A DNA stretch of 34,720 nt, from the IMG/VR virus record IMGVR_UViG_2529293223_000013; one strand, written 5' to 3'. Under the pieces are notes generated by a model. The model saw nothing but the letters and a program-made list of their open reading frames with translations, had not been told where the DNA came from and did no database searches. Both the position numbers and the translations under genes were made by a program. How positions within the stretch are numbered: the first letter of the stretch is position 1; each line of letters begins with the position of its first letter. Of this stretch, positions 1 through 34,720 are shown piece by piece. This stretch comes from a virus. Lineage: Duplodnaviria > Heunggongvirae > Uroviricota > Caudoviricetes.

Positions 1-219
1 TTACATCCACATAATTTGCTGCCCTGACGGCAACGGGTGCGGCCTTACGGCGTGGACTTCTCCCGGCTTCACGATGTATCGCTGTACCGACTCATAAGTG
101 ATGAACGTGGCGCTGCAATTCACGTTCTGGCACTGGTGATAACGCTCTTTTGTCGTGTCAGTGATATAGCGACTTGTACGCGCATGTGCGGCATGCTGGC
201 ATAAAGGACAATGAAACAT
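1..219 (-). CDS. ogr: Ogr late-gene transcriptional activator (C4 zinc finger)
   Basis: ORF 1..282 (-). From the internal Met (MFHCPLCQHAAHARTSRY...CQNVNC...) it is 72 aa, matching P2 Ogr with its Cys4 motif. The 21-codon upstream extension in the ORF track is probably not translated. Confidence 0.85.
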   Translation of the reverse strand: MFHCPLCQHAAHARTSRYITDTTKERYHQCQNVNCSATFITYESVQRYIVKPGEVHAVRPHPLPSGQQIMWM

Positions 220-300
220 CGCGAGCACCTCTTCCGGTTTTGTTGATGGTGCCATTTTAGTTAATTTATCCTTATAAAACAAATAGATAAAATAAAAACA

Positions 301-1464
301 TCACTCATCATCTTCTGTTTCGTACTCCACATCAGAAAGCCTGACCTCAAGCTCCAAGGACGTCGTGAAGCCGCTATTATTCAGAAAATGTGTCACCTTA
401 GTGATTGTCCAGTCCTGCTCGTCTATGACGCGCTTAAAGCCTGACACTTTAACCGGTGTTTCCGTGTAAATATCAGCACGACCGGTAGCCAGACTGATGG
501 AGAACTCCGCAACGCCCCGTTGCAGCTTATCCCACTTCGCCTGAGCGGCGCGCATGGCCTGCGCTTTCGTGGCATATACCGTGGTCAGGGCAAAAACGTT
601 GTCAGCCTCACCGGCCATGTATTCACCTTCGCGCGCTTCCGGTACTTTTGGCGCTTTCTTCTGCGTGACCGGTTTCGCTTTCGGGTGCTCCAGTGCGCGC
701 AGGTGTTTTTCTTCCTTTTTGCGTTTCAGTTTTACCTTCTGCTTTTGCGGCTTCGGGTCTTTGGTGTGTAACCACTTTGCCGTTACGCCGGTGTAAGCTC
801 CACGGTCAGCAATCGCAAAATGATGACGGTCGCCGTCGCTGCGGGTGATGGTAATCTGCGGGATTTTTTTACCGCTGGCCGTCACCCCCTGCCCCGCTTT
901 GAGAAACAGCAGTTTCCCCATTTTTACCGACACCTCGCCGCCGTTGCGTTCAGCAAGACGGGTCAGGAATTTCACATCGGACTCCTGCGACTGGTCGATG
1001 TGCGGGATTTTAATTCCGGCCAGTGACGGAGCGACACTGGCTTCCAGCCTGTTACGGGTGGCTATCGCCTCAACAATCGCACCGAGCGTGGTGTCATGCC
1101 AGGAGCCTTCCCGGCGGGAATTGAGCGTCCCGCGAAAATCTGCACTCCGGGCGCGGATGGTGACCACATCCGGTGCGCCCCGGTGTTCAACCTCATCAAC
1201 GGTAAATTTCCCTTTGCATACCAGGGCAAAACCTTTCCAGCCGATATACACCGTCAGGACAGCGCCACGAACCGGCAGCCCGACCTGCCCGTCGGCATCG
1301 TTCAGTTCAATATCAAGCTGGTCAGCCTCAAAGCCCCGGTTATCCGTCAGGGTCATGCTCATCAGACGGTCGCTGATATTGCCGGTAATATCCCTGCTGT
1401 CGAGCATCAGCATGTAATCCGGCGTCAGCGTACTGCCTGCATCAAATGTCAGCGCATCCAGCAT
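301..1464 (-). CDS. D: Tail protein D (P2 gpD)
   Basis: 387-aa ORF, the size of P2 gpD, located between ogr and U as in P2. Stop overlaps U start. Confidence 0.85.
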   Translation of the reverse strand: MLDALTFDAGSTLTPDYMLMLDSRDITGNISDRLMSMTLTDNRGFEADQLDIELNDADGQVGLPVRGAVLTVYIGWKGFALVCKGKFTVDEVEHRGAPDVVTIRARSADFRGTLNSRREGSWHDTTLGAIVEAIATRNRLEASVAPSLAGIKIPHIDQSQESDVKFLTRLAERNGGEVSVKMGKLLFLKAGQGVTASGKKIPQITITRSDGDRHHFAIADRGAYTGVTAKWLHTKDPKPQKQKVKLKRKKEEKHLRALEHPKAKPVTQKKAPKVPEAREGEYMAGEADNVFALTTVYATKAQAMRAAQAKWDKLQRGVAEFSISLATGRADIYTETPVKVSGFKRVIDEQDWTITKVTHFLNNSGFTTSLELEVRLSDVEYETEDDE

Positions 1465-1943
1465 TATTCCGCCCCCGTCATCCCCGTGAATCTGGTCGCC
1501 AGACTGCCAGCCTTACCGATGAGCGACTCCGCCTGTTTACCGATATCGCCATAAAGCGCGGCCAGTGATTCATCAACGCGGGTGAGTGACAGCGTAAAAT
1601 CAATTTTCCGGGGTGTGCCGTCTGCAAAGAAAATACTCCCTGTTTCACTCACCCTGCTGATGACATACATGCCGTAAATCATGCCTGTGCCATCCAGCAA
1701 CGGCCACGCCCGGCCTTCCTCTGCCATCAGCCTGAGCGTGGTCATCGTCAGCTTTCCGCCGGTCAGTTCAGGATAAAGCACACCGGCAAGCGTGATGTTT
1801 TCCTCACCCACACCGAGAAACTGGTAGGCATCCCGTTTACCGATACGGGAATTTGACGGCCAGCGATAATCTGATTCACGCTGCATGGTCTGGTGTGGCA
1901 GCGTCTGGCGCATAAAAACAAACATACCTAACGCGAGCATCAT
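1464..1943 (-). CDS. U: Tail protein U (P2 gpU)
   Basis: 159-aa ORF, P2 gpU size and position immediately after the tape measure gene. Confidence 0.85.
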   Translation of the reverse strand: MMLALGMFVFMRQTLPHQTMQRESDYRWPSNSRIGKRDAYQFLGVGEENITLAGVLYPELTGGKLTMTTLRLMAEEGRAWPLLDGTGMIYGMYVISRVSETGSIFFADGTPRKIDFTLSLTRVDESLAALYGDIGKQAESLIGKAGSLATRFTGMTGAE

Positions 1944-1957
1944 TTTTCGTCACCTCC

Positions 1958-4405
1958 TTAACCGTCATGCATCATGCTGGCACGGGCGCGCGCACGTTTA
2001 TCCCGCTCGTATTTTTCGAGCGCATCCTGTAACTGGCGGTCAAGCTGTGTCTCCGGCGCAGTACCGCCCGTCAGGCTGATGTGATATTCGTTTTTACTCT
2101 GGTCCACATAAGAGCGGCCAGCCGGTGCCGTGACCGGCTGATAAGCCTGATAGCCTGCATAAGAGCTGGTCGCCGGAATATAACCACCGGTGCCATACGT
2201 GGCGGCATTAGTCCTTGCGGCGGTCTGGTCAAGTGTGTCTGACTCTTTGTTGATAACACCGAGTTTTTCCAGTACCCAGTCAATACCACTGCGCAGTTTG
2301 TTGAACGCATTAAGCGGCAGCATCAACGCGTCAGCCAGTGCCTGCCCGAACATGACGCCCGTGTCACGGCAACGGTTCAGGGTGTCCTGTGTGGCTTTAA
2401 CCGGGGCAATCAGGTTTTTAAACCACTGCCACGCGGCCTGTAACTTTTCTCCCAGCCAGTCAAACACCGGCTTAAGTGGCGTGAACAGTTCCCCCACCGG
2501 CGCAAATGCCGCTTTCAGCCCTTCCACCACACCGCCAAAGAATGCGCTGACAGGCTCCCAGTATTTACGGATAAGCAACGCCCCGGCGACAATGGCGGCC
2601 ACCACAGCCACAACCGGCCAGCTAATCGCCCCGATGGCCGTCATAACGGCACTGCCAACCGTCGTGAAGATTGCCCCCATTGCGCCTGCTGCCGCGATGA
2701 TGGCATTGATGCCGGTGATAACCGGCCAGACTACAAGGCCAATGGCACCGATGATGCCAGTAAGCGCCAGCGCGCCACCGGCAATGATGCCGATGGTTGA
2801 CGCCAGTGATTTGTTTTTCTGGATCCAGCCGTCGAGTTTTAACACATACTTTGTGGCTGTCTGCGTGAGCTTACGCAGCGCGCCTTCCTGCTGGTCAAAC
2901 AGGTCAGTCCCCACCGCCTCATAAGCGGACTGAAACTCCTTAAAGTCACCGCCGAGGTTATCCTGCATGATTTTAACCAGCTCTTCCGTTTTACCGTCCG
3001 AGGCTTTCAGCGTGGCGGTCAGCTTATCCAGTTTTCCGCTTGCTGCCGCTGCCAGTAAAACGTTCGCTGATTTCAGGGCTTCCTCACCAAAAATGGTTTT
3101 AAGGTATTCCCCCTTCTGAGACGTTCCCAGCTTGTGTTTATCAAAGCTGGCCTGAATCTCTTTCAGAATGGTGAATAACGGACGCATATTTCCCTTTTTG
3201 TCCGAGGTTTTCACGCCAAGCTCTTTGAGTGCATCCCATGCTTTTCCAGTCGGTGCCTGTAATCGGGTGACAACGGCACTGCTACCCGTCCCCGCCATTG
3301 ACCCCCTGATGTTATTGTCATGCAGCACACCTGTCATGGCTGCTGCCTGCTCAAGACTTACACCTGCCGTCCTCGCAACCGGCCCGAGGTAAGTCAGTGC
3401 ATCACTGAGTCCCTGAAAATCAGCCGCCGACTTATTCATCGTTGCCGACAACACGTCGCCCACATGGCTGACATCATCATTTGACAGTTGAAAGGATGCC
3501 TTAGTCCCCAGCAACAGTTGCGCGTTTTCTTCCATCGACCGCTGATTCGCCAGTGCCATATTCAGCGTGACCGGCGTTGCCGCCTGAATAGCCGCAGCAT
3601 CTCCACCCGCTTTCGCAATGATAATCTGTGCACCGGCTGCATCATCTGCCGAGGCTGCGGTATTGTCGCCGAGCTGGCGCGCCTGCTTACGGAGTGCGGT
3701 CATTTCGGCGGAGTCTTTTGCCACACCGAGCACAGCCTGTAATTCTGAGTTTTTCTGCGCAAACTCATAACCGGGCATCAGCAGCTTAACTCCGGCCATC
3801 GTTCCCGCAGCTGCAATCCCCACACCGGCAGCGCCCACTGAGGCCATATTTCCGGCCAGTTCCTTTCCTGCCTGATAACGCTGTTTGACTGCGTTAAGTT
3901 TTACCTGTTGTGCACTGACACGCGCCAGCGCGTCACGCTGACGGTTAAGCTGTGCGGTGGTTTCACTGATACGGTTTTTCAGTCCCTGCTCATCATGTGC
4001 AAGATTGCGGGTATTAATTCCCACAACGGCCAGTTCCCGCTGCTGGCGTTTAACAGAATCCGTCAGGCGGTTATATTTCGCCTGTAAGTCCTCCGCCGCA
4101 CGCTTTGCGGATTCCAGCACTTTCGCCTGAGCACGGGTCGGACGTTCGGTGTTTTTAAACTGTGTGGCAAGGGCTTCGGCTTCCTGCCGAGCCTTTTCAA
4201 GTGCATGACCAGTCACGGCGAGCTGTGCACTGGTCTTGCGAAATCCCTCAATACGGGATGCCTGACCGTTCAGCTCGCGCAGTGATTTTTGTGTTTCCCG
4301 GATATCCCCCGACAGCGATTTGCTCGCTGTGCGGATGGATTTAAACGGGCGGGATGCCTGGTCAACAGCCCTGAGCAATACCTGTAATTTTACATTGTTA
4401 CTCAT
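1958..4405 (-). CDS. T: Tail tape measure protein (P2 gpT)
   Basis: 815-aa ORF, the P2 gpT length. Coiled-coil-rich N-terminal part (QLAV..., ELAVVG...) and Gly/Ala-rich hydrophobic middle are typical of tape measure proteins. Sits between E/E' and U. Confidence 0.9.
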   Translation of the reverse strand: MSNNVKLQVLLRAVDQASRPFKSIRTASKSLSGDIRETQKSLRELNGQASRIEGFRKTSAQLAVTGHALEKARQEAEALATQFKNTERPTRAQAKVLESAKRAAEDLQAKYNRLTDSVKRQQRELAVVGINTRNLAHDEQGLKNRISETTAQLNRQRDALARVSAQQVKLNAVKQRYQAGKELAGNMASVGAAGVGIAAAGTMAGVKLLMPGYEFAQKNSELQAVLGVAKDSAEMTALRKQARQLGDNTAASADDAAGAQIIIAKAGGDAAAIQAATPVTLNMALANQRSMEENAQLLLGTKASFQLSNDDVSHVGDVLSATMNKSAADFQGLSDALTYLGPVARTAGVSLEQAAAMTGVLHDNNIRGSMAGTGSSAVVTRLQAPTGKAWDALKELGVKTSDKKGNMRPLFTILKEIQASFDKHKLGTSQKGEYLKTIFGEEALKSANVLLAAAASGKLDKLTATLKASDGKTEELVKIMQDNLGGDFKEFQSAYEAVGTDLFDQQEGALRKLTQTATKYVLKLDGWIQKNKSLASTIGIIAGGALALTGIIGAIGLVVWPVITGINAIIAAAGAMGAIFTTVGSAVMTAIGAISWPVVAVVAAIVAGALLIRKYWEPVSAFFGGVVEGLKAAFAPVGELFTPLKPVFDWLGEKLQAAWQWFKNLIAPVKATQDTLNRCRDTGVMFGQALADALMLPLNAFNKLRSGIDWVLEKLGVINKESDTLDQTAARTNAATYGTGGYIPATSSYAGYQAYQPVTAPAGRSYVDQSKNEYHISLTGGTAPETQLDRQLQDALEKYERDKRARARASMMHDG

Positions 4406-4825
4406 TCGTGTTTCCGCTTCGCCGGAGCGCCTTTTCGCGCCATGTGATGAGTTCGGTCAGGCTCATGGGATACAGTTCTGATGGCGGCCAGTGAAATATC
4501 ACTGCCACATCCGCCATCAGGTCATCGACCGAGAGATTTTTCGGAAACGTCACTGCACCGAGTTCGGCGACAAAAAACCGACCACCTTACCGGCCAGCGC
4601 CACAAGGTCAGGCAGTTCCAGCGCGGCGACCTCCTGTTCGGTCAGCATCGGTGCCGCCATGCGCGGCAGCACTTTAATCAGTGCATCGACTTCGGAGTTC
4701 GCGACCGCAGCCAGACTGACACCGCGCAGCGTCCCGGCATTGGGTTTCATCAGCGTGACCTGTTCGATAACCTGCTCACCACGCTTGACCGGATTGTCCA
4801 GGGTAATCACATTTTCTTTGTTCAT
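4398..4825 (-). CDS. E': Tail assembly chaperone E+E' made by programmed -1 ribosomal frameshift
   Basis: On the minus strand the E frame contains GGT TTT TTG (plus-strand caaaaaac at 4571..4578). Slipping -1 there opens a frame reading VAELGAVTFPKNLSVDDLMADVAVIFHWPPSELYPMSLTELITWREKALRRSGNTNE and stopping at 4398..4400, overlapping the T start codon at 4403..4405. The fusion is about 142 aa, as for P2 E+E'. Confidence 0.75.
4550..4825 (-). CDS. E: Tail assembly chaperone E (P2 gpE)
   Basis: 91-aa ORF ending ...GKVVGFLSPNSVQ. Size and position match P2 gpE, directly upstream of T. Confidence 0.85.
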   Translation of the reverse strand: MNKENVITLDNPVKRGEQVIEQVTLMKPNAGTLRGVSLAAVANSEVDALIKVLPRMAAPMLTEQEVAALELPDLVALAGKVVGFLSPNSVQ

Positions 4826-4881
4826 GGTTTTCTCACTTCTGAATCAGGGTTAACCGGTCAGCCAGGCTGACCGGATGAAAA

Positions 4882-5400
4882 TCACAGGCCGATATTTCGG
4901 CGGTGTTGCTCCAGCCGGTCGACGCCGTTCACCTTCTCAATCATGTTGATGGTGTCGATTTCGACCAGCTCCTTACCGTCCATCGTCAGCCGGAAATAGG
5001 TGCAGACCACGGAGATTTTCGACTCGGTGTCTTCTCCCTGTTTACCCTCGCCGGTGTCGATTTCTTTCTGACGTCCACGCATGACCACTTCGACGGCCAC
5101 CGTTTCGCCGGTATCGTCGCGCTGGTAAGAGCCTGCAAAACGAATCGGCACGGCATCCACACCGGTTGCGGCGTAAAGCTCCCAGATAACCGAATCCGGG
5201 AAGCCCCCGAGCGACCACTCCATTGACAGCGCATCGTCATCAAGGCCGAGGTCTACCGGTGCGCTGCCGTTCATCCCCGCACCGCGATAGTTTTCGAGCT
5301 TACGGGTCAGTTTTGGCAGCGTGACGGACTTTGCAACGCCCTGATAGCTGTAGCCGTTCAGAAAGACGTTCATTAACTTGAGTTTGCGCGGCATTGCCAT
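4882..5400 (-). CDS. FII: Tail tube protein (P2 gpFII)
   Basis: 172-aa ORF, P2 gpFII size, directly downstream of FI. Confidence 0.9.
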   Translation of the reverse strand: MAMPRKLKLMNVFLNGYSYQGVAKSVTLPKLTRKLENYRGAGMNGSAPVDLGLDDDALSMEWSLGGFPDSVIWELYAATGVDAVPIRFAGSYQRDDTGETVAVEVVMRGRQKEIDTGEGKQGEDTESKISVVCTYFRLTMDGKELVEIDTINMIEKVNGVDRLEQHRRNIGL

Positions 5401-5412
5401 CGGTCAGTCTCC

Positions 5413-6603
5413 TTAATTGCTGTTAACCGAAGTGACCAGATTTGCCAGGTATTTATCGGTGATACGCTGGCGCAGGGTCAGGTTTTCGAGAGGAGGCACC
5501 GGGGTATAGTCGTAGTCGATATACAGTTTTCCGGCCTTGAGGGTTTCCGCATCGTTGGATTCTTCGCTGAACCAGCAGGTCGCATCCACGATATAGCCGT
5601 TTGTTTTCAGCTCACGGAATTTGGCATTGATGCCGTCAACGATGTCGCGAATCAGCGTTGCGGTGATGGGCTTGTCCACCGCCCACATGTGCGCCTCAGC
5701 CATCGTATCGGCCAGCACCTGCGCGGTGCGGGTGTAGTTTTCAAAGAGGAAAAGCGGGTCATCAGAGCAGGTACGGTTACCCCAGAATCGGAAACCGTCA
5801 CGGCGAATCAGCGTAGTGACGCCTGACTCGTTAAGCAGGTCAGCATCGGTGCCGGACTCCTGCAAATCCCAGAATACGGACGCGCTGATGCCGGTAACAC
5901 CGTTCACCCCGACGTTGGACAGCGTTTTATGCCAGCCCTGCTCCTGGTCGATTTTAGCGCGCAGACCCAGCGCACGGGCGGTGGCATACGCGGTGGCGGT
6001 GGTACTGGCGACCGTATCCCATGCGAGGAAATCCGGCCAGATGACCATCAGCTCACGCTGGCTGAAATTCTGGCGGTAGGCTTTCACCTCGGAAACGGTC
6101 TTACAGCCCCATGCGCTGATATACCCGAAAGCGCGCAGCTTCTGACAGACTGATGCCAGTGCAACAGCCACCTCTTTGGTGTCCAGTCCCGGCACGCCGA
6201 GAATACGCGGTTTAACACCGGTTACCGACTCCGCCGCCAGCAGGGCTTTCAGTCCGGTGTACTGACCGTTTTCGTCGGTGGTGCCGATGATATTGGAAAC
6301 GGTCTGCGCGAGTTTCGTTTCCTCGTCGTCGCCGGTGCCGTCTTCCACACGCACGACAACGGTGACCGGTTTTGACTGGTCGGCGATGGCCTGCAACGAT
6401 GCCGCCAGCGTGCCTTTTTTACCGGCCTTTGCAATTGCGCTCTGCACATTGGTAATCAGCACCGGTTTATTGAGGGGGAAGGTTTCCGCATCCGCATCGC
6501 TGGCCGTGCAGACCATGCCGACAATGGCAGTGGATACGGTGGAAATGACGCGGGTGCCGTCGTTAATCTCCAGCACCTGCACGCCGTGATGATAGTCACT
6601 CAT
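5413..6603 (-). CDS. FI: Tail sheath protein (P2 gpFI)
   Basis: 396-aa ORF, P2 gpFI size, first gene of the FI-FII-E-T-U-D operon. Confidence 0.9.
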   Translation of the reverse strand: MSDYHHGVQVLEINDGTRVISTVSTAIVGMVCTASDADAETFPLNKPVLITNVQSAIAKAGKKGTLAASLQAIADQSKPVTVVVRVEDGTGDDEETKLAQTVSNIIGTTDENGQYTGLKALLAAESVTGVKPRILGVPGLDTKEVAVALASVCQKLRAFGYISAWGCKTVSEVKAYRQNFSQRELMVIWPDFLAWDTVASTTATAYATARALGLRAKIDQEQGWHKTLSNVGVNGVTGISASVFWDLQESGTDADLLNESGVTTLIRRDGFRFWGNRTCSDDPLFLFENYTRTAQVLADTMAEAHMWAVDKPITATLIRDIVDGINAKFRELKTNGYIVDATCWFSEESNDAETLKAGKLYIDYDYTPVPPLENLTLRQRITDKYLANLVTSVNSN

Positions 6604-6968
6604 CCGTTTAACTCCGTGGTTAATGGGTGCAACTATTTTCTGTTGGGCAGTGCATGAGACGCTATTTGACCTGGCTGGTCAGTGGATGAAACAACAGATA
6701 AAGAAAATGCGGGCAATTCGCCCGCATGTCCTGATTTGTACACACTCATTTTCCGACTGACAGTTTACATAGCCCAAACGCTATCAAATCTGACAGCCTG
6801 CTATGAGCGAAAAGCGTTAAATCTCACGATATCTGCTACCGGGAAAAATTTCGATTATCTTCGATGGGAACTTTGATAATGTAGTAAATGCCATTTTCAG
6901 CGATCACTTTTCAAGCGTGTGTAAATGATTAATGTTAAAAAATTGACTTCACTGAAATAAGGTTGCTA

Positions 6969-8121
6969 AATAGCTGCGCGGAATAGTAGATCACTTTGAG
7001 GGAACTTAGCCCGGATTGTGCGATCTGATCAATCGCCAAATCAAAACAAATCACCAACCGGACTGAGCAATGCCGATCATAGCACCAATTTCCCGTGACG
7101 AACGACGCCTGATGCAGAAAGCCATCCATAAAACACACGATAAAAATTATGCCCGCAGACTGACTGCCATGCTGATGCTGCACCGGGGCGACCGTGTCAG
7201 CGACGTTGCCAGAACGCTCTGCTGCGCCCGTTCCTCTGTTGGACGCTGGATTAACTGGTTCACGCAGTCGGGTGTTGAGGGACTGAAATCATTACCTGCC
7301 GGGCGTGCCCGTCGCTGGCCGTTTGAGCATATCTGCACACTGTTACGTGAGCTGGTAAAACATTCTCCCGGCGACTTTGGCTACCAGCGTTCACGCTGGA
7401 GTACAGAACTGCTGGCAATAAAAATCAATGAGATAACCGGTTGCCAGTTAAATGCCGGAACCGTTCGCCGCTGGTTGCCGTCTGCGGGGATTGTGTGGCG
7501 AAGGGCTGCGCCAACTCTGCGTATCCGTGACCCGCATAAAGATGAAAAGATGGCAGCAATCCATAAAGCACTGGACGAATGCAGCGCAGAGCATCCGGTC
7601 TTTTATGAAGATGAAGTGGATATCCATCTTCATCCCAAAATCGGTGCGGACTGGCAACTGCGCGGACAGCAAAAACGGGTGGTCACGCCGGGACAGAATG
7701 AAAAATATTATCTGGCCGGAGCGCTGCACAGCGGGACAGGTAAAGTCAGCTATGTGGGCGGCAACAGCAAAAGTTCGGCGCTGTTCATCAGCCTGCTGAA
7801 GCGGCTTAAAGCGACATACCGTCGGGCGAAAACCATCACGCTGATCGTGGACAACTACATTATCCACAAAAGCCGGGAAACACAGAGCTGGCTGAAGGAG
7901 AACCCGAAGTTCAGGGTCATTTATCAGCCGGTTTACTCGCCATGGGTGAATCATGTTGAACGGCTATGGCAGGCACTTCACGACACAATAACGCGTAATC
8001 ATCAGTGCCGCTCAATGTGGCAACTGTTGAAAAAAGTTCGCCATTTTATGGAAACCGTCAGCCCATTCCCCGGAGGCAAACATGGACTGGCAAAAGTGTA
8101 GCGGTATTAAGCGCAGCTATT
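6969..8121 (+). mobile_element. IS630-type insertion sequence (Tc1/mariner-like, IS630 family)
   Basis: Terminal inverted repeats AATAGCTGCGC (6969..6979) and GCGCAGCTATT (8111..8121), continuing as imperfect repeats of about 28 bp. Flanked by a TA dinucleotide on each side (6967..6968 and 8122..8123); removing the element restores CTAG. Length is exactly 1153 bp, which I recall as the IS630 length. Contains one 343-aa transposase ORF. Confidence 0.85.
7070..8101 (+). CDS. IS630-family transposase (DDE)
   Basis: 343-aa ORF inside the inverted repeats with an N-terminal HTH-like region, matching the IS630 transposase as I recall it from Shigella sonnei. Stop codon lies within the right inverted repeat. 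Confidence 0.85.
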   Translation: MPIIAPISRDERRLMQKAIHKTHDKNYARRLTAMLMLHRGDRVSDVARTLCCARSSVGRWINWFTQSGVEGLKSLPAGRARRWPFEHICTLLRELVKHSPGDFGYQRSRWSTELLAIKINEITGCQLNAGTVRRWLPSAGIVWRRAAPTLRIRDPHKDEKMAAIHKALDECSAEHPVFYEDEVDIHLHPKIGADWQLRGQQKRVVTPGQNEKYYLAGALHSGTGKVSYVGGNSKSSALFISLLKRLKATYRRAKTITLIVDNYIIHKSRETQSWLKENPKFRVIYQPVYSPWVNHVERLWQALHDTITRNHQCRSMWQLLKKVRHFMETVSPFPGGKHGLAKV

Positions 8122-8168
8122 TAGTATTTTTGGAGCAACCATTAATGTTTTTTATTTAAGGAATGTAA

Positions 8169-9587
8169 ATGACATACGCACTGATTGATAATTCAACTCT
8201 AACTGCAGTCCAAAGAATCGAGGGGAAAGTAAAAACAAGATCGAAGGACTCAGTAGATACAGACATAATAGCATTTGAGAACTATATACAGTCTATTTTG
8301 TTCTATGATCACGTTATCGCGGTTGATGATTATATTCCAGAGTACCGTGGGAGTAGGATTTCAAGTTTCAGAGAGATATTATTTCTTGATAAAGCACAAT
8401 ATGGGTTGGATGAAATTGAAAGTGAAGCAAAAAAAATATCTGATGCATTGAAACCTAAAATTCGTGGTGGAACATTTGTTAATGACGATTTTAAAAAACT
8501 AATTGAACTTCTTCAGACACATATCATATGTACATGGGACATTAGTTCAAGTGTTTATCATCTAACACTGAAGAACTTATCTGATGGAGGTAAGGAGTTT
8601 GAAAAATATGGTAACATTGCTGCTGCCATTTTTTCAGAACTGCGTGATGCTGCTGAGTCTGGTAATAGAACAAATGGCGATGTTGAACTTCTCGATCGAT
8701 TTGGCAACCCTATTCGCAAGGGGTACAAAGTTCCCGGAGCAAAATGGGGGGATGGCACATCTGCTGGTGAAGCATCAGATGCAATCAAAGCATTCGTGGC
8801 TTCGCTTGTATGGCTGGCTAATCGGGCAGTATTTTATTCTCTCACAGCTAAGTACCTTCAAGCAGATACTTTTTTATATCCATTACGTCAGGCGTATCAA
8901 CAGACATATTTAAGCCAAAACTGTCAGTATGGTTTTGACTATGCTAAACATATTGTAGAAAACTTTTCCACTTCGTTAAGTCATGATCTCATTGATATTC
9001 ATTCTGGTGGTAAAGCTGTAGCAACAGCAACTTCGCTTCCTTTATTTTCGGCATGGCTCGCAAAAGAAACTGGTGATCCAAGTTGTATTGTTGAAGCTGC
9101 TTATAACATAAGGGACAACAACGAATTTGTAAGGGCCCGTGAGAAAATGCGAGAAATAAAGCGCTTGTTTGATGAAAATGAATTGCCTCAAGCTAATAAG
9201 TCAGTAAGAGCATTGCTTACTGAAGTATCGAAAGAATCAGATTATATTCGAACTAAGTATGGGCTCAAGACTAGACAAGGTGTACCTGTAACTAAGCTTG
9301 TACATGTATACAATACTGTTGCGGCTATTAATTCCCTTCCGAAACTACCGACCTTTAATTTTAAAGTTAAAGTTCCTGATTTCTTATATGATCTTAAAAA
9401 ACCCAAGGGGTTTCGTGCTCTCTATCGAAATTTGACTAATGATCTTTCTACTGTGTGGTCGTTAGGAGAAGCTCGAGATATTCTTGGAAGTAAAGTTGTG
9501 ATAGATAATCATGCAAGAATTTACAGTCCGAAGCATGAAGAACCGCGTTTCAAAAACTCTCATTCCCCATATAAGAGCCCGATGTAG
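8169..9587 (+). CDS. Uncharacterised 472-aa cargo protein in the FI-G (Z/fun-equivalent) hotspot; function unknown
   Basis: Uninterrupted 472-codon ORF with a Shine-Dalgarno-like AAGGA 7-8 nt upstream of the ATG. Hand counts on two 60-nt stretches give roughly 30-38% G+C against about 53% in a sampled structural-gene stretch. Opposite strand to the flanking late genes. I do not recognise the sequence or any canonical motif. Confidence 0.6.
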   Translation: MTYALIDNSTLTAVQRIEGKVKTRSKDSVDTDIIAFENYIQSILFYDHVIAVDDYIPEYRGSRISSFREILFLDKAQYGLDEIESEAKKISDALKPKIRGGTFVNDDFKKLIELLQTHIICTWDISSSVYHLTLKNLSDGGKEFEKYGNIAAAIFSELRDAAESGNRTNGDVELLDRFGNPIRKGYKVPGAKWGDGTSAGEASDAIKAFVASLVWLANRAVFYSLTAKYLQADTFLYPLRQAYQQTYLSQNCQYGFDYAKHIVENFSTSLSHDLIDIHSGGKAVATATSLPLFSAWLAKETGDPSCIVEAAYNIRDNNEFVRAREKMREIKRLFDENELPQANKSVRALLTEVSKESDYIRTKYGLKTRQGVPVTKLVHVYNTVAAINSLPKLPTFNFKVKVPDFLYDLKKPKGFRALYRNLTNDLSTVWSLGEARDILGSKVVIDNHARIYSPKHEEPRFKNSHSPYKSPM

Positions 9588-9701
9588 CTTAAGAAAAAGA
9601 CACGCCCACCTTGTGCGTCTACTTCTGGCACAGAGCGGACTCTCAGATTAGGCTTTACTCTGTGCCATAGATATGTAAGCTCACACCAGAGCTCATACAA
9701 C

Positions 9702-10229
9702 TTATTGCGGCATTTCCGGCCATTCAGGATTTGCAGGATCCACACGACTGACCAGAACACTGTAGCGTTCCCATGCCTCCAGTCGACTGCGCTCCTCATC
9801 TGTTGCCATATTCAGCCTGACAGCGCGCTCCAGCGGCAAAATCACGGATTCAGCATCTGCAAGAAGTCTGGCTTTCCGATTTTCTGCCTGCTGCTGCAAT
9901 TCCTCTGCCGTATAAATTCGTTTAATCACTGTACAGTCCTTAAACATCCAGTTCCCTGAAATGTCCGCCCGTCGGTTAGCAGTAATATCCGGCACTTCAA
10001 CAACACTTAATCCATCCGGTCTGATAGCTGTCACATCCTTTTCCACATAGCGGATAATATTATCTTTGTCGTACGCTATTTTTATCGTGTCATCAGCAAA
10101 ATACTTTTGTTCTTCGTACCAGTTCTTACCATCTTCTGAAAAAAACCAGACAACATCAAAGTCCTTTGTCAATTGATATTGTTCAACCGTTTTTGGATTA
10201 CCTGCCGTTATATTTATCAAATGCTGCAT
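9702..10229 (-). CDS. G: Tail fibre assembly chaperone (P2 gpG)
   Basis: 175-aa ORF, P2 gpG size, immediately downstream of the tail fibre gene. Confidence 0.85.
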
Positions 10230-10232
10230 AAA

Positions 10233-11173
10233 TTATACCTGCGCCACGTTATACCAAGTCCCGTTAATGTATTTCTGCACCGGTCTGTAATATACGCCAC
10301 CAATGTTATCGGCAGAGTTTGAGCCGGTATCCTGAACAATAATGCCGGAATATACACACCCGGACGGTGCCTGATGTGTCCATGTCATACCATTGTTCGC
10401 AGGTTTGTATGTGGCAGCACCACCAAGCCGGATATCCCGGACATAGCGTGAATCAAAGTTGCCATAGTTAGATGGTGATACCTGCCCGTTAACAGCAAAA
10501 GTGATGCTGTTATCTGTATTTCTCTGACTGTAAAAATGCCAGCCTGCATCATCACCTAATTCAGCCACCACAGGACGACTTGAGTTTCCCCACAAATTGA
10601 ATGCGGCTTCCTTCGTGGATGTATTGCTGCTGCTGACCGTGAACTTTTTCCCGCTACCGGCACGTACTTTGGTACTTGAGACAATATCACCTGTAACACT
10701 CAGGCCATGCCCCATTGACACTCCGCCATTGGCGTTATTGATAGTCAGCGGTCTTAAGCCGTTCCATGTCCCAAATTTATCGCCAGAGGCCGTCAGCATT
10801 AAATATGTGCTGCCGCCATCATTCCTGATAAAGAATCCATAATTGCCATAAGCAATGCGCAGACCATTAGCACTGAGTGATGTAATTTCACCTCTTGAAC
10901 GGAGACCATAAGCGGAGCTGAGTGATAATTCTTCCTGAGCGTCATTGTTTCCTGTCGCCCAGCGAATTACCCCGCCCTGAACTGTTTCATGCCAGATAGT
11001 ATCTCCTTCTCCACCACGAAACTTTCTGAGATATTTTTTGCCGCCTCTGGTGCCTGAACATAAGGCCGTAGACATATAGGCATTCTGGCTTCCGCCATCC
11101 TGATTAATCGTTCCGGTCATTGAGTCGCCCTGACGATTCCAGTCACGACGCCAGCCGGGGGAGTAGCCGTCCC
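10233..11173 (-). pseudogene. H: Tail fibre protein H, C-terminal portion (gene interrupted by an IS element)
   Basis: Open frame continues from the IS boundary down to the stop at 10233 (ORF track 10233..11120). Gly/Ser/Asn-rich receptor-binding-like sequence. In frame with the N-terminal fragment once the 1304 bp of IS plus duplication is removed. Confidence 0.8.
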
Positions 11174-12467
11174 CTGAGGGATCCCCAGAAAATTTAGTAA
11201 ACCATTATCATATTGGTATACCGTTGCTGTAGAACTTTCAGCCCTGCGTCAAGTGACAGTGTGTTTAGTATGAGTGGAGAATGTCGAATCACATTCTCCG
11301 CCAGTTTTAATAACGAGATGACTCGCCTGTGCTTCACTGTATTTGCCTGATATTTATGATGTATCCCTTTGTTTTCCAGGCTGAAACCGCTTAACCACAT
11401 AATGATACTGGCTAATGTTGCGATCAGACTCAATACCGTGACCCGCCCGGATGAATGACTGGCACCAAACCGTAGTCCAAATCCCCAGCGAGGATTTTTT
11501 TCATCCCTGAAATTTTGCTCAATTTGCATTCTACGGCTGTATAATTTCATTACCTGTTTTGGCGAGAACTCAGTACTGTTTGTGAAAATAAACCATGGTG
11601 ATTTCCCGGCAGTACGAGCTTTAGCCGTCACCGATGGTCTGGTTGCTCTTTCCTTCGAGCGTTTAAATCTACGACCTTTAGGCTTACTTTTATAAAGATA
11701 AAAATGCCCTTCATGTTGTGCATTTTTATCTCGACCCAGCAGGCCTTCACCTAAATAAATTGCTGTCGTTGATGCTTTTGTGCCTGAGTCCGACACCTTT
11801 TCCCAGCCATTACCAACATTGTAATAATGATTGCCCAGTACCCGGCAAATATAGGTCCAGCCACGGGAGCGGAGCTGTTGGAACCATCGCCCCTGAAAAC
11901 CGGCATCTGTAATAACAATGACATCAGTCCCGGGGGAAAAGCACTCAGCAAGCGATTCCAGAAAACGCTCATGTACATCTGCATTCGCTGTCTGTGATGA
12001 TGGAACGACACAACTCATCAACGGTAAAGAACGCCCGTCACATGCCAGGCTTGCCCGCAAAAGCTGAAAACGAGAGGCATGATAAGCACTCCAGTCAATG
12101 AGTATCACAACACGAGACATTCCCCGCGTAATCTTTTGGGTAATTCGCTGAAAAATGGTGGAAACCTCATTTTGCAAATGTCGATTCCCCAACAGTCGAT
12201 CCACCCGCTTTATTTTGTTTTTAACTGATGCCGTACCGGTTAAATGACGCCCGATACTGGTAAGTGTGAGGGAAGCGCCATTTATTACAGCATTAGTTGC
12301 GTCAATCAGTGATTTTTGACGGTAAAGATGCAAAGGGGCCAGTATGTTGTTAAGGAAATTTTGGCATAATGAACGTGCAGGCATAGTGGTGATCTCCTTG
12401 AAATTGTTAGCACAATCAATTAGATCACATCTCACTATGCCTGTCTTGTTTTCTGGGGATTCCTCAG
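11174..12467 (-). mobile_element. IS4-family (IS10-like) insertion sequence inside tail fibre gene H
   Basis: Terminal inverted repeats CTGAGGGATCCCCAGAAAA (11174..) and TTTTCTGGGGATTCCTCAG (..12467) with one mismatch. Flanked by direct repeats of the target (tagccgtccc at 11164..11173 and 12468..12477, i.e. a 9-10 bp duplication). Encodes a transposase with IS10-like motifs. Element ends are uncertain by 1 bp. Confidence 0.85.
11194..12384 (-). CDS. IS4-family DDE transposase (IS10-like)
   Basis: ORF 11194..12480 (-) with IKRVDRLLGNRHL and YSRRMQIEQNFRDEKNPRWGFGLRF motifs, close to IS10 transposase IKRIDRLLGNRHL and YSKRMQIEETFRDLK. The track ORF starts outside the IS end, so the true start is internal; I place it at the first in-element Met (12382..12384), giving about 396 aa. 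Start codon is uncertain. Confidence 0.75.
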   Translation of the reverse strand: MPARSLCQNFLNNILAPLHLYRQKSLIDATNAVINGASLTLTSIGRHLTGTASVKNKIKRVDRLLGNRHLQNEVSTIFQRITQKITRGMSRVVILIDWSAYHASRFQLLRASLACDGRSLPLMSCVVPSSQTANADVHERFLESLAECFSPGTDVIVITDAGFQGRWFQQLRSRGWTYICRVLGNHYYNVGNGWEKVSDSGTKASTTAIYLGEGLLGRDKNAQHEGHFYLYKSKPKGRRFKRSKERATRPSVTAKARTAGKSPWFIFTNSTEFSPKQVMKLYSRRMQIEQNFRDEKNPRWGFGLRFGASHSSGRVTVLSLIATLASIIMWLSGFSLENKGIHHKYQANTVKHRRVISLLKLAENVIRHSPLILNTLSLDAGLKVLQQRYTNMIMVY

Positions 12468-13855
12468 TAGCCGTCCCCATGATTTATGTAAGTGAATTGC
12501 GCGCTGGTTGTACCGCCACCGCTTGATGTTGTTGGCGTGGTCACTCGGATAGTGATTGCAGATTTAGTTCCCATGACCTCGACGACACAACCAGCCAGGT
12601 GGATATCACCACATCCGGTATCCGTAATGATTTTGTTATTTGCATATGACCAGGAGCCTTTGCACATCCAGTACGGATGATTAAATGCACCACGGGAATC
12701 CAGCCATTCAATAAACTGAGCGGTTGTCCAGTTTCCGGCTTCAGTGCTCAAAGCGCCGCTATAAGCACGACAGGCACCGATATTTTTCGTGAAGGTATCC
12801 TTTCCCGGAATATCCGCACCGTTCTGATCTTTCTGAAGACGTTTTTCAGCATTGTCATAGGCAGACTTCACTGCTTTTGGCGTTGCGGCCAGCGTTTCAG
12901 AATCGCTGTTGATGGCACTACTTAGCTGGACAAGACCTTTTCGCGCTGTGGTGGCATCCTGTGCAGTGTATTTCCCGTTAGCAAGGTCATACGCTGTCTT
13001 AACCGCCTTTGGTGTTGCCGCAAGCGTTTCAGAATCGCTGTTGGTGGCGCTACTGAGCTGGACAAGACCTTTTCGCGCTGTAGTGGCGTCCTGTGCAGTG
13101 TATTTCCCGTTAGCAAGGTCATACGCTGTCTTAACCGCCTTTGGCGTTGCCGCAAGCGTTTCAGACGTGCTGTTGGTGGCACTACTGAGCTGGACAAGAC
13201 CTTTTCGCGCTGTGGTAGCGTCCTGTGCGGTATATTTCCCGTTAGCAAGGTCATAGGCGGCCTTTACCGCTTTCGGCGTTGCGGCCAGTGTTTCAGACGT
13301 GCTGTTGGTCGCACTGCTTAACTGAGTAAAACCTTTTGCGGTCAGCGAGGCGTCCGGGTGACGTCGTGACTGTTCGTGCTCTGCAATTTTGTCATCAACG
13401 TAATCCTGTGTCGCCATCACCGTTGTGGTGTCAATGGTCAGCTCCACCGAGGCCACACTGCTGACGATGATGACCATGCGACAGGTCTGCGAACGCCCTG
13501 AGCCTTCGGCAAGAGCTGGCTTATAACTTTCGGCCATGTTCGCCACGGCAATTAACGTTCCCGCATCATCGTACAGGCCAAGCTCACGCATCCAGAAACC
13601 GCCCACCTCCGGCGGAATAACCAGCTCTGCGATAATATAATTACTGTTTCGTTTGTCCTGGCTGATTTTGTTCAGCGTATGTCGCCAGACTTCGTGGATA
13701 AGCCCGGTCTGTCCGGCATCCGGGACAGGCAATTTACCACCGCCATCCCCGACGGCCATCGTGGTAATGTTGACCTTCCGCCCTCCCGGTGCGGTTGCCG
13801 CTGCCAGCTTTGCTGCACCGGCAGTGGTGATAACGGTTCTGAATTTTGTGCTCAT
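12468..13855 (-). pseudogene. H: Tail fibre protein H, N-terminal portion (gene interrupted by an IS element)
   Basis: N-terminus MSTKFRTVITTAGAAKLAAATAPGGRKVNITTMAVGDGGGKLPVP... is the conserved P2-type H N-terminal domain, followed by four copies of a 44-aa repeat. The track ORF reads on into the IS until a chance stop at 12464. Confidence 0.85.
12860..13340. repeat. About 3.6 tandem copies of a 132-bp coding repeat within tail fibre gene H
   Basis: The CGTTTCAG landmark recurs at 12900, 13032, 13164 and 13296 (period 132 bp) with near-identical units. Encodes repeated KGLVQLSSATNSTSETLAATPKAVKTAYDLANGKYTAQDATTAR. Generates mirror ORFs on both strands in the ORF track. Confidence 0.9.
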
Positions 13856-13865
13856 TATTCCTCAC

Positions 13866-14396
13866 TTATCCGGGGTAAACCGTAATTACATCGCCGTCGT
13901 AAGCCACACCACCGGCGAACAGGTAGCCGGGAATGTCCCGGGTAATGTTCAGGCCAATAAGATGACGGCTTGCAGGTTTGGCATCAGCAATAAGCCGTTC
14001 CATTTCCTGATACATTGCCTCTGTGATGCCGCTTTCCAGTACACCAATATCAAGCCGGAAGGTGCCGGGCGGGTCACTGTTTTCCCACCACTCCGTCACG
14101 TTGATGAGATAGCCGAGCGGCTCCACCACACGCCGGATTGCGCCGATAGTGCCTTTATGACAGTGGATGAAATAGGCATCGCGGATAACGGCGCGTTTTG
14201 TCGCTTCCGGCCACTTTTCATCCCACCTGTCGACCGAAAACGCCCACGCCAGCCACGGCAGCAGATTTGCCGGACAGGTATCCGGGTTCCACAGTTCACG
14301 AATCCTGACCGGCGTTTTTTCAATTTCCGCACAGGCTTGTGCGGCGGCAACTTCAAGCGGTGATGAGCCGGTCGGCAGCAGTCGCGAATCACTCAT
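13866..14396 (-). CDS. I: Baseplate protein (P2 gpI)
   Basis: 176-aa ORF, P2 gpI size, between J and H. Confidence 0.85.
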   Translation of the reverse strand: MSDSRLLPTGSSPLEVAAAQACAEIEKTPVRIRELWNPDTCPANLLPWLAWAFSVDRWDEKWPEATKRAVIRDAYFIHCHKGTIGAIRRVVEPLGYLINVTEWWENSDPPGTFRLDIGVLESGITEAMYQEMERLIADAKPASRHLIGLNITRDIPGYLFAGGVAYDGDVITVYPG

Positions 14397-15297
14397 CCGA
14401 GCCTCCGGTCACGACGCGGTATTCGGTACAGAAAGACGCCTGCGTACTGTTGAGCACGATGTCGGCCAGCGGTGCAGTCAGTTCGACACGCTGCACGCCT
14501 TCCACATGCAAAGCGGCATAAATGGCAGACAGACGGATGTCGCGCCCCAGCCGGTGCTGTGCCGTGATGTACGCTTCCAGTTTTTTCACGGCAGCAGCGC
14601 GTATGGGTTCGCTTTCGGGACCAGGGTAAAGGTAAAGCGTGGCGTTTATCTGGTATTCAACGATGGCGGCAGACTGCACGGTCACGCGGTCGGCCACCGG
14701 CCTGACGTCCTCACCATTAAGGGCGTTACGCACCACCGCCAGCAGGTCTTCGGATGCGACACCGTTATTTTCACGTGACAGCACAGAGATGGTGACGCAG
14801 GCCGGAGACGGACTGGTTACAGAAATATCCGCGACACGCCCGTCGGCACTGCGACCATGATACTGATAGGCCCCCACCGACCCGGCGACGCTTAAACCTT
14901 CAAACGCCTGCTGAATACGCAGACGATAATCCGTGTCAGATTCCATCACTGCCGGTGTCGGCGGGAGGGTCGAATCATCTGCCGGGGTGATAATCAGGCG
15001 CGTGGTGTTGTAATTGGCACCAATCACATCAAGGTCATTACCGGCGGCACAGGCCAGCATTACCGCCCGTGCGGCCTCATTCACACGCTGACGCCAGATA
15101 AGCTCACGATAAGCATTTTCCTCCAGCAGTTTGACGAGAGGCTCGGATTCCAGCGTCAGGGTACGGGCGACCGCCTCCTGCTGGTCTTCCGGGTAAAGGG
15201 AAATCAGTGTCGCCTTGCGTTCGGCAAGAATGGTTTCAAAGTCCAGCTCCTCGACCACATCCGGTGCGGGTAGCTGGTTCAGGTCGATAATCGGCAT
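14389..15297 (-). CDS. J: Baseplate protein (P2 gpJ)
   Basis: 302-aa ORF, P2 gpJ size and position. Confidence 0.85.
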   Translation of the reverse strand: MPIIDLNQLPAPDVVEELDFETILAERKATLISLYPEDQQEAVARTLTLESEPLVKLLEENAYRELIWRQRVNEAARAVMLACAAGNDLDVIGANYNTTRLIITPADDSTLPPTPAVMESDTDYRLRIQQAFEGLSVAGSVGAYQYHGRSADGRVADISVTSPSPACVTISVLSRENNGVASEDLLAVVRNALNGEDVRPVADRVTVQSAAIVEYQINATLYLYPGPESEPIRAAAVKKLEAYITAQHRLGRDIRLSAIYAALHVEGVQRVELTAPLADIVLNSTQASFCTEYRVVTGGSDE

Positions 15298-15301
15298 GGT
15301 T

Positions 15302-15649
15302 TCAACTCACAGGGATGGTTAACGAAAGTGGCTGGCCGGTGTCGTTGTGCTGGCCGGTTAACGTGACCGTCATTCGCCCGTCAAAGCTGCGCGCCGTGGT
15401 GACGGATGACAGGGTGACGCGGGCTTCCCATTTCAGCACGGCCATGTAACAGGCGACCTTAATCTGCAACTCAAGCGCCGGGGTCTGCGGCTGGTCAATC
15501 ATTGACGCCAGCAACGAGCCGTAATCACGACGCATCACCCGTGAGCCGACCGGCGTGCGCAGGATATCGCCGATACTCTGGCTGATATGCTCAAGGTCAG
15601 AGACAGTCAGGCCATCACTGCGATTCATTCCGAGATAACGCGCTGTCAT
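15302..15649 (-). CDS. W: Baseplate wedge protein (P2 gpW)
   Basis: 115-aa ORF, P2 gpW size and position. Confidence 0.85.
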   Translation of the reverse strand: MTARYLGMNRSDGLTVSDLEHISQSIGDILRTPVGSRVMRRDYGSLLASMIDQPQTPALELQIKVACYMAVLKWEARVTLSSVTTARSFDGRMTVTLTGQHNDTGQPLSLTIPVS

Positions 15650-16281
15650 AGAGGACTCCCGGTTGTGCCGCCGCTGTCGCCGGGGTGTTTATGGGTATGC
15701 AGTACCTTCCCGTTTGATGAGAGTTCACCGCCGGTGTGTTCAATGTTGCCGCGCATCGTCCCGCCCTTCTGCACTTCCAGCGTGCCAGTGATCAGCTTGT
15801 TTGTGCAGACCACCTCCGGCGTGTCCAGAGTGACGCGGGTTGATGCTTTCACCGTGACCACCGGCACCGTGGCAGTAACAGAATCAGAAGCCGTCACGCT
15901 GGCCGTTTTAATTCCGCTTACCGTGAGTGCACTGGTTTCAGGTTCATACTCAATCACCGCCCCGTCAGGGAAACGGATATGCAGGGCATCCGCCGACGCA
16001 GACGGCGCGGGGTTATCACCGGAATAAATCCCCGGCAGAACGAACGCCGTGTCGAGTTCACCGCCTACGGCCAGAATCAGCACCTGTTCCCCCACGGAAG
16101 GTGCCCACCATGTGCGCGAACGTCCGGCGCGATGGGTCAGCCACTGAAGCCAGTCGGTGCACATGCCGCCGGTCTGCACACGGCAGCGACCGGCATTAAG
16201 GTCGGTTTCGACGATAATGCCGGTGCGGATCATGTTGCGCAGTGCGCGCGCGAGTTCCTGAATATTTGCGAGAGTGTTCAT
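15646..16281 (-). CDS. V: Baseplate central spike protein (P2 gpV)
   Basis: 211-aa ORF, P2 gpV size, first gene of the V-W-J-I-H-G operon. Confidence 0.85.
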   Translation of the reverse strand: MNTLANIQELARALRNMIRTGIIVETDLNAGRCRVQTGGMCTDWLQWLTHRAGRSRTWWAPSVGEQVLILAVGGELDTAFVLPGIYSGDNPAPSASADALHIRFPDGAVIEYEPETSALTVSGIKTASVTASDSVTATVPVVTVKASTRVTLDTPEVVCTNKLITGTLEVQKGGTMRGNIEHTGGELSSNGKVLHTHKHPGDSGGTTGSPL

Positions 16282-16347
16282 AACGGGAAGGATGCCGCCG
16301 GGTCATACCGGCGGCAATGTGACGATGAGGTGTCAGGAATGGCACAA

Positions 16348-16800
16348 CTAACGGTCGAGGTGAGCCAGGATAATCTCTTCAATCATCTGCACATCCTCAC
16401 CGGTAAAGCCGAGCAGGGGACGCGCCGGATAATGAATTTTCTTACCGTCTTTCCGGGTTTCTTCCGACAGACCGAACTGATGCACACTGGCTATTTTCGG
16501 TGACTTCCCGCCGTAAAACTCCATTGATGCCTGTTCAGGGCTGGTGCGGATATGCAAAAAACGACTGGTGATAAGTTTCGCAAACATTTTTCGCTTAACG
16601 CGACCGGTCTTTTTTCTGGCGCTCTGCTGCTGGCGTGGTGCGTAGGGTGTGCCGTCCGGGGCTTTCTGTGCCATCACCCGACGCTGCTGACTCTGACGCA
16701 GACGTTTCGCCAGTTCGGCGCTCAGTCGCCGACGCCCTGACGGTGACAGCGACTCAATAAGTCCGGTCAGCCTGTCTTCAAAACGCTTAAACTCATTCAT
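16348..16800 (-). CDS. S: Tail completion protein (P2 gpS)
   Basis: 150-aa ORF, P2 gpS size and position. Confidence 0.85.
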   Translation of the reverse strand: MNEFKRFEDRLTGLIESLSPSGRRRLSAELAKRLRQSQQRRVMAQKAPDGTPYAPRQQQSARKKTGRVKRKMFAKLITSRFLHIRTSPEQASMEFYGGKSPKIASVHQFGLSEETRKDGKKIHYPARPLLGFTGEDVQMIEEIILAHLDR

Positions 16801-17260
16801 CCCACTTACTCACCAGTTCGCCATTGATATAAAGCTCCATCGGGCGGGTGACCGGCTCCGGCGGCGGAGGTTCCGGGATATTCTTCACATGCAGCGCGCC
16901 GCCAACCTCACTGACCAGCGTGCGCTCGGTCAGCATCAGGCTGATACTGATATCAAAGCTGCTGTCATTGTTGATGTCTGCATAAAACGTGAAGCCCTTT
17001 TTCTGGCCTTCGTCGGTGGTCATGATGTCGGGCTGATTTTCCCGCAGCCACGCCAGCACCGGCACAATGAGCAGGTCAAAATCACCGGTAAAGTCGGTCA
17101 CAATCACATTGAGCGTGTAACGCTTTTCGAATGACAGCGACGTCGCCAGTGTGGAGGCAATACTCCCGTTATCCACGAATATCCGCAGCATATCGGGGTT
17201 AGTTTTCAGCACCGTGACGGCATCAGTCAGCGCCCTGCGCAGGCTGTCGGGTTTGAGCAT
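16793..17260 (-). CDS. R: Tail completion protein (P2 gpR)
   Basis: 155-aa ORF, P2 gpR size and position. Confidence 0.85.
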   Translation of the reverse strand: MLKPDSLRRALTDAVTVLKTNPDMLRIFVDNGSIASTLATSLSFEKRYTLNVIVTDFTGDFDLLIVPVLAWLRENQPDIMTTDEGQKKGFTFYADINNDSSFDISISLMLTERTLVSEVGGALHVKNIPEPPPPEPVTRPMELYINGELVSKWDE

Positions 17261-17513
17261 CGTTTTCGTCCTGACAGTGTTTAATCATTTTTACCTGGCT
17301 GGCACAGCGCGCCAGCGCGTTCTCAAGCTGCCGGATATCGGCACTTAAATCGCCGTTCGTCTGCGGGTCACTGCCCGGCATCGGGCAAAGACTCACTTTC
17401 GGGCAGGCGTTGTGGACAATCACTGGCGTCGGTGCAGGCGGGGCGCTGGTGCAACCGGCGCACAGCATCAGGCAGGTCAGCACCGTACCAGCGGCGAAAA
17501 TCTTCGTTTTCAT
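17223..17513 (-). CDS. lysC: LysC, outer-membrane spanin lipoprotein (Rz1-like)
   Basis: 96-aa ORF with a signal peptide and lipobox (LMLCAGC), Pro-rich. Begins inside lysB in another frame and extends past its end, the classic Rz/Rz1 overlapping architecture. Confidence 0.75.
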   Translation of the reverse strand: MKTKIFAAGTVLTCLMLCAGCTSAPPAPTPVIVHNACPKVSLCPMPGSDPQTNGDLSADIRQLENALARCASQVKMIKHCQDENDAQTRQPAQGAD

Positions 17514-17793
17514 TCAGTAACCTCGTGATGGTTTTCTCGCGCTGTGCTTCACGCTTCGCGGCGTTCTCCAGTTCCTGACGCAGTGCCACCTGCGCCAGCT
17601 CGTTTTTGTCTGCCCTGGTGAGGGCAACATGAAGCTGATTTTTCAGCACGGTGATGGTCGTCTGCTGCCCGCTGGCGACGTTGTTCGCCCTGTCCAGCGA
17701 GGCGCGCAGGCTGGCATTTTTGTGTTTCACCAGAAACAGACCGGCCACCGCCAGTGATAACAACACGACCAGCACAATCATCAGCTTTGACAT
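17368..17793 (-). CDS. lysB: LysB, inner-membrane spanin (Rz-like)
   Basis: 141-aa ORF with an N-terminal transmembrane segment (IVLVVLLSLAVAGLFLV) and a coiled-coil periplasmic domain. P2 LysB size. Confidence 0.85.
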   Translation of the reverse strand: MSKLMIVLVVLLSLAVAGLFLVKHKNASLRASLDRANNVASGQQTTITVLKNQLHVALTRADKNELAQVALRQELENAAKREAQREKTITRLLNENEDFRRWYGADLPDAVRRLHQRPACTDASDCPQRLPESESLPDAGQ

Positions 17794-18206
17794 GGTTCCC
17801 GCCCCTCAAAACGCTGACGGCAGGCCGTACGTATCAGCCGGAAGAACACCGATGCCACGAGATAAATCAGCGCGGTAAAAATCCACCCGGCAGCGACCAG
17901 CGAGATAAACGTCGCCACCATCACTACCAGAGCCACTGACCGCCTGCGCCACGGCACCGGCTGCAAAAACAGCGCCGTGACAATCTTCACGGCCAGCGAT
18001 TCCGGCGGCAGCTCCCGCCCGTAGCGTTCCAGCACATACTCAGTGGCATACACGCCGACACCACCGGCAACCACACAGATAACCGTCGCCAGAATCGCCC
18101 AGGCGGCGACAAAACTGACGGCCACACTCTGCGGGTAAATCAGGGACAGTGCCAGCATCAGCGCCAGCGACACATTCAGCATCAGTGAAAGGGATAATTT
18201 CTTCAT
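17781..18206 (-). CDS. lysA: LysA, lysis timing membrane protein
   Basis: 141-aa ORF with multiple hydrophobic helices. P2 LysA size and position. Confidence 0.8.
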   Translation of the reverse strand: MKKLSLSLMLNVSLALMLALSLIYPQSVAVSFVAAWAILATVICVVAGGVGVYATEYVLERYGRELPPESLAVKIVTALFLQPVPWRRRSVALVVMVATFISLVAAGWIFTALIYLVASVFFRLIRTACRQRFEGREPCQS

Positions 18207-18220
18207 GGTGTTTACTCCGT

Positions 18221-18718
18221 TTAAGCCGGTACGCCGCCAGCGGTACGCCAGACGGTGACCAGTTTTTCCAGTGAATGCTCACGCTGACCGTAACCGGCAC
18301 CCGGCAGGGACGCCCAGATATTGCGACAGCGTGAAATGGCGCGCTCAATGCGTCCCGCCCGGATGTCATCCAGTGCACCGCGTTCGCGGATCAACTGAAT
18401 GGCGAGTCTGTCCTGTGACAACGGACTGAAATCCGGCAGGGCAAGCTGTTTGCGGTAGTGCGGCCAGAACAGGTAAAGCTGCTGATAGCGACCGGAGGCC
18501 GTGGACTTTTCACCGCGACGGTTAAACACCTTCGCCGGTCGGCCATGCGCGAACGGGTGGTCACTGTAGTCGGTGAAAATTTCCGGCTTCCCGTCCAGTC
18601 CGGTGACTATCACGTCATAGCCCCGGTTTTTCGTCAGCGGATGATTTGCCGTCCCTTCGGACACCGCCAGCATGTCGAGAAAGGCGGCGATATTCTGATG
18701 CGTGTTAATTACCGGCAT
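18221..18718 (-). CDS. K: Endolysin (P2 gpK, lysozyme-like)
   Basis: 165-aa ORF, P2 gpK size, between holin Y and lysA. Confidence 0.85.
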   Translation of the reverse strand: MPVINTHQNIAAFLDMLAVSEGTANHPLTKNRGYDVIVTGLDGKPEIFTDYSDHPFAHGRPAKVFNRRGEKSTASGRYQQLYLFWPHYRKQLALPDFSPLSQDRLAIQLIRERGALDDIRAGRIERAISRCRNIWASLPGAGYGQREHSLEKLVTVWRTAGGVPA

Positions 18719-18999
18719 TACTGTTTCCCCCTGCCCTTAAAGCGGCGCTGAATGGCAATCTCAATCACCTGATAACCGGCGATACCCAGCATGGAGCCGA
18801 TGCCGCACACCGCAGGCAGTGACAGGTCAGGAAACTGCACCAGAACAACACCGGCAACCATCGAGACAAAACCACCGAGCAACATGCGCCCGATAAACAG
18901 ACGCGGGGTGATGGGTTCACCACCGGCAAGCACCTTGCCGACAACAATCAGCACCCCAATCATGAAAAGCGACAGGACGCTTTTTTCTTCTGCTGTCAT
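18718..18999 (-). CDS. Y: Holin (P2 gpY)
   Basis: 93-aa ORF with hydrophobic transmembrane segments. P2 gpY size and position. Confidence 0.85.
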   Translation of the reverse strand: MTAEEKSVLSLFMIGVLIVVGKVLAGGEPITPRLFIGRMLLGGFVSMVAGVVLVQFPDLSLPAVCGIGSMLGIAGYQVIEIAIQRRFKGRGKQ

Positions 19000-19002
19000 G
19001 CG

Positions 19003-19206
19003 TTACTCCCACAGATTGACAGTTTCAGCCACGGGCGCGGTCTGAACGTCGGGCAGTTCGACGGCGGTGCCGTGCGGCAGCACCGCACCCAGTTCAGCCA
19101 GTCCCGGATTTGCGGCGAGCACGGCTTCGACCACGCCCTCAGTGCGCCCGTAATACCGGACACAAATGGCGTCGAGCGTGTCGCCCTGTAGCGCAAAGGT
19201 CTTCAT
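19003..19206 (-). CDS. X: Tail protein X (P2 gpX)
   Basis: From the internal Met (MKTFALQGDTLDAICVRYYGRTEGVV...) the ORF is 67 aa, matching P2 gpX. The track ORF 19003..19275 carries a spurious N-terminal extension. Confidence 0.8.
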   Translation of the reverse strand: MKTFALQGDTLDAICVRYYGRTEGVVEAVLAANPGLAELGAVLPHGTAVELPDVQTAPVAETVNLWE

Positions 19207-19715
19207 CAGATTTGACTCACGATGCAGCGCGGTTTGTCCTGGATACGCGCCACCGCCCAGCGCATATCCCGCCACAGCTCATCAATGGTGCTGTCAATGC
19301 TGTCAGCCTTCTTGTCACCTTTCGCACTGGCATCCACGCCGCGATAACGCTCATAAAGCGACGCGGTCGCCATCGCACACACGGCGCGCTCGTAGTAAAA
19401 AACTTTGATGCTTTCACCGTCGATGTCGTCCGCCGGGACGTCCGCCAGACGCGTAAAACCGGCGGCAATTTTCTGTTCACGGTACTCGTACAGCTCCGCA
19501 TTCGTCTCCGCCATGCCTGACTTGATGGCCTCACGCAGACGGGCGGGGGCGACGGTCTGCTCAAGGCGCATACGTTCCCGGACGCGCTTCGGGTCGATAT
19601 CGGGAAAAAAGAACGTGTTTTTAATCACCGGCTCGTCGCCTGCCGGTTGCGGGATGACCACCGTACCCTCACCGGACACGGGAGCCTCCTTTCGCGGAAT
19701 AATCAGCGTCATCAT
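19206..19715 (-). CDS. L: Capsid completion protein (P2 gpL)
   Basis: From MMTLIIPRKEAPVSGEG... the ORF is 169 aa, matching P2 gpL. The track ORF 19206..19775 has an N-terminal extension. Confidence 0.85.
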   Translation of the reverse strand: MMTLIIPRKEAPVSGEGTVVIPQPAGDEPVIKNTFFFPDIDPKRVRERMRLEQTVAPARLREAIKSGMAETNAELYEYREQKIAAGFTRLADVPADDIDGESIKVFYYERAVCAMATASLYERYRGVDASAKGDKKADSIDSTIDELWRDMRWAVARIQDKPRCIVSQI

Positions 19716-19814
19716 GACTACCTCTGAAAAGTCGGGCGGTGGACGCCGGTACAGTGTCAGGTGATTCACCCACACTGACCGGCGTGCCGCCCTGGCGCGG
19801 GGCGCATTCGGTTG

Positions 19815-20558
19815 TTAACTGGCTTTCTTTTTCGGGCGTCCACGTTTTGCCGGGGTCGCACTCCGGGTCTTACGCGGGGCGCGAGTGGCCGCTTTGGGCT
19901 GCGGCTCCGGCTTCGGTTTCAGCTCCCGCTCCAGTCGTTCAATCTCTTTTTTGACGCCTGCCTGACAGTCGAGCTGTGTCGCACGTTGCAGGTGAGCCAG
20001 CGCACCGGCGGCATCACCAGCGTCACGCAGAAACAGACCGGTGATTTTGTGCAGCTTTGCGCGCACTTCATCAGGCATGTCTGCCGTGGCAGTCAGTTCA
20101 AGGGTCTCCGTCAGCAGGCGGGTATCCACAGACTCACCGGCAGCGTGAGCACGCATGGCCGCAAGCGCCACCTCCTCGGTGAACATGTACGGCGGGGTGC
20201 GGCGGTGTTTCCCCGGCATGGTCAGACCGTACTTCAAGGCATAACGGGCAATCTCCAGCGCACCGGCAATATCGCCGGTATCCAGACGCCACAGCATGAC
20301 CGTCATCAGAATGTCATCCTGTGCACCTTTGCCCTGCTCCAGCACGCCGTTCACCCACGGCAACCAGAACGGCAGCAGTTCGCGTTTTTTCGCGGCCTTC
20401 AGCTCTTTTGAATAAATCGCTTTCAGTGTGCGCTGGTCTGCGGCCAGCTTGACCAGCATCTGCTCATAGACAGTTGCATGTCGCAACGGGGCGGCTTCCC
20501 GCTGCGCGGTCATCGCTGCCGAGACCCGCATCATGTGGCGCTGTGCGGGACTCGTCAT
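19815..20558 (-). CDS. M: Terminase small (endonuclease) subunit (P2 gpM)
   Basis: 247-aa ORF, P2 gpM size, basic Lys/Arg-rich C-terminus, between N and L. Confidence 0.85.
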   Translation of the reverse strand: MTSPAQRHMMRVSAAMTAQREAAPLRHATVYEQMLVKLAADQRTLKAIYSKELKAAKKRELLPFWLPWVNGVLEQGKGAQDDILMTVMLWRLDTGDIAGALEIARYALKYGLTMPGKHRRTPPYMFTEEVALAAMRAHAAGESVDTRLLTETLELTATADMPDEVRAKLHKITGLFLRDAGDAAGALAHLQRATQLDCQAGVKKEIERLERELKPKPEPQPKAATRAPRKTRSATPAKRGRPKKKAS

Positions 20559-20561
20559 CGG

Positions 20562-21635
20562 TTACGCTCCCGGCTCTGCGGTCGCCTTAGCCGGTGTGGA
20601 GAAATCACCGACCTTAATTTTTTCCACCAGACAACCGGCGGCGTAGTCCTCCACCACGTAATCAATATTCATTGACTCGTAGTTCTCCACGCGGTCGAGT
20701 TTCGGGTTTTCCTCAATCACGCGGCGATGGCTGTCATCCATGTAGTAGATGGACAGGTTTTCCAGCTTCGTGATGAGCATCGCATCTGCCGGGAAGTACG
20801 GGACGCGCACCGCCGGCAGGTTACCGATGCGTTTCTGGCTGATGATGACGTCAGCGGCCAGCATTTCGCTGTTGTCCTGCTCCTTGTTGACGATGGGGAA
20901 ATACTTGTCCGCCAGTAGCTGACGCCCCACAATCACCACAAGGTCAGGGTCTTCCTGATACCACGGTTCAATCAGGTTGTTGGTCGCATCCATCACCAGT
21001 GCATCAAGGCTGGCATAATCACCGCCCTTGCCCACGCGGATAACCTCAGAGGTGGTGTGGCCTTCCTCGTCAGTGACCTTGCTCATCACGCGCGCCGGGG
21101 CTTCATTGCGGTATTTCTGCAGCCAGCCGACCGCCACATCCTGCAACATCGGATTGCTGCTGTGGTCAGAGGTTTCGGCACGCTTCACGCCGTTAAAACC
21201 GGCCATGATTAAATCAAGGGACTGGCGTTTGATAATGGCGTTACGGACACGGAGCTGGAAATCCTGATAACGCGCCCACAGGTCAAGCGTTTTGTAGCGG
21301 ATATAAAAATCGAAGTTAATCTGGTCGCATTCGTACTTGTTTGACGCCAGCTTCGAGAAGTCCTTCGGCTGACGCTCGGTGCCACCGGCGGTGTCGGTGG
21401 TGCTGGCGATGGAGCCGGTGACACCAATACCAATTTTTTCCCCTTTCATTTCGCTGACCGGCACAATGTTGATGCGGGTCAGAAAGTCAGAGGACTCCTG
21501 CATGGTGTTCATCAGGGTCTGGGTGACCGAAGGTTCAACGGTGAATTTTTTCGACACATCACCGGCGTCGATGCCGTTCAGTTCGGCAACACGGGACAGG
21601 TAGGCATTAAATTTAAAGCGGGTTTCCTGGCGCAT
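20562..21635 (-). CDS. N: Major capsid protein (P2 gpN)
   Basis: 357-aa ORF, P2 gpN size and position. Confidence 0.9.
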   Translation of the reverse strand: MRQETRFKFNAYLSRVAELNGIDAGDVSKKFTVEPSVTQTLMNTMQESSDFLTRINIVPVSEMKGEKIGIGVTGSIASTTDTAGGTERQPKDFSKLASNKYECDQINFDFYIRYKTLDLWARYQDFQLRVRNAIIKRQSLDLIMAGFNGVKRAETSDHSSNPMLQDVAVGWLQKYRNEAPARVMSKVTDEEGHTTSEVIRVGKGGDYASLDALVMDATNNLIEPWYQEDPDLVVIVGRQLLADKYFPIVNKEQDNSEMLAADVIISQKRIGNLPAVRVPYFPADAMLITKLENLSIYYMDDSHRRVIEENPKLDRVENYESMNIDYVVEDYAAGCLVEKIKVGDFSTPAKATAEPGA

Positions 21636-21693
21636 AGTTTTTCCTGAAATTAAGGGTTAATCGTGAAGGTTTTCCCGGACTGACTGACGCCGG

Positions 21694-22548
21694 TCAGCAG
21701 TTCGTCATCAGGGCGTCACCGCCACCACCGGTGGCCTTGCTGCGGCGCTGCTGGGTCAGACTTTCGGTGTGGTCGAGACTGTTTTTCAGGCGGGTGAATG
21801 CCTGGCTGGTTTCATCCGCCCTGTCAGTCACCTCCTGCTTAAGTGCGGAAAAGGCGGTTTCCATCTCAGCAAGGCGCTGCTCAGTGGCGCTCAGTTTTTC
21901 CTGCACATGCTCAGCGACAGCGGTCACCGCTTCATGCACGTCATTCAGACGGGCGTCATCGCTGGCCTGTTTGCGGCCAAAAATGGATTTCACCTTTTCG
22001 GTCAGGGCGGTGAACACGGTTTCAGGCAGGTCTTCAAATTCCAGCTCAACAGGCGTTGCCACTGAAATCAGGTTTTCAGGGCTTAATTTGAAGCGGTTCA
22101 GGGGGTTGTGTTTTGCCGTGCGGCAGAATTCCAGGTATTCCGTGCCGAGGCTTGCCGGGTCATCGGTGACGGCCAGACCTACCAGATAACATTTGCCGGT
22201 ATTGGCAAAGTTCGGCTCAATTTCCATTGAGGTATAGACCTTCTGCGCGGCCTTGTTCATCGCGATAAGGTCATCGGTCGGGGTGATTTTCGCAAACAGC
22301 GCCCATTTGCCTTTCAGCGCCGAATCATCGTCAATCTTTTCGGCCTTCAGTTCGACCACATCGCCATAACGCTTAAAAATACCGTCAGGCAGGATGCCGC
22401 GCAGATGTTCCAGGTTAATGCGGCAACCATAGACTCGCGGGTCAAAGGTTTCGGCCATTTCCTGAATATCCTGCGCACTGATGACACGCCCGTCACAGGT
22501 GTCACCCTCAACGCCGATACGAAAGAATTTTGAGACTTTTTTTGCCAT
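21694..22548 (-). CDS. O: Capsid scaffolding protein/protease (P2 gpO)
   Basis: From MAKKVSKFFRIGVEGDTCDGRVISAQDIQEMAETFDP... the ORF is 284 aa, matching P2 gpO. The track ORF 21694..22614 has a 22-codon extension. Confidence 0.85.
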   Translation of the reverse strand: MAKKVSKFFRIGVEGDTCDGRVISAQDIQEMAETFDPRVYGCRINLEHLRGILPDGIFKRYGDVVELKAEKIDDDSALKGKWALFAKITPTDDLIAMNKAAQKVYTSMEIEPNFANTGKCYLVGLAVTDDPASLGTEYLEFCRTAKHNPLNRFKLSPENLISVATPVELEFEDLPETVFTALTEKVKSIFGRKQASDDARLNDVHEAVTAVAEHVQEKLSATEQRLAEMETAFSALKQEVTDRADETSQAFTRLKNSLDHTESLTQQRRSKATGGGGDALMTNC

Positions 22549-22721
22549 TGTCAGGAGTCCTGAATAGTGATTAGAGGAGTCACATGTCGGCATCAGTTTC
22601 CCGACGATGCGCATCCTCCGCCATCAGTCCCGGATGGCTTATCACTGACACAACAGCACCTTAGCGAATCGCGGGGCGCGACTCAGTAGCCTTGCCGTGT
22701 ATTCATCACGGCGAGGTATTC

Positions 22722-24494
22722 ATGACCATCACCACAGACACCACTCTTTTACACGACCCGCGTCGTCAGGCGGCGCTGCTGTACTGGCAGGGGTTTTCCG
22801 TGCCGCAGATTGCCGCCATGTTGCAGATGAAACGCCCGACGGTGCAGAGCTGGAAACAGCGCGACGGCTGGGACAGCGTTGCCCCCATCAGCCGTGTCGA
22901 AATGAGTCTGGAAGCGCGGCTGACCCAGCTCATCATCAAACCGCAGAAAACCGGCGGTGACTTCAAGGAAATTGACCTGCTGGGACGCCAGATTGAACGA
23001 CTGGCACGGGTCAACCGCTACAGCCAGACCGGCAACGAGGCAGACCTTAATCCGAACGTCGCTAACCGCAACAAAGGCGGGCGGCGCAAACCGAAAAAGA
23101 ATTTTTTCAGTGACGAGGCCATCGAAAAGCTGGAGCAGATTTTCTTTGAGCAGTCTTTCGACTATCAGTTGCACTGGTATCGTGCCGGGCTTGAGCACCG
23201 CATCCGCGATATCCTGAAATCCCGCCAGATTGGCGCGACGTTTTATTTTTCCCGCGAGGCGCTGCTGCGCGCCCTGAAAACCGGCCATAACCAGATTTTT
23301 CTGTCGGCCAGTAAAACGCAGGCGTATGTGTTCCGCGAATACATCATCGCCTTTGCCCGGCTGGTTGACGTTGACCTGACCGGTGACCCGATTGTCCTGG
23401 GCAATAACGGCGCAAAACTGATTTTTCTCGGCACCAACTCCAACACCACACAGAGCCATAACGGCGACCTGTACGTCGATGAGATTTTCTGGATCCCGAA
23501 TTTTCAGGTACTGCGTAAGGTGGCATCAGGTATGGCCTCACAGAGTCACCTGCGCTCGACCTATTTCTCCACCCCGTCCACGCTGGCGCACGACGCCTAC
23601 CCGTTCTGGTCAGGTGAACTGTTCAACCGGGGACGCGCCAGCGCCGCCGAACGCGTGGAAATCGACGTCAGTCATAACGCCCTTGCCGGAGGTCTTCTCT
23701 GTGCGGACGGCCAGTGGCGGCAGATTGTCACCATTGAGGACGCCCTGAAAGGCGGCTGCACATTGTTCGACATTGAGCAGCTCAAACGCGAAAACAGCGC
23801 CGACGATTTTAAAAACCTGTTCATGTGTGAATTTGTTGACGACAAGGCATCGGTGTTCCCGTTCGAGGAGCTGCAACGCTGCATGGTCGACACGCTGGAA
23901 GAATGGGAAGACTATGCACCGTTTGCCGCCAATCCGTTCGGCTCCCGCCCGGTATGGATTGGTTACGACCCGTCACACCGTGGCGACAGCGCCGGATGCG
24001 TGGTGCTGGCACCGCCGGTGGTGGCCGGTGGCAAATTCAGAATACTTGAGCGTCACCAGTGGAAAGGCATGGACTTTGCCACCCAGGCGGAATCCATCCG
24101 CAAACTCACCGAAAAATACAACGTCGAATACATCGGTATTGATGCCACCGGCCTCGGTGTCGGCGTGTTCCAGCTCGTACGCTCGTTCTATCCCGCCGCG
24201 CGCGATATCCGCTACACACCGGAAATGAAAACCGCAATGGTGCTCAAGGCAAAAGACGTTATCCGTCGTGGCTGTCTGGAATATGACGTCAGCGCCACCG
24301 ACATCACCAGCTCGTTTATGGCTATCCGCAAGACCATGACCAGCAGCGGACGCAGCGCCACCTATGAGGCCAGCCGCAGCGAGGAAGCCAGCCATGCCGA
24401 CCTCGCCTGGGCGACCATGCACGCCCTGTTAAATGAGCCACTCACCGCCGGTATCAGCACCCCGCTGACATCCACCATTCTGGAGTTTTACTGA
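22722..24494 (+). CDS. P: Terminase large (ATPase) subunit (P2 gpP)
   Basis: From MTITTDTTLLHDPRRQAALLYWQGFSVPQIAAMLQMKRPTVQSW... the ORF is 590 aa, matching P2 gpP. Divergent from O as in P2. Confidence 0.9.
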   Translation: MTITTDTTLLHDPRRQAALLYWQGFSVPQIAAMLQMKRPTVQSWKQRDGWDSVAPISRVEMSLEARLTQLIIKPQKTGGDFKEIDLLGRQIERLARVNRYSQTGNEADLNPNVANRNKGGRRKPKKNFFSDEAIEKLEQIFFEQSFDYQLHWYRAGLEHRIRDILKSRQIGATFYFSREALLRALKTGHNQIFLSASKTQAYVFREYIIAFARLVDVDLTGDPIVLGNNGAKLIFLGTNSNTTQSHNGDLYVDEIFWIPNFQVLRKVASGMASQSHLRSTYFSTPSTLAHDAYPFWSGELFNRGRASAAERVEIDVSHNALAGGLLCADGQWRQIVTIEDALKGGCTLFDIEQLKRENSADDFKNLFMCEFVDDKASVFPFEELQRCMVDTLEEWEDYAPFAANPFGSRPVWIGYDPSHRGDSAGCVVLAPPVVAGGKFRILERHQWKGMDFATQAESIRKLTEKYNVEYIGIDATGLGVGVFQLVRSFYPAARDIRYTPEMKTAMVLKAKDVIRRGCLEYDVSATDITSSFMAIRKTMTSSGRSATYEASRSEEASHADLAWATMHALLNEPLTAGISTPLTSTILEFY

Positions 24495-25528
24495 TGAGAA
24501 AGAAAAAAGGGAAAACACCGCAGCCAGCGGTGAAAACAATCACCGCCAGCGCCCCGAAAATGGAGGCATTCACCTTTGGCGAGCCGGTGCCGGTACTCGA
24601 CCGCCGTGACATTCTGGATTATGTCGAGTGCATCAGTAACGGCAGATGGTATGAGCCACCGGTCAGCTTTACCGGTCTGGCAAAAAGCCTGCGTGCTGCC
24701 GTGCATCACAGCTCACCGATTTACGTCAAACGCAATATTCTGGCTTCAACGTTTATTCCGCACCCGTGGCTTTCCCAGCAGGATTTCAGCCGCTTTGTGC
24801 TGGATTTTCTGGTGTTCGGTAATGCGTTTCTGGAAAAGCGCTACAGCACCACCGGTAAGGTCATCAGACTGGAAACCTCACCGGCAAAATATACCCGCCG
24901 TGGCGTGGAGGAGGATGTTTACTGGTGGGTGCCGTCCTTCAACGAGCCGACAGCCTTCGCGCCCGGCTCCGTGTTTCACCTGCTGGAGCCGGATATTAAT
25001 CAGGAGTTGTACGGCCTGCCGGAATATCTCAGCGCCCTTAATTCTGCCTGGCTGAATGAGTCGGCCACGCTGTTCCGCCGAAAGTATTACGAAAATGGCG
25101 CTCATGCCGGATACATCATGTACGTCACCGATGCCGTGCAGGATCGCAACGATATCGAAATGCTTCGCGAAAACATGGTTAAGTCGAAAGGCCGCAACAA
25201 CTTTAAAAATCTGTTTCTCTATGCCCCGCAGGGGAAAGCTGACGGCATTAAAATTATCCCGCTCAGTGAAGTGGCAACGAAGGACGATTTTTTTAATATC
25301 AAAAAAGCCAGCGCCGCTGACCTGCTGGACGCGCACCGTATCCCCTTTCAGTTGATGGGCGGCAAGCCGGAGAACGTCGGGTCACTGGGAGATATTGAGA
25401 AAGTGGCAAAGGTCTTTGTCCGCAATGAGCTTATCCCGTTACAGGACAGGATCCGCGAGATAAACGGCTGGCTCGGTCAGGAGGTCATCCGCTTTAAAAA
25501 CTACTCACTGGACACTGACAACGGCTGA
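24494..25528 (+). CDS. Q: Portal protein (P2 gpQ)
   Basis: 344-aa ORF, P2 gpQ size, last gene before cos. Confidence 0.9.
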   Translation: MRKKKGKTPQPAVKTITASAPKMEAFTFGEPVPVLDRRDILDYVECISNGRWYEPPVSFTGLAKSLRAAVHHSSPIYVKRNILASTFIPHPWLSQQDFSRFVLDFLVFGNAFLEKRYSTTGKVIRLETSPAKYTRRGVEEDVYWWVPSFNEPTAFAPGSVFHLLEPDINQELYGLPEYLSALNSAWLNESATLFRRKYYENGAHAGYIMYVTDAVQDRNDIEMLRENMVKSKGRNNFKNLFLYAPQGKADGIKIIPLSEVATKDDFFNIKKASAADLLDAHRIPFQLMGGKPENVGSLGDIEKVAKVFVRNELIPLQDRIREINGWLGQEVIRFKNYSLDTDNG

Positions 25529-25531
25529 ACA

Positions 25532-25556
25532 TCGCCGCCTGCGGGCGGCTTTTTTA
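25532..25556 (+). terminator. Rho-independent terminator after Q
   Basis: GC-rich hairpin GCCGCC-TGCG-GGCGGC followed by TTTTTT directly after the Q stop codon. Confidence 0.7.
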
Positions 25557-25607
25557 CACCCCGTCATCACGCCCTCACACACTCACCACCGCACAAAACA
25601 GCGCGCA

Positions 25608-25626
25608 GTGCTTTCCCCGCCTCGCC
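25608..25626. other. P2-type cos site (19-nt cohesive end sequence)
   Basis: gtgctttccccgcctcgcc is the reverse complement of GGCGAGGCGGGGAAAGCAC, which I recall as the P2 cohesive end. It sits between Q and the old-equivalent locus as expected for a P2 prophage. Confidence 0.75.
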
Positions 25627-25912
25627 CGCCCGCTTAATGGGGCGGTTTTAATGCACTTGCATGAATGGCCTAAAGTACGCCAGTTCTGACACTGCAAAGT
25701 TAGAAAATGCCTAACAGGTACATGCAAAATGATGCATCAAATGAATTCATACTGAAATAACCCCCAACCACATAGCTAAGCATCCACATCTTTACATATA
25801 ACTCACTAAATTCTCTTGAATAAATCAAAAAGTTAGGTTAGATCTCTATCGTTGAGGAAGGCAACCTCGAACACTTAAGGCTAAATATAAAAAGAATAAA
25901 AAGAGGGATAAA

Positions 25913-28118
25913 ATGAAATTAAAACTCAAAAACGTAACAAGCTATCATAAAGAATATTTTACTGAGTTAGATTTATCCAAAAAAATAAACATATTGTATG
26001 GACAAAATGGTTGTGGAAAATCTACCATATCAAATTATTTTTACAATCCTAAAGACACCGCCTATAAGGAATGTGTATGCGAACCCATCGATAATTATCG
26101 AACCCTAGTCTACAACTCAAAATATATAGAAGATAATTTTTATAATGCAAAAGAGCAAAAAGGTATATTTACCCTCAGTCAAAAAAATGCAGAAATTGAA
26201 AAAATACTATCTGAAAAAGAAGAGCTAAACAAATCACTAGCACATCAGCATAAAGAAAAAAAGAATTTATCGAAAAACTCCATGAAGCGAAAAACAAAAA
26301 AGAGCAAGAATGCATAAATTCCATATGGAATAAGACCAAAGACATAAGAAGTTCAGAATTAAAACAATTAATGAAAGGTCAAATAGGAAGCAAAGCCACT
26401 TTCTATTACCATCTAAAAAAGTATACTCCACAAACTGATATTGATATAAAATCATTAATACAATCTTATAGCAAACTTCTCGAGTTTAAAGGAAAAGAAA
26501 TACCTCTGATAACTCCTTATAAAGGATATGTTTTATCTGAAGAAACTCAAAAAACATTATCCACACCAATTATTGACTCTAGCAACAGCTATTTATCTGA
26601 AGCAATAAAAGAGCTACAAAATATTGATTGGATTAAACAAGGCAAAGAGCTATATTTAAATGGAGAAATTTGTCCATTTTGCCAAAGGGACACAATAGAT
26701 GATAATTTTATTAAAGCCATTGAATCTATCTTTGATGAAACATACTCAAGAAAAGTAGATCAAATACAACAAATAAAACTATCTTATGATAATGCCATTA
26801 AAAATCATCATGAAGAAATAAAGAGTAACATTTTATCATGTGAGGTGATAAACCAAGACGAAAAAGATAAAAGTCTTTCATATGTTAAGGCATTAGAAAC
26901 TATTGCAGAAAAAACATTAAACTATTGGATAATAAAATAGAGAATCCATCTATAAGCATTGTGCTGGAGTTTGAAAAGTCGATAGAGGAAAAACTATTAG
27001 AAGATATAGAACAATACAACAATAAAATTAACGAGTTCAATGACAAAGTAAAAAGATTTAATAATAGCGAAATAGATATTCGCGAAAAGATGTGGGCAGC
27101 AATCAGAGACTTATGTGGCGCGGAATTTGAAATACTATCAGACTGCGAAAGAAACTTTCAAGAAAAATATGAAAACGCTGCATCCTTCATGCAGGAAATA
27201 AAAAGAAAAGAAGAGATCAACACAAATGAAATCAATGAACTAAGAAATAAAACATCAAGTGTAGATGCAACAATAGATGCAATAAACTCACGACTTAAAT
27301 TTCTTGGCATCTCTGGTTTTAGCATTGATAAACACGCCGAACTCAAAGATAAGTATATAATATCCCGCGATGGAAACAATAGAAAACAAGATGTATATCG
27401 CTCATTAAGCGAAGGTGAAAAAACATTAATAACGTTTCTATATTTTTTAGAATGTTGCAAGGGTAAAACAAATGAAAATGATACTGATATGCGTGATAAA
27501 CTCATAGTCATAGATGATCCTATATCAAGTTTATCTCAAAACTATGTTTTCGACATAGCATCCATGATCCATCATGACATAATTGAAAAAGGCATTTCAT
27601 CAAAAATAATAATCCTCACCCATAATCTTTATTTCTTCCATGAGTTAATAAAACTCGCCTCTAAAAAAGGAATAAATTTTAAACGTGACTACTTTCTTGG
27701 CAGAATAAACAAAAATGAATTTAGCACCATTAGTGCTATAGATAAAAAAAGTGTGCAAAATGAATACCAATCCCTTTGGCAAGTATTAAAAGATGCAAAA
27801 GAGAAAAAAATCAACAAAATAATAATCCCCAATATTATGAGAAATATACTTGAGTATTACTTTGCATTTGTTCATAGAACTGACGCATTAGAGGCAAAGC
27901 TTACTGAATTAACAAATGATGAAAATAACAGCCATTTCCGTGCCTTTTACAGATATATAAACAGAGGCTCTCACTCCGACGCAATAAACATAACAGATAT
28001 GGGCGATATTGAACCTGAGAAATACTTAGAACTCTTGCACAAAATATTCAGAATGACTGGTGATGAGAAACATTACTTAACAATGATGGGTGAAGAAGAG
28101 GTAAATGTTACCGCTTAG
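25913..28118 (+). pseudogene. PrrC/RloC-like ABC-type ATPase with CxxC motif and C-terminal putative anticodon-nuclease domain; reading frame broken by two frameshifts
   Basis: Three consecutive ORFs (25913..26317, 26371..26940, 26925..28118) in frames 2, 1 and 0 form one gene of about 735 codons. It carries Walker A (GQNGCGKST), a coiled-coil region with CPFC, an ABC-signature-like LSEGEKTL, Walker B (LIVIDDPISS), an H-loop-like ILTHN, and a C-terminal R-x3-E...H arrangement (RNILE...H). A hand count on one 60-nt stretch gives about 22% G+C. RBS AGAGGG precedes the ATG. Frame changes fall in overlaps that contain A7 (26256..26262) and A6 (26909..26914) tracts. Confidence 0.6.
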
Positions 28119-28345
28119 GCCGCATATTACCGATTCGGGTAAGAACGACGGTGCTTACGCACCGTCTCCCAGCGCCCAAAGCGGTAGCGGTTGTACTGTC
28201 GTACATTCACTAACCTTAACATGAGATTATCTCCATGCTGGCACCATTGTTGCCAATGGCAGCCTTTATACCCTTTGTATAAAGCTAATACTAAGAGCAT
28301 TGCTAGGTAGATTTCCCAAGCGGTAACGTGGGTATTCTAAGACAA

Positions 28346-30634
28346 TTACTTAAAAAGATCAAAGCCACTAAAAAACTGCTTCCACTCACCACTTATTGGA
28401 TATATAAACTTTCGTCCGTCAAACTTTACCGTCGCGCCACGCGCCAGCGCCTCAAGCTCCCATCGCTGCGGCCTGATACCGTTCTGAGCGAGGTCAACGC
28501 GGATACGGGTAATTTGCATTCGTTCCGACCTAGTCAGTCTGGCCGATGGCGCTATCTCATGCGGTTTTAACGGGCTTCCGTTTCTTTGCTGACGATTTGG
28601 CGTTCTCAGGTCGTGTTTTAATGCGCCCCTTAGCGCCCTCACGACCTCCGGGTCATTCCATTCGATAACACCGTCATCTACCAGATTAAGCACTGCTGCG
28701 GCGTGTTCAGAAGGCGTGGGAGCCAGTAACGAAGTATCACTGCTGGCAGGCTTTCCACAGTTATTGACAGGACTCCGAGGCGCGGCGATGCCGCTTTTTA
28801 AAGTCAAAGGCTCAACGACCGGAACTTTCGGCACAATGCGCCAGTCCGTCGTTCTGGTGATATGAATATGACGCGCGCCGAGATGCGGCGCGTAAATGCC
28901 GACCACTCTCTCGACTTCTTCCTCGTACTCGTTAACGTCATCCGACGGGCTACGGGCGACCCTGACAGTCTGACAATCGCGCGGGACATTTGCCCCGCCC
29001 TGCGCGCTGATATACAACGCAAAATCACCACTGTCTGCAGCGGCGCGTGCAGCCTCGACGCGCTCGTCAAACTCATCAGCAATGCTGACGCCGCGAGGCA
29101 ATTTGCGTAGTTCACGGTAAGCCCCCATTGTCGGCAGACCAACCGTTTTAAATTGCGGAATGCGCCACGTTGACGCCCATGCGGTAACAGCCGCAGCAGT
29201 ATCTTTCAGCGGCCTGCCGGTATCGTTATCGAGCTGACCATCCAGTGCATAGCCGTCGATGTTTTTTGAGATGTATTTCGCGATATACCCCGCAGCACCG
29301 CCCCGATTAAGGTGTTTTGCCTGAAAACGGTTTCGCGCGGCTCCTCTTTCGTCGCCATCCTCTTTGAGCGCATAGCGACGCATGATTTCGATAATCTGGT
29401 TACGCTGGCGCGGATTACAAAAAAGCATCATATGCCAGTGCGGCGTTCCGTCGTGGTGTGGCTCGACGACACGCAAACCGTAGACCTGTAAATCATTATC
29501 CTTGAATGCCGTGCGCATCAGGCTCCAGATATGGCAGAGATAACGCTGCGCATCCTTTGGATTAAATGCCTCATCGTTCCAGCCGTGATTTAGCTGGACA
29601 GTTTTACTTTCGCCTTTTCCGACCTGACGTGTCGGGTGATACTTTGACGGCGCGGTCAGCGTGATAAACATCCCCACATCACCCTCTGCTGCGGCGTAAC
29701 GCTCAATACCGGCAATGGTGTTCATCAGCTCCATCCGGCGAATTTCAGGATTAGAAATACTGCCCATCACCTTACTGATAAGGTCGATGCGCTCGCCGGT
29801 TTCCCTGTTTTCAAGGTCACACGATTTAAGAAATTCCAGATTTGCCTGGCGGCGCGCACGCACATCACGAATGGCATGTTTACTGGCATAAGGAGAACGG
29901 TCTTTATTGACCTCCCCGACAGCAATCAGTAACGCCTCATGCCAGCGCATACGCTGGCCTTTAAGCTGATGAATCCACCACTCATCGTTAAACAGGCGGG
30001 CAATGGCAGAATATGCCTGCCTCGTGGTCATCTGTCCTTTACGGTATTCTTTCCAGTAGAGCGGGGAAATATTGAAAGCACGTGCAGCGCCAGCAACATG
30101 ACCATACAGGTGAGCCTGCGCCTCATCCGTAAACAGCGATTCTTTTTCGCCATGGGCATCCACCCAGGCATCGCAGAGTTCCTCATACATCATGAAAAGC
30201 TGCGATGAGATACGGGCGGCAAATTTTTTCAGCTCCTTGTCATTCATTCCCGGCAGGCGCGCATAGTGGTCACGCTCTGCCAGAAACAGTAACGACGCGT
30301 CGGTGTTCATTTCATGGCGCTGATTCACGCGCTCAATGCGCGGCCATAAACGACGCTGAAAAGTGGATGTGAGGAAATAAAACCCGTGCACCGGGCTTTT
30401 ATTGCGCCGGATGTAGTCATAGCGTGAAGTAAACAGCGAGCGCAAAAAGTAAGGCAGGCGGTTAATCGTGGATAAAACACCTTGCACCTGACGCATCTCG
30501 TCACGTGTAAGGGGTCTTTCGCGCCCGACAGCCTCGCGTGGCGCGTTCCATGCATAAGCACCGGTAAACGCCTTACCGGTGCCTGCGGCAAATGCTGACG
30601 GAGGGACAAAACGCCCGGAGGCTTTAACGGCCAT
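28346..30634 (-). CDS. A: Replication initiation protein (P2 gpA, rolling-circle nickase)
   Basis: ORF 28346..30676 (776 aa). From the internal Met (MAVKASGRFVPPSAFAAGTG...) it is about 762 aa, close to P2 gpA at 761. Start codon choice is uncertain. Confidence 0.85.
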   Translation of the reverse strand: MAVKASGRFVPPSAFAAGTGKAFTGAYAWNAPREAVGRERPLTRDEMRQVQGVLSTINRLPYFLRSLFTSRYDYIRRNKSPVHGFYFLTSTFQRRLWPRIERVNQRHEMNTDASLLFLAERDHYARLPGMNDKELKKFAARISSQLFMMYEELCDAWVDAHGEKESLFTDEAQAHLYGHVAGAARAFNISPLYWKEYRKGQMTTRQAYSAIARLFNDEWWIHQLKGQRMRWHEALLIAVGEVNKDRSPYASKHAIRDVRARRQANLEFLKSCDLENRETGERIDLISKVMGSISNPEIRRMELMNTIAGIERYAAAEGDVGMFITLTAPSKYHPTRQVGKGESKTVQLNHGWNDEAFNPKDAQRYLCHIWSLMRTAFKDNDLQVYGLRVVEPHHDGTPHWHMMLFCNPRQRNQIIEIMRRYALKEDGDERGAARNRFQAKHLNRGGAAGYIAKYISKNIDGYALDGQLDNDTGRPLKDTAAAVTAWASTWRIPQFKTVGLPTMGAYRELRKLPRGVSIADEFDERVEAARAAADSGDFALYISAQGGANVPRDCQTVRVARSPSDDVNEYEEEVERVVGIYAPHLGARHIHITRTTDWRIVPKVPVVEPLTLKSGIAAPRSPVNNCGKPASSDTSLLAPTPSEHAAAVLNLVDDGVIEWNDPEVVRALRGALKHDLRTPNRQQRNGSPLKPHEIAPSARLTRSERMQITRIRVDLAQNGIRPQRWELEALARGATVKFDGRKFIYPISGEWKQFFSGFDLFK

Positions 30635-30899
30635 ATGAGCCAAAAGCCTCTGAACAACGCTTGCTGAGTTGCTCAACCTGCGCGTTTAAATCAGCAAAAG
30701 ACTTTGCGCTTCCGGTCAGAATATCGTGATGCATCAGGCCGGAAACGAGCTGGCTTAATTTCGGGTAATAACCAACCACCGCCAGCCATTCCTGACCGGC
30801 GTTTTTACCGCTTTCCGCTCTCTTTTTCTCGTGGAGAATAAACTGAAAGCTGTCACTGGTAACGACATAACGTTCGCCAATTTCGATACGAATACTCAT
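30624..30899 (-). CDS. Hypothetical early protein (P2 orf83 position)
   Basis: 91-aa ORF between the TraR-like gene and A, at the position of the small early-operon orfs of P2. No function assigned. Confidence 0.55.
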   Translation of the reverse strand: MSIRIEIGERYVVTSDSFQFILHEKKRAESGKNAGQEWLAVVGYYPKLSQLVSGLMHHDILTGSAKSFADLNAQVEQLSKRCSEAFGSYGR

Positions 30900-31120
30900 G
30901 CCATTCTCCGGTAATGTTTGTTTTTTGCTTCAAAGACTGACTGACAGGAAACACAACGCGTGGCTGACGGATAAGCCGCACGACGGGCAGCAGGTATTGG
31001 CGCGTCACACTCTTCGCAAACCAGCGCAGAAGCACCGCAATGTTTTACCCTTGCCGCGTTAATCTGGCGCTCCAGTAATTCAGCCTGTTGTTCCTGAATA
31101 AAATCTACGTTGTCCGGCAT
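30896..31120 (-). CDS. TraR/DksA-family C4 zinc-finger protein (P2 orf82 position)
   Basis: 74-aa ORF with two CxxC pairs (CEECDAP...CVSCQ) characteristic of TraR/DksA-type zinc fingers, common in P2-like early operons. Confidence 0.65.
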   Translation of the reverse strand: MPDNVDFIQEQQAELLERQINAARVKHCGASALVCEECDAPIPAARRAAYPSATRCVSCQSVFEAKNKHYRRMA

Positions 31121-31425
31121 TACCAGCTCCTTTTATCGTTAAGTTTCCTGGATACATCAGCGCAATAACTGGCGAGTTCTGTCGTTAATTTTGTCAGTTC
31201 ATCCACTGAGGAAATTTGCTTGTGGAACACAGCGCGTTTAACAAGTAAATTGACCACATCAGACAGGAGGTTTAATTCATTCTGATAAATCGCGATAACA
31301 GATTCAGTTATGTCGCGTTTTTCTTTATCAAGACAAAGTTGAATAAGAGACAAATCGCCATTTTTCATAACGGCGATTTTTAAGGCGTTATTCAGTAATA
31401 CAACTGAATGAGAACAGGACATCAA
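31120..31425 (-). CDS. Hypothetical early protein (P2 orf81 position)
   Basis: 101-aa ORF whose stop overlaps the downstream start, within the B-A operon. Confidence 0.55.
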
Positions 31426-31679
31426 AGCACCTCCCCGCGAGACAATCCGATATTGTGAAATTTTTCCGACTCCTGACTGAGCAGCTCGACTATCTCCACG
31501 CGGGATAACTCCGCCTTTGTGATATGGCGAATCATGGCGTCAAGATGAGAAGAAAAGCGCGTCGCAGCATCAGCCTGTGCTTCGGTTCTGGCCTGTTGCA
31601 GCAGTAATGCGTATTTACCGCACTGATTTTCAGAAACTGTATGCATGACTTTCTCCAGGCAAAAAGAAGCCCCGCACAA
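31422..31679 (-). CDS. Hypothetical early protein (P2 orf80 position)
   Basis: 85-aa ORF with translational coupling to the downstream ORF, within the early operon. Confidence 0.55.
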
Positions 31680-31709
31680 TTAAGTGCGTTAAAAACTCTG
31701 GTTAATTAC

Positions 31710-32210
31710 TTAATGCAGATATTGCTCTGGTTTTACCGACGTCAGAATTGTCGGTGCATACTCAAACAGGCTGAATAATTCACGTAATGCACGGAATAAA
31801 GCATCACGCCAGTAACATGATTCTTCATTAATGCGCCAGTACGGCTGATTGAATTCTTTTTCTGTCAATCCCGCATGCATAAATAAAGTACGACGCTGAC
31901 TGACTGTTAAAAAACTAATATATGCATACTCACTTGCACCGACCTGACGGCGTTTTGAGAATGCCCCGCGCAGTTCATCAATTGCACAAACCAGCCGTTC
32001 ACGTTCGACGTCGTTCATTTCTTCAAAACGCATCGTTGCGTGACGTTGTTTTAACTGCGCATGAAAGCAAACCGTTAACCGTTCGCGTTCCATCATCTGA
32101 TTATAATAATCGCATGTCTCCTGCCAGCGAGGGACGGCCAGATGCTTACCAATTATCCGGCGCATAGTTGTTGGCTGTTTTTCAACGAGATTGAGCGTCA
32201 TCACTGTCAT
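31710..32210 (-). CDS. B: Replication protein B (helicase-loader-like, P2 gpB)
   Basis: ORF 31710..32216 (168 aa). From the third-codon Met it is 166 aa, matching P2 gpB, in the cox-B-A early operon. Confidence 0.75.
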   Translation of the reverse strand: MTVMTLNLVEKQPTTMRRIIGKHLAVPRWQETCDYYNQMMERERLTVCFHAQLKQRHATMRFEEMNDVERERLVCAIDELRGAFSKRRQVGASEYAYISFLTVSQRRTLFMHAGLTEKEFNQPYWRINEESCYWRDALFRALRELFSLFEYAPTILTSVKPEQYLH

Positions 32211-32386
32211 TTCCATACCCTCCGGCTTTTCAGAAAGGTCAGAACCTTTTTTAACGGACTCTGTTTTTTGGTGCGGATAATGATTCCCTTACGCCCTTAC
32301 CGTGGGTGATGTTGAAGTCAATCGCCCTGGGGCTTTCGTTACGCAATAACTGAGCAATACAACGAGGCTCATTCATACGGTTCTCC

Positions 32387-32662
32387 TTAACGTGGTTCAC
32401 CAAGACCTAACCACATCAACCAGCCGTCACGAATCTCTTTAGGGCGGCTTTCATAAGCCAGTTTTAGTCCGTTATTCCATGCCGGAAGATATACCCAATA
32501 TTCACCTGCACGACCTGAAGCTGATTGTGGATCGGTCATATCAATTACAGGCAGCTTTCCTTTATCGATCATCCGACGAACCGCTCCTGTCGATTTTCCT
32601 ATTAGTTTTGCGAACTCCTGATAAGGAATCGCATCAGTCATGAGTGTTACTTGCTTGCTCAT
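32387..32662 (-). CDS. cox: Cox (excisionase / repressor of Pc)
   Basis: 91-aa ORF MSKQVTLMTDAIPYQEFAKLIGKSTGAVRRMIDKGKLPVID..., the P2 Cox size with an HTH, divergent from C. Confidence 0.85.
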   Translation of the reverse strand: MSKQVTLMTDAIPYQEFAKLIGKSTGAVRRMIDKGKLPVIDMTDPQSASGRAGEYWVYLPAWNNGLKLAYESRPKEIRDGWLMWLGLGEPR

Positions 32663-32776
32663 GTCGTCCTCCAGCCCTCATGAATTGCGTTTAATGCCTT
32701 ATAATGCCTTTTAGTGCCCACATCCAAGCACTAAACAATCTACATCTAAACCAAATACTATTGAGATCTAAACACC
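32663..32776. promoter_or_regulatory. Pe/Pc divergent promoter and operator region of the P2 immunity switch
   Basis: Two 8-bp direct repeats ATCTAAAC at 32744..32751 and 32766..32773, 22 bp centre to centre, flank a -10-like TAGTAT on the cox strand, consistent with the C-repressor direct-repeat operator over Pe. A perfect TATAAT at 32700..32705 on the plus strand is a candidate Pc -10. Confidence 0.55.
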
Positions 32777-33076
32777 ATGTCAAACACGATAAGCGAGAAG
32801 ATAGTCTTAATGCGAAAATCAGAGTATTTGAGCAGACAACAACTTGCTGATTTAACAGGGGTTCCGTATGGCACGCTGAGTTACTATGAAAGTGGTCGTT
32901 CAACACCTCCAACAGATGTCATGATGAACATCCTGCAGACCCCACAATTCACCAAATACACTTTATGGTTCATGACAAATCAGATCGCTCCTGAGTCCGG
33001 GCAAATTGCGCCCGCTCTCGCACACTTTGGGCAAAACGAAACAACGTCGCCCCACTCCGGTCAAAAGACTGGTTAA
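32777..33076 (+). CDS. C: Immunity repressor C
   Basis: 99-aa ORF MSNTISEKIVLMRKSEYLSRQQLADLTGVPYGTLSYYESGRS..., the P2 C size with an HTH, upstream of int. Confidence 0.85.
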   Translation: MSNTISEKIVLMRKSEYLSRQQLADLTGVPYGTLSYYESGRSTPPTDVMMNILQTPQFTKYTLWFMTNQIAPESGQIAPALAHFGQNETTSPHSGQKTG

Positions 33077-33191
33077 CAATTCATCGTGAATATATTCATC
33101 ACAAGTGCCTACTATTGGTGGCTAAATTTCAGCCACCACGAAAAAAACGATTAGTAGTCGCAAAAAAACACACCACTCGGAGGGTTTTCTG

Positions 33192-34205
33192 ATGGCAATC
33201 AAAAAACTCGATGATGGTCGATATGAAGTGGACATCCGCCCTACTGGACGTAATGGAAAACGCATCCGTAGGAAGTTTGATAAGAAAAGCGAAGCTGTCG
33301 CTTTCGAGAAATACACGTTGTACAACCACCACAATAAAGAATGGCTATCAAAACCAACAGACAAGCGACGTCTGTCGGAGCTGACACAGATCTGGTGGGA
33401 TTTAAAGGGTAAACACGAAGAGCATGGGAAATCTAATCTTGGAAAAATTGAAATCTTCACAAAAATAACGAATGACCCATGCGCATTTCAAATTACGAAA
33501 TCGCTTATCAGCCAATACTGCGCCACCCGAAGAAGTCAGGGTATTAAACCTTCGAGTATCAATCGTGATTTAACATGTATTAGCGGCATGTTTACAGCCC
33601 TGATTGAAGCGGAGTTATACTTTGGTGAGCACCCTATCAGAGGGACAAAAAGGCTTAAGGAGGAAAAACCAAACACAGGCTATCTCACGCAGGAAGAAAT
33701 TGCCTTACTGCTCGCAGCTCTTGACGGCGACAACAAAAAGATTGCGATTCTTTGCCTGAGTACTGGAGCACGTTGGGGAGAAGCAGCTCGTTTGAAAGCA
33801 GAAAATATCATTCATAACCGCGTCACGTTTGTTAAAACGAAAACAAACAAACCACGCACCGTCCCGATCTCAGAGGCTGTTGCCAAAATGATCGCGGATA
33901 ACAAACGAGGTTTTTTATTCCCTGATGCTGATTACCCTCGCTTCAGACGAACAATGAAAGCAATAAAACCGGATTTGCCAATGGGGCAAGCCACACATGC
34001 ACTAAGGCACAGCTTTGCCACTCATTTCATGATTAATGGAGGAAGTATTATCACGCTACAACGGATACTAGGTCACACGCGGATTGAGCAAACTATGGTT
34101 TACGCTCATTTTGCGCCAGAGTACCTTCAGGACGCCATTTCTCTTAATCCGCTGAGAGGTGGTACTGAGGCCGAGAGTGTCCACACAGTGTCCACAGTAG
34201 AGTAA
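33192..34205 (+). CDS. int: Tyrosine integrase (P2 Int)
   Basis: 337-aa ORF, the P2 Int size. C-terminal catalytic residues of tyrosine recombinases are present (R...HALRHSFAT...LGHTRIEQTMVYAH). Confidence 0.9.
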   Translation: MAIKKLDDGRYEVDIRPTGRNGKRIRRKFDKKSEAVAFEKYTLYNHHNKEWLSKPTDKRRLSELTQIWWDLKGKHEEHGKSNLGKIEIFTKITNDPCAFQITKSLISQYCATRRSQGIKPSSINRDLTCISGMFTALIEAELYFGEHPIRGTKRLKEEKPNTGYLTQEEIALLLAALDGDNKKIAILCLSTGARWGEAARLKAENIIHNRVTFVKTKTNKPRTVPISEAVAKMIADNKRGFLFPDADYPRFRRTMKAIKPDLPMGQATHALRHSFATHFMINGGSIITLQRILGHTRIEQTMVYAHFAPEYLQDAISLNPLRGGTEAESVHTVSTVE

Positions 34206-34285
34206 CGTTTAAGGGCTTTCAGTGGTCATTTATGCCGCTCAAACCCGCATTGTACCGTTGAAAGCCCCTACTGATGACACCCTAA

Positions 34286-34720
34286 ATCTCCCTGCCGATG
34301 GCGTTTAACGACTTACGCATCGCCCCATTTACTGCGGCGGTGGTCACCATCATGATCAACTCCGGCGCGTACATTGCGGAAATCACGCGTGGTGCGGTGC
34401 TGTCTATCCACAAAGGTTTTCGTGAAGCAGGACTGGCGCTCGGTCTTTCACGTTGGGAAACCATTCGCTACGTCATTTTACCGCTGGCACTGCGTCGTAT
34501 GCTGCCGCCGCTGGGTAACCAGTGGATCATCAGCATTAAAGACACCTCGCTGTTTATTGTTATCGGCGTGGCGGAACTGACCCGTCAGGGGCAAGAAATT
34601 ATTGCCGGTAACTTCCGCGCCCTTGAGATCTGGAGCGCCGTGGCGGTGTTCTATCTGATTATTACCCTGGTGCTGAGCTTTATTCTGCGTCGTCTGGAAA
34701 GAAGGATGAAAATCCTGTGA
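34286..34720 (+). CDS. Host amino-acid ABC transporter permease, 3' portion (truncated at the prophage junction)
   Basis: Frame opens at 34286 just past the end of phage-like sequence and runs to a stop at 34718..34720. It encodes the hydrophobic C-terminal part of a polar-amino-acid ABC permease (HisM/ArtM/YecS-like) including the EAA-like loop region (...[16 protein letters not shown]...). No N-terminal part is present upstream. Confidence 0.6.

Follow-up and report, generated by a model that had tools for sequence, protein, structure and literature searches.

An IS630 copy at a CTAG site separates a P2-like prophage cargo gene from its native upstream region

The window, the whole 34,720-nucleotide stretch of viral DNA analyzed here, is a P2-like prophage in which a copy of the insertion sequence IS630 divides a cargo gene from every candidate native promoter by 1.15 kb. 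This separation is a robust conclusion, and the insertion behind it is an ordinary event of an already known kind, not a new form of regulation. In our proposed account, IS630 entered a CTAG site at its TA, 47 bp ahead of the single gene that forms the cargo of the fun(Z) hotspot, so that 1.15 kb now stands between the cargo gene and the entire native module upstream of it. The insertion breaks up the module's best sigma-70-like hexamer pair and takes away its TG extended -10 prefix, whereas the ribosome-binding site and the cargo coding sequence are intact. Transcription of the cargo gene from its native promoter is probably reduced, and any residual expression would depend on transcripts that either originate within IS630 or run into it and continue past the transposase gene. 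The event itself was most likely neutral, a side effect of IS activity as the prophage decays, with the scarcity of CTAG directing the element to this spot. Taken as a whole (a standard IS630 at CTAG, a native upstream region that is cut off, and a neutral, decay-type event), we consider this account likely to be correct.

The IS630 element and its empty site

The element spans 1153 bp at 6969..8121 (+ strand), with limits set by its inverted repeats and by the one-piece match of an IS-free reconstruction to seven E. coli genomes. The left terminal inverted repeat, AATAGCTGCGC (6969..6979), and the right one, GCGCAGCTATT (8111..8121), are perfect over 11 bp and imperfect further inward; they match at 11/11 positions, then at 15/17, and then at about 21/29, or at 18/20 when the flanking TA is counted. 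A TA target-site duplication borders the element at 6967..6968 and 8122..8123, with the C at 6966 and the G at 8124 being the first and last bases of the original CTAG. The transposase gene (7070..8101, + strand) is intact and encodes 343 amino acids. Its product contains the Pfam domain DDE_3 (2.6e-24) together with N-terminal helix-turn-helix (HTH) matches to HTH_23, HTH_32, HTH_29, and HTH_28, and it scores 258.5 bits with NCBIfam transpos_IS630 (cutoff 100), covering profile positions 1-298 of 299. At the DNA level, the element is 99.3-99.7% identical over its full length to RefSeq copies annotated as "IS630-like element IS630 family transposase". These data identify 6969..8121 as a canonical IS630 copy, which appears to be intact judging from its ORF. 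The preliminary description had reported an IS630 element of exactly this length and position, with 11-bp perfect and longer imperfect inverted repeats, TA on both flanks, and its end 47 nt from the cargo ATG. The identity, the coordinates, the perfect repeats, the flanking TAs, and the distance (IS end at 8121, ATG at 8169) all hold, and the imperfect extension is seen in the inward matches given above.

Nothing structural distinguishes this copy from IS630 of Shigella sonnei, a member of the IS630/Tc1/mariner superfamily. The length of 1153 bp, the 343-aa DDE transposase with its N-terminal HTH, the terminal inverted repeats, the TA-of-CTAG target, and the TA duplication are shared, and only the insertion site is special to the genome of the window. 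The preference of IS630 for CTAG targets was described by Tenzen and Ohtsubo (1991), as cited in PMC6811581.

The state of the locus before insertion was examined with an IS-free reconstruction, in which 6400..6968 was joined to 8124..9700 so that the IS and one of the two TAs were left out. When this sequence was searched against 5,426 complete E. coli genomes, it gave a single ungapped match in seven of them at 99.3-100% identity, two of these matches being perfect. Of the fetched loci, 9-10 contain the 90-nt junction without the IS in exact form, among them HE616528.1, which we take to be Shigella sonnei 53G; E. coli 89-3156 is another strain with the empty site. These IS-free loci read GGTTGCTAGTATT at the empty site, and the occupied site shows TA on either side. 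The preliminary description had placed the insertion at a CTAG site flanked by TA on both sides, and the empty loci and both flanking TAs agree with insertion at the TA and its duplication. The empty site that had been predicted for P2-like prophages lacking the IS therefore exists in nature, the one-piece match in seven complete genomes being far beyond chance.

The occupied allele is scarce. It is present in none of the 5,426 complete E. coli genomes, and hence in 0/7 of the complete E. coli carriers. A lookup of the exact cargo protein showed 10 loci, out of about 22 long-contig loci, of which nine are IS-free and one is occupied. In this one (L011; GCA_002968245.1, PSSR01000001.1), both junctions of the IS are present and the sequence agrees fully with the window from 4169 onward, so the locus is the window's source or its twin. 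Our literature search found no paper naming assembly GCA_002968245.1 or the cargo protein accession. With the IS set aside, one mismatch and one gap are all that distinguish the window from HE616528.1 between 6074 and 11177. Members of the 90% cluster of the cargo protein are named E. coli, Shigella sonnei, and Shigella boydii, and these names suggest that the host is an IS-rich Escherichia/Shigella genome. With the site empty in relatives and the occupied allele scarce, these comparisons mark the insertion as recent and its allele as rare, whereas the locus in general is common in Escherichia/Shigella. The k-mer GGTTGCTAAATAGCTGCGC is diagnostic of the occupied site, and GGTTGCTAGTATTTTTGG is diagnostic of the empty one.

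The upstream module and its candidate promoters

A noncoding upstream module of about 215 nt moves with the cargo gene among a P2 prophage, conjugative elements, and plasmids. Its carriers (L012, L027, L052, L053, L058, and L059) share the conserved blocks AATGAAATAAG and TGATAAT. Alignment with homologues places the left part of the module in the window at 6800..6968 (+ strand) and the remaining 45 nt at 8124..8168, on the far side of the IS. Those 45 nt, all that lies between the IS and the ATG, carry only a Shine-Dalgarno sequence: AAGGA at 8158..8162 (+ strand), 6 nt before the ATG and undisturbed by the IS, with an aGG core that is kept in all aligned homologues.

The preliminary description had proposed that the insertion splits a sigma-70 promoter of the form TTGACT-N18-TAGTAT. 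This geometry is present as described, with TTGACT at 6943..6948 (+ strand), an 18-nt spacer in the empty site (6949..6966), and TAGTAT at 8122..8127 (+ strand). The pair has in addition a TG extended -10 prefix (TGc, 6964..6966), which is left behind on the left side of the IS, and in the occupied state the two hexamers are 1.15 kb apart. A consensus scan of the empty locus (2.2 kb) returned this pair, which matches at 9/12 positions plus the TG, as the sole + strand sigma-70-like site. The same scan of the occupied window from 6500 to 9800 returned no + strand sigma-70-like site; the left junction now reads TTGACT-18-TAAATA, without the final T. Sigma-70-like sites are not enriched in the empty locus, which has 4 as compared to 5.6 +/- 2.7 in shuffled sequences.

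Conservation of the pair was assessed by aligning seven distinct upstream sequences: that of E. coli and those of homologues from Lonsdalea, Pantoea (two sequences), Serratia, and metagenomes, the non-E. coli proteins being 80-90% identical to the cargo protein. The -35 hexamer is TTGAyT in five of the seven regions. The -10 hexamer is TAGTAT in E. coli and TAGATT in L058, and in the others it reads TGGTTT, TGATTT, TGAAAT, or TGACGT or is a deleted variant; the essential A at position 2 is thus kept in E. coli and L058 only (2/7). The claim of a split promoter is therefore upheld in part. It is favored by the pair being the only + strand site of the locus and by its loss upon occupation, but such sites occur at chance-level frequency and the -10 hexamer is poorly kept outside E. 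coli and L058. The sequence is compatible both with an IS that splits the promoter and with an IS that sits in its leader, and the first of these is plausible.

A further feature of the junction was considered and rejected. The E. coli empty site contains a 7-bp inverted repeat across the -10 hexamer, GGTTGCT(11 nt)AGCAACC, which might have represented a conserved hairpin or operator that the IS interrupts; in two relatives it appeared to be maintained through compensatory changes. RNAalifold did not recover this hairpin from the seven sequences (consensus -0.3 kcal/mol), and the folding of the E. coli leader is not better than that of shuffled sequences (z = -1.1). Rfam at gathering thresholds detects no known RNA in the whole window.

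If the IS instead lies in a leader, the cargo gene may hardly have been affected. A second promoter-like sequence, TCGATT-18-GATAAT, is located at 6851..6880 (+ strand), remains intact when the site is occupied, and is directed into the IS. Its -10 hexamer, GATAAT, is kept in 5/7 of the aligned regions, better than TAGTAT. Were this the real promoter, the IS would be in the 5' leader and read-through could keep expression near normal. The transposase gene and the cargo gene (8169..9587) are both on the + strand, as the preliminary description had noted when it raised the possibility of read-through, and that possibility is borne out to the extent that the scanned region from 6500 to 9800, and therefore the interval from transposase to cargo, has no + strand terminator-like site. 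For ISFtu1, another element of the IS630 family, co-transcription with the genes that follow it has been reported (reviewed in PMC9330008). The shared strand, the absence of a terminator-like site, and this precedent make read-through from the transposase into the cargo gene plausible, by sequence and by analogy. It might thus be argued that a promoter upstream of the IS, or transcription of the transposase itself, suffices to produce a long transcript with nothing silenced, the Shine-Dalgarno sequence and the cargo ORF being intact. Against this, the upstream candidate matches the consensus at only 8/12 positions with an 18-nt spacer, the left end of the IS ahead of the transposase ORF (6969..7069) has no promoter site of at least 8/12, and an extra 1.15 kb of translated leader usually reduces downstream expression. 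We regard an insertion that is neutral for expression as unlikely, though as a possibility that should be kept in mind. Reduced expression from the native upstream module, with some read-through, is the outcome that we favor.

The cargo gene and its prophage setting

The cargo gene (8169..9587, + strand) is intact and encodes a protein of 472 amino acids belonging to phrog_13435, a PHROG family of unknown function. It lies between the P2-type tail sheath gene FI (5413..6603, - strand), which forms the left border of the fun(Z) hotspot, and the tail-fiber assembly gene G (9702..10229, - strand), which forms the right border, both assigned from the annotation of identical loci. This position between G and FI, with the tail genes running on the other strand, is that of the fun(Z) accessory locus of phage P2, in keeping with the P2-like prophages to which the preliminary description had pointed for comparison. 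In P2-like phages, the fun(Z) locus is described as a second defense-enriched hotspot (Vassallo et al. 2022, PMC9519451). The cargo studied here shares the location and the opposite strand of that system, whereas its family, phrog_13435, is outside known defense families, with no PADLOC hit.

Searches with the cargo protein gave no matches in Pfam, PADLOC v2, or NCBIfam, and only phrog_13435 in PHROGs. A PDB sequence search returned nothing meaningful (best E = 0.44). The N-terminus is weakly PIN-like, and the acidic residues D32, E37, D47, and D53 of the protein are invariant. Homologues that are 51-100% identical, nearly all of about 472 amino acids, are spread across Proteobacteria, and more distant ones are found in Nitrospira, Cyanobium, Verrucomicrobia, and Clostridia. 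Genes next to the homologues encode BstA_C, TIR, OLD-like TOPRIM ATPase, and HEPN proteins, along with conjugation functions, which would be the kind of company typical of defense genes. The cargo had been described previously as a possibly toxic defense gene. What speaks for that description is the context; PADLOC v2, Pfam, and NCBIfam give no match, and the PHROG family is of unknown function.

Some homologues have the look of integron cassettes. In L013-L017, L019, L020, and L022-L025, representing at least 10 distant taxa (Zobellella, Halomonas, Nitrospira, and Cyanobium among them), GTTAGAGC stands 15-35 nt before the start codon, and its complement, GCTCTAAC, directly follows the stop codon. 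Beyond GCTCTAAC lies a long, imperfect palindrome with GTTA... at its end, so that the arrangement appears attC-like as judged from the flanking sequence. Integron cassettes have been reported to be rich in defense systems (bioRxiv 10.1101/2024.07.02.601686).

Site choice, decay, and the question of selection

The choice of site can be accounted for by the distribution of the target. The 33.6-kb window without IS630 contains 8 CTAG sites as compared to 131 expected from base composition, an approximately 16-fold under-representation. They are located at 9271, 26105, 26237, 26579, 28303, 28530, and 34068 and at the occupied site (6966/8124). Five of the eight fall within two AT-rich (low-GC) cargo regions that together make up 13% of the sequence. 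Because CTAG is scarce in the backbone, an element that depends on it is channeled to cargo DNA without any need for selection. IS630 insertions in P2-like prophages are accordingly predicted to cluster in accessory and defense loci for mechanistic reasons, and given this neutral bias, the co-occurrence of IS630 with a "defense" gene should not be taken as regulation. Partial cargo entries in S. sonnei assemblies were also considered as possible IS hits at CTAG 9271; their lengths, which change continuously with that of the contig, suggest ordinary contig ends.

The same prophage contains a second insertion sequence. ISEc60, an IS4-like element, occupies 11175..12466, with its transposase on the - strand at about 11194..12384, and E. 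coli FDAARGOS_943/944 and CFSAN029787 carry copies with 100% identity to it. A 12-bp target duplication, GTAGCCGTCCCC, flanks the element at 11163..11174 and 12467..12478. ISEc60 cuts the tail-fiber gene H, which is intact and encodes 772 amino acids in relatives, into pieces of 463 and 295 amino acids. With its tail-fiber gene split, the prophage is probably incapable of forming infectious particles.

Target scarcity and the presence of ISEc60 together point to a neutral, decay-type event, and the insertion is probably not a selected regulatory switch. The preliminary description had linked it to IS-mediated modulation of a defense gene, a reading that finds no support and that these two observations disfavor. 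According to a 2026 survey (PMC13586616), pseudogenized defense genes are seldom met in P2 hotspots, and phage genomes are thought to harbor few transposable elements. By that measure, this prophage is atypical among P2-like elements, yet it is not atypical for an IS-rich host.

Selection could nonetheless have acted if the cargo were a toxic anti-phage effector and the insertion had been retained for dampening its toxicity. The location in a known P2 defense hotspot (PMC9519451), the homologues that adjoin BstA_C, TIR, OLD-like TOPRIM, and HEPN genes and that also occur on conjugative elements, and the fact that the promoter was hit while the ORF stayed intact are all consistent with such silencing. 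However, the toxicity and the defense role of the cargo are putative, the allele is rare (1 of about 22 long-contig loci and 0/7 complete E. coli carriers), and CTAG scarcity accounts for the site. Moreover, the destruction of the tail-fiber gene of the same prophage by another IS suggests general decay, and the reported rarity of pseudogenized defense genes in P2 hotspots suggests that cargo is usually swapped, not inactivated (PMC13586616). The intact cargo ORF fits a recent neutral event and continued use equally. We therefore regard adaptive silencing as very improbable. The combined proposition that the cargo is an undescribed single-gene anti-phage or toxic effector and that IS630 is its selected off-switch is improbable as well. 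If it were true, the ORF would have been kept with its promoter uncoupled, and the empty and occupied alleles would form a natural on/off pair. The effector would then be a protein with a weakly PIN-like N-terminus that is mobile among P2 hotspots, conjugative elements, and integron cassette arrays.

The remaining alternative, in which IS630 brings an outward or hybrid promoter that raises cargo expression, is scarcely credible: although many insertion sequences activate genes by this general mechanism (reviewed in PMC9330008) and the -10-like TAGTAT still adjoins the right end of the IS, the sequences found there at 16-18 nt from TAGTAT are AGCGGT, TAGCGG, and GTAGCG (0-2/6 matches to a -35 hexamer), the TG prefix has been replaced by ATT, and the scan of the occupied state gave no + strand site.

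The neutral, decay-type reading that we prefer also agrees with what is known of IS630 elsewhere. In the reductive evolution of S. sonnei, IS630 inserted at a CTAG in fliC (PMC6811581). The element, the CTAG target, and an IS-rich lineage that sheds functions are common to both cases. In fliC, however, the coding sequence is interrupted and the IS later mediates a deletion, whereas here an upstream region is hit and the ORF is intact. Promoter-altering IS insertions (PMC9330008) likewise have an IS that parts a gene from the region upstream of it and is oriented as the gene is; the insertion described here differs in having no recognizable outward or hybrid promoter, and a net loss of expression, not a gain, is predicted. 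The insertion itself is of small import, involving a well-understood element at a textbook target in a lineage with a known IS expansion. Of greater interest at the locus is the cargo gene, and the empty and occupied alleles provide a natural pair for probing the expression and role of this widespread, uncharacterized gene.

Two further features of the prophage were observed. The gpQ-gpA (old/tin) hotspot carries its own cargo at 25913..28118 (+ strand), a PDC-S06-type candidate defense ATPase with a PrrC-like C-terminal part, which appears in the window as three ORFs that match profile positions 4-135, 156-338, and 341-724. Relative to the intact 735-aa gene of E. coli STW0522-31, it has one substitution, and two poly-A runs, at 26255 and 26908, are each shorter by a single A; the shortened runs reflect either genuine frameshifts or errors that a long-read assembly makes at homopolymers. 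Elsewhere in the window, 126 of the approximately 190 differences from the HE616528.1 locus (L006) fall within 3000..3600, in the tape-measure gene, and the stretch from 6074 to the IS is free of differences. This bunching points to a mosaic or recombinant tail module beside a near-identical cargo locus.

Follow-up and report, generated by a model that had tools for sequence, protein, structure and literature searches.

What is the single gene of foreign base composition that lies between two late genes of a P2-like prophage, and what does it do? The window in which the question arises is the whole stretch of 34,720 nucleotides that was analysed; the prophage in it is P2-like, defective and decaying. 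Between the tail sheath gene FI and the tail-fibre assembly gene G, on the strand opposite to the P2 late genes, the original prediction had placed a single intact ORF of 472 codons, and this ORF is present at exactly the coordinates given in Table 1. Its composition is indeed foreign, with a GC content of 0.379 vs 0.556 for the late-gene backbone and a GC3 of 0.27 vs 0.70 for FI, and the ribosome binding site that had been judged good is in place. The encoded protein (472 aa, 53 kDa, pI 8.6) is soluble, with zero transmembrane segments. According to the literature, the FI-G (Z/fun) slot of P2-like phages is a hotspot. Its variability, which had been assumed from the start, was seen here as well: other P2-like phages carry different single genes in the slot, and two of the four occupants sampled matched PADLOC candidate-defence models. 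IS-free P2-like prophages in E. coli have the same annotated order of tail sheath, cargo gene and tail fibre assembly gene; in E. coli 89-3156 the module without the IS lies at 2379156-2380837 of NZ_CP027366.

Table 1. Coordinates of the features of the FI-G slot in the window.
Feature	Position	Strand	Remark
P2 tail sheath gene FI	5413..6603	-	Left border of the hotspot
Distal 5' region of the module	6800..6968	+	IS insertion puts 1.15 kb between it and the gene
Candidate -35 TTGACT	6943-6948	+	Kept in 6 contexts
IS630-type IS	6969..8121	+	1153 bp; 11-bp terminal inverted repeats; from alignment with an IS-free prophage
IS transposase ORF	7070-8101	+	343 aa; orientation matches the cargo gene
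Proximal 5' region of the module	8122..8168	+	Still joined to the gene; starts with the candidate -10
Candidate -10 TAGTAT	8122-8127	+	TA of TAGTAT is the IS target
Shine-Dalgarno-like AAGGA	8158..8162	+	ATG 6 nt downstream; homologues in other hosts keep (A/G)AGG(A/G)
Cargo ORF	8169..9587	+	472 codons plus stop, intact, ATG start; member of the uncharacterised family PHROG 13435
3' tail of the mobile module	9588..9636	+	Homology with other contexts stops 10-50 bp past the stop codon
P2 tail-fibre assembly gene G	9702..10229	-	Right border of the hotspot

More than 280 homologues of the cargo protein were found. About 325 representatives at 50% identity make up this small family, whose members are nearly always 470-474 aa long. 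Against homologues with unsaturated dS, dN/dS was 0.13-0.17, which corresponds to purifying selection, and each of the 15 copies compared has exactly 472 codons and no indel. Taken together, the dN/dS values, the constant 472 codons and the number of homologues show that this is a real gene and no chance ORF. Conservation is densest at residues 1-60, 121-135, 211-240, 286-300 and 316-330, and a C-terminal -PM tail is almost invariant across the family. A constant length combined with an invariant C-terminal Pro-Met is unusual, and the two suggest a molecular machine under tight constraint. Carriage in E. coli is rare (7 of 5426 complete genomes), a family member was found in none of the 50,697 deposited phage genomes, and repeated decay is seen among the copies. 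The hosts are very diverse, with Enterobacteria, Cyanobium, Nitrospira and Clostridium among them.

The protein had been called unrecognised, and so it proved in all profile searches. Neither Pfam nor NCBIfam gave a match, and all 5027 models of PADLOC-DB v2.0.0, a release which covers systems described up to 2023, yielded zero matches at E values up to 10. Searches of the PDB by sequence (one single-sequence and two profile searches) returned only coiled-coil noise on a helical hairpin at residues 318-364. When 70 divergent members were scanned singly against Pfam and PADLOC, only scattered noise was obtained, with four scattered single-member matches in PADLOC (E at least 0.012). The sole profile match was PHROG 13435 (E 9.6e-294, residues 1-472 against profile positions 1-472), whose lack of an annotated function means that membership gives no functional information. 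As had been predicted, a Walker A motif (G/AxxxxGK[ST]), for which the protein sequence was searched as a test for a P-loop NTPase, is absent. Structure prediction followed by a Foldseek search had been put forward as a further route to a known family. The AlphaFold model is confident (pLDDT 83.7, pTM 0.87); its N-domain is alpha/beta, residues 469-471 form a C-terminal strand, and it gave no significant match in the PDB or BFVD. The best enzyme-fold matches, to Rossmann-like metabolic enzymes, nucleotidyltransferases and GT-A glycosyltransferases, were weak (E at least about 0.04, TM about 0.1-0.2). Readings of the N-terminal motifs LIDNxTLT and VDDY as PIN/FEN, HAD, GT-A or P-type-ATPase-like were not taken up, as neither profile nor fold searches supported them. 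Full-text literature searches by accession and motif, with Getz 2025 outside their scope, returned no mention of the family, and it is likewise unmentioned in the supplements of Rousset 2022, DefensePredictor, a metagenomic selection study and an integron-cassette screen. The family is one without detectable relatives or recognisable fold.

Comparison of loci delimits a module of ~1.65 kb, which consists of its own 5' region, one gene and a short 3' tail. Copies from the P2 prophage, Lonsdalea, viral contigs, a Serratia ICE and a Pantoea symbiont have in common no more than the gene itself with about 200 bp on its 5' side and 10-50 bp on its 3' side; with unrelated contexts, the upstream boundary of homology lies about 200-215 bp before the ATG. 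A hairpin with a 9-bp stem (9626-9666) spans the 3' boundary, and since it has no U-tract it is not a canonical terminator. In 31 of 32 loci the gene has a lower GC content than its flanks; at the exception, a 2.5-kb contig on which the flanks are short, the two are about equal. The cargo had been described as stand-alone, and no conserved partner gene was found in 28 loci. Besides P2 prophages, the gene occurs in other viral contigs, in Vibrio superintegron cassettes, in the Serratia ICE (as cargo between TraC and TraU, adjoining an RmrA-type gene) and on plasmids. The Vibrio homologues (69% identity) are single-ORF cassettes in superintegron arrays with attC-like repeats on either side; the repeats, with cores CTAACAA...GTTATGT, lie 1581 bp apart on the two sides of the gene. 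With ~1.58 kb, this cassette is about three times as long as its neighbours (about 460-500 bp), which carry acetyltransferase, NUDIX, tautomerase and glyoxalase genes. A copy in Tenderia has IS elements on its flanks, and the one on a C. kluyveri plasmid adjoins a recombinase/repressor region. Those of Acinetobacter and Nitrospira lie among ordinary genes, each inserted singly in the chromosome and outside any element. We conclude that this is almost certainly a real, selected and autonomous mobile gene.

The IS upstream of the gene, which the original prediction had mentioned, was delimited by its terminal inverted repeats (AATAGCTGCGC/GCGCAGCTATT) and by a TA target duplication at 6967-6968 and 8122-8123. 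We take it to belong to the IS630 family on the basis of its size (about 1.15 kb), the TA duplication, the short inverted repeats and the single ORF. A promoter scan of the IS-free locus gave a putative promoter matching the consensus at 9 of 12 positions, of which the candidate -10 is not conserved in close homologues. The IS separates the candidate -35 from this candidate -10, a point that is missing from the original prediction. Since the putative promoter is split, the copy of the gene in the window may be poorly expressed; intact as it is, it may be silent, or expressed only via read-through from the transposase.

Co-occurrence with defence genes had been suggested as a check on a defensive role, and here the picture is divided. 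Several copies do have such genes beside them: the Pantoea copy adjoins an Old nuclease on a relaxase-bearing element, the Pectobacterium copy has Lamassu LmuA/B, CcdAB and a HEPN protein in its vicinity, and the Halomonas copy adjoins ParDE/CopG. The 118 immediate neighbours at 24 loci are mostly unrelated genes. Among the best 25 of 98 matched families, the recurrent defence-type neighbours were two C5-methylases and one RmrA-type model, each represented by two members, and the scan gives no enrichment value. An association with Wadjet in Desulfotalea was dropped because the Mks genes next to that copy match no PADLOC Wadjet model. Integron cassettes are known reservoirs of defence genes. 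On account of the mobile elements, the integron cassettes and the Old, Lamassu and toxin-antitoxin neighbours, i.e. through guilt by association, the most likely function is a putative single-protein defence against phages or other mobile elements, a reading from genomic context to which we give about an even chance. Against it stands the fact that no homology ties the family to defence.

The cargo in the Z/fun slot has its own 5' control region (about 200 bp) ahead of the 472-codon gene and the short 3' tail. If the gene is defensive, its mode of action might be as follows. The protein would be expressed from the lysogen, as is P2 Fun(Z) from the same slot and orientation. An N-terminal Rossmann-like alpha/beta domain (residues 1-165) would bear the cluster of conserved polar residues found in this region (D7, R16, D32, E37, D47, D53, D54 and R63), which may form a divalent-metal or phosphate-binding catalytic pocket with a nucleotide or nucleic acid as substrate. 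The helical middle part (204-365, with W215, R219, Y223, R240 and R324) and the docked -PM tail could serve in regulation or sensing. Such an enzymatic mechanism of the N-domain, drawn from the pattern of conservation and the order of secondary-structure elements, is a tentative proposal that we consider rather doubtful. Somewhat better placed, though still short of an even chance, is the possibility that this protein is the first known representative of a new family of antivirals that act as single proteins. This family would have a fold unlike solved structures, an acidic metal pocket and regulation by the -PM tail, and would be encoded by a self-contained promoter-plus-gene module moving among prophage hotspots, integrons, ICEs and plasmids in at least five phyla.

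Integron arrays, cargo slots of ICEs and moron positions of prophages hold non-defence genes too, and the cargo gene could be a lysogenic-conversion or general fitness gene without a role in defence. It might, for example, encode an enzyme that modifies an envelope precursor, a nucleotide or some other small molecule, and mobile elements would carry it for the benefit that it gives the host in certain niches. The enzyme genes in the neighbouring Vibrio cassettes, the nature of the weak Foldseek matches and the location of some copies among housekeeping genes are in keeping with this explanation. However, those fold matches are not significant (E at least 0.045), the very different hosts have no metabolic neighbourhood in common, and rarity, within-species patchiness and repeated decay resemble conflict genes more than niche metabolism. 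We thus regard it as unlikely, with a minor share of the probability.

A different function could be to serve the mobile element itself, as a factor for counter-defence or competition between elements that inhibits host immunity or excludes rivals during transfer. Its carriers are phages, an ICE, plasmids and integrons, and in several genomes it adjoins defence systems, a location that is sometimes seen for anti-defence genes. However, an orientation antisense to the late operon and a separate upstream region are the pattern of lysogen-expressed genes, the gene persists as a lone chromosomal insertion without a surrounding element, and with 472 aa the protein is large compared with known anti-defence proteins. 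This makes a role in counter-defence improbable.

The conserved 200-bp 5' region exceeds the length of a minimal promoter, and it could harbour an antidote, in the form of a small RNA or micro-ORF, to a toxic protein in an addiction or toxin-antitoxin-like module. Toxin-antitoxin genes are frequent neighbours, and the copies decay readily, both of which would fit. However, the 5' region was found to contain no tandem repeats, no Rfam RNA and no convincing or conserved sense-strand small ORF; the genes of the distant homologues in Pectobacterium, Acinetobacter, Zobellella and Vibrio are intact while their upstream sequence is not in common; and here the IS has cut away most of the 5' region from an ORF that is still intact. 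An addiction module is therefore quite improbable.

Two further explanations have hardly any weight left. The residues RIYSPKH at 450-456 had been noted as a possible R-x5-H of a HEPN-type RNase, and Csm6 (CARF plus HEPN) is among the weak matches of both Foldseek searches, but this hint is unsupported because neither residue is conserved (R450 in 23 of 120 homologues, H456 in fewer than 8 of 120; the H of the nearby R460-x4-H465 in only 56 of 120), and it is further contradicted by the absence of any HEPN profile match in Pfam or PADLOC for the query and the 70 divergent members, by the location of the motif in a C-terminal segment that is extended and partly beta in the model and not a helical bundle, and by the low scores for Csm6 (probability 0.03-0.07, TM about 0.1), so that the HEPN reading is refuted at the level of motif conservation and a HEPN RNase is extremely unlikely. 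That the protein is a tail-fibre, chaperone or host-range accessory protein, as the position near G and H and the known swapping of tail-fibre and assembly genes at the Z/fun slot might suggest, is scarcely credible either, given that the gene lies on the strand opposite to the late operon, matches no tail-fibre, chaperone or assembly family in the profile searches, also occurs in integron cassettes, an ICE, plasmids and plain chromosome without phage genes nearby, and in IS-free prophages is present besides complete H and G.

If the gene does encode a single-protein defence, it represents a compact one-gene immune module of 1.65 kb without a known domain, which would be easy to transplant and study. 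If it does not, it is still a widespread orphan family that is directly testable. The module shows one unit circulating among prophage hotspots, integron cassettes and conjugative elements of such distant bacteria as Escherichia, Vibrio, Cyanobium and Clostridium. Surveys of P2 have paid far less attention to the Z/fun slot than to old/tin, and the cargo gene thus marks an under-explored reservoir.

Among known systems, the closest parallel by position is P2 Fun(Z) (NP_046777.1), the prototype for cargo in the FI-G slot, whose annotation is that of a lysogenic-conversion gene blocking the growth of T5. It has the same slot and antisense orientation as the cargo gene, and the two genes are further alike in being solitary, non-essential and about 470-530 codons long. 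The two proteins are nevertheless unrelated (best BLASTP E 0.12, hhalign probability 0.9%); homology is thereby ruled out, and Fun(Z) is a positional analogue. Single genes on the + strand of the same slot are also found in fiAA91-ss (PDC-S51, DUF3800) and vB_EcoM-12474II (a SMEK-domain protein). Their products, of 360-368 aa, match PADLOC and Pfam models, whereas the cargo protein matches none. The named entries of the 19-member Vibrio 90% cluster carry neither the name VP1817, a V. parahaemolyticus gene, nor a RIMD name. Vibrio chromosomal integron cassettes are reported to carry defence genes (Darracq 2025, Kieffer 2025 and Getz 2025), and the single-ORF cassette format of the Vibrio homologues is that of the validated cassette defences.

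The ORF between sheath gene FI and tail-fibre assembly gene G lies antisense to both, as the original prediction had described it, in a P2-like Peduovirus backbone (such phages match about 80% of the initial 25 kb of the window at 95-97% identity). In three E. coli P2-like prophages that carry this cargo gene without an IS upstream, it is the sole gene annotated between "tail sheath" and "tail fiber assembly protein". The base composition is clearly foreign to the backbone, with a G+C content of 0.379 versus 0.556 for the late genes and a GC3 of 0.27 versus 0.70 for FI. The good ribosome-binding site (AAGGA, 6 nt ahead of the ATG) and the lack of Walker motifs (no Walker A in the protein sequence) were likewise recovered. 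Comparison with homologues of unsaturated dS gave a dN/dS of 0.13-0.17, and all 15 copies compared have exactly 472 codons and zero indels; the ORF is therefore a real gene.

Coordinates of the cargo gene and of other features of the prophage
Feature	Coordinates	Strand	Remark
FI	5413-6603	-	P2 sheath gene, flanks cargo gene
Candidate -35	6943-6948
Upstream IS	6969-8121	as cargo gene	1153 bp, 11-bp inverted ends, TA duplication
Candidate -10	8122-8127
Cargo gene	8169-9587	+	ATG start, 472 codons
Hairpin	9626-9666		right edge of mobile module
G	9702-10229	-	P2 tail-fibre assembly gene, flanks cargo gene
H fragment	10233-11120		flanks transposase ORF
Second IS, transposase ORF	11194-12480	-	428 aa, splits tail-fibre gene H
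H fragment	12464-13855	-	flanks transposase ORF
Tail-fibre repeats	~12900-13300	-	within ORF 12464-13855
gpQ	24494-25528		borders other P2 hotspot
gpQ-gpA hotspot cargo	26371-28118	+	adjacent ORFs, 189 aa and 397 aa
gpA	28346-30676		borders other P2 hotspot

A word index covering 5.8 billion proteins yielded 282 homologues, the best 120 of which are mostly exactly 472 aa long at 51-90% identity. HMMER, run exhaustively over 1.84 billion representatives, gave 325 matches; none of the 150 listed exceeds about 485 aa, and domain fusions are therefore absent among them. Across phyla the length is constant at 470-474 aa. Hosts include Escherichia/Shigella, Pantoea, Serratia, Pectobacterium and Lonsdalea, and further Acinetobacter, Vibrio, Halomonas, Psychrobacter, Desulfotalea, Citrifermentans, Nitrospira, Cyanobium and Clostridium. 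The family is rare: of 5426 complete E. coli genomes, 7 carry the gene, each time in the chromosome. It also occurs on 14 IMG/VR viral contigs, and neither DNA search nor tblastn detected it in 50,697 deposited phage genomes. Its G+C content is below that of the flanks in 31 of 32 loci. The exception is a 2.5-kb contig that offers little flanking sequence, where the two are about equal.

Clustering of the ORFs of 28 loci left the cargo gene as the only one common to them, with no recurring neighbour. When an IS-free E. coli prophage was compared by BLASTN with Lonsdalea, three viral contigs, a Serratia ICE and a Pantoea symbiont, homology began 195-215 bp upstream of the ATG and ended 10-50 bp past the stop codon, and the upstream part, with its TTGA(C/T)T element, could be aligned across these contexts. 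These shared limits define the mobile unit as a monocistronic module of about 1.65 kb that brings its own 5' region; in that region no tandem repeat, Rfam RNA or convincing sense-strand small ORF was found. More distant homologues share none of the upstream DNA, which is evidence against a hidden partner. The Vibrio vulnificus and V. parahaemolyticus copies form a single-ORF cassette of a superintegron-like array; attC-like repeats spaced 1581 bp from each other bound it, and the cassettes around it measure about 470 bp. Taken as a whole, the cargo gene is an autonomous, selected and horizontally mobile gene of an orphan family. The hairpin downstream of it has a perfect 9-bp stem (GGCACAGAG...CTCTGTGCC) and is stable (-28.9 kcal/mol for a 96-nt stretch, z = -2.5), with no U-tract on either strand.

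The association with mobile elements is strong. Besides the P2 slot and the Vibrio arrays, which also count as mobile or conflict-associated contexts, neighbours are a lambda-type terminase or Sf6-type tail needle on viral contigs, TraC and TraU around the cargo slot of the Serratia ICE (where it adjoins an RmrA-type gene), IS transposases on both sides in Tenderia, a TrwC fragment in Citrifermentans, and a serine recombinase and HTH repressors on a C. kluyveri plasmid. The Pantoea copy lies on a relaxase-bearing element with an Old-family nuclease (E 1e-65); the Pectobacterium island encodes a HEPN protein, CcdAB and TacA, plus Lamassu LmuA/LmuB in one strain; in Halomonas, ParDE and CopG follow directly. 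Several observations do not fit plain defence islands. Acinetobacter and Nitrospira copies are surrounded by ordinary genes. Among 118 immediate neighbours, the defence-type matches that recurred, each with two members, were two C5-methylases and an RmrA-type model; no other defence family recurred among the best 25 of 98 matched families, which is not a measured enrichment. The association with known defence genes is thus suggestive but anecdotal. A Wadjet association in Desulfotalea was rejected, as the Mks genes match no PADLOC Wadjet model.

Several copies are damaged. The one in the Pantoea symbiont of the stink bug Euschistus servus (L019, 8001-9415) is frameshifted with many stops, those of loci L020 and L021 have split ORFs, and those on P. 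aeruginosa megaplasmids (L056, 6007-7008), inside an IS-rich resistance region, have lost their 5' part and encode 333 aa. On a V. vulnificus contig (L036), the region at 129-4392, upstream of the cassette array with the homologue, contains a P2 gpA-like replication gene (Phage_GPA) and genes for an Mrr_cat/zinc-ribbon protein and a protein kinase; a P2/P4-type element may thus adjoin the integron array.

In the window, an IS presumably of the IS630 type, judging by its size and TA target, lies 46 bp ahead of the start codon. In the IS-free prophage, TTGACT-18-TAGTAT with an upstream TG is the only sigma-70-like match upstream of the gene. The IS targeted the TA of the candidate -10, so that the candidate -35 is now 1.15 kb away, and no promoter-like site was found on the + strand from 6850 to the ATG. 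Because the promoter is a consensus match whose -10 is not conserved in close homologues, reduced expression is only plausible; the cargo gene may be transcribed by read-through out of the transposase gene. The prophage itself is defective. As H, a single 772-aa tail-fibre gene in IS-free relatives, is interrupted by a transposase ORF that we suspect to be IS4-type, an intact tail fibre cannot be made. Translation of its N-terminal part reveals three to four near-identical repeats of ~46 aa, LSSATNS(T/D)SETLAATPKAVK.AYDLANGKYTAQDATTARKGLVQ. At the gpQ-gpA hotspot, the 189-aa ORF matches positions 156-338 (E 5.6e-43) and the 397-aa ORF positions 341-724 (E 2.2e-149) of the 727 in the PADLOC candidate profile PDC-S06, and the latter also PrrC (6.5e-15); the pair looks like a 5'-truncated, frameshifted PrrC-like defence gene. 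Since Shigella sonnei and S. boydii account for many entries in the 90% cluster of the cargo protein, several of them truncated, the window may come from Shigella.

The protein had been called unrecognised, and it stayed so: Pfam, NCBIfam and PADLOC gave no match even at E up to 10, PHROG 13435 (function unknown) was the only family matched, over the full length, every source labels the protein hypothetical, and the literature searched does not mention the family. Scanning 70 divergent members singly against Pfam and PADLOC produced scattered single matches only. No PDB chain was hit by the sequence or family profiles, except for coiled-coil noise on a helical hairpin. Structure prediction, one of the checks originally suggested, gave AlphaFold models with pLDDT 73.7 and pTM 0.84 (63 sequences) and pLDDT 83.7 and pTM 0.87 (120 sequences, down to about 20% identity). 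With both, Foldseek found nothing at E <= 0.001 in PDB and BFVD, and the top matches were generic Rossmann-like enzymes (TM about 0.1-0.2). The tentatively suggested HEPN-like reading of the C-terminal R-x5-H was rejected because the motif is not conserved among family members.

The protein (53 kDa, pI 8.6) is computed to be soluble, with no hydrophobic segment of TM strength. The model predicts an alpha/beta domain at residues 1-165 (strand, two helices, strand, helix, strand, helix, strand, helix, beta-hairpin, long helix), a poorly conserved beta-rich part (166-203), a mostly helical part with the long hairpin (204-365) and a mixed part (366-472) ending in a confidently placed strand (469-471). 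Conservation is highest in residues 1-60, followed by 121-135, 211-240, 286-300 and 316-330. Positions with a weighted frequency >= 0.85 are D7, R16, G19, D32, E37, L44, F45, D47, D53, D54, R63 and F67 in the N-terminal part, and W123, S128, L132, W215, R219, Y223, L236, P238, R240, P291, F293, R324, L432 and G433 in the rest. In family alignments A4 and A6, 90 of 120 members end exactly in -PM, usually after (W/F/Y)K(S/x). In the model, strand 1 is followed by D7 and strand 2 by D53/D54, and the helix that leads into strand 2 carries D32/E37 in its first half. Because such positions usually share one edge of the sheet in Rossmann-like folds, these acidic residues might form a metal- or phosphate-binding pocket. 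A mechanism built on the conserved acidic and arginine residues of the Rossmann-like domain is a tentative proposal, which we consider less likely than not.

The gene's place and orientation, the way it moves and some of its neighbours make a single-protein defence role the best-supported reading, although we would give it only about an even chance of being right. The cargo gene is best described as hotspot-borne single-gene cargo of probable defence function; it is cheap to test, and its family is unusually constrained. The FI-G slot is indeed variable: in four other P2-like phages it is occupied by a different single gene each time, and two of these four match candidate-defence models of PADLOC (PDC-S51/DUF3800 and a SMEK-domain protein). 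Two papers call the region a hotspot of diversity or defence; the tests of Rousset 2022 concerned mainly the other one, gpA-gpQ. Although unrelated to the cargo protein by sequence comparison, Fun(Z) of P2 (528 aa) occupies the same slot in the same antisense orientation, and its gene is annotated as blocking T5 growth.

Follow-up and report, generated by a model that had tools for sequence, protein, structure and literature searches.

An ISEc60 insertion in the tail-fibre gene H of a P2-like Shigella boydii prophage, with predicted loss of fibre function

The tail fibres of phage P2 consist of gpH, with gpG needed for their assembly, and adsorption to lipopolysaccharide takes place via these fibres (PMC9594776). 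The H gene described here shares with that of P2 the operon slot between I and G, but the fibre of P2 is 669 aa long as compared with the 772 aa of the fibre reconstructed below, and the C-terminal 144 aa of P2 H are only 57% identical to it. Indeed, the distal half of the present fibre is akin to the S′/S fibres of phage Mu and to gp34 of T4, rather than to P2 H. Disruption by insertion sequences (ISs) is a general phenomenon in prophages of Shigella and pathogenic Escherichia coli, and the present case is of the same kind, with an active host IS in a structural gene of an IS-rich genome and no mechanistic difference. The IS concerned, ISEc60, belongs to the IS4 family, which is defined by the signature Y-(2)-R-(3)-E-(6)-K located downstream of the third catalytic residue; IS10, of the same family, is 1329 bp long and generates a 9-bp duplication. 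A literature search for IS-disrupted fibre genes in Shigella prophages found nothing on this locus, and ISEc60 itself appeared in the literature searched in passing mentions only.

The window, that is, the whole stretch of 34,720 nucleotides that was analysed, contains two stretches, of 13,392 and 10,405 bp, that are 100% identical to contig AFGE01000042.1, for which the organism name is Shigella boydii 5216-82 (PMC8342411). The host is an IS-rich Shigella. A tblastn comparison with 42 P2 proteins showed a single full-length match, at 92–100% identity, for every essential protein except H, with the essential genes standing in P2 order. The cos 19-mer was found at position 25608, the E/E′ region is ungapped, and the int-side att junction lies at about 34290, with the ogr-side junction, seen in the source contig (L013), falling approximately 100 bp beyond the start of the window. 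Gene set, cos, and att together point to a complete P2-like (Peduovirus) prophage. The initial annotation had judged all virion functions other than the fibre to be apparently intact, and this is supported at the level of open reading frames (ORFs). The repressor C and the late-gene activator ogr are each 100% identical to their P2 counterparts. Induction would be a poor test of this prophage, because its repressor matches that of P2 and P2 is known not to be SOS-inducible. The prophage also encodes a 472-aa cargo protein, which gave no match in Pfam, NCBIfam, or PADLOC and fell in PHROGs only into a family of unknown function.

Lesions other than that in H are also present: a second IS, an IS630 at 6969..8121, two 1-bp deletions that split a PDC-S06-like ATPase gene into three ORFs, and a 1-bp deletion in orf78. 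The three deletions fall in homopolymers, at positions 26256, 26909, and 32294, and could be sequencing errors rather than true lesions. Together with the IS-rich Shigella host, these features could mean that other damage had inactivated the prophage beforehand, the IS in H being one of several lesions and repair of H being insufficient to restore function. The additional lesions are, however, confined to genes that are non-essential according to the P2 record, to orf78, for which that record states no role, and to intergenic DNA. The IS630 lies 365 bp upstream of FI, and hence beyond the pF activator site, which the P2 record places 69–97 bp upstream of that gene; the essential ORFs are full length, and cos and att are present. 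On this evidence, prior death of the prophage appears unlikely. Nevertheless, given the frameshifted accessory genes, H may not be the sole defect, and missense or regulatory lesions may also exist.

Gene H is encoded on the minus strand in two parts, the 5′ part at 12478..13855 containing codons 1 to about 459, and the 3′ part at 10233..11173 containing codons from about 460 to 772 and the stop codon. As it stands, the 5′ ORF (12464..13855) encodes 463 aa ending in GDGY and takes its TGA from the IS terminus; H breaks after codon 463, and no single frame runs uninterrupted through the receptor-binding C-terminus. Neither fragment carries a stop codon or frameshift of its own. The gene is preceded by I (13866..14396) and followed downstream by G (9702..10229, minus strand), which is the same position in the V-W-J-I-H-G operon as in P2. 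The tail-fibre assembly gene G is intact, encoding 175 aa that match PF02413 (Caudo_TAP) and phrog_136 and show 75% aa identity to P2 G. Residues 1–251 of H show 96% aa identity to P2 H, and the 5′ part matches PF12571 (E = 1.4e-58), the N-terminal tail-collar domain of P2 H, together with four PF03406 fibre repeats, after which a Mu S′-like domain follows. The 3′ part matches PF21446 and PDB entries 5yvq, 4uxe, and 5nxf, with residues 550–624 corresponding to the trimerisation domain of T4 gp34 and residues 544–771 to the Mu S fibre structure 5yvq. The first in-frame ATG of this fragment, at 11120, opens a free-standing ORF of 295 aa.

In-silico excision of 1304 bp produced a single open frame of 2319 bp encoding 772 aa, confirming the claim of the initial annotation that removal of this length rejoins H in frame as a fibre of about 772 aa. 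An alignment with P2-like H proteins had been suggested there as a check; against the gene annotated as 'tail fiber protein' in E. coli HCM-28C-2, which is of equal length and contains a single copy of the target site, the reconstruction aligned without gaps at 97.8% nucleotide identity, with both frame and duplication holding. Taken alone, the 3′ part aligns without gaps to an intact allele at 99.0% identity. The best PDB matches of the two fragments differ, being Mu S′ for one and Mu S for the other, and derivation from two different genes was considered on this account; it was rejected, as homology to the Mu S′ fibre (PDB 8ju3) crosses the junction, spanning residues 334–487 of the reconstructed protein, and an intact gene with the same mosaic structure exists. 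The two fragments are therefore best seen as stemming from one gene, as the alignments support.

The element within H occupies 11174..12467 on the minus strand, with its transposase in the same orientation as H, and its 1294 bp are 100% identical to annotated copies of ISEc60 (IS4 family). Copies identical over the full 1294 bp are found in several E. coli genomes; at least 13 records with ISEc60 annotation match at this level, the annotation reading 'IS4-like element ISEc60 family transposase', and five fetched copies showed 0 nucleotide differences from the element here. In some genomes the element is multicopy, one record containing it at as many as 38 places. The terminal inverted repeats are CTGAGGGATCCCCAGAAAA at the transposase-distal end (11174..11192) and, as read on the plus strand, TTTTCTGGGGATTCCTCAG at the transposase-proximal end (12449..12467); comparison of CTGAGGGATCCCCAGAAAA with the reverse complement of the latter, CTGAGGAATCCCCAGAAAA, gave 18 matching positions of 19. 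The transposase (11194..12384, minus strand) is an intact ORF of 396 aa, identical to WP_001111632.1 as annotated in the fetched ISEc60 copies. It matches PF01609 (DDE_Tnp_1; E = 1.8e-20), scoring 74 bits where the threshold is 23, and the NCBIfam model NF033591, 'IS4 family transposase', scoring 360.5 bits where the threshold is 152, and the Y-x2-R-x3-E-x6-K motif is present in its translation as YSRRMQIEQNFRDEK. Short inverted repeats and a direct target duplication of fixed length, both expected of IS4-family elements, were likewise found.

The initial annotation had described an 'IS10-like' element of the IS4 family at these coordinates. Position and family assignment stand, but 'IS10-like' applies only in a loose sense, the element being ISEc60 and not IS10: the transposase shows only 36% aa identity to that of IS10A/ISVsa5, and the duplication is 10 bp rather than 9 bp. 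The two elements do belong to the same family, homology between their transposases extending over 93% of the length (E = 5e-63), and the termini (CTGA...ATCCCC) presumably resemble those of IS10. A closer named relative of the ISEc60 transposase than IS10 is that of ISSfl1, at 51.6% aa identity. From the named ISEc60 copies, the element differs only in its insertion site; nucleotide sequence, 396-aa transposase, terminal repeats, and length of duplication (10 bp) are all shared.

Both flanks of the element carry a perfect 10-bp direct repeat, TAGCCGTCCC, at 11164..11173 and 12468..12477; the probability that 10 bp would agree by chance at two given positions is about 1 in 10^6. Judged by identity alone, the repeat could slide by −2 to +1 bases. 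Comparison with other copies of ISEc60 fixes the ends of the element at CTGAGG...CCTCAG, and the duplication is for this reason 10 bp and not 9 bp. A 10-bp duplication was present in 5 of the 6 other ISEc60 copies examined, two of which (L005 and L006) allow that register only, thereby leading to rejection of a 9-bp duplication combined with a 1295-bp element; a further copy (L007) is compatible with 10-bp registers only. In most copies examined, the target begins with GG and ends with CC. Of the 9–10 bp duplication originally proposed, the identity of the two copies and the length of 10 bp are thus retained, and the length of 9 bp is discarded, by virtue of the register seen in other ISEc60 copies.

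The corresponding empty site is present in public data. In two sister prophages (L011 and L012), the site is unoccupied, the target is single-copy, and the predicted H protein has 772 aa; over the final 1328 nt of the gene, a stretch that includes the site, both show 0 mismatches to the reconstruction. An apparent 1-nt gap in the alignment of L011 with the window was rejected as an indel after the junction sequences had been compared by hand, and was attributed to a BLAST extension that ran 4 nt into the IS terminus. Among complete E. coli genomes, 174 carry a colinear fibre gene of 2319 bp, and infectious P2-like phages of Yersinia likewise have full-length colinear fibres; the fibre of Yersinia phage vB_YpM_46, the stated host of which is Y. 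pestis EV76-CN, is full length and 93.8% identical. By comparison, a 37-mer scan for the exact junction gave 0 hits in GTDB species-representative genomes, and a 400-bp junction query (at least 80% coverage) found no place in a set of 5426 complete E. coli genomes, to which the source itself does not belong. Records of the 463-aa truncation product are limited to 2 contigs of a large public collection, at least one of them being from S. boydii 5216-82.

Because ISEc60 is multicopy in some genomes and such repeats often confuse assemblies, the H pieces could in principle have been joined by an assembly error spanning the repeat, or two copies of the IS could have recombined. The perfect 10-bp duplication argues against this, since recombination of two independent copies would leave unlike flanks, as do the in-frame rejoining of the flanks, which reproduces an existing empty site exactly, and the occurrence of the exact truncated product on two contigs; an artefact of this kind is accordingly exceedingly improbable. 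The unoccupied allele in public data makes this a well-documented recent transposition, and the original proposal of a recent simple insertion into a functional gene is upheld by the perfect duplication, the absence of differences in the IS, the clean fragments, the unoccupied allele, and the rarity of the product. Nothing in the sequence speaks against a simple insertion.

Overall, the data are very probably explained by a single insertion of ISEc60 into H of a complete P2-like S. boydii prophage, with predicted loss of the fibre. On this view, ordinary cut-and-paste transposition placed ISEc60 in codon 460 of H, with the 10-bp target duplication that is normal for the element. A TGA directly after Tyr463 is supplied by CTGAGG, the terminus of the IS, so that the V-W-J-I-H-G late operon can encode only H(1–463). 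This product retains the domain for baseplate attachment, four shaft repeats, and the Mu S′-like middle domain, and lacks the distal 309 residues, comprising the gp34-like trimerisation domain and the Mu S-like receptor-binding tip that works with the chaperone G. Through polarity, both G and the 3′ fragment would also be expressed at a lower level. Particles, if made, would carry no functional fibres and would not adsorb; judging from the sequence, the insertion almost certainly leaves the phage unable to attach to new hosts. Infectivity would be regained only via rare precise excision between the 10-bp repeats, recombination involving a second fibre gene, or provision of fibres in trans.

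A split fibre might, in principle, still function, either through use of H(1–463) alone as a shorter fibre or through non-covalent assembly of the 5′ product with the 295-aa 3′ product, in the manner of T4 long fibres. The distal ORF is still open and includes the Mu S-like tip as well as the whole of the trimerisation domain related to gp34, G is intact, and the transposase is co-oriented with H; operon transcripts may cross the IS, and some expression of the distal ORF by read-through may occur. In every intact relative, however, both parts form one polypeptide, and the insertion interrupts what is one continuous domain in the structure of Mu S′ (residues 334–487) rather than separating two domains at their boundary, with no known joint-forming domain at the new ends. 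Furthermore, scans of 9500..14000 for promoters and terminators found such matches to be no more frequent than in shuffled sequences. A working split fibre is therefore very unlikely.

Retention of the truncation as something useful has also been considered, with the prophage disarmed while keeping its immunity and cargo, or with H(1–463) acting as a dominant-negative stub that poisons the baseplates of invaders. The stop falls right after Tyr463 without foreign residues, leaving a clean N-terminal module with its P2-like residues 1–251, and ogr is identical to that of P2. In a specific form of this proposal, the stub would be made upon trans-activation of the late promoters by a P4 satellite or a heteroimmune P2-like phage and would block baseplates, thereby cutting the infectivity of the invader's progeny; in a weaker version, the IS would serve as a rarely reversible fibre gate via excision between the 10-bp repeats. 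Occurrence of the insertion on two contigs only, with the sister prophages empty, gives no sign of spread or retention, and the disruption of accessory genes as well argues for neutral decay. Usefulness of the truncation is thus highly doubtful, and the stub and gate proposals are to be regarded as similarly far-fetched.

Returning to the simple insertion with fibre loss, the event would be a further outcome of the expansion of ISs that characterises Shigella genomes. ISEc60, the P2-type prophage, and the type of event are all already known, and this is routine prophage damage involving no new mechanism; it has little import beyond annotation, with no standing question opened or closed. The locus does provide a clean example of the behaviour of ISEc60, namely its 10-bp duplication and GG...CC-type targets. 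It is also relevant to prediction tools that score prophages as 'intact' by gene content, and to users of S. boydii 5216-82 as a P2/P4 helper or phage source: judging from its genes, the P2-like prophage of this strain probably yields no infectious particles despite a complete-looking gene set.

The P2-type tail-fibre gene H is encoded on the minus strand in two pieces, which by ORF reading comprise a 5′ ORF of 463 aa (12464..13855) starting with the P2 H N-terminus and a 3′ ORF of 295 aa (10233..11120) containing fibre domains. They are separated by an inserted element of 1294 bp (11174..12467), delimited by its inverted-repeat ends, matching at 18 of 19 positions, and by identical flanking copies of TAGCCGTCCC (11164..11173 and 12468..12477); the element contains a transposase ORF of 396 aa (11194..12384, minus strand). 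In silico removal of 1304 bp was found to yield a single 2319-bp frame encoding 772 aa, and the initial annotation was thus correct in its coordinates, repeats, frame claim, and estimate of a fibre of about 772 aa.

The element is ISEc60: several E. coli genomes, including CFSAN029787, FDAARGOS_943/944, and RMDEC332/364, carry copies that are 100% identical to it over its full length and bear the annotation "IS4-like element ISEc60 family transposase". Compared with the copies fetched, 0 of 1294 nt differ in five and 15 nt in the sixth. The transposase matches Pfam DDE_Tnp_1 and, well over the cut-off, the NCBIfam IS4 model NF033591, and contains the YREK signature. The earlier assignment to the IS4 family therefore holds, whereas "IS10-like" applies in the family sense only, with the transposase just 36% identical in amino acids to that of IS10A/ISVsa5 and 51.6% to that of ISSfl1. 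From identity alone, the duplication in H can take four registers; in two other copies (L005 and L006), a 10-bp duplication with element ends CTGAGG...CCTCAG is the sole register allowed, and five of six ISEc60 copies have a 10-bp duplication. Thus, of the 9–10 bp originally proposed, 10 bp, not 9, is the rule for ISEc60. The duplications of the fetched copies (L002–L007) resemble each other (GGTAAATCCC, GGGGAAACCC, GGGCTACCCC, GGGGTAGCCC, GGGATAACCA), and the sequences suggest that ISEc60 may prefer GG(G)-N4/5-CC(C) targets; the H target TAGCCGTCCC, preceded by GGGGGAG, agrees with this pattern in its 3′ half only.

That H was a single gene before the insertion is indicated most directly, at the sequence level, by two public sister prophages, L011 (ENA ERZ27281774) and L012 (Logan SRR13870834), found via exact look-up of the tape-measure protein. 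In both, the final 1328 nt of H are the same as in the reconstruction (0 mismatches), including the insertion site, where GGGGACGGCTACTCCCC is present once, and H of L011 is called as 772 aa. Excision and alignment of the rebuilt H, as the initial annotation had advised, gave an ungapped, equal-length match to a gene annotated as tail fibre in E. coli HCM-28C-2, where the target is single-copy, with 51 mismatches (35 clustered in about 100 bp, at positions 486–581) and 16 aa changes. Furthermore, a match spanning at least 80% of the reconstruction occurs in 174 complete E. coli genomes, the 3′ fragment by itself is 99.0% identical to a stretch of intact gene, and full-length colinear fibres are found in phage entries that give Y. 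pestis as the host (e.g., vB_YpM_46, 93.8% aa identity). The truncated 463-aa product is recorded on only two contigs by exact look-up, and the junction was found neither in 5426 complete E. coli genomes nor in GTDB representatives. Taken together, the intact alleles, empty sites, and junction rarity show that the insertion is recent and confined to a few strains at most, in keeping with the recent insertion into a previously functional gene proposed initially. Over positions 6464..19855 and 1..10405, the window matches contig AFGE01000042.1 with 100% identity; the assembly, GCA_000211975.2, is given as Shigella boydii 5216-82 (PMC8342411).

The fibre is a mosaic, consisting of a P2 H-like N-terminus (residues 1–251, 96% identity to P2 H), four Phage_fiber_2 repeats (about residues 170–340; 12840..13330, minus strand), a stretch matching the phage Mu S′ fibre (residues 334–487; PDB 8ju3), and a part matching the Mu S fibre structure 5yvq (residues 544–771), with a match to the T4 gp34 C-terminal trimerisation domain at residues 550–624. 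The repeats, 42 aa each in four tandem copies (near-identical DNA repeats of ~126 bp), contribute much of the length by which this fibre exceeds the 669-aa P2 H. The break, after Tyr463, falls within the Mu S′-like stretch, and a TGA comes straight from the IS end, so that the product would be exactly H(1–463). P2 fibres consist of gpH, and gpG is required to assemble them; they mediate adsorption (PMC9594776), and this would presumably be lost through the insertion.

The remainder of the prophage was checked by tblastn with P2 proteins. Single full-length matches (92–100%) were obtained for Q, P, O, N, M, L, X, Y, K, lysA/B/C, R, S, V, W, J, I, FI, FII, E, T, U, D, ogr, int, C, cox, and B, and at 75% for G, while the match to A spans residues 1–754 of 761. 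The cos 19-mer is located at 25608, the E/E′ frameshift region aligns without gaps, and the att junctions lie at ~34290 on the int side and, on the ogr side, just beyond the window within the source contig. The initial view that everything else needed for a virion is intact is thus supported at the level of ORFs. The junctions (window about 34285..34300; source contig L013 10505..10535) read GTAAGGG/CGAAAT on the ogr side and GGCAGGG/AGATTT on the int side and have few bases in common with the 28-bp P2 attP core. Adjoining the ogr side are genes for an SBP_bac_3 binding protein, a ferritin, and an EamA transporter; the sister prophages L011 and L012, of the same phage type, have other ogr-side neighbours and hence occupy another site. 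P2 prophage is not SOS-inducible, and since repressor C is 100% identical to that of P2, this prophage should not be either.

Other lesions were also observed. An IS630 of 1153 bp (6969..8121; transposase 7070..8101, plus strand) with a TA duplication, ~99.5% identical to annotated IS630 copies, lies 365 bp upstream of FI and 46 bp upstream of an ORF for a 472-aa cargo protein (8169..9587, plus strand) in the P2 fun(Z) position between FI and G; the IS now stands between this gene and its promoter region. It is missing from sister prophages L001, L011, and L012. The contig of L014 (GCA_015341345.1) stops at window position 6963, beside the IS edge, which suggests that this isolate may carry the same insertion. 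The 472-aa protein, with no match in Pfam, NCBIfam, or PADLOC, matches only phrog_13435 (function unknown), over its full length, recurs with 100% identity in several P2-like prophages of E. coli, and is possibly anti-phage cargo. In the P2 old/tin position, a PDC-S06-like AAA ATPase (25913..28118, plus strand; PADLOC PDLC04886), intact at 735 aa in E. coli MSB1_4E, is broken in three (ORFs of 134, 189, and 397 aa) through 1-bp deletions at ~26256 and ~26909, in A8 and A7 runs, and is either a pseudogene or the product of homopolymer sequencing error. The orf78 homologue (32210..32376, minus strand) is frameshifted by a 1-bp deletion at ~32294 in a C4 run. These three homopolymer deletions, the only indels relative to the closest relative over 8.7 kb, fall outside the essential P2 genes, in orf78 or in accessory cargo, and could be sequencing errors; the IS630, ATPase splits, and orf78 frameshift are otherwise read as marks of decay in the prophage.

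It is very improbable that the fibre stub is retained as a dominant-negative product or that the IS acts as a reversible gate. The insertion is ordinary and well documented, with ISEc60, the P2-type prophage, and the kind of event all already known. Overall, loss of tail-fibre function is the most likely outcome of the IS insertion in this P2-like prophage, which is otherwise complete and resides in an IS-rich Shigella.

Follow-up and report, generated by a model that had tools for sequence, protein, structure and literature searches.

The window, by which we mean the whole 34,720-nucleotide stretch of viral DNA analyzed here (IMG/VR record IMGVR_UViG_2529293223_000013), encodes, with a probability that we put at about 95%, the lysB/lysC two-component spanin of a P2-like (Peduovirus) Escherichia prophage, a gene pair of the overlapped type. 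Both genes lie on the minus strand and run from ATG to TGA: lysB (17368..17793), for an Rz-like i-spanin of 141 aa, and lysC (17223..17513), for an Rz1-like o-spanin precursor of 96 aa. The lysC ATG falls 280 nt into lysB, which places it in the +1 frame and creates a 146-nt dual-coding zone (17368..17513, minus strand) where, by the codon map, LysB residues 94 to 141 are encoded together with LysC residues 1 to 49. Beyond the lysB stop, lysC extends for another 145 nt, and its 3′ end shares 38 nt (17223..17260, minus strand) with the start of the next gene, tail-completion gene R (16793..17260, minus strand), the same overlap being annotated in P2; on the other side, 13 nt are common to lysA and lysB. 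The original prediction had placed the pair at 17223-17793 with lysC starting inside lysB in another frame and running past its stop; the coordinates were exact and the arrangement was borne out, the minus strand having gone unstated. A GAGG Shine-Dalgarno sequence (17521..17524, minus strand) was found 7 nt 5′ of the lysC ATG, within the lysB coding sequence (sequence 5′ of lysC: GAGAAAACCATCACGAGGTTACTGA), and the identical GAGG is marked for P2 LysC in SpaninDB (PMC6139136 supplement).

With an o-spanin that starts within the i-spanin gene, in a different frame, and stops past the i-spanin stop, the layout is that of the overlapped class in the scheme of Summer 2007 and Kongari 2018, under which P2 is entered as “ovl” in SpaninDB (PMC6139136 supplement). 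The earlier description of an Rz/Rz1-type overlapped arrangement also agrees with the P2 record, which annotates the same two coding sequences arranged alike, P2 being the phage that the literature uses to exemplify overlapped two-component spanins (PMC6139136).

Similarity to P2 was high throughout. Across the 901-nt region, DNA identity to P2 and close relatives was 96.8-97.4%, and the comparison with P2 lysBC, which had been proposed as a check on the original prediction, recovered the same pair of coding sequences, with 137/141 identical residues in LysB (97%) and 94/96 in LysC (98%). Shared with P2 (AF063097 / NC_001895) were the protein lengths (141 and 96 aa), the frame relation, the 146-nt and 38-nt overlaps, the lysC Shine-Dalgarno sequence, the lipobox CAGC with cleavage predicted before its final Cys, and the gene order X-Y-K-lysA-lysB-lysC-R-S. 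Differences from P2 were confined in LysB to the substitutions R3K, M49V, M130L, and P134S, of which M49V was rare (2/76 viral-contig loci), and in LysC to R2K and P34H, H34 being the commoner allele at its position. Downstream, R and S were 152/155 and 145/150 identical to their P2 counterparts, and two elements of P2, orf30 and an O-operon terminator annotated between S and V, were missing here. Of 5426 complete E. coli genomes, 1604 carried the lysB/lysC region, with both genes annotated by RefSeq, and the pair is already known, ordinary biology.

One RNA feature of the P2 record was also revisited. A hairpin within lysC (17298..17316, minus strand), labeled in the P2 GenBank record as a “putative transcription attenuator; O operon,” kept its 8-bp stem with one G.U pair, but an attenuator role was unsupported: its stability (-16 kcal/mol) equaled that of shuffled sequence (z = -0.02), no U-tract followed it, and the terminator scan did not list it. 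A scan of the whole window against Rfam returned no RNA family.

Family models placed both proteins without difficulty. LysB reached 169.8 bits with the NCBIfam equivalog TIGR03495 (phage_LysB; cutoff 92.75) in an alignment to model positions 2-135 of 135, and matched PHROG 89 (Rz-like spanin) with an E value of 1.7e-59; LysC scored 129.8 bits against the NCBIfam equivalog NF038368 (P2_Rz1; cutoff 27) and 63.5 bits against Pfam PF23793 (LysC; cutoff 27), the latter over the full model (1-69). PHROGs annotated as “Rz-like spanin” were matched by LysB and LysC alike, a second such family (phrog_214) only weakly (E = 1.4e-4). Neither protein matched the Pfam models for Rz (Phage_lysis) or Rz1 at an E value of 0.01 or below. 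By these model comparisons, LysB and LysC are predicted functional analogues of Rz/Rz1 that stand outside those sequence families.

LysB has the features of an i-spanin, namely, a single N-terminal transmembrane segment followed by a largely helical periplasmic domain. The segment (codons 4-22, LMIVLVVLLSLAVAGLFLV; 17728..17784, minus strand) was identified by Kyte-Doolittle hydropathy, with a 19-residue mean of 3.12, and was the sole one over the threshold; from this topology we infer an N-in, C-out orientation. The AlphaFold2 model (mean pLDDT of 82.5, from a 41-sequence alignment) consists of one unbroken helix over residues 3-105 (pLDDT of 84-96), a short helix at 109-115, and a low-confidence tail holding Cys120 and Cys126, both invariant in the family alignment. 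LysB is accordingly modeled as one transmembrane domain, about 80 periplasmic residues of continuous helix, and a short Cys-containing tail.

LysC, in turn, is predicted to be an outer membrane lipoprotein whose mature part comprises 76 aa beginning CTSAPPAP. Its N terminus reads MKTKIFAAGTVLTCLMLCAG up to the predicted cleavage site and CTS thereafter. The signal peptide (codons 1-20; 17454..17513, minus strand), conserved in 45 full-length homologues, has an n-region with K2 and K4, an h-region (IFAAGTVLTCLML), and a lipobox end, with a hydrophobic peak at residues 5-23. The lipobox codons TGC GCC GGT TGC (17451..17462, minus strand) encode C18-A19-G20-C21, of which Cys21 is the residue predicted to be lipid modified. 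Cys21, Thr22, Cys37, Cys43, Cys70, Cys80, and an NGDLS motif were invariant among the 45 homologues, down to 60% identity. Asp at the +2 position of a mature lipoprotein is the inner membrane retention signal of the Lol pathway; the +2 residue of LysC is Thr22, as expected for sorting to the outer membrane. The AlphaFold2 model, of moderate confidence (mean pLDDT of 68), shows a signal helix at 7-20, an extended Pro-rich stretch at 21-55, and a helix at 56-89. Besides the lipobox Cys21, the mature protein thus retains four invariant Cys residues (Cys37, Cys43, Cys70, and Cys80), which together with C120 and C126 of LysB are the periplasmic Cys available for intermolecular disulfides; the corresponding counts for P2 in SpaninDB are 4 and 2 (PMC6139136 supplement).

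The LCAGC lipobox claimed in the original prediction is present, though noncanonical. As the signal criterion for an o-spanin we took a basic n-region, an h-region, and a lipobox of the form [LVI][ASTVI][GAS]C with its Cys at 15-35. LysC has the basic n-region, the h-region, Ala at -2, Gly at -1, and Cys21, but its -3 residue is Cys, which falls outside the consensus, and the PROSITE pattern PS00013 fails on it. For P2 LysC, SpaninDB lists LipoP cleavage sites between residues 20 and 21 and between residues 17 and 18, together with the remark “No hit by Prosite” (PMC6139136 supplement). The two LysC proteins are identical over residues 3-33, and since they differ only at residues 2 and 34, the LipoP result should carry over, with signal peptidase II (SPase II) expected to cleave between residues 20 and 21 here as well. 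The condition named with the original prediction as refuting it, absence of a predicted lipoprotein signal from the overlapping ORF, had a divided outcome, negative by PROSITE and positive by the LipoP listing for P2, and does not amount to a refutation. The failure of the regular expression was set aside as a refutation of the lipoprotein because the -3 Cys is family wide and LipoP is positive for P2: among 71 homologues with a full signal peptide, 58 had CAGC and 67 had Cys at -3, with Ser in 2 of the other 4. Nonconsensus lipoboxes are in any case tolerated in spanins, AWAC having been verified (PMC6139136).

Dual coding offers the best explanation of the -3 Cys, as a side effect. The TGC codon of this Cys consists of the TG that ends LysB Val111 (GTG) plus the C that opens Arg112 (CGC), two residues that are invariant in LysB. 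With this Val-Arg pair fixed, the LysC residues reachable at -3 are mainly Cys, Ser, Phe, and Tyr.

The three genes directly upstream of lysB, on the same strand and contiguous or overlapping, complete the lysis cassette, as had been claimed. The holin gene Y (18718..18999, minus strand) encodes a protein identical to P2 gpY (93/93) that matched Pfam PF04550 (Phage holin family 2) with 143.6 bits and PHROG 175 (holin). Gene K (18221..18718, minus strand), described in the P2 GenBank record as “endolysin; essential for host cell lysis,” encodes a product identical to P2 gpK (165/165) and homologous to the lambda R lysozyme, with matches to the lambda lysozyme structures PDB 1AM7 (E = 4.6e-44) and 3D3D (E of about 4e-44). 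The lysA product (17781..18206, minus strand), a membrane protein with several transmembrane domains judging from its hydrophobic segments, was 93% identical to P2 LysA (131/141) and scored 123.4 bits against NCBIfam NF038378; it is called an antiholin in PMC3091744 and figures in the literature as the P2 antiholin or a lysis-timing gene. Y, K, lysA, lysB, and lysC are the genes that make up the P2 lysis module (PMC3091744).

How such a pair might act is suggested by the lambda Rz/Rz1 model (PMC6139136) together with P2 genetics, and it is carried over by analogy because Pfam shows no similarity to the lambda Rz/Rz1 families; essentially all spanin experiments used lambda (PMC6139136), and P2 LysB/LysC are described as Rz/Rz1-like (PMC3091744). 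Both proteins would be late products of the Ogr-dependent O operon, with LysB becoming anchored in the inner membrane while LysC would be cut by SPase II, lipidated at Cys21, and, with Thr at +2, Lol-sorted to the outer membrane. LysB and LysC would then bind one another across the periplasm through the peptidoglycan mesh, in complexes probably stabilized by disulfides. Once holin Y triggers and endolysin K removes the peptidoglycan, the freed complexes could fuse or disrupt both membranes and so release the progeny. Demonstrations of lipidation, disulfide bonding, and membrane fusion are confined, to our knowledge, to lambda Rz/Rz1 and do not extend to LysB/LysC.

Could lysC be no gene at all, only a chance open frame in and after lysB, with lysB alone being expressed? 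The failed PROSITE pattern fits such a reading, as does the composition of the window, which is GC rich and holds 78 ORFs of at least 90 aa, many of them antisense to real genes or overlapping them in alternative frames and spurious; ORF length is for that reason uninformative and was rejected as support for lysC. The variation among relatives nevertheless effectively refutes it. All 96 codons of lysC were intact in 67/67 distinct close haplotypes (viral contigs) while the LysB C terminus varied in length (127, 141, 147, or 156 aa). In the stretch that belongs to lysC only, where no gene overlaps, entropy at lysC codon positions 1, 2, and 3 was 0.50, 0.32, and 1.08 (66 distinct 96-codon alleles), and the synonymous share of codon differences was 0.59 in the lysC frame versus 0.12 and 0.08 in the other two; these biases show that lysC is translated and selected. 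The passing of the curated LysC family models, the invariance of Cys21 and four further Cys in homologues as distant as 60% identity, the Shine-Dalgarno sequence at -7, and the definition of lysC by P2 genetics (Markov 2004, as cited in PMC3091744) point the same way, and the chance that lysC is not a gene is negligible. A different doubt concerns function: LysB and LysC might be regulators of lysis timing that act on the holin or endolysin, with no disruption of the outer membrane. The P2 GenBank notes speak of “regulation of lysis” and “affects timing of lysis,” some homologues still bear the NCBI name “LysB family phage lysis regulatory protein,” and spanin experiments have come essentially from lambda (PMC6139136). 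Against this, the topologies of the two proteins fit an i-spanin/o-spanin pair, and the older timing label is compatible with a spanin role because spanin loss itself delays lysis. In 2004, moreover, Markov et al. (J Bacteriol 186:4628) reportedly obtained complementation of lambda Rz/Rz1 null mutants with lysB plus lysC. Later literature reclassifies LysB/LysC as spanins (PMC3091744 and PMC6139136), and we consider a purely regulatory role very improbable.

A spanin pair may also be what it seems and still sit in an inert copy, that is, in a defective prophage whose cassette has no current role and has yet to degrade. The window spans an entire P2-like prophage, which lies in reverse orientation, with ogr at its left end, int at 33192..34205, and a fragment of a host ABC permease at 34298..34720, and by its sequence it looks damaged. 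An IS4-family element (11174-12467) with 19-bp terminal inverted repeats splits the tail-fiber gene H, an insert absent from phage relatives; an IS630-family element (6966-8124) occupies the Z/fun cargo site; and a PDC-S06/AAA_13 cargo gene in the old/tin site (25913-28118) is broken into three pieces. These lesions favor an inert copy, yet ogr, the tail genes on either side, and the whole five-gene lysis cassette are intact, the alleles of both LysB and LysC are of ordinary types that recur in many viral contigs, and the IS insertions may be recent. The insertion in H, moreover, stops infectivity while leaving late-gene expression and lysis, and we regard inertness as unlikely. We give little credence to two further and separate proposals, that the conserved nonconsensus lipobox is functional in itself or that the host retains the cassette of an IS-damaged prophage for its own use. 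Were the lipobox functional in itself, it could give two alternatively processed lipoprotein forms (the LysC signal peptide holds further Cys at positions 14 and 18), or it could slow SPase II processing and thereby help time spanin maturation.

The overlapped arrangement of lysB/lysC was widely shared. Among species-representative loci (one genome per species of enterobacterial genera, with Escherichia, Kluyvera, Kosakonia, Yersinia, Citrobacter, Enterobacter, Erwinia, and other genera included), lysC lay in the +1 frame of lysB in 74 of 78 evaluable cases, the lysC/lysB overlap spanning 146-176 nt and the lysC/R overlap 8-71 nt. Variability among close relatives was 0.164 in the overlap versus 0.277 in lysB-only sequence, and, to judge from the pattern of substitutions, both reading frames are under purifying selection. 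Constraint was not divided evenly along the overlap. Where the signal peptide is encoded, LysB third positions varied most, so the LysB frame dominates there, with an invariant LysB motif (R-WY--LP--V-RLH-R); after the lipobox, LysC third positions varied most, so the dominant constraint is on mature LysC and that on the LysB tail is looser. Within the R overlap, variation fell on R third positions and R dominates, which leaves the C-terminal tail of LysC weakly constrained. This sharing of frames agrees with a published comment that conservation persists in o-spanins, whereas the C terminus of i-spanins, where the overlap encodes it, diverges (PMC6139136), and the locus illustrates cleanly how constraint is split between two frames under dual coding.

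Beyond correct annotation, the lysB/lysC finding has little import, though annotation of such a locus is prone to error. The o-spanin gene is easily overlooked or annotated with an incorrect start: in many PGAP calls, lysC starts only at Met16, so that the signal peptide is lost, and pattern-based lipoprotein predictors reject the lipobox. The protein database also contains LysB-LysC fusions of 185-189 aa; programmed frameshifting was rejected as their origin, and they are taken to be errors or mutations because their junctions are scattered over the overlap and their clusters are nearly all singletons.

P2 lysB/lysC is one of three paradigm two-component spanins in the spanin literature, the others being lambda Rz/Rz1 and T4 PseT.3/PseT.2. 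With lambda it has in common an inner membrane type II protein paired with an outer membrane lipoprotein, a second gene shifted to the +1 frame relative to its partner, a place at the end of the lysis cassette, periplasmic Cys, and a mechanism presumed to be alike. In lambda, however, Rz1 is of the embedded class and lies wholly within Rz, whereas lysC passes lysB and enters R; Rz1 is a Pro-rich, unstructured protein of 40 aa with 1 Cys (PMC6139136), in contrast to the 76 aa, predicted 34-residue helix, and 4 Cys of mature LysC; Rz has two coiled coils in a CC1-linker-CC2 organization where LysB is predicted to form a single continuous helix; and the lambda lipobox follows the consensus, unlike the CAGC of LysC. 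Closer in layout are the pairs of Fels-2, Burkholderia KS14 and KL3, and HP1/HP2, which are overlapped, with lysC ending inside R (PMC3091744 and SpaninDB) and SPase II cleavage before a Cys at about position 19-21. They differ in a shorter R overlap (8 bp), in lipoboxes that are canonical or different (Fels-2 LSGC, KS14 LCAC, and HP2 LLAC), and, for KS14 and KL3, in an identity of only 33-48%. T4 PseT.3/PseT.2 (separated) and T1 gp11 (unimolecular) share the disruption of the outer membrane as the last step of lysis, but they consist of genes without overlap and of a single protein, respectively, and belong to unrelated sequence families (PMC6139136).

Many of the LysC entries in NCBI/PGAP are 81 amino acids long, beginning at an internal methionine (Met16; MLCAGC...), a choice of start that deprives these proteins of both the n-region and the h-region of their signal peptide. 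We consider the start giving a 96-amino-acid LysC (17223..17513, minus strand) to be the real one, because the upstream segment (MK..FAAG...CL) is conserved and an SD is present. Its partner LysB carries valine at position 49 (codon 17647-17649), where methionine is nearly invariant, being found at 74 of 76 viral-contig loci and in 112 of 114 database representatives. The substitution is conservative, lies within the periplasmic helix, and is without evident consequence.

The protein database also held LysB homologues (P0122, P0135, and P0146-P0170 in our numbering) in which LysB and LysC are fused into a single ORF of 185 to 189 amino acids, but these were rare. Programmed frameshifting was considered as their source and rejected, since the junctions were scattered over the zone in which lysB and lysC overlap and the clusters were mainly singletons from assemblies. 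The fusion ORFs are therefore sequencing errors or mutations. A further annotation problem concerns lysA (17781-18206), whose family of proteins with multiple transmembrane domains (phrog_162) is labeled "endolysin" in PHROGs; this label looks like one transferred from an adjacent or fused K. The endolysin K itself (18221-18718) had no Pfam match at an E value of ≤0.01 and matched lambda lysozyme (1AM7; E = 4.6e-44).

Within lysC, the hairpin described in the P2 record as a "putative transcription attenuator" was kept (17298-17316, minus strand), differing from that of P2 by a single A-to-G change that preserves pairing as G.U. Its stability did not exceed that of shuffled sequence (z = -0.02), and it was without a U-tract. 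Farther along the cluster, only 66 nucleotides (16282-16347) separate S (16348..16800) from V (15646..16281). This gap lacks two features that lie between these genes in P2, namely orf30, on the opposite strand, and the rho-independent terminator annotated for the O operon.

The tail-fiber gene H was interrupted by an IS4-family element (11174-12467) with 19-bp terminal inverted repeats (11174-11192 and 12449-12467) and a transposase ORF on the minus strand (11194..12480; NF033591, 360 bits), which divides the gene into N-terminal (12464..13855) and C-terminal (10233..11120) portions. This insert of approximately 1.3 kb was absent from phage relatives, and the interrupted prophage is probably unable to produce infectious particles.

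Two intervals correspond to cargo sites of P2. The one between FI and G (6966-9587, plus strand), which is the Z/fun site, known for phage-defense genes, contained an IS630-family element (inverted repeats at 6966-6985 and 8105-8124; plus-strand transposase at 7070..8101; NF033545, 258 bits) and, adjoining it, a plus-strand ORF of 472 amino acids (8169..9587). The latter had no match in Pfam, NCBIfam, or PADLOC; it matched phrog_13435 ("unknown function") alone, along its full length, and is an uncharacterized cargo gene. The interval between cos/Q and A (25913-28118, plus strand), which is the old/tin site, contained three ORFs in succession (134, 189, and 397 amino acids) that matched positions 4-135, 156-338, and 341-724, respectively, of PDC-S06, a 727-amino-acid candidate defense protein in PADLOC with a Pfam AAA_13 domain and some similarity to PrrC. 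These ORFs are one gene in three fragments.

Follow-up and report, generated by a model that had tools for sequence, protein, structure and literature searches.

What is encoded between the cos site and replication gene A of the P2-like prophage studied here, one gene or several, and an ATPase or a tRNA-cleaving enzyme? The window, i.e., the whole 34,720-nt stretch of DNA that was analysed (IMG/VR record IMGVR_UViG_2529293223_000013), contains the exact P2 19-nt cohesive-end (cos) sequence at 25608..25626 on the minus strand, which marks the cos-proximal hotspot holding the gene in question (25913..28118, plus strand). The portal gene Q (24494-25528) lies on one side and gpA, the replication gene A (28346-30676), on the other, and the remainder of the window follows the P2 gene order, except for IS elements and one unknown ORF. 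With a GC content of 30% as opposed to 55% in the flanking P2 genes, the gene is as AT-rich as the original prediction had described it, and that prediction also placed it correctly in the old/tin slot next to cos and without a restriction-modification partner, as its neighbours are cos/portal Q and gpA and no restriction-modification genes were found in its flanks. A single AAA_13 gene between cos/Q and A corresponds to the cargo known from this hotspot as “AAA_13, RloC-like”. The P2 cos-proximal locus has been validated as a reservoir of anti-phage systems. With 420 occurrences, “AAA_13, RloC-like” ranks fifth in frequency among the P2-hotspot systems (Rousset et al., 2022), and the sequence given in that table aligns by eye with the protein described here. 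We consider it very probable, at roughly 85%, that the region represents one gene, carried as cargo by a defective P2-like prophage, and that this gene belongs to the RloC family, is a pseudogene as sequenced and encodes, in its intact form, a predicted tRNase.

As sequenced, the region comprises three ORFs in three different frames, all on the plus strand. The first (25913..26317, 134 aa) contains the N-terminal ABC ATPase lobe with the Walker A motif and corresponds to positions 8-131 of the Pfam model AAA_13, its residues past codon 117 being out of frame. The second (26371..26940, 189 aa; AAA_13 positions 213-323) contains the first half of a helical insert with the motif CPFC, and the third (26925..28118, 397 aa as listed, with a TTG start that is a mechanical call; AAA_13 positions 344-712) contains the other half of the insert, followed by the ABC signature, Walker B and the His switch, and then a C-terminal nuclease-type domain. 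In the profile search, the three fragments therefore match successive segments of one model of 713 positions. An alignment with a 99.9% identical E. coli locus revealed only two 1-nt deletions and one synonymous substitution at 27509. Both deletions lie in poly-A runs on the plus strand: the first at 26256..26262, where an A7 run replaces the A8 of intact orthologues (gene nt 344-351), and the second at 26909..26914, where A6 replaces A7 (gene nt 998-1004). Restoring one A in each run yields an ORF of 735 aa whose product is identical to WP_028132552.1, which agrees with the single gene of about 735 codons originally read across the frameshifts. The same intact form, one ORF of 2208 nt, was found in 11 of the 13 near-identical copies examined from complete E. 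coli genomes, and the family includes at least 150 representatives that are single proteins, 689-787 aa long, which the profile matches essentially end to end. It could be argued that we are dealing with three independent genes, such as one for a small ATPase and others for its partners, as three ORFs are what the sequence contains and gene callers annotate each of them apart. However, because intact 735-aa orthologues exist, this reading is refuted, and the coverage of successive parts of one Pfam model and the location of the breaks within poly-A runs also speak against it. Programmed frameshifting was likewise rejected, as the A8 run is not conserved in a 58% identical orthologue and most copies are intact single ORFs. 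The three ORFs are thus best annotated as one frameshifted RloC-family pseudogene. A Shine-Dalgarno-like GAGGG, read directly from the sequence, is located at 25903..25907 on the plus strand, 5 nt upstream of the ATG at 25913; a promoter scan of the 286 bp upstream of the gene gave no convincing sigma-70 site, with overall matches at chance level.

The repaired protein displays a complete set of ABC ATPase motifs, all on the plus strand and all where the original prediction had located them. The Walker A motif or P-loop GQNGCGKST (aa 30-38, 26000..26026) has invariant G30, N32, G35, K36 and T38, the ABC signature LSEGE (aa 499-503, 27405..27419) is invariant, the Walker B and D-loop segment LIVIDDPISS (aa 531-540, 27501..27530) has invariant I534, D535, D536, P537, S539 and S540, and the His switch THN (aa 570-572, 27618..27626) has an invariant H571. 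Between Walker A and the ABC signature lies a largely helical insert (aa 93-464, 26189..27302, plus strand), as judged by the secondary structure of the AF2 model, in which long helices at 93-141 and 403-447 flank it. The insert carries CPFC, a CXXC motif of the zinc-hook type (aa 254-257, 26671..26682, plus strand), of which both C254 and C257 occur in all 57 sequences compared. Across these 57 homologues, which extend down to about 19-20% identity, all ABC motifs, CPFC and the pattern R-x3-E-x39-SH are invariant or at least 90% conserved. The AF2 model has a pLDDT of 81.7, and its best PDB matches in Foldseek are Rad50, SMC, LmuB, AriA and PtuA, with Rad50 providing the top matches of the full-length model. 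PDB sequence searches with the single protein, a full-length profile and a C-terminal profile returned only P-loop and coiled-coil matches for the ATPase. In the model, the insert is not a simple long hairpin, as several short helices surround CPFC, and a Rad50-style hook behaviour is therefore a proposal made by analogy.

Whether the protein is more than an ATPase depends on its C-terminal domain (aa 585-735, 27663..28115, plus strand), which the PrrC model and the domain alignment assign to the HEPN-like anticodon-nuclease type of PrrC and RloC. The PADLOC PrrC model matches aa 434-716 at model positions 87-340 of 372 (E 5.7e-16), which at the level of sequence shows relatedness to PrrC, not PrrC membership. 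In the domain alignment, N641, R644, E648, S687 and H688 are invariant. R644-N-I-L-E648 (27840..27854, plus strand) provides the Arg-x3-Glu of a catalytic-type triad, with R and E in 56 of 57 sequences, and S687-H688 (27969..27974, plus strand; SH in 55 of 57 sequences) its Ser-His, 39 residues past E648. The triad pattern proposed originally is therefore retained, but not its spacing, as the His was expected about 30 residues after the Glu and the nearer candidate, H675, is not conserved. Distant homologues have Asp in place of R685 of the segment RGSH. PrrC and RloC have been described as atypical HEPN domains (Anantharaman 2013), and the contiguous HEPN active-site motif Rx4-6H is not present here, with R644 and H688 being 44 residues apart. 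The HEPN fold support for the domain is modest, the three PDB sequence searches mentioned above gave no match for it, and no solved structure of PrrC or RloC was found. Together with the Rad50 and SMC heads as best structural matches, this modest fold support and the missing PDB sequence match would also suit a DNA-transaction ATPase of the Rad50/SbcC/SMC kind, lacking RNase activity and serving prophage DNA metabolism near cos instead of cutting tRNA. We regard this as highly improbable: Rad50 and SbcC lack such a C-terminal domain, which is precisely what the PrrC model matches, the five invariant residues fall into the published catalytic pattern, and no partner gene of the Mre11/SbcD type is adjacent to the gene.

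The C-terminal RNase-type domain, combined with the split ATPase, leads to the question of whether the protein belongs to RloC or to PrrC. Conceptual repair of the frameshifts followed by profile searches, as proposed along with the original prediction, gave a PrrC model match and a full-length match to AAA_13 (PF13166; E 6e-104, 349.5 bits with the cutoff at 36, covering positions 9-712 of the 713 in the model). According to Davidov and Kaufmann, RloC is defined by a size range, the ABC motifs, a helical insert with CXXC and the pattern R-X3-E-X36-52-(S)H (Davidov and Kaufmann, 2008), and the repaired protein shows every one of these sequence features, with 735 aa, the ABC motifs, the CXXC insert and the triad. 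A functional member additionally has an ORF for the whole protein, which the two -1 frameshifts abolish here. The window gene is thus a member of RloC by descent and not a working copy as sequenced. Profiles, motifs, fold matches and the published definition support the placement in the PrrC/RloC group made in the original prediction, and also its preference for the stand-alone RloC type over PrrC, in view of the 735 aa, the 370-aa insert and the lack of a restriction-modification neighbour.

Database labels for the family vary. The repaired protein matches PADLOC PDC-S06 end to end (E 2.3e-254, aa 2-728 at model positions 4-724 of 727), a bioinformatic candidate label that adds no mechanism, as PADLOC explicitly designates its PDC systems as untested candidates. 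NCBIfam holds no model specific to the repaired protein, PHROGs offers only “unknown function”, and RefSeq names WP_028132552.1 simply “AAA family ATPase”. JGI applies the name “wobble nucleotide-excising tRNase” to homologues, and one in Streptococcus phage Javan105 is called “translation-disabling ACNase RloC”. Clustered at 50% identity, the family numbers about 4000 representatives. The phage collection gave no match at near identity, and the search at the protein level gave nine phage records, among them a copy in Enterobacter phage ENT4 with 60% identity.

The closest described relative is the RloC of E. coli APEC O1 (YP_852004 / WP_000423308.1, “APECO1_4465”), a P2-prophage-borne protein of 738 aa from the same slot between portal gene Q and replication gene A. 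Over its full length it is 58% identical to the window protein and shares its architecture and all motifs; at 70% DNA identity it represents a different allele or clade, and, in contrast to the frameshifted window copy, it is intact. YP_852004 is listed as an RloC orthologue in entry 51 of Table S1 of Davidov and Kaufmann, where its neighbours are recorded as “Phage replication initiation, Capsid” (Davidov and Kaufmann, 2008), and “E. coli APECO1 RloC” serves as an RloC exemplar in Figure 8 of Klaiman 2012. It is probably also the protein that Anantharaman 2013 presented as the prophage-associated ABC-HEPN prototype; its locus, its organism and the gi order suggest that APECO1_4465 corresponds to WP_000423308.1, and the APECO1_4465 entry is absent from the supplement of the HEPN paper. 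The RloC assignment is therefore already known for the syntenic P2-prophage gene, and our reading is not new, because the APEC O1 protein appears in the RloC table of 2008 and the P2-hotspot system in Rousset et al. (2022). Beyond a correct annotation it matters little, as the literature has treated this gene as RloC since 2008.

GkaRloC from Geobacillus kaustophilus, the characterised prototype, shares with the window protein the ABC ATPase split by a helical insert with CXXC and the stand-alone situation without a linked restriction-modification system; the window protein is shorter. Compared by published residue numbers, its triad R692/E696/H737 corresponds to R644/E648/H688, with a Glu-to-His spacing of 40 as opposed to 39. 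GkaRloC was sought among the distant matches by its residues K44, C291, R692, E696 and H737, and none of these matches fitted. The E. coli PrrC (EcoPrrC) has an ATPase C-lobe and a nuclease domain homologous to those of the window protein and the same triad pattern. However, PrrC proteins measure 341-416 aa and have no coiled-coil/zinc-hook insert, and they always occur within a type Ic hsd locus that silences PrrC, in contrast to the 735-aa window protein with its 370-aa insert and no restriction-modification neighbour. In Rad50, SbcC and SMC the head is split by a helical protrusion as well, and Rad50 also has a CXXC hook, but these proteins depend on a separate nuclease partner (Mre11/SbcD), and their protrusion is much longer than the insert described here, which is partly globular in the model. 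P2 itself carries Old (with Tin) in the slot between A and Q. Old consists of one polypeptide, in which an ABC-type ATPase is fused to a nuclease, and is active in phage exclusion. It is listed among the ABC ATPase defences; its nuclease part is of the Toprim DNase/RNase type and a CXXC insert is lacking, while the window protein combines such an insert with a PrrC/RloC HEPN-type domain. No old-like sequence is present in the window.

Due to the two -1 frameshifts in poly-A runs, the window copy is unable to make a full-length enzyme as sequenced; only a stub of the ATPase N-lobe and out-of-context fragments could be translated from it. The two lesions differ in credibility. The first (A8 to A7) is probably a real, circulating null allele: the A7 allele occurs in about ten independent assemblies on at least three SNP haplotypes and in one of the 13 copies in complete genomes, where it is annotated as a frameshifted pseudogene. 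The second (A7 to A6) was limited to SRR058487 and a single error-ridden assembly (L010), and may be real or a 454 homopolymer sequencing error. A third homopolymer deletion relative to a related prophage, C4 to C3 at 32293, breaks a small orf78-like CDS. All three homopolymer indels are thus deletions and no homopolymer insertions were seen, a 454-type error signature, and the true gene might therefore have suffered less damage than the sequence suggests. Taken further, both frameshifts would be under-calls of an early pyrosequencing assembly and the gene would be intact, as both are single-base deletions within long A runs, the double-frameshift allele is confined to the assembly of the early run SRR058487 (product of the third ORF, EGI94080.1), and L010 shares A7 to A6 alongside other homopolymer losses. 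We consider this unlikely, although not negligible, since A8 to A7 recurs on the identical SNP haplotype in two assemblies from different projects (GCA_902502105.1 and SRR19023139) and also on other haplotypes, including that of the complete genome. Twelve other runs of at least seven identical bases in the window have not visibly broken the surrounding ORFs, and the decay of this prophage is under way, as its tail-fibre gene and second hotspot carry IS insertions. Other copies of the RloC-family gene are disrupted by IS5 and IS1.

For the intact protein, a mechanism can be proposed from homology to the Geobacillus and Acinetobacter RloC. A Rad50-like ABC ATPase head with a helical protrusion and CXXC zinc hook would hold the RNase domain with R644, E648 and S687-H688 silent until DNA ends or damage, together with ATP hydrolysis, switched it on; the RNase would then cut tRNA anticodon loops, halt translation and thereby abort the cycle of the infecting phage. 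The biochemistry of RloC comes from the G. kaustophilus and A. baylyi proteins. The RloC nuclease is controlled by the zinc hook and the DNA-dependent ATPase, and mutagenesis of the triad has been published (Davidov and Kaufmann, 2008); excision of the wobble nucleotide, the zinc response and DNA-dependent activation have been demonstrated only for GkaRloC, of which the hook mutant C291G is hyperactive, and A. baylyi RloC is activated in vivo by a double-strand-break inducer. As this activation takes place even without restriction-modification and tRNA loss is partial and temporary, a true RloC-type tRNase could have its main role elsewhere than in phage exclusion, as a DNA-damage-triggered translation brake or in an addiction-type function of benefit to prophage or host. 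We found no report of phage resistance conferred by the P2-borne gene, which is outside the set tested by Rousset et al., and the recurring null alleles and IS disruptions are what a costly gene would be expected to show. A main role of this kind nevertheless appears rather unlikely to us in view of the anti-phage character of the locus, a 35% identical paralogue that adjoins AbiE in tRNA-Phe islands, and the related PrrC, a proven anti-T4 system. The intact allele WP_028132552.1 offers a convenient native E. coli RloC for questions of phage exclusion and of the trigger of RloC-type tRNases.

The recurrence of null alleles suggests that the gene is costly to carry. Since A7 lies on several haplotypes and in a complete genome, and IS1 and IS5 knock-outs also occur, the A8 run could conceivably serve as a contingency locus that repeatedly, and perhaps reversibly, switches off a suicide nuclease whose carriage is costly, an idea that we hold to be quite improbable. 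The gene would fall silent when strand slippage removed one A, and a low level of expression would return through slippage during transcription or, rarely, through regain of the lost A.

The gene under study (25913-28118, plus strand) occupies the cos-proximal accessory slot of P2, which holds old and tin in P2 itself and has been published as a hotspot for anti-phage cargo. It lies between the portal gene Q (24494-25528) upstream and the replication gene A (28346-30676), which is encoded downstream on the opposite strand, and the 19-nt P2 cohesive-end (cos) sequence occurs without mismatch 286 bp upstream of it on the minus strand (25608-25626). A strong terminator-like hairpin is located just past the portal gene (25534-25549). 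The GC content of the gene is 30% as opposed to about 55% in the surrounding P2-type genes. As sequenced, it consists of three ORFs on the plus strand (25913-26317, 26371-26940 and 26925-28118), each in a frame different from the other two.

The three ORFs match consecutive segments of the Pfam family AAA_13 (8-131, 213-323 and 344-712 of 713 positions). At the 99.9% identical locus of E. coli STW0522-31, a single 2208-nt CDS encodes WP_028132552.1, which carries the database label "AAA family ATPase". Compared with this CDS, the window differs by one synonymous change and two shortened poly-A runs, A8 to A7 (~26255) and A7 to A6 (~26908), and the addition of one A to each run yields a 735-aa product that is completely identical to WP_028132552.1. 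Since the repaired product equals a protein encoded elsewhere by an intact single CDS, it is confirmed that 25913-28118 is one gene carrying two frameshifts, as the original prediction had assumed in reading across them. As sequenced, the window copy does not allow the enzyme to be produced; it is either a pseudogene or, at best, a gene that was poorly sequenced.

The match of the repaired protein to AAA_13 runs from end to end (E 6e-104). The protein also matches PDC-S06 (E 2e-254), a family from the PDC systems of PADLOC, which are explicitly bioinformatic candidates, and its residues 434-716 match the PADLOC PrrC model (E 6e-16). Two alignments, with 20 and 57 homologues and identities down to 19%, show full or at least 90% conservation of the residues of the following motifs: the Walker A motif (G30, N32, G35, K36, T38), the CXXC motif (C254-P-F-C257-Q), the ABC signature-type motif (L499-S-E-G-E503), I534-D-D-P-x-S-S540, H571, and N641, R644, E648, S687 and H688 of the nuclease domain. 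When the nuclease domain is aligned alone, exactly N, R, E, S and H are invariant. By the published signature, RloC proteins are 658-897 aa long and have ABC motifs, a helical insert that contains CXXC, and the pattern Arg-X3-Glu-X36-52-His in which a Ser precedes the His; judged by its sequence, the repaired protein carries this signature. The spacing from Glu to the conserved His is 39, whereas the original prediction had pointed to a non-conserved His about 30 residues after the Glu. Apart from this spacing, its observation and interpretation essentially hold: the profile matches and the full RloC motif set support membership of the PrrC/RloC family, and the lack of a restriction-modification partner, which it had also noted, fits the RloC rather than the PrrC type. 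In the AlphaFold model (pLDDT 81.7), the ABC head is broken by helices over residues 93-464, and the best PDB matches are Rad50, followed by SMC heads, LmuB, AriA and PtuA. The RloC-like family is large and uniform, with about 4000 representatives (50% identity) at E ≤ 1e-30 to the profile, the best 150 of which are 689-787 aa long and match the profile essentially end to end.

The RloC assignment of the P2-prophage gene is not new. Orthologue 51 in Table S1 of the RloC-defining paper is YP_852004 (738 aa) from Escherichia coli APEC O1, with the flanking genes "Phage replication initiation, Capsid", and "E. coli APECO1 RloC" was used in Figure 8 of the 2012 follow-up paper. This gene is located between portal and gpA, as in the window, and its product is 58% identical to the repaired protein over the whole length. 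An ABC-HEPN group occurring in prophages, with APECO1_4465 as the prototype, was described by Anantharaman et al. (2013). "AAA_13", annotated "RloC-like", is the P2-hotspot system #5 of Rousset et al. (2022) with 420 occurrences, and is absent from the systems tested by these authors. For homologues, the JGI annotation reads "wobble nucleotide-excising tRNase" and that in Streptococcus phage Javan105 "translation-disabling ACNase RloC". The window gene has thus been catalogued: both its family and its locus are known.

Complete E. coli genomes contain 13 near-identical copies, of which 11 are intact; one of the others also shows A8 to A7 and bears the annotation of a frameshifted pseudogene, and one has been disrupted by IS5 along with a deletion (L004). 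The A7 allele gives rise to a 134-aa product of its own, which 19 contigs from many projects encode. Among the fetched loci, L003 and L006-L013 carry this allele in independent assemblies and on at least three SNP haplotypes, that of L006 and L007 being identical to the haplotype of the window. Because of this recurrence in many assemblies and haplotypes, including that of the window, the first frameshift is very probably a genuine null allele in circulation. The second was found only in two assemblies: that of SRR058487, an exact match to the window, and one with many other homopolymer losses. It may be genuine or a pyrosequencing under-call. The single-base homopolymer indels between the window and a related prophage are three in number and all deletions, which is in line with such an error; the third, C4 to C3 at 32293, frameshifts a small orf78-like CDS (~32251-32403, minus strand) between cox and the B-like gene. 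However, the prophage is clearly in decay, with gene H split and an IS630-type element in the second hotspot, which would fit a genuine loss. A further copy of the RloC-like gene is interrupted by IS1 (L014). Together, the recurrent A7 allele and the IS5 and IS1 knock-outs suggest repeated inactivation of a costly gene, and there is a modest possibility that the A8 run serves as its recurrent off-switch.

We infer the mechanism of the intact protein from the characterised RloC proteins of G. kaustophilus and A. baylyi. The G. kaustophilus enzyme excises the wobble nucleotide, and mutation of any triad residue abolishes its anticodon-nuclease activity and toxicity. Its nuclease is turned on by its own ATPase with DNA, especially linear DNA, while zinc-hook mutations uncouple and activate it; in A. 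baylyi, native RloC is activated by inducers of double-strand breaks. On grounds of homology, the intact P2-borne protein would act as a single-gene, self-regulated suicide tRNase that blocks translation once triggered. A 35% identical paralogue of 731 aa with all motifs kept is found in tRNA-Phe genomic islands of E. coli (L019, 4522-6717; L020, 4426-6621), immediately beside an AbiE system (AbiEii/DUF6088). This neighbour and the hotspot location favour a defence role of the P2-borne RloC.

The tail-fibre gene H (10233-13855, minus strand) is split by an insertion sequence into an N-terminal (12464-13855) and a C-terminal part (Gp34_trimer, 10233-11120), with a DDE_Tnp_1 transposase inside it (11194-12480); this renders the prophage defective. 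The second P2 accessory hotspot (the Z/fun position) lies between FI and G; there, an IS630-type transposase with DDE_3 and HTH domains (7070-8101, plus strand) adjoins a 472-aa ORF (8169-9587, plus strand) with a GC content of 36-40%. Pfam and PADLOC searches with this ORF gave no match, and it matches PHROG 13435 ("unknown function") over its full length; it is an uncharacterised cargo gene and possibly a candidate for defence.

Follow-up and report, generated by a model that had tools for sequence, protein, structure and literature searches.

Frame breaks in an RloC-like defence gene of a P2-like Shigella boydii prophage are probably homopolymer under-calls at two poly-A tracts

The two frame breaks that divide an RloC-like gene of this prophage into three open reading frames are most probably base-calling artefacts, that is, homopolymer under-calls in the 2010 read set of Shigella boydii 5216-82. 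The reads (run SRR058487) would have under-called the longest A runs, turning an A8 into A7 and an A7 into A6 and thereby splitting the gene in three. The real gene of the clone probably encodes an intact 735-aa RloC-like protein. As predicted from its sequence, this protein would consist of a Rad50-type ABC-ATPase head and a coiled-coil with a CxxC zinc hook, joined to a PrrC-type anticodon-nuclease domain, and the intact gene would be defence cargo in the portal–gpA hotspot of a P2-like prophage. We favor an artefact because two contractions, both in the longest A runs, are found in one 2010 data set only and are absent from two otherwise identical assemblies.

The window (the whole stretch of 34,720 nucleotides that was analysed) is a P2-like prophage, and its AT-rich RloC-like gene lies between the portal and gpA genes. 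The following genes mark the location:

22722-24494, plus strand, terminase gene
24494-25528, plus strand, portal gene (P2 gpQ-like), left border of the variable hotspot
28346-30676, minus strand, replication endonuclease gene (P2 gpA-like), right border of the hotspot

Interchangeable defence cargo of P2-like phages is located between these borders, at the position of old/tin in P2 [Rousset et al. 2022, PMC9122126]; the RloC-like/PDC-S06 family is not mentioned by name in the main text of that paper. The prophage resembles other occupants of the P2 portal–gpA hotspot in having a single AT-rich cargo gene there, and relatives carry an ATP-dependent nuclease (L015) or a retron (L046). The phage GenBank collection held no megablast-level match. 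We considered, and rejected, the possibility that the assembly is generally riddled with indels, since 36 of the 38 other prophage genes are intact by tblastn. One of the two exceptions is a conserved 56-aa gene that is frameshifted by C3 instead of C4 at 32294-32296, a change shared with the clone-mate PSSR01000001.1 (below). The other is the tail-fibre gene H, which is interrupted by an insertion sequence; this interruption was judged real on structural grounds (the PSSR01000001.1 locus that was compared starts at 12722).

The gene, its three open reading frames and the two short tracts are arranged as follows:

25913-28118, plus strand, RloC-like gene (AAA_13; PADLOC PDC-S06), 30% GC, three open reading frames in the window; intact copies are 2208 nt and encode 735 aa
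25913-26317, plus strand, ORF1, 134 aa, N-terminal ATPase-head fragment followed by a 17-aa out-of-frame tail
26371-26940, plus strand, ORF2, 189 aa, putative coiled-coil fragment with a CPFC zinc-hook motif at 26671-26682
26925-28118, plus strand, ORF3, 397 aa, with the ABC signature LSEGE, Walker B LIVIDD, the switch His and an ACNase-type triad R-x3-E-x39-(S)H
26256-26262, plus strand, site 1, A7 tract at codons 115-117 (K-K), A8 in intact copies, first -1 break
26909-26914, plus strand, site 2, A6 tract at about codon 333, A7 in intact copies, second -1 break

ORF1 encodes the Walker A motif GQNGCGKS at 26000-26023, and its product is identical to WP_032334348.1. The frame of ORF2 is open from 26254, after a TAA at 26251-26253, and ends at a TAG stop at 26938-26940; the exact ORF2 product is on one contig only. 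The frame of ORF3 is open from 26889, after a TAA at 26886-26888, and ends at 28118, with the Arg and His codons of the triad at 27840-27842 and 27972-27974. The ORF3 product is EGI94080.1 / WP_004993254.1, on AFGE01000042.1. The frame order across the three reading frames is 2, 1, 0, so that one base is missing at each junction.

The sequence-only reading had assigned the two -1 breaks to the A7 tract at 26256-26262 and the A6 tract at 26909-26914, each as a single missing A, and both assignments are borne out, with all coordinates checking out. The ORF1-ORF2 overlap additionally contains two A5 runs and one A6 run (26296-26301), and thus the short tract there is not identifiable from sequence alone. 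Co-location of tracts and breaks is by itself only mildly non-random: a run of at least seven A's is found in 13% of random 62-nt windows of the gene, and a run of at least six in 23% of random 49-nt windows. It is the orthologue alignment, and not the co-location, that makes the placement certain. The reference set was 12 loci from complete E. coli genomes, 98.8-99.9% identical to the gene region. Ten of these have an uninterrupted 2208-nt gene for a 735-aa "AAA family ATPase", one (L002) is frameshifted and one (L011) has an internal stop. The only indels of the window relative to the 12 loci are one A fewer at each of the two tracts, and loci obtained later agree. In related prophages, the aligned intact copies therefore have eight A's at site 1 and seven at site 2. 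When one A is added at each tract of the window, a 2208-nt open reading frame results, and its 735-aa translation matches P0032 at every residue; P0032 is common in E. coli and known from many contigs.

The restored protein is closely matched by two family profiles along nearly its whole length. The match to Pfam AAA_13 (PF13166; E 6e-104, 349.5 bits against a gathering score of 36) spans residues 16-713 and profile positions 9-712 of 713, and the match to the PADLOC PDC-S06 profile PDLC04886 (E 2.3e-254) spans residues 2-728 and profile positions 4-724 of 727. The PADLOC PrrC model matches the C-terminal 280 residues (434-716; E 6e-16). Among solved structures, none was detectably related by sequence to the restored protein. 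Walker A (GQNGCGKS) is at residues 30-37, the ABC signature (LSEGE) at 499-503, Walker B (LIVIDD) at 531-536 and the switch His at 571, in ILTH 568-571. A CPFC motif at 254-257 is in the middle of the insert of about 460 residues between Walker A and the ABC signature, and the C-terminal triad is R644-x3-E648-x39-S687-H688.

RloC is a wobble-nucleotide-excising, Zn-responsive tRNase, and its feature list includes "Arg-X3-Glu-X36-52-His", often with a Ser before the His [PMC2610378]. Every RloC sequence motif listed in that paper is present in the restored protein, and the label "RloC-like" that the gene had been given holds at the level of motifs (Walker A and B, signature, switch His, CxxC and R/E/H triad) and is a fair description, as far as sequence can tell. 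The motif order is shared with RloC of Geobacillus kaustophilus [Davidov & Kaufmann 2008, PMC2610378], and the size is similar (735 aa here). In contrast to RloC, with which it was compared by motifs, the protein is assigned by PADLOC to the candidate PDC-S06 and not to a named RloC model, and its gene occupies a hotspot of a P2-like prophage, not a chromosomal or restriction-modification-linked locus. The PrrC anticodon nuclease has an ABC-ATPase N-domain and an R/E/H triad in common with the protein, but PrrC is without the coiled-coil/zinc-hook insert and is always within a type I restriction-modification locus [PMC2610378]. We rejected membership in PrrC: the protein has the CxxC insert, and the neighbors of its gene are the phage portal and gpA genes, with no adjacent restriction-modification genes. 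PDC-S06 is a candidate single-gene defence family for which we found no experimental validation in the literature. In a 2025 preprint, an E. coli PDC-S06 ATPase was predicted by PADLOC to be antiphage; from the wording, DefenseFinder appears to have made no call on it. The motifs suggest that the intact protein may act as an abortive-infection tRNA nuclease.

The window matches AFGE01000042.1 (GCA_000211975.2), an assembly of S. boydii 5216-82 [2021 paper, PMC8342411], at 100% identity. Over 18,350 nt, both short tracts included, the Logan k-mer assembly of run SRR058487 (2010) agrees with the window at every base. The short tracts therefore stem from the reads and not from the assembly step. 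The run is presumably pyrosequencing, given its center and period, and its platform would have been prone to homopolymer errors.

Clone-mates of the window were sought by two lineage markers, a private A243T change in the terminase and a truncated ABC-permease open reading frame at the prophage junction (34298-34720). PSSR01000001.1 (GCA_002968245.1) has 0 SNPs relative to the window over 21,773 nt and departs from it in two places only: site 1 is A8 and site 2 is A7. Its gene is intact and encodes 735 aa. The Logan assembly of an unrelated run, DRR015989, has 0 SNPs relative to AFGE01 over 14,186 nt, which include 4 kb of host flank, and it has the same two differences (A8 and A7) and an intact gene. 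Judged by these sequences, both are the same clone as the window, which does not imply that they are the same strain. The markers terminase A243T, C3 at 32294-32296, C4 at 25556-25559 and 27509C are all present in PSSR01000001.1 too and are therefore real; only the two short versions of the long A runs are not shared. Run SRR058487 is the sole recorded source of the two products that depend on a site-2 A6, of 189 aa and 385 aa. Three more contigs that have the lineage junction open reading frame are absent from the contigs recorded for the 134-, 189- and 385-aa products, and they are likely to be without either break.

The differences between the window and PSSR01000001.1 fall on the longest A runs. 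Over the 21.8 kb compared, the only run lengths to differ were those of the single 8-mer and one of nine 7-mers, both by contraction, whereas none of the 108 shorter runs differed (0 of 33 6-mers and 0 of 75 5-mers). Two real slippages without any SNP in more than 20 kb would be unlikely for a mismatch-repair-proficient strain, given relative mutation rates. The sequence-only reading had stated that A8 and A7 in a corrected sequence would indicate sequencing error, and two independent assemblies of the same clone effectively provide that sequence. Homopolymer errors in flow-based and long-read data likewise appear as single-base contractions at the longest A runs that are absent from independent same-clone assemblies. 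Apart from the window, A6 at site 2 was found in one assembly only, CATKVN01 (L023/L032), which also has frameshifts in portal, gpA, integrase, scaffold and other genes and, as L032, has such lesions at several A runs of the RloC-like gene. This frameshift-riddled assembly shows how such tracts get miscalled.

Three observations argue against an artefact. First, the short tracts are carried by the majority of the reads, as judged by the Logan assembly of SRR058487, and a real variant in the culture would look alike. Second, the same assembly has another A8 run, at 8429-8436, and the gene around it encodes a product that an independent complete genome matches with 100% identity. This run looks correct, as do eight of the nine 7-mers, and thus under-calling was not universal. 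Third, the E. coli relatives nearest to the window, 2-3 SNPs away over 13 kb, have inherited a genuine A7 at site 1, so that a real A7 in the window is not far-fetched.

If the breaks are real, they might reflect stepwise pseudogenisation in the sequenced stock of 5216-82: a contraction from A8 to A7 that inactivated a costly or toxic nuclease, followed by a neutral contraction from A7 to A6, in a decaying prophage. The insertion sequence in gene H and the real frameshift of the 56-aa gene, shared with PSSR01000001.1, demonstrate that the prophage is in decay. The A8 to A7 change is a real and recurrent loss-of-function allele elsewhere, and the gene has been inactivated in other ways, by a nonsense mutation (L011), by IS5 (L013), by IS1 (L036) and by a +1 change in an A5 run (L018). 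The raw reads back the short tracts, and two contractions would become more plausible if the stock were a mismatch-repair mutator. Against this stand the clone-mates, in which both tracts are full length with 0 SNPs over 14-22 kb: two indels would have been needed before a single substitution had time to arise. A6 at site 2 is in no other clean assembly, and the 342-aa product predicted from it is absent from the collection. In addition, a 2026 survey found that defence-gene pseudogenes are rare in P2 hotspots [PMC13586616], which makes slipped alleles a minority phenomenon and not a regime. A simple pseudogene had been expected, in the sequence-only reading, to leave intact orthologues lacking A tracts; the intact orthologues retain them. 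Taken together, we regard real pseudogenisation in this stock as unlikely.

Two other sources for the lesions were considered. Inheritance of the site-1 A7 from an A7-bearing E. coli clade (L034 and relatives) is weakened, because site 1 is A8 in the true clone-mates, which agree with the window in terminase T243, C3 at 32294 and insertion site. A shared origin of the site-2 lesion with L018 (MTPL01) was rejected: L018 has the same 397-aa open reading frame, but its lesion is a +1 change in the A5 run at 26861-26865.

Despite the probable artefact in the window, other strains do show genuine slippage at the site-1 A8, which is a hotspot for it. Roughly 5% of copies carry a slipped A8 (A7 or A9), mostly as contractions. 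Of the A7 products, the 134-aa one (WP_032334348.1) was recorded on 14-19 contigs and its equivalent from a second allele background on 8; the A9 product was recorded on 3 and the intact proteins on several hundred. For comparison, the +1 and -1 products of the five A7 runs are on 0-2 contigs each, and site 2 is varied by one A8 contig and the window itself only (frameshift-riddled assemblies set aside). In tallying the A7 alleles we set aside two frameshift-riddled assemblies, L023/L032 and L026/L038. This left A7 on at least five backgrounds, and A8 counterparts are known for three of them:

background 1, four distinct E. coli samples (L034, L020, L036 and L037), 2-3 SNPs from the window
background 2, L002 and DRR518153
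background 3, L024
background 4, L025 and L039
background 5, the L004-type allele

The slippage at site 1 is the length-dependent behavior expected of ordinary slippage. Relative to codon shuffles, the gene is not enriched in long A runs: six runs of at least seven A's were observed against 5.2 expected, and one run of at least eight against 2.5 expected. A paralogue family that is only 64% identical in protein has A8 at the homologous K-K, and this is accounted for by a conserved Lys-Lys in a 30%-GC gene. The tract at site 2 is unconserved in the paralogue family.

The recurrent variation at site 1 bears on a further proposal, that the tract is an evolved phase-variation switch in which slipped-strand changes in length toggle an abortive-infection nuclease, and that the window caught the OFF state. 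Site 1 does vary in both directions in public assemblies (A7 and A9), A7 has arisen on the several backgrounds listed above, the A8 is present in the diverged paralogue family, and the clone-mates differ by tract length alone, as fast switching predicts. Loci of this kind, contingency loci, are known from restriction-modification and surface genes of Haemophilus, Neisseria and Campylobacter, where, as at the present A8, recurrent changes of +1 or -1 in a coding homopolymer switch the frame. Contingency loci differ from the present tract in that it is short (8 A's), is not enriched over composition and is ON in about 95% of copies, unlike the mixed ON and OFF states of classical contingency genes. 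In mismatch-repair-proficient enterobacteria, moreover, A7-A8 runs have a much lower slippage rate than the long G/C tracts of such loci. Length differing in both directions among close isolates, as in a contingency gene, was found at site 1 only, and neither a tract beyond composition nor one kept against synonymous change was found. For this window, phase variation, which had been raised in the sequence-only reading, is not supported: two simultaneous OFF lesions cannot revert in one step, the A6 of site 2 recurs in no other clean assembly and its tract is unconserved in the paralogue, and A runs are not enriched over codon shuffles. What does hold is that the site-1 A8 varies repeatedly in other strains. 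An evolved switch, with the window in its OFF state, is thus very improbable.

Recoding could in principle reconcile real short tracts with a working gene. Trace amounts of full-length protein would be made by transcriptional slippage or +1 ribosomal frameshifting, so holding a toxic nuclease at a very low dose, and RNA polymerase can slip on A/T runs. Runs of six or seven A's are below the length of efficient slippage, two independent slips per transcript would be required, and the intact A8 and A7 alleles that dominate everywhere need no recoding. We consider recoding hardly credible.

We speculate, with little expectation that it is correct, that the A8 at codons 115-117 acts as a low-frequency reversible contingency tract that spares a minority of lysogens a costly abortive-infection nuclease. 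This notion derives from the roughly one in twenty copies with A7 or A9 on at least five backgrounds, the A8 kept in the 64%-identical paralogue and the clone-mates that differ by tract length. If E. coli or Shigella were shown to toggle an abortive-infection nuclease through a poly-A tract, this would be more notable than a slippage hotspot, and the present evidence does not support such a switch.

If, as we think probable, the breaks are not real but miscalls, then S. boydii 5216-82 probably has a working RloC-like defence gene that is annotated as fragments (EGI94080.1 / WP_004993254.1 being the 397-aa piece), and surveys of defence pseudogenes in prophage hotspots would over-count this gene. 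The gene family and its location are of known kinds, and the modest novelty is a composition-driven slippage hotspot in a prophage defence gene. A single A8 run is the source of most frameshift alleles across hundreds of genomes, in an AT-rich and lysine-rich defence gene, a case in which gene composition alone shapes how a costly defence gene is lost. Pattern scans of IMG/VR and JGI metagenomes yielded five copies only, all with A8 (and with A7 where site 2 was matched), a number too small to carry much weight. The paralogue has also been lost by slippage, from A8 to A9, at a different run.

The A8-to-A7 frameshift of the RloC-like gene is a real allele in E. coli, found in at least five allele backgrounds. 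At the site equivalent to window 26256-26262, the contraction was recorded in the related loci L034, L020, L036, L037, L002, L030, L033, L035 and L039. The product of the expanded, A9 form was found in three contigs, and roughly 5% of the copies of the gene on record have either the A7 or the A9 form. A family of paralogues with 64% protein identity occupies the same hotspot, and in E. coli EC31 (NZ_CP056036.1, L042) the paralogue is split by an A8-to-A9 expansion at gene position ~900, in a run different from the A8 site of the RloC-like gene.

The RloC-like gene is also inactivated by other means. L011 has a nonsense mutation (26219 G to T), L013 has an IS5 insertion, L036 has an IS1 at ~26503, and L018 has a +1 change in a shorter run (A5, 26861-26865). 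These different routes (nonsense mutation, two different insertion sequences, and a +1 change) suggest that function is lost now and then, by whichever route is available.

One related locus, L032 (CATKVN010000001.1), is a clear case of a frameshift-riddled assembly, the gene fragments of which contaminate protein databases. In this 5.3-Mb assembly (GCA_949813115.1), which is probably long-read-only, the RloC-like gene is frameshifted at four A runs, and the portal, gpA, integrase, scaffold, small terminase and GPL genes are frameshifted as well.

Another frameshift in the window affects a small conserved gene.

32210-32376, minus strand: conserved 56-aa gene, frameshifted, between cox and the RepB-like gene

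The window has a C3 run at 32294-32296 where relatives have C4. Whereas the poly-A breaks of the RloC-like gene are not shared with PSSR01000001.1, the same-clone assembly, the C3 run is, and thus it is a real mutation of the lineage.

Two further loci in the window involve the tail genes.

8169-9587, plus strand: 472-aa ORF, low GC (36-40%)
11175-12465: IS element, ~1.29 kb, splitting tail-fibre gene H
11194-12480, minus strand: DDE_Tnp_1 transposase ORF, 428 aa

The 472-aa ORF, flanked by the tail-fibre assembly and tail-sheath genes, occupies the second variable locus of P2-like phages. Its product had no match in Pfam or PADLOC and is 100% identical to WP_000220361.1 of E. coli 89-3156; an A8 run inside it (8429-8436) is correctly read in the window. 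The IS element has 19-nt terminal inverted repeats and is flanked by a 13-bp target duplication, AGTAGCCGTCCCC. Because gene H is interrupted, the prophage is defective.

In this lineage, the integrase end of the prophage adjoins a truncated ABC-permease gene (window 34298-34720 and beyond), followed by an ABC ATPase gene and a mechanosensitive-channel gene (L049, 10001-13484), whereas in E. coli relatives it adjoins yegR/yegS. This difference indicates that either the insertion site differs or a rearrangement occurred. Between the scaffold and capsid genes, the window has a 4-bp tandem duplication of CTGA (21685-21688) relative to L014; the form in L015 is that of the window.
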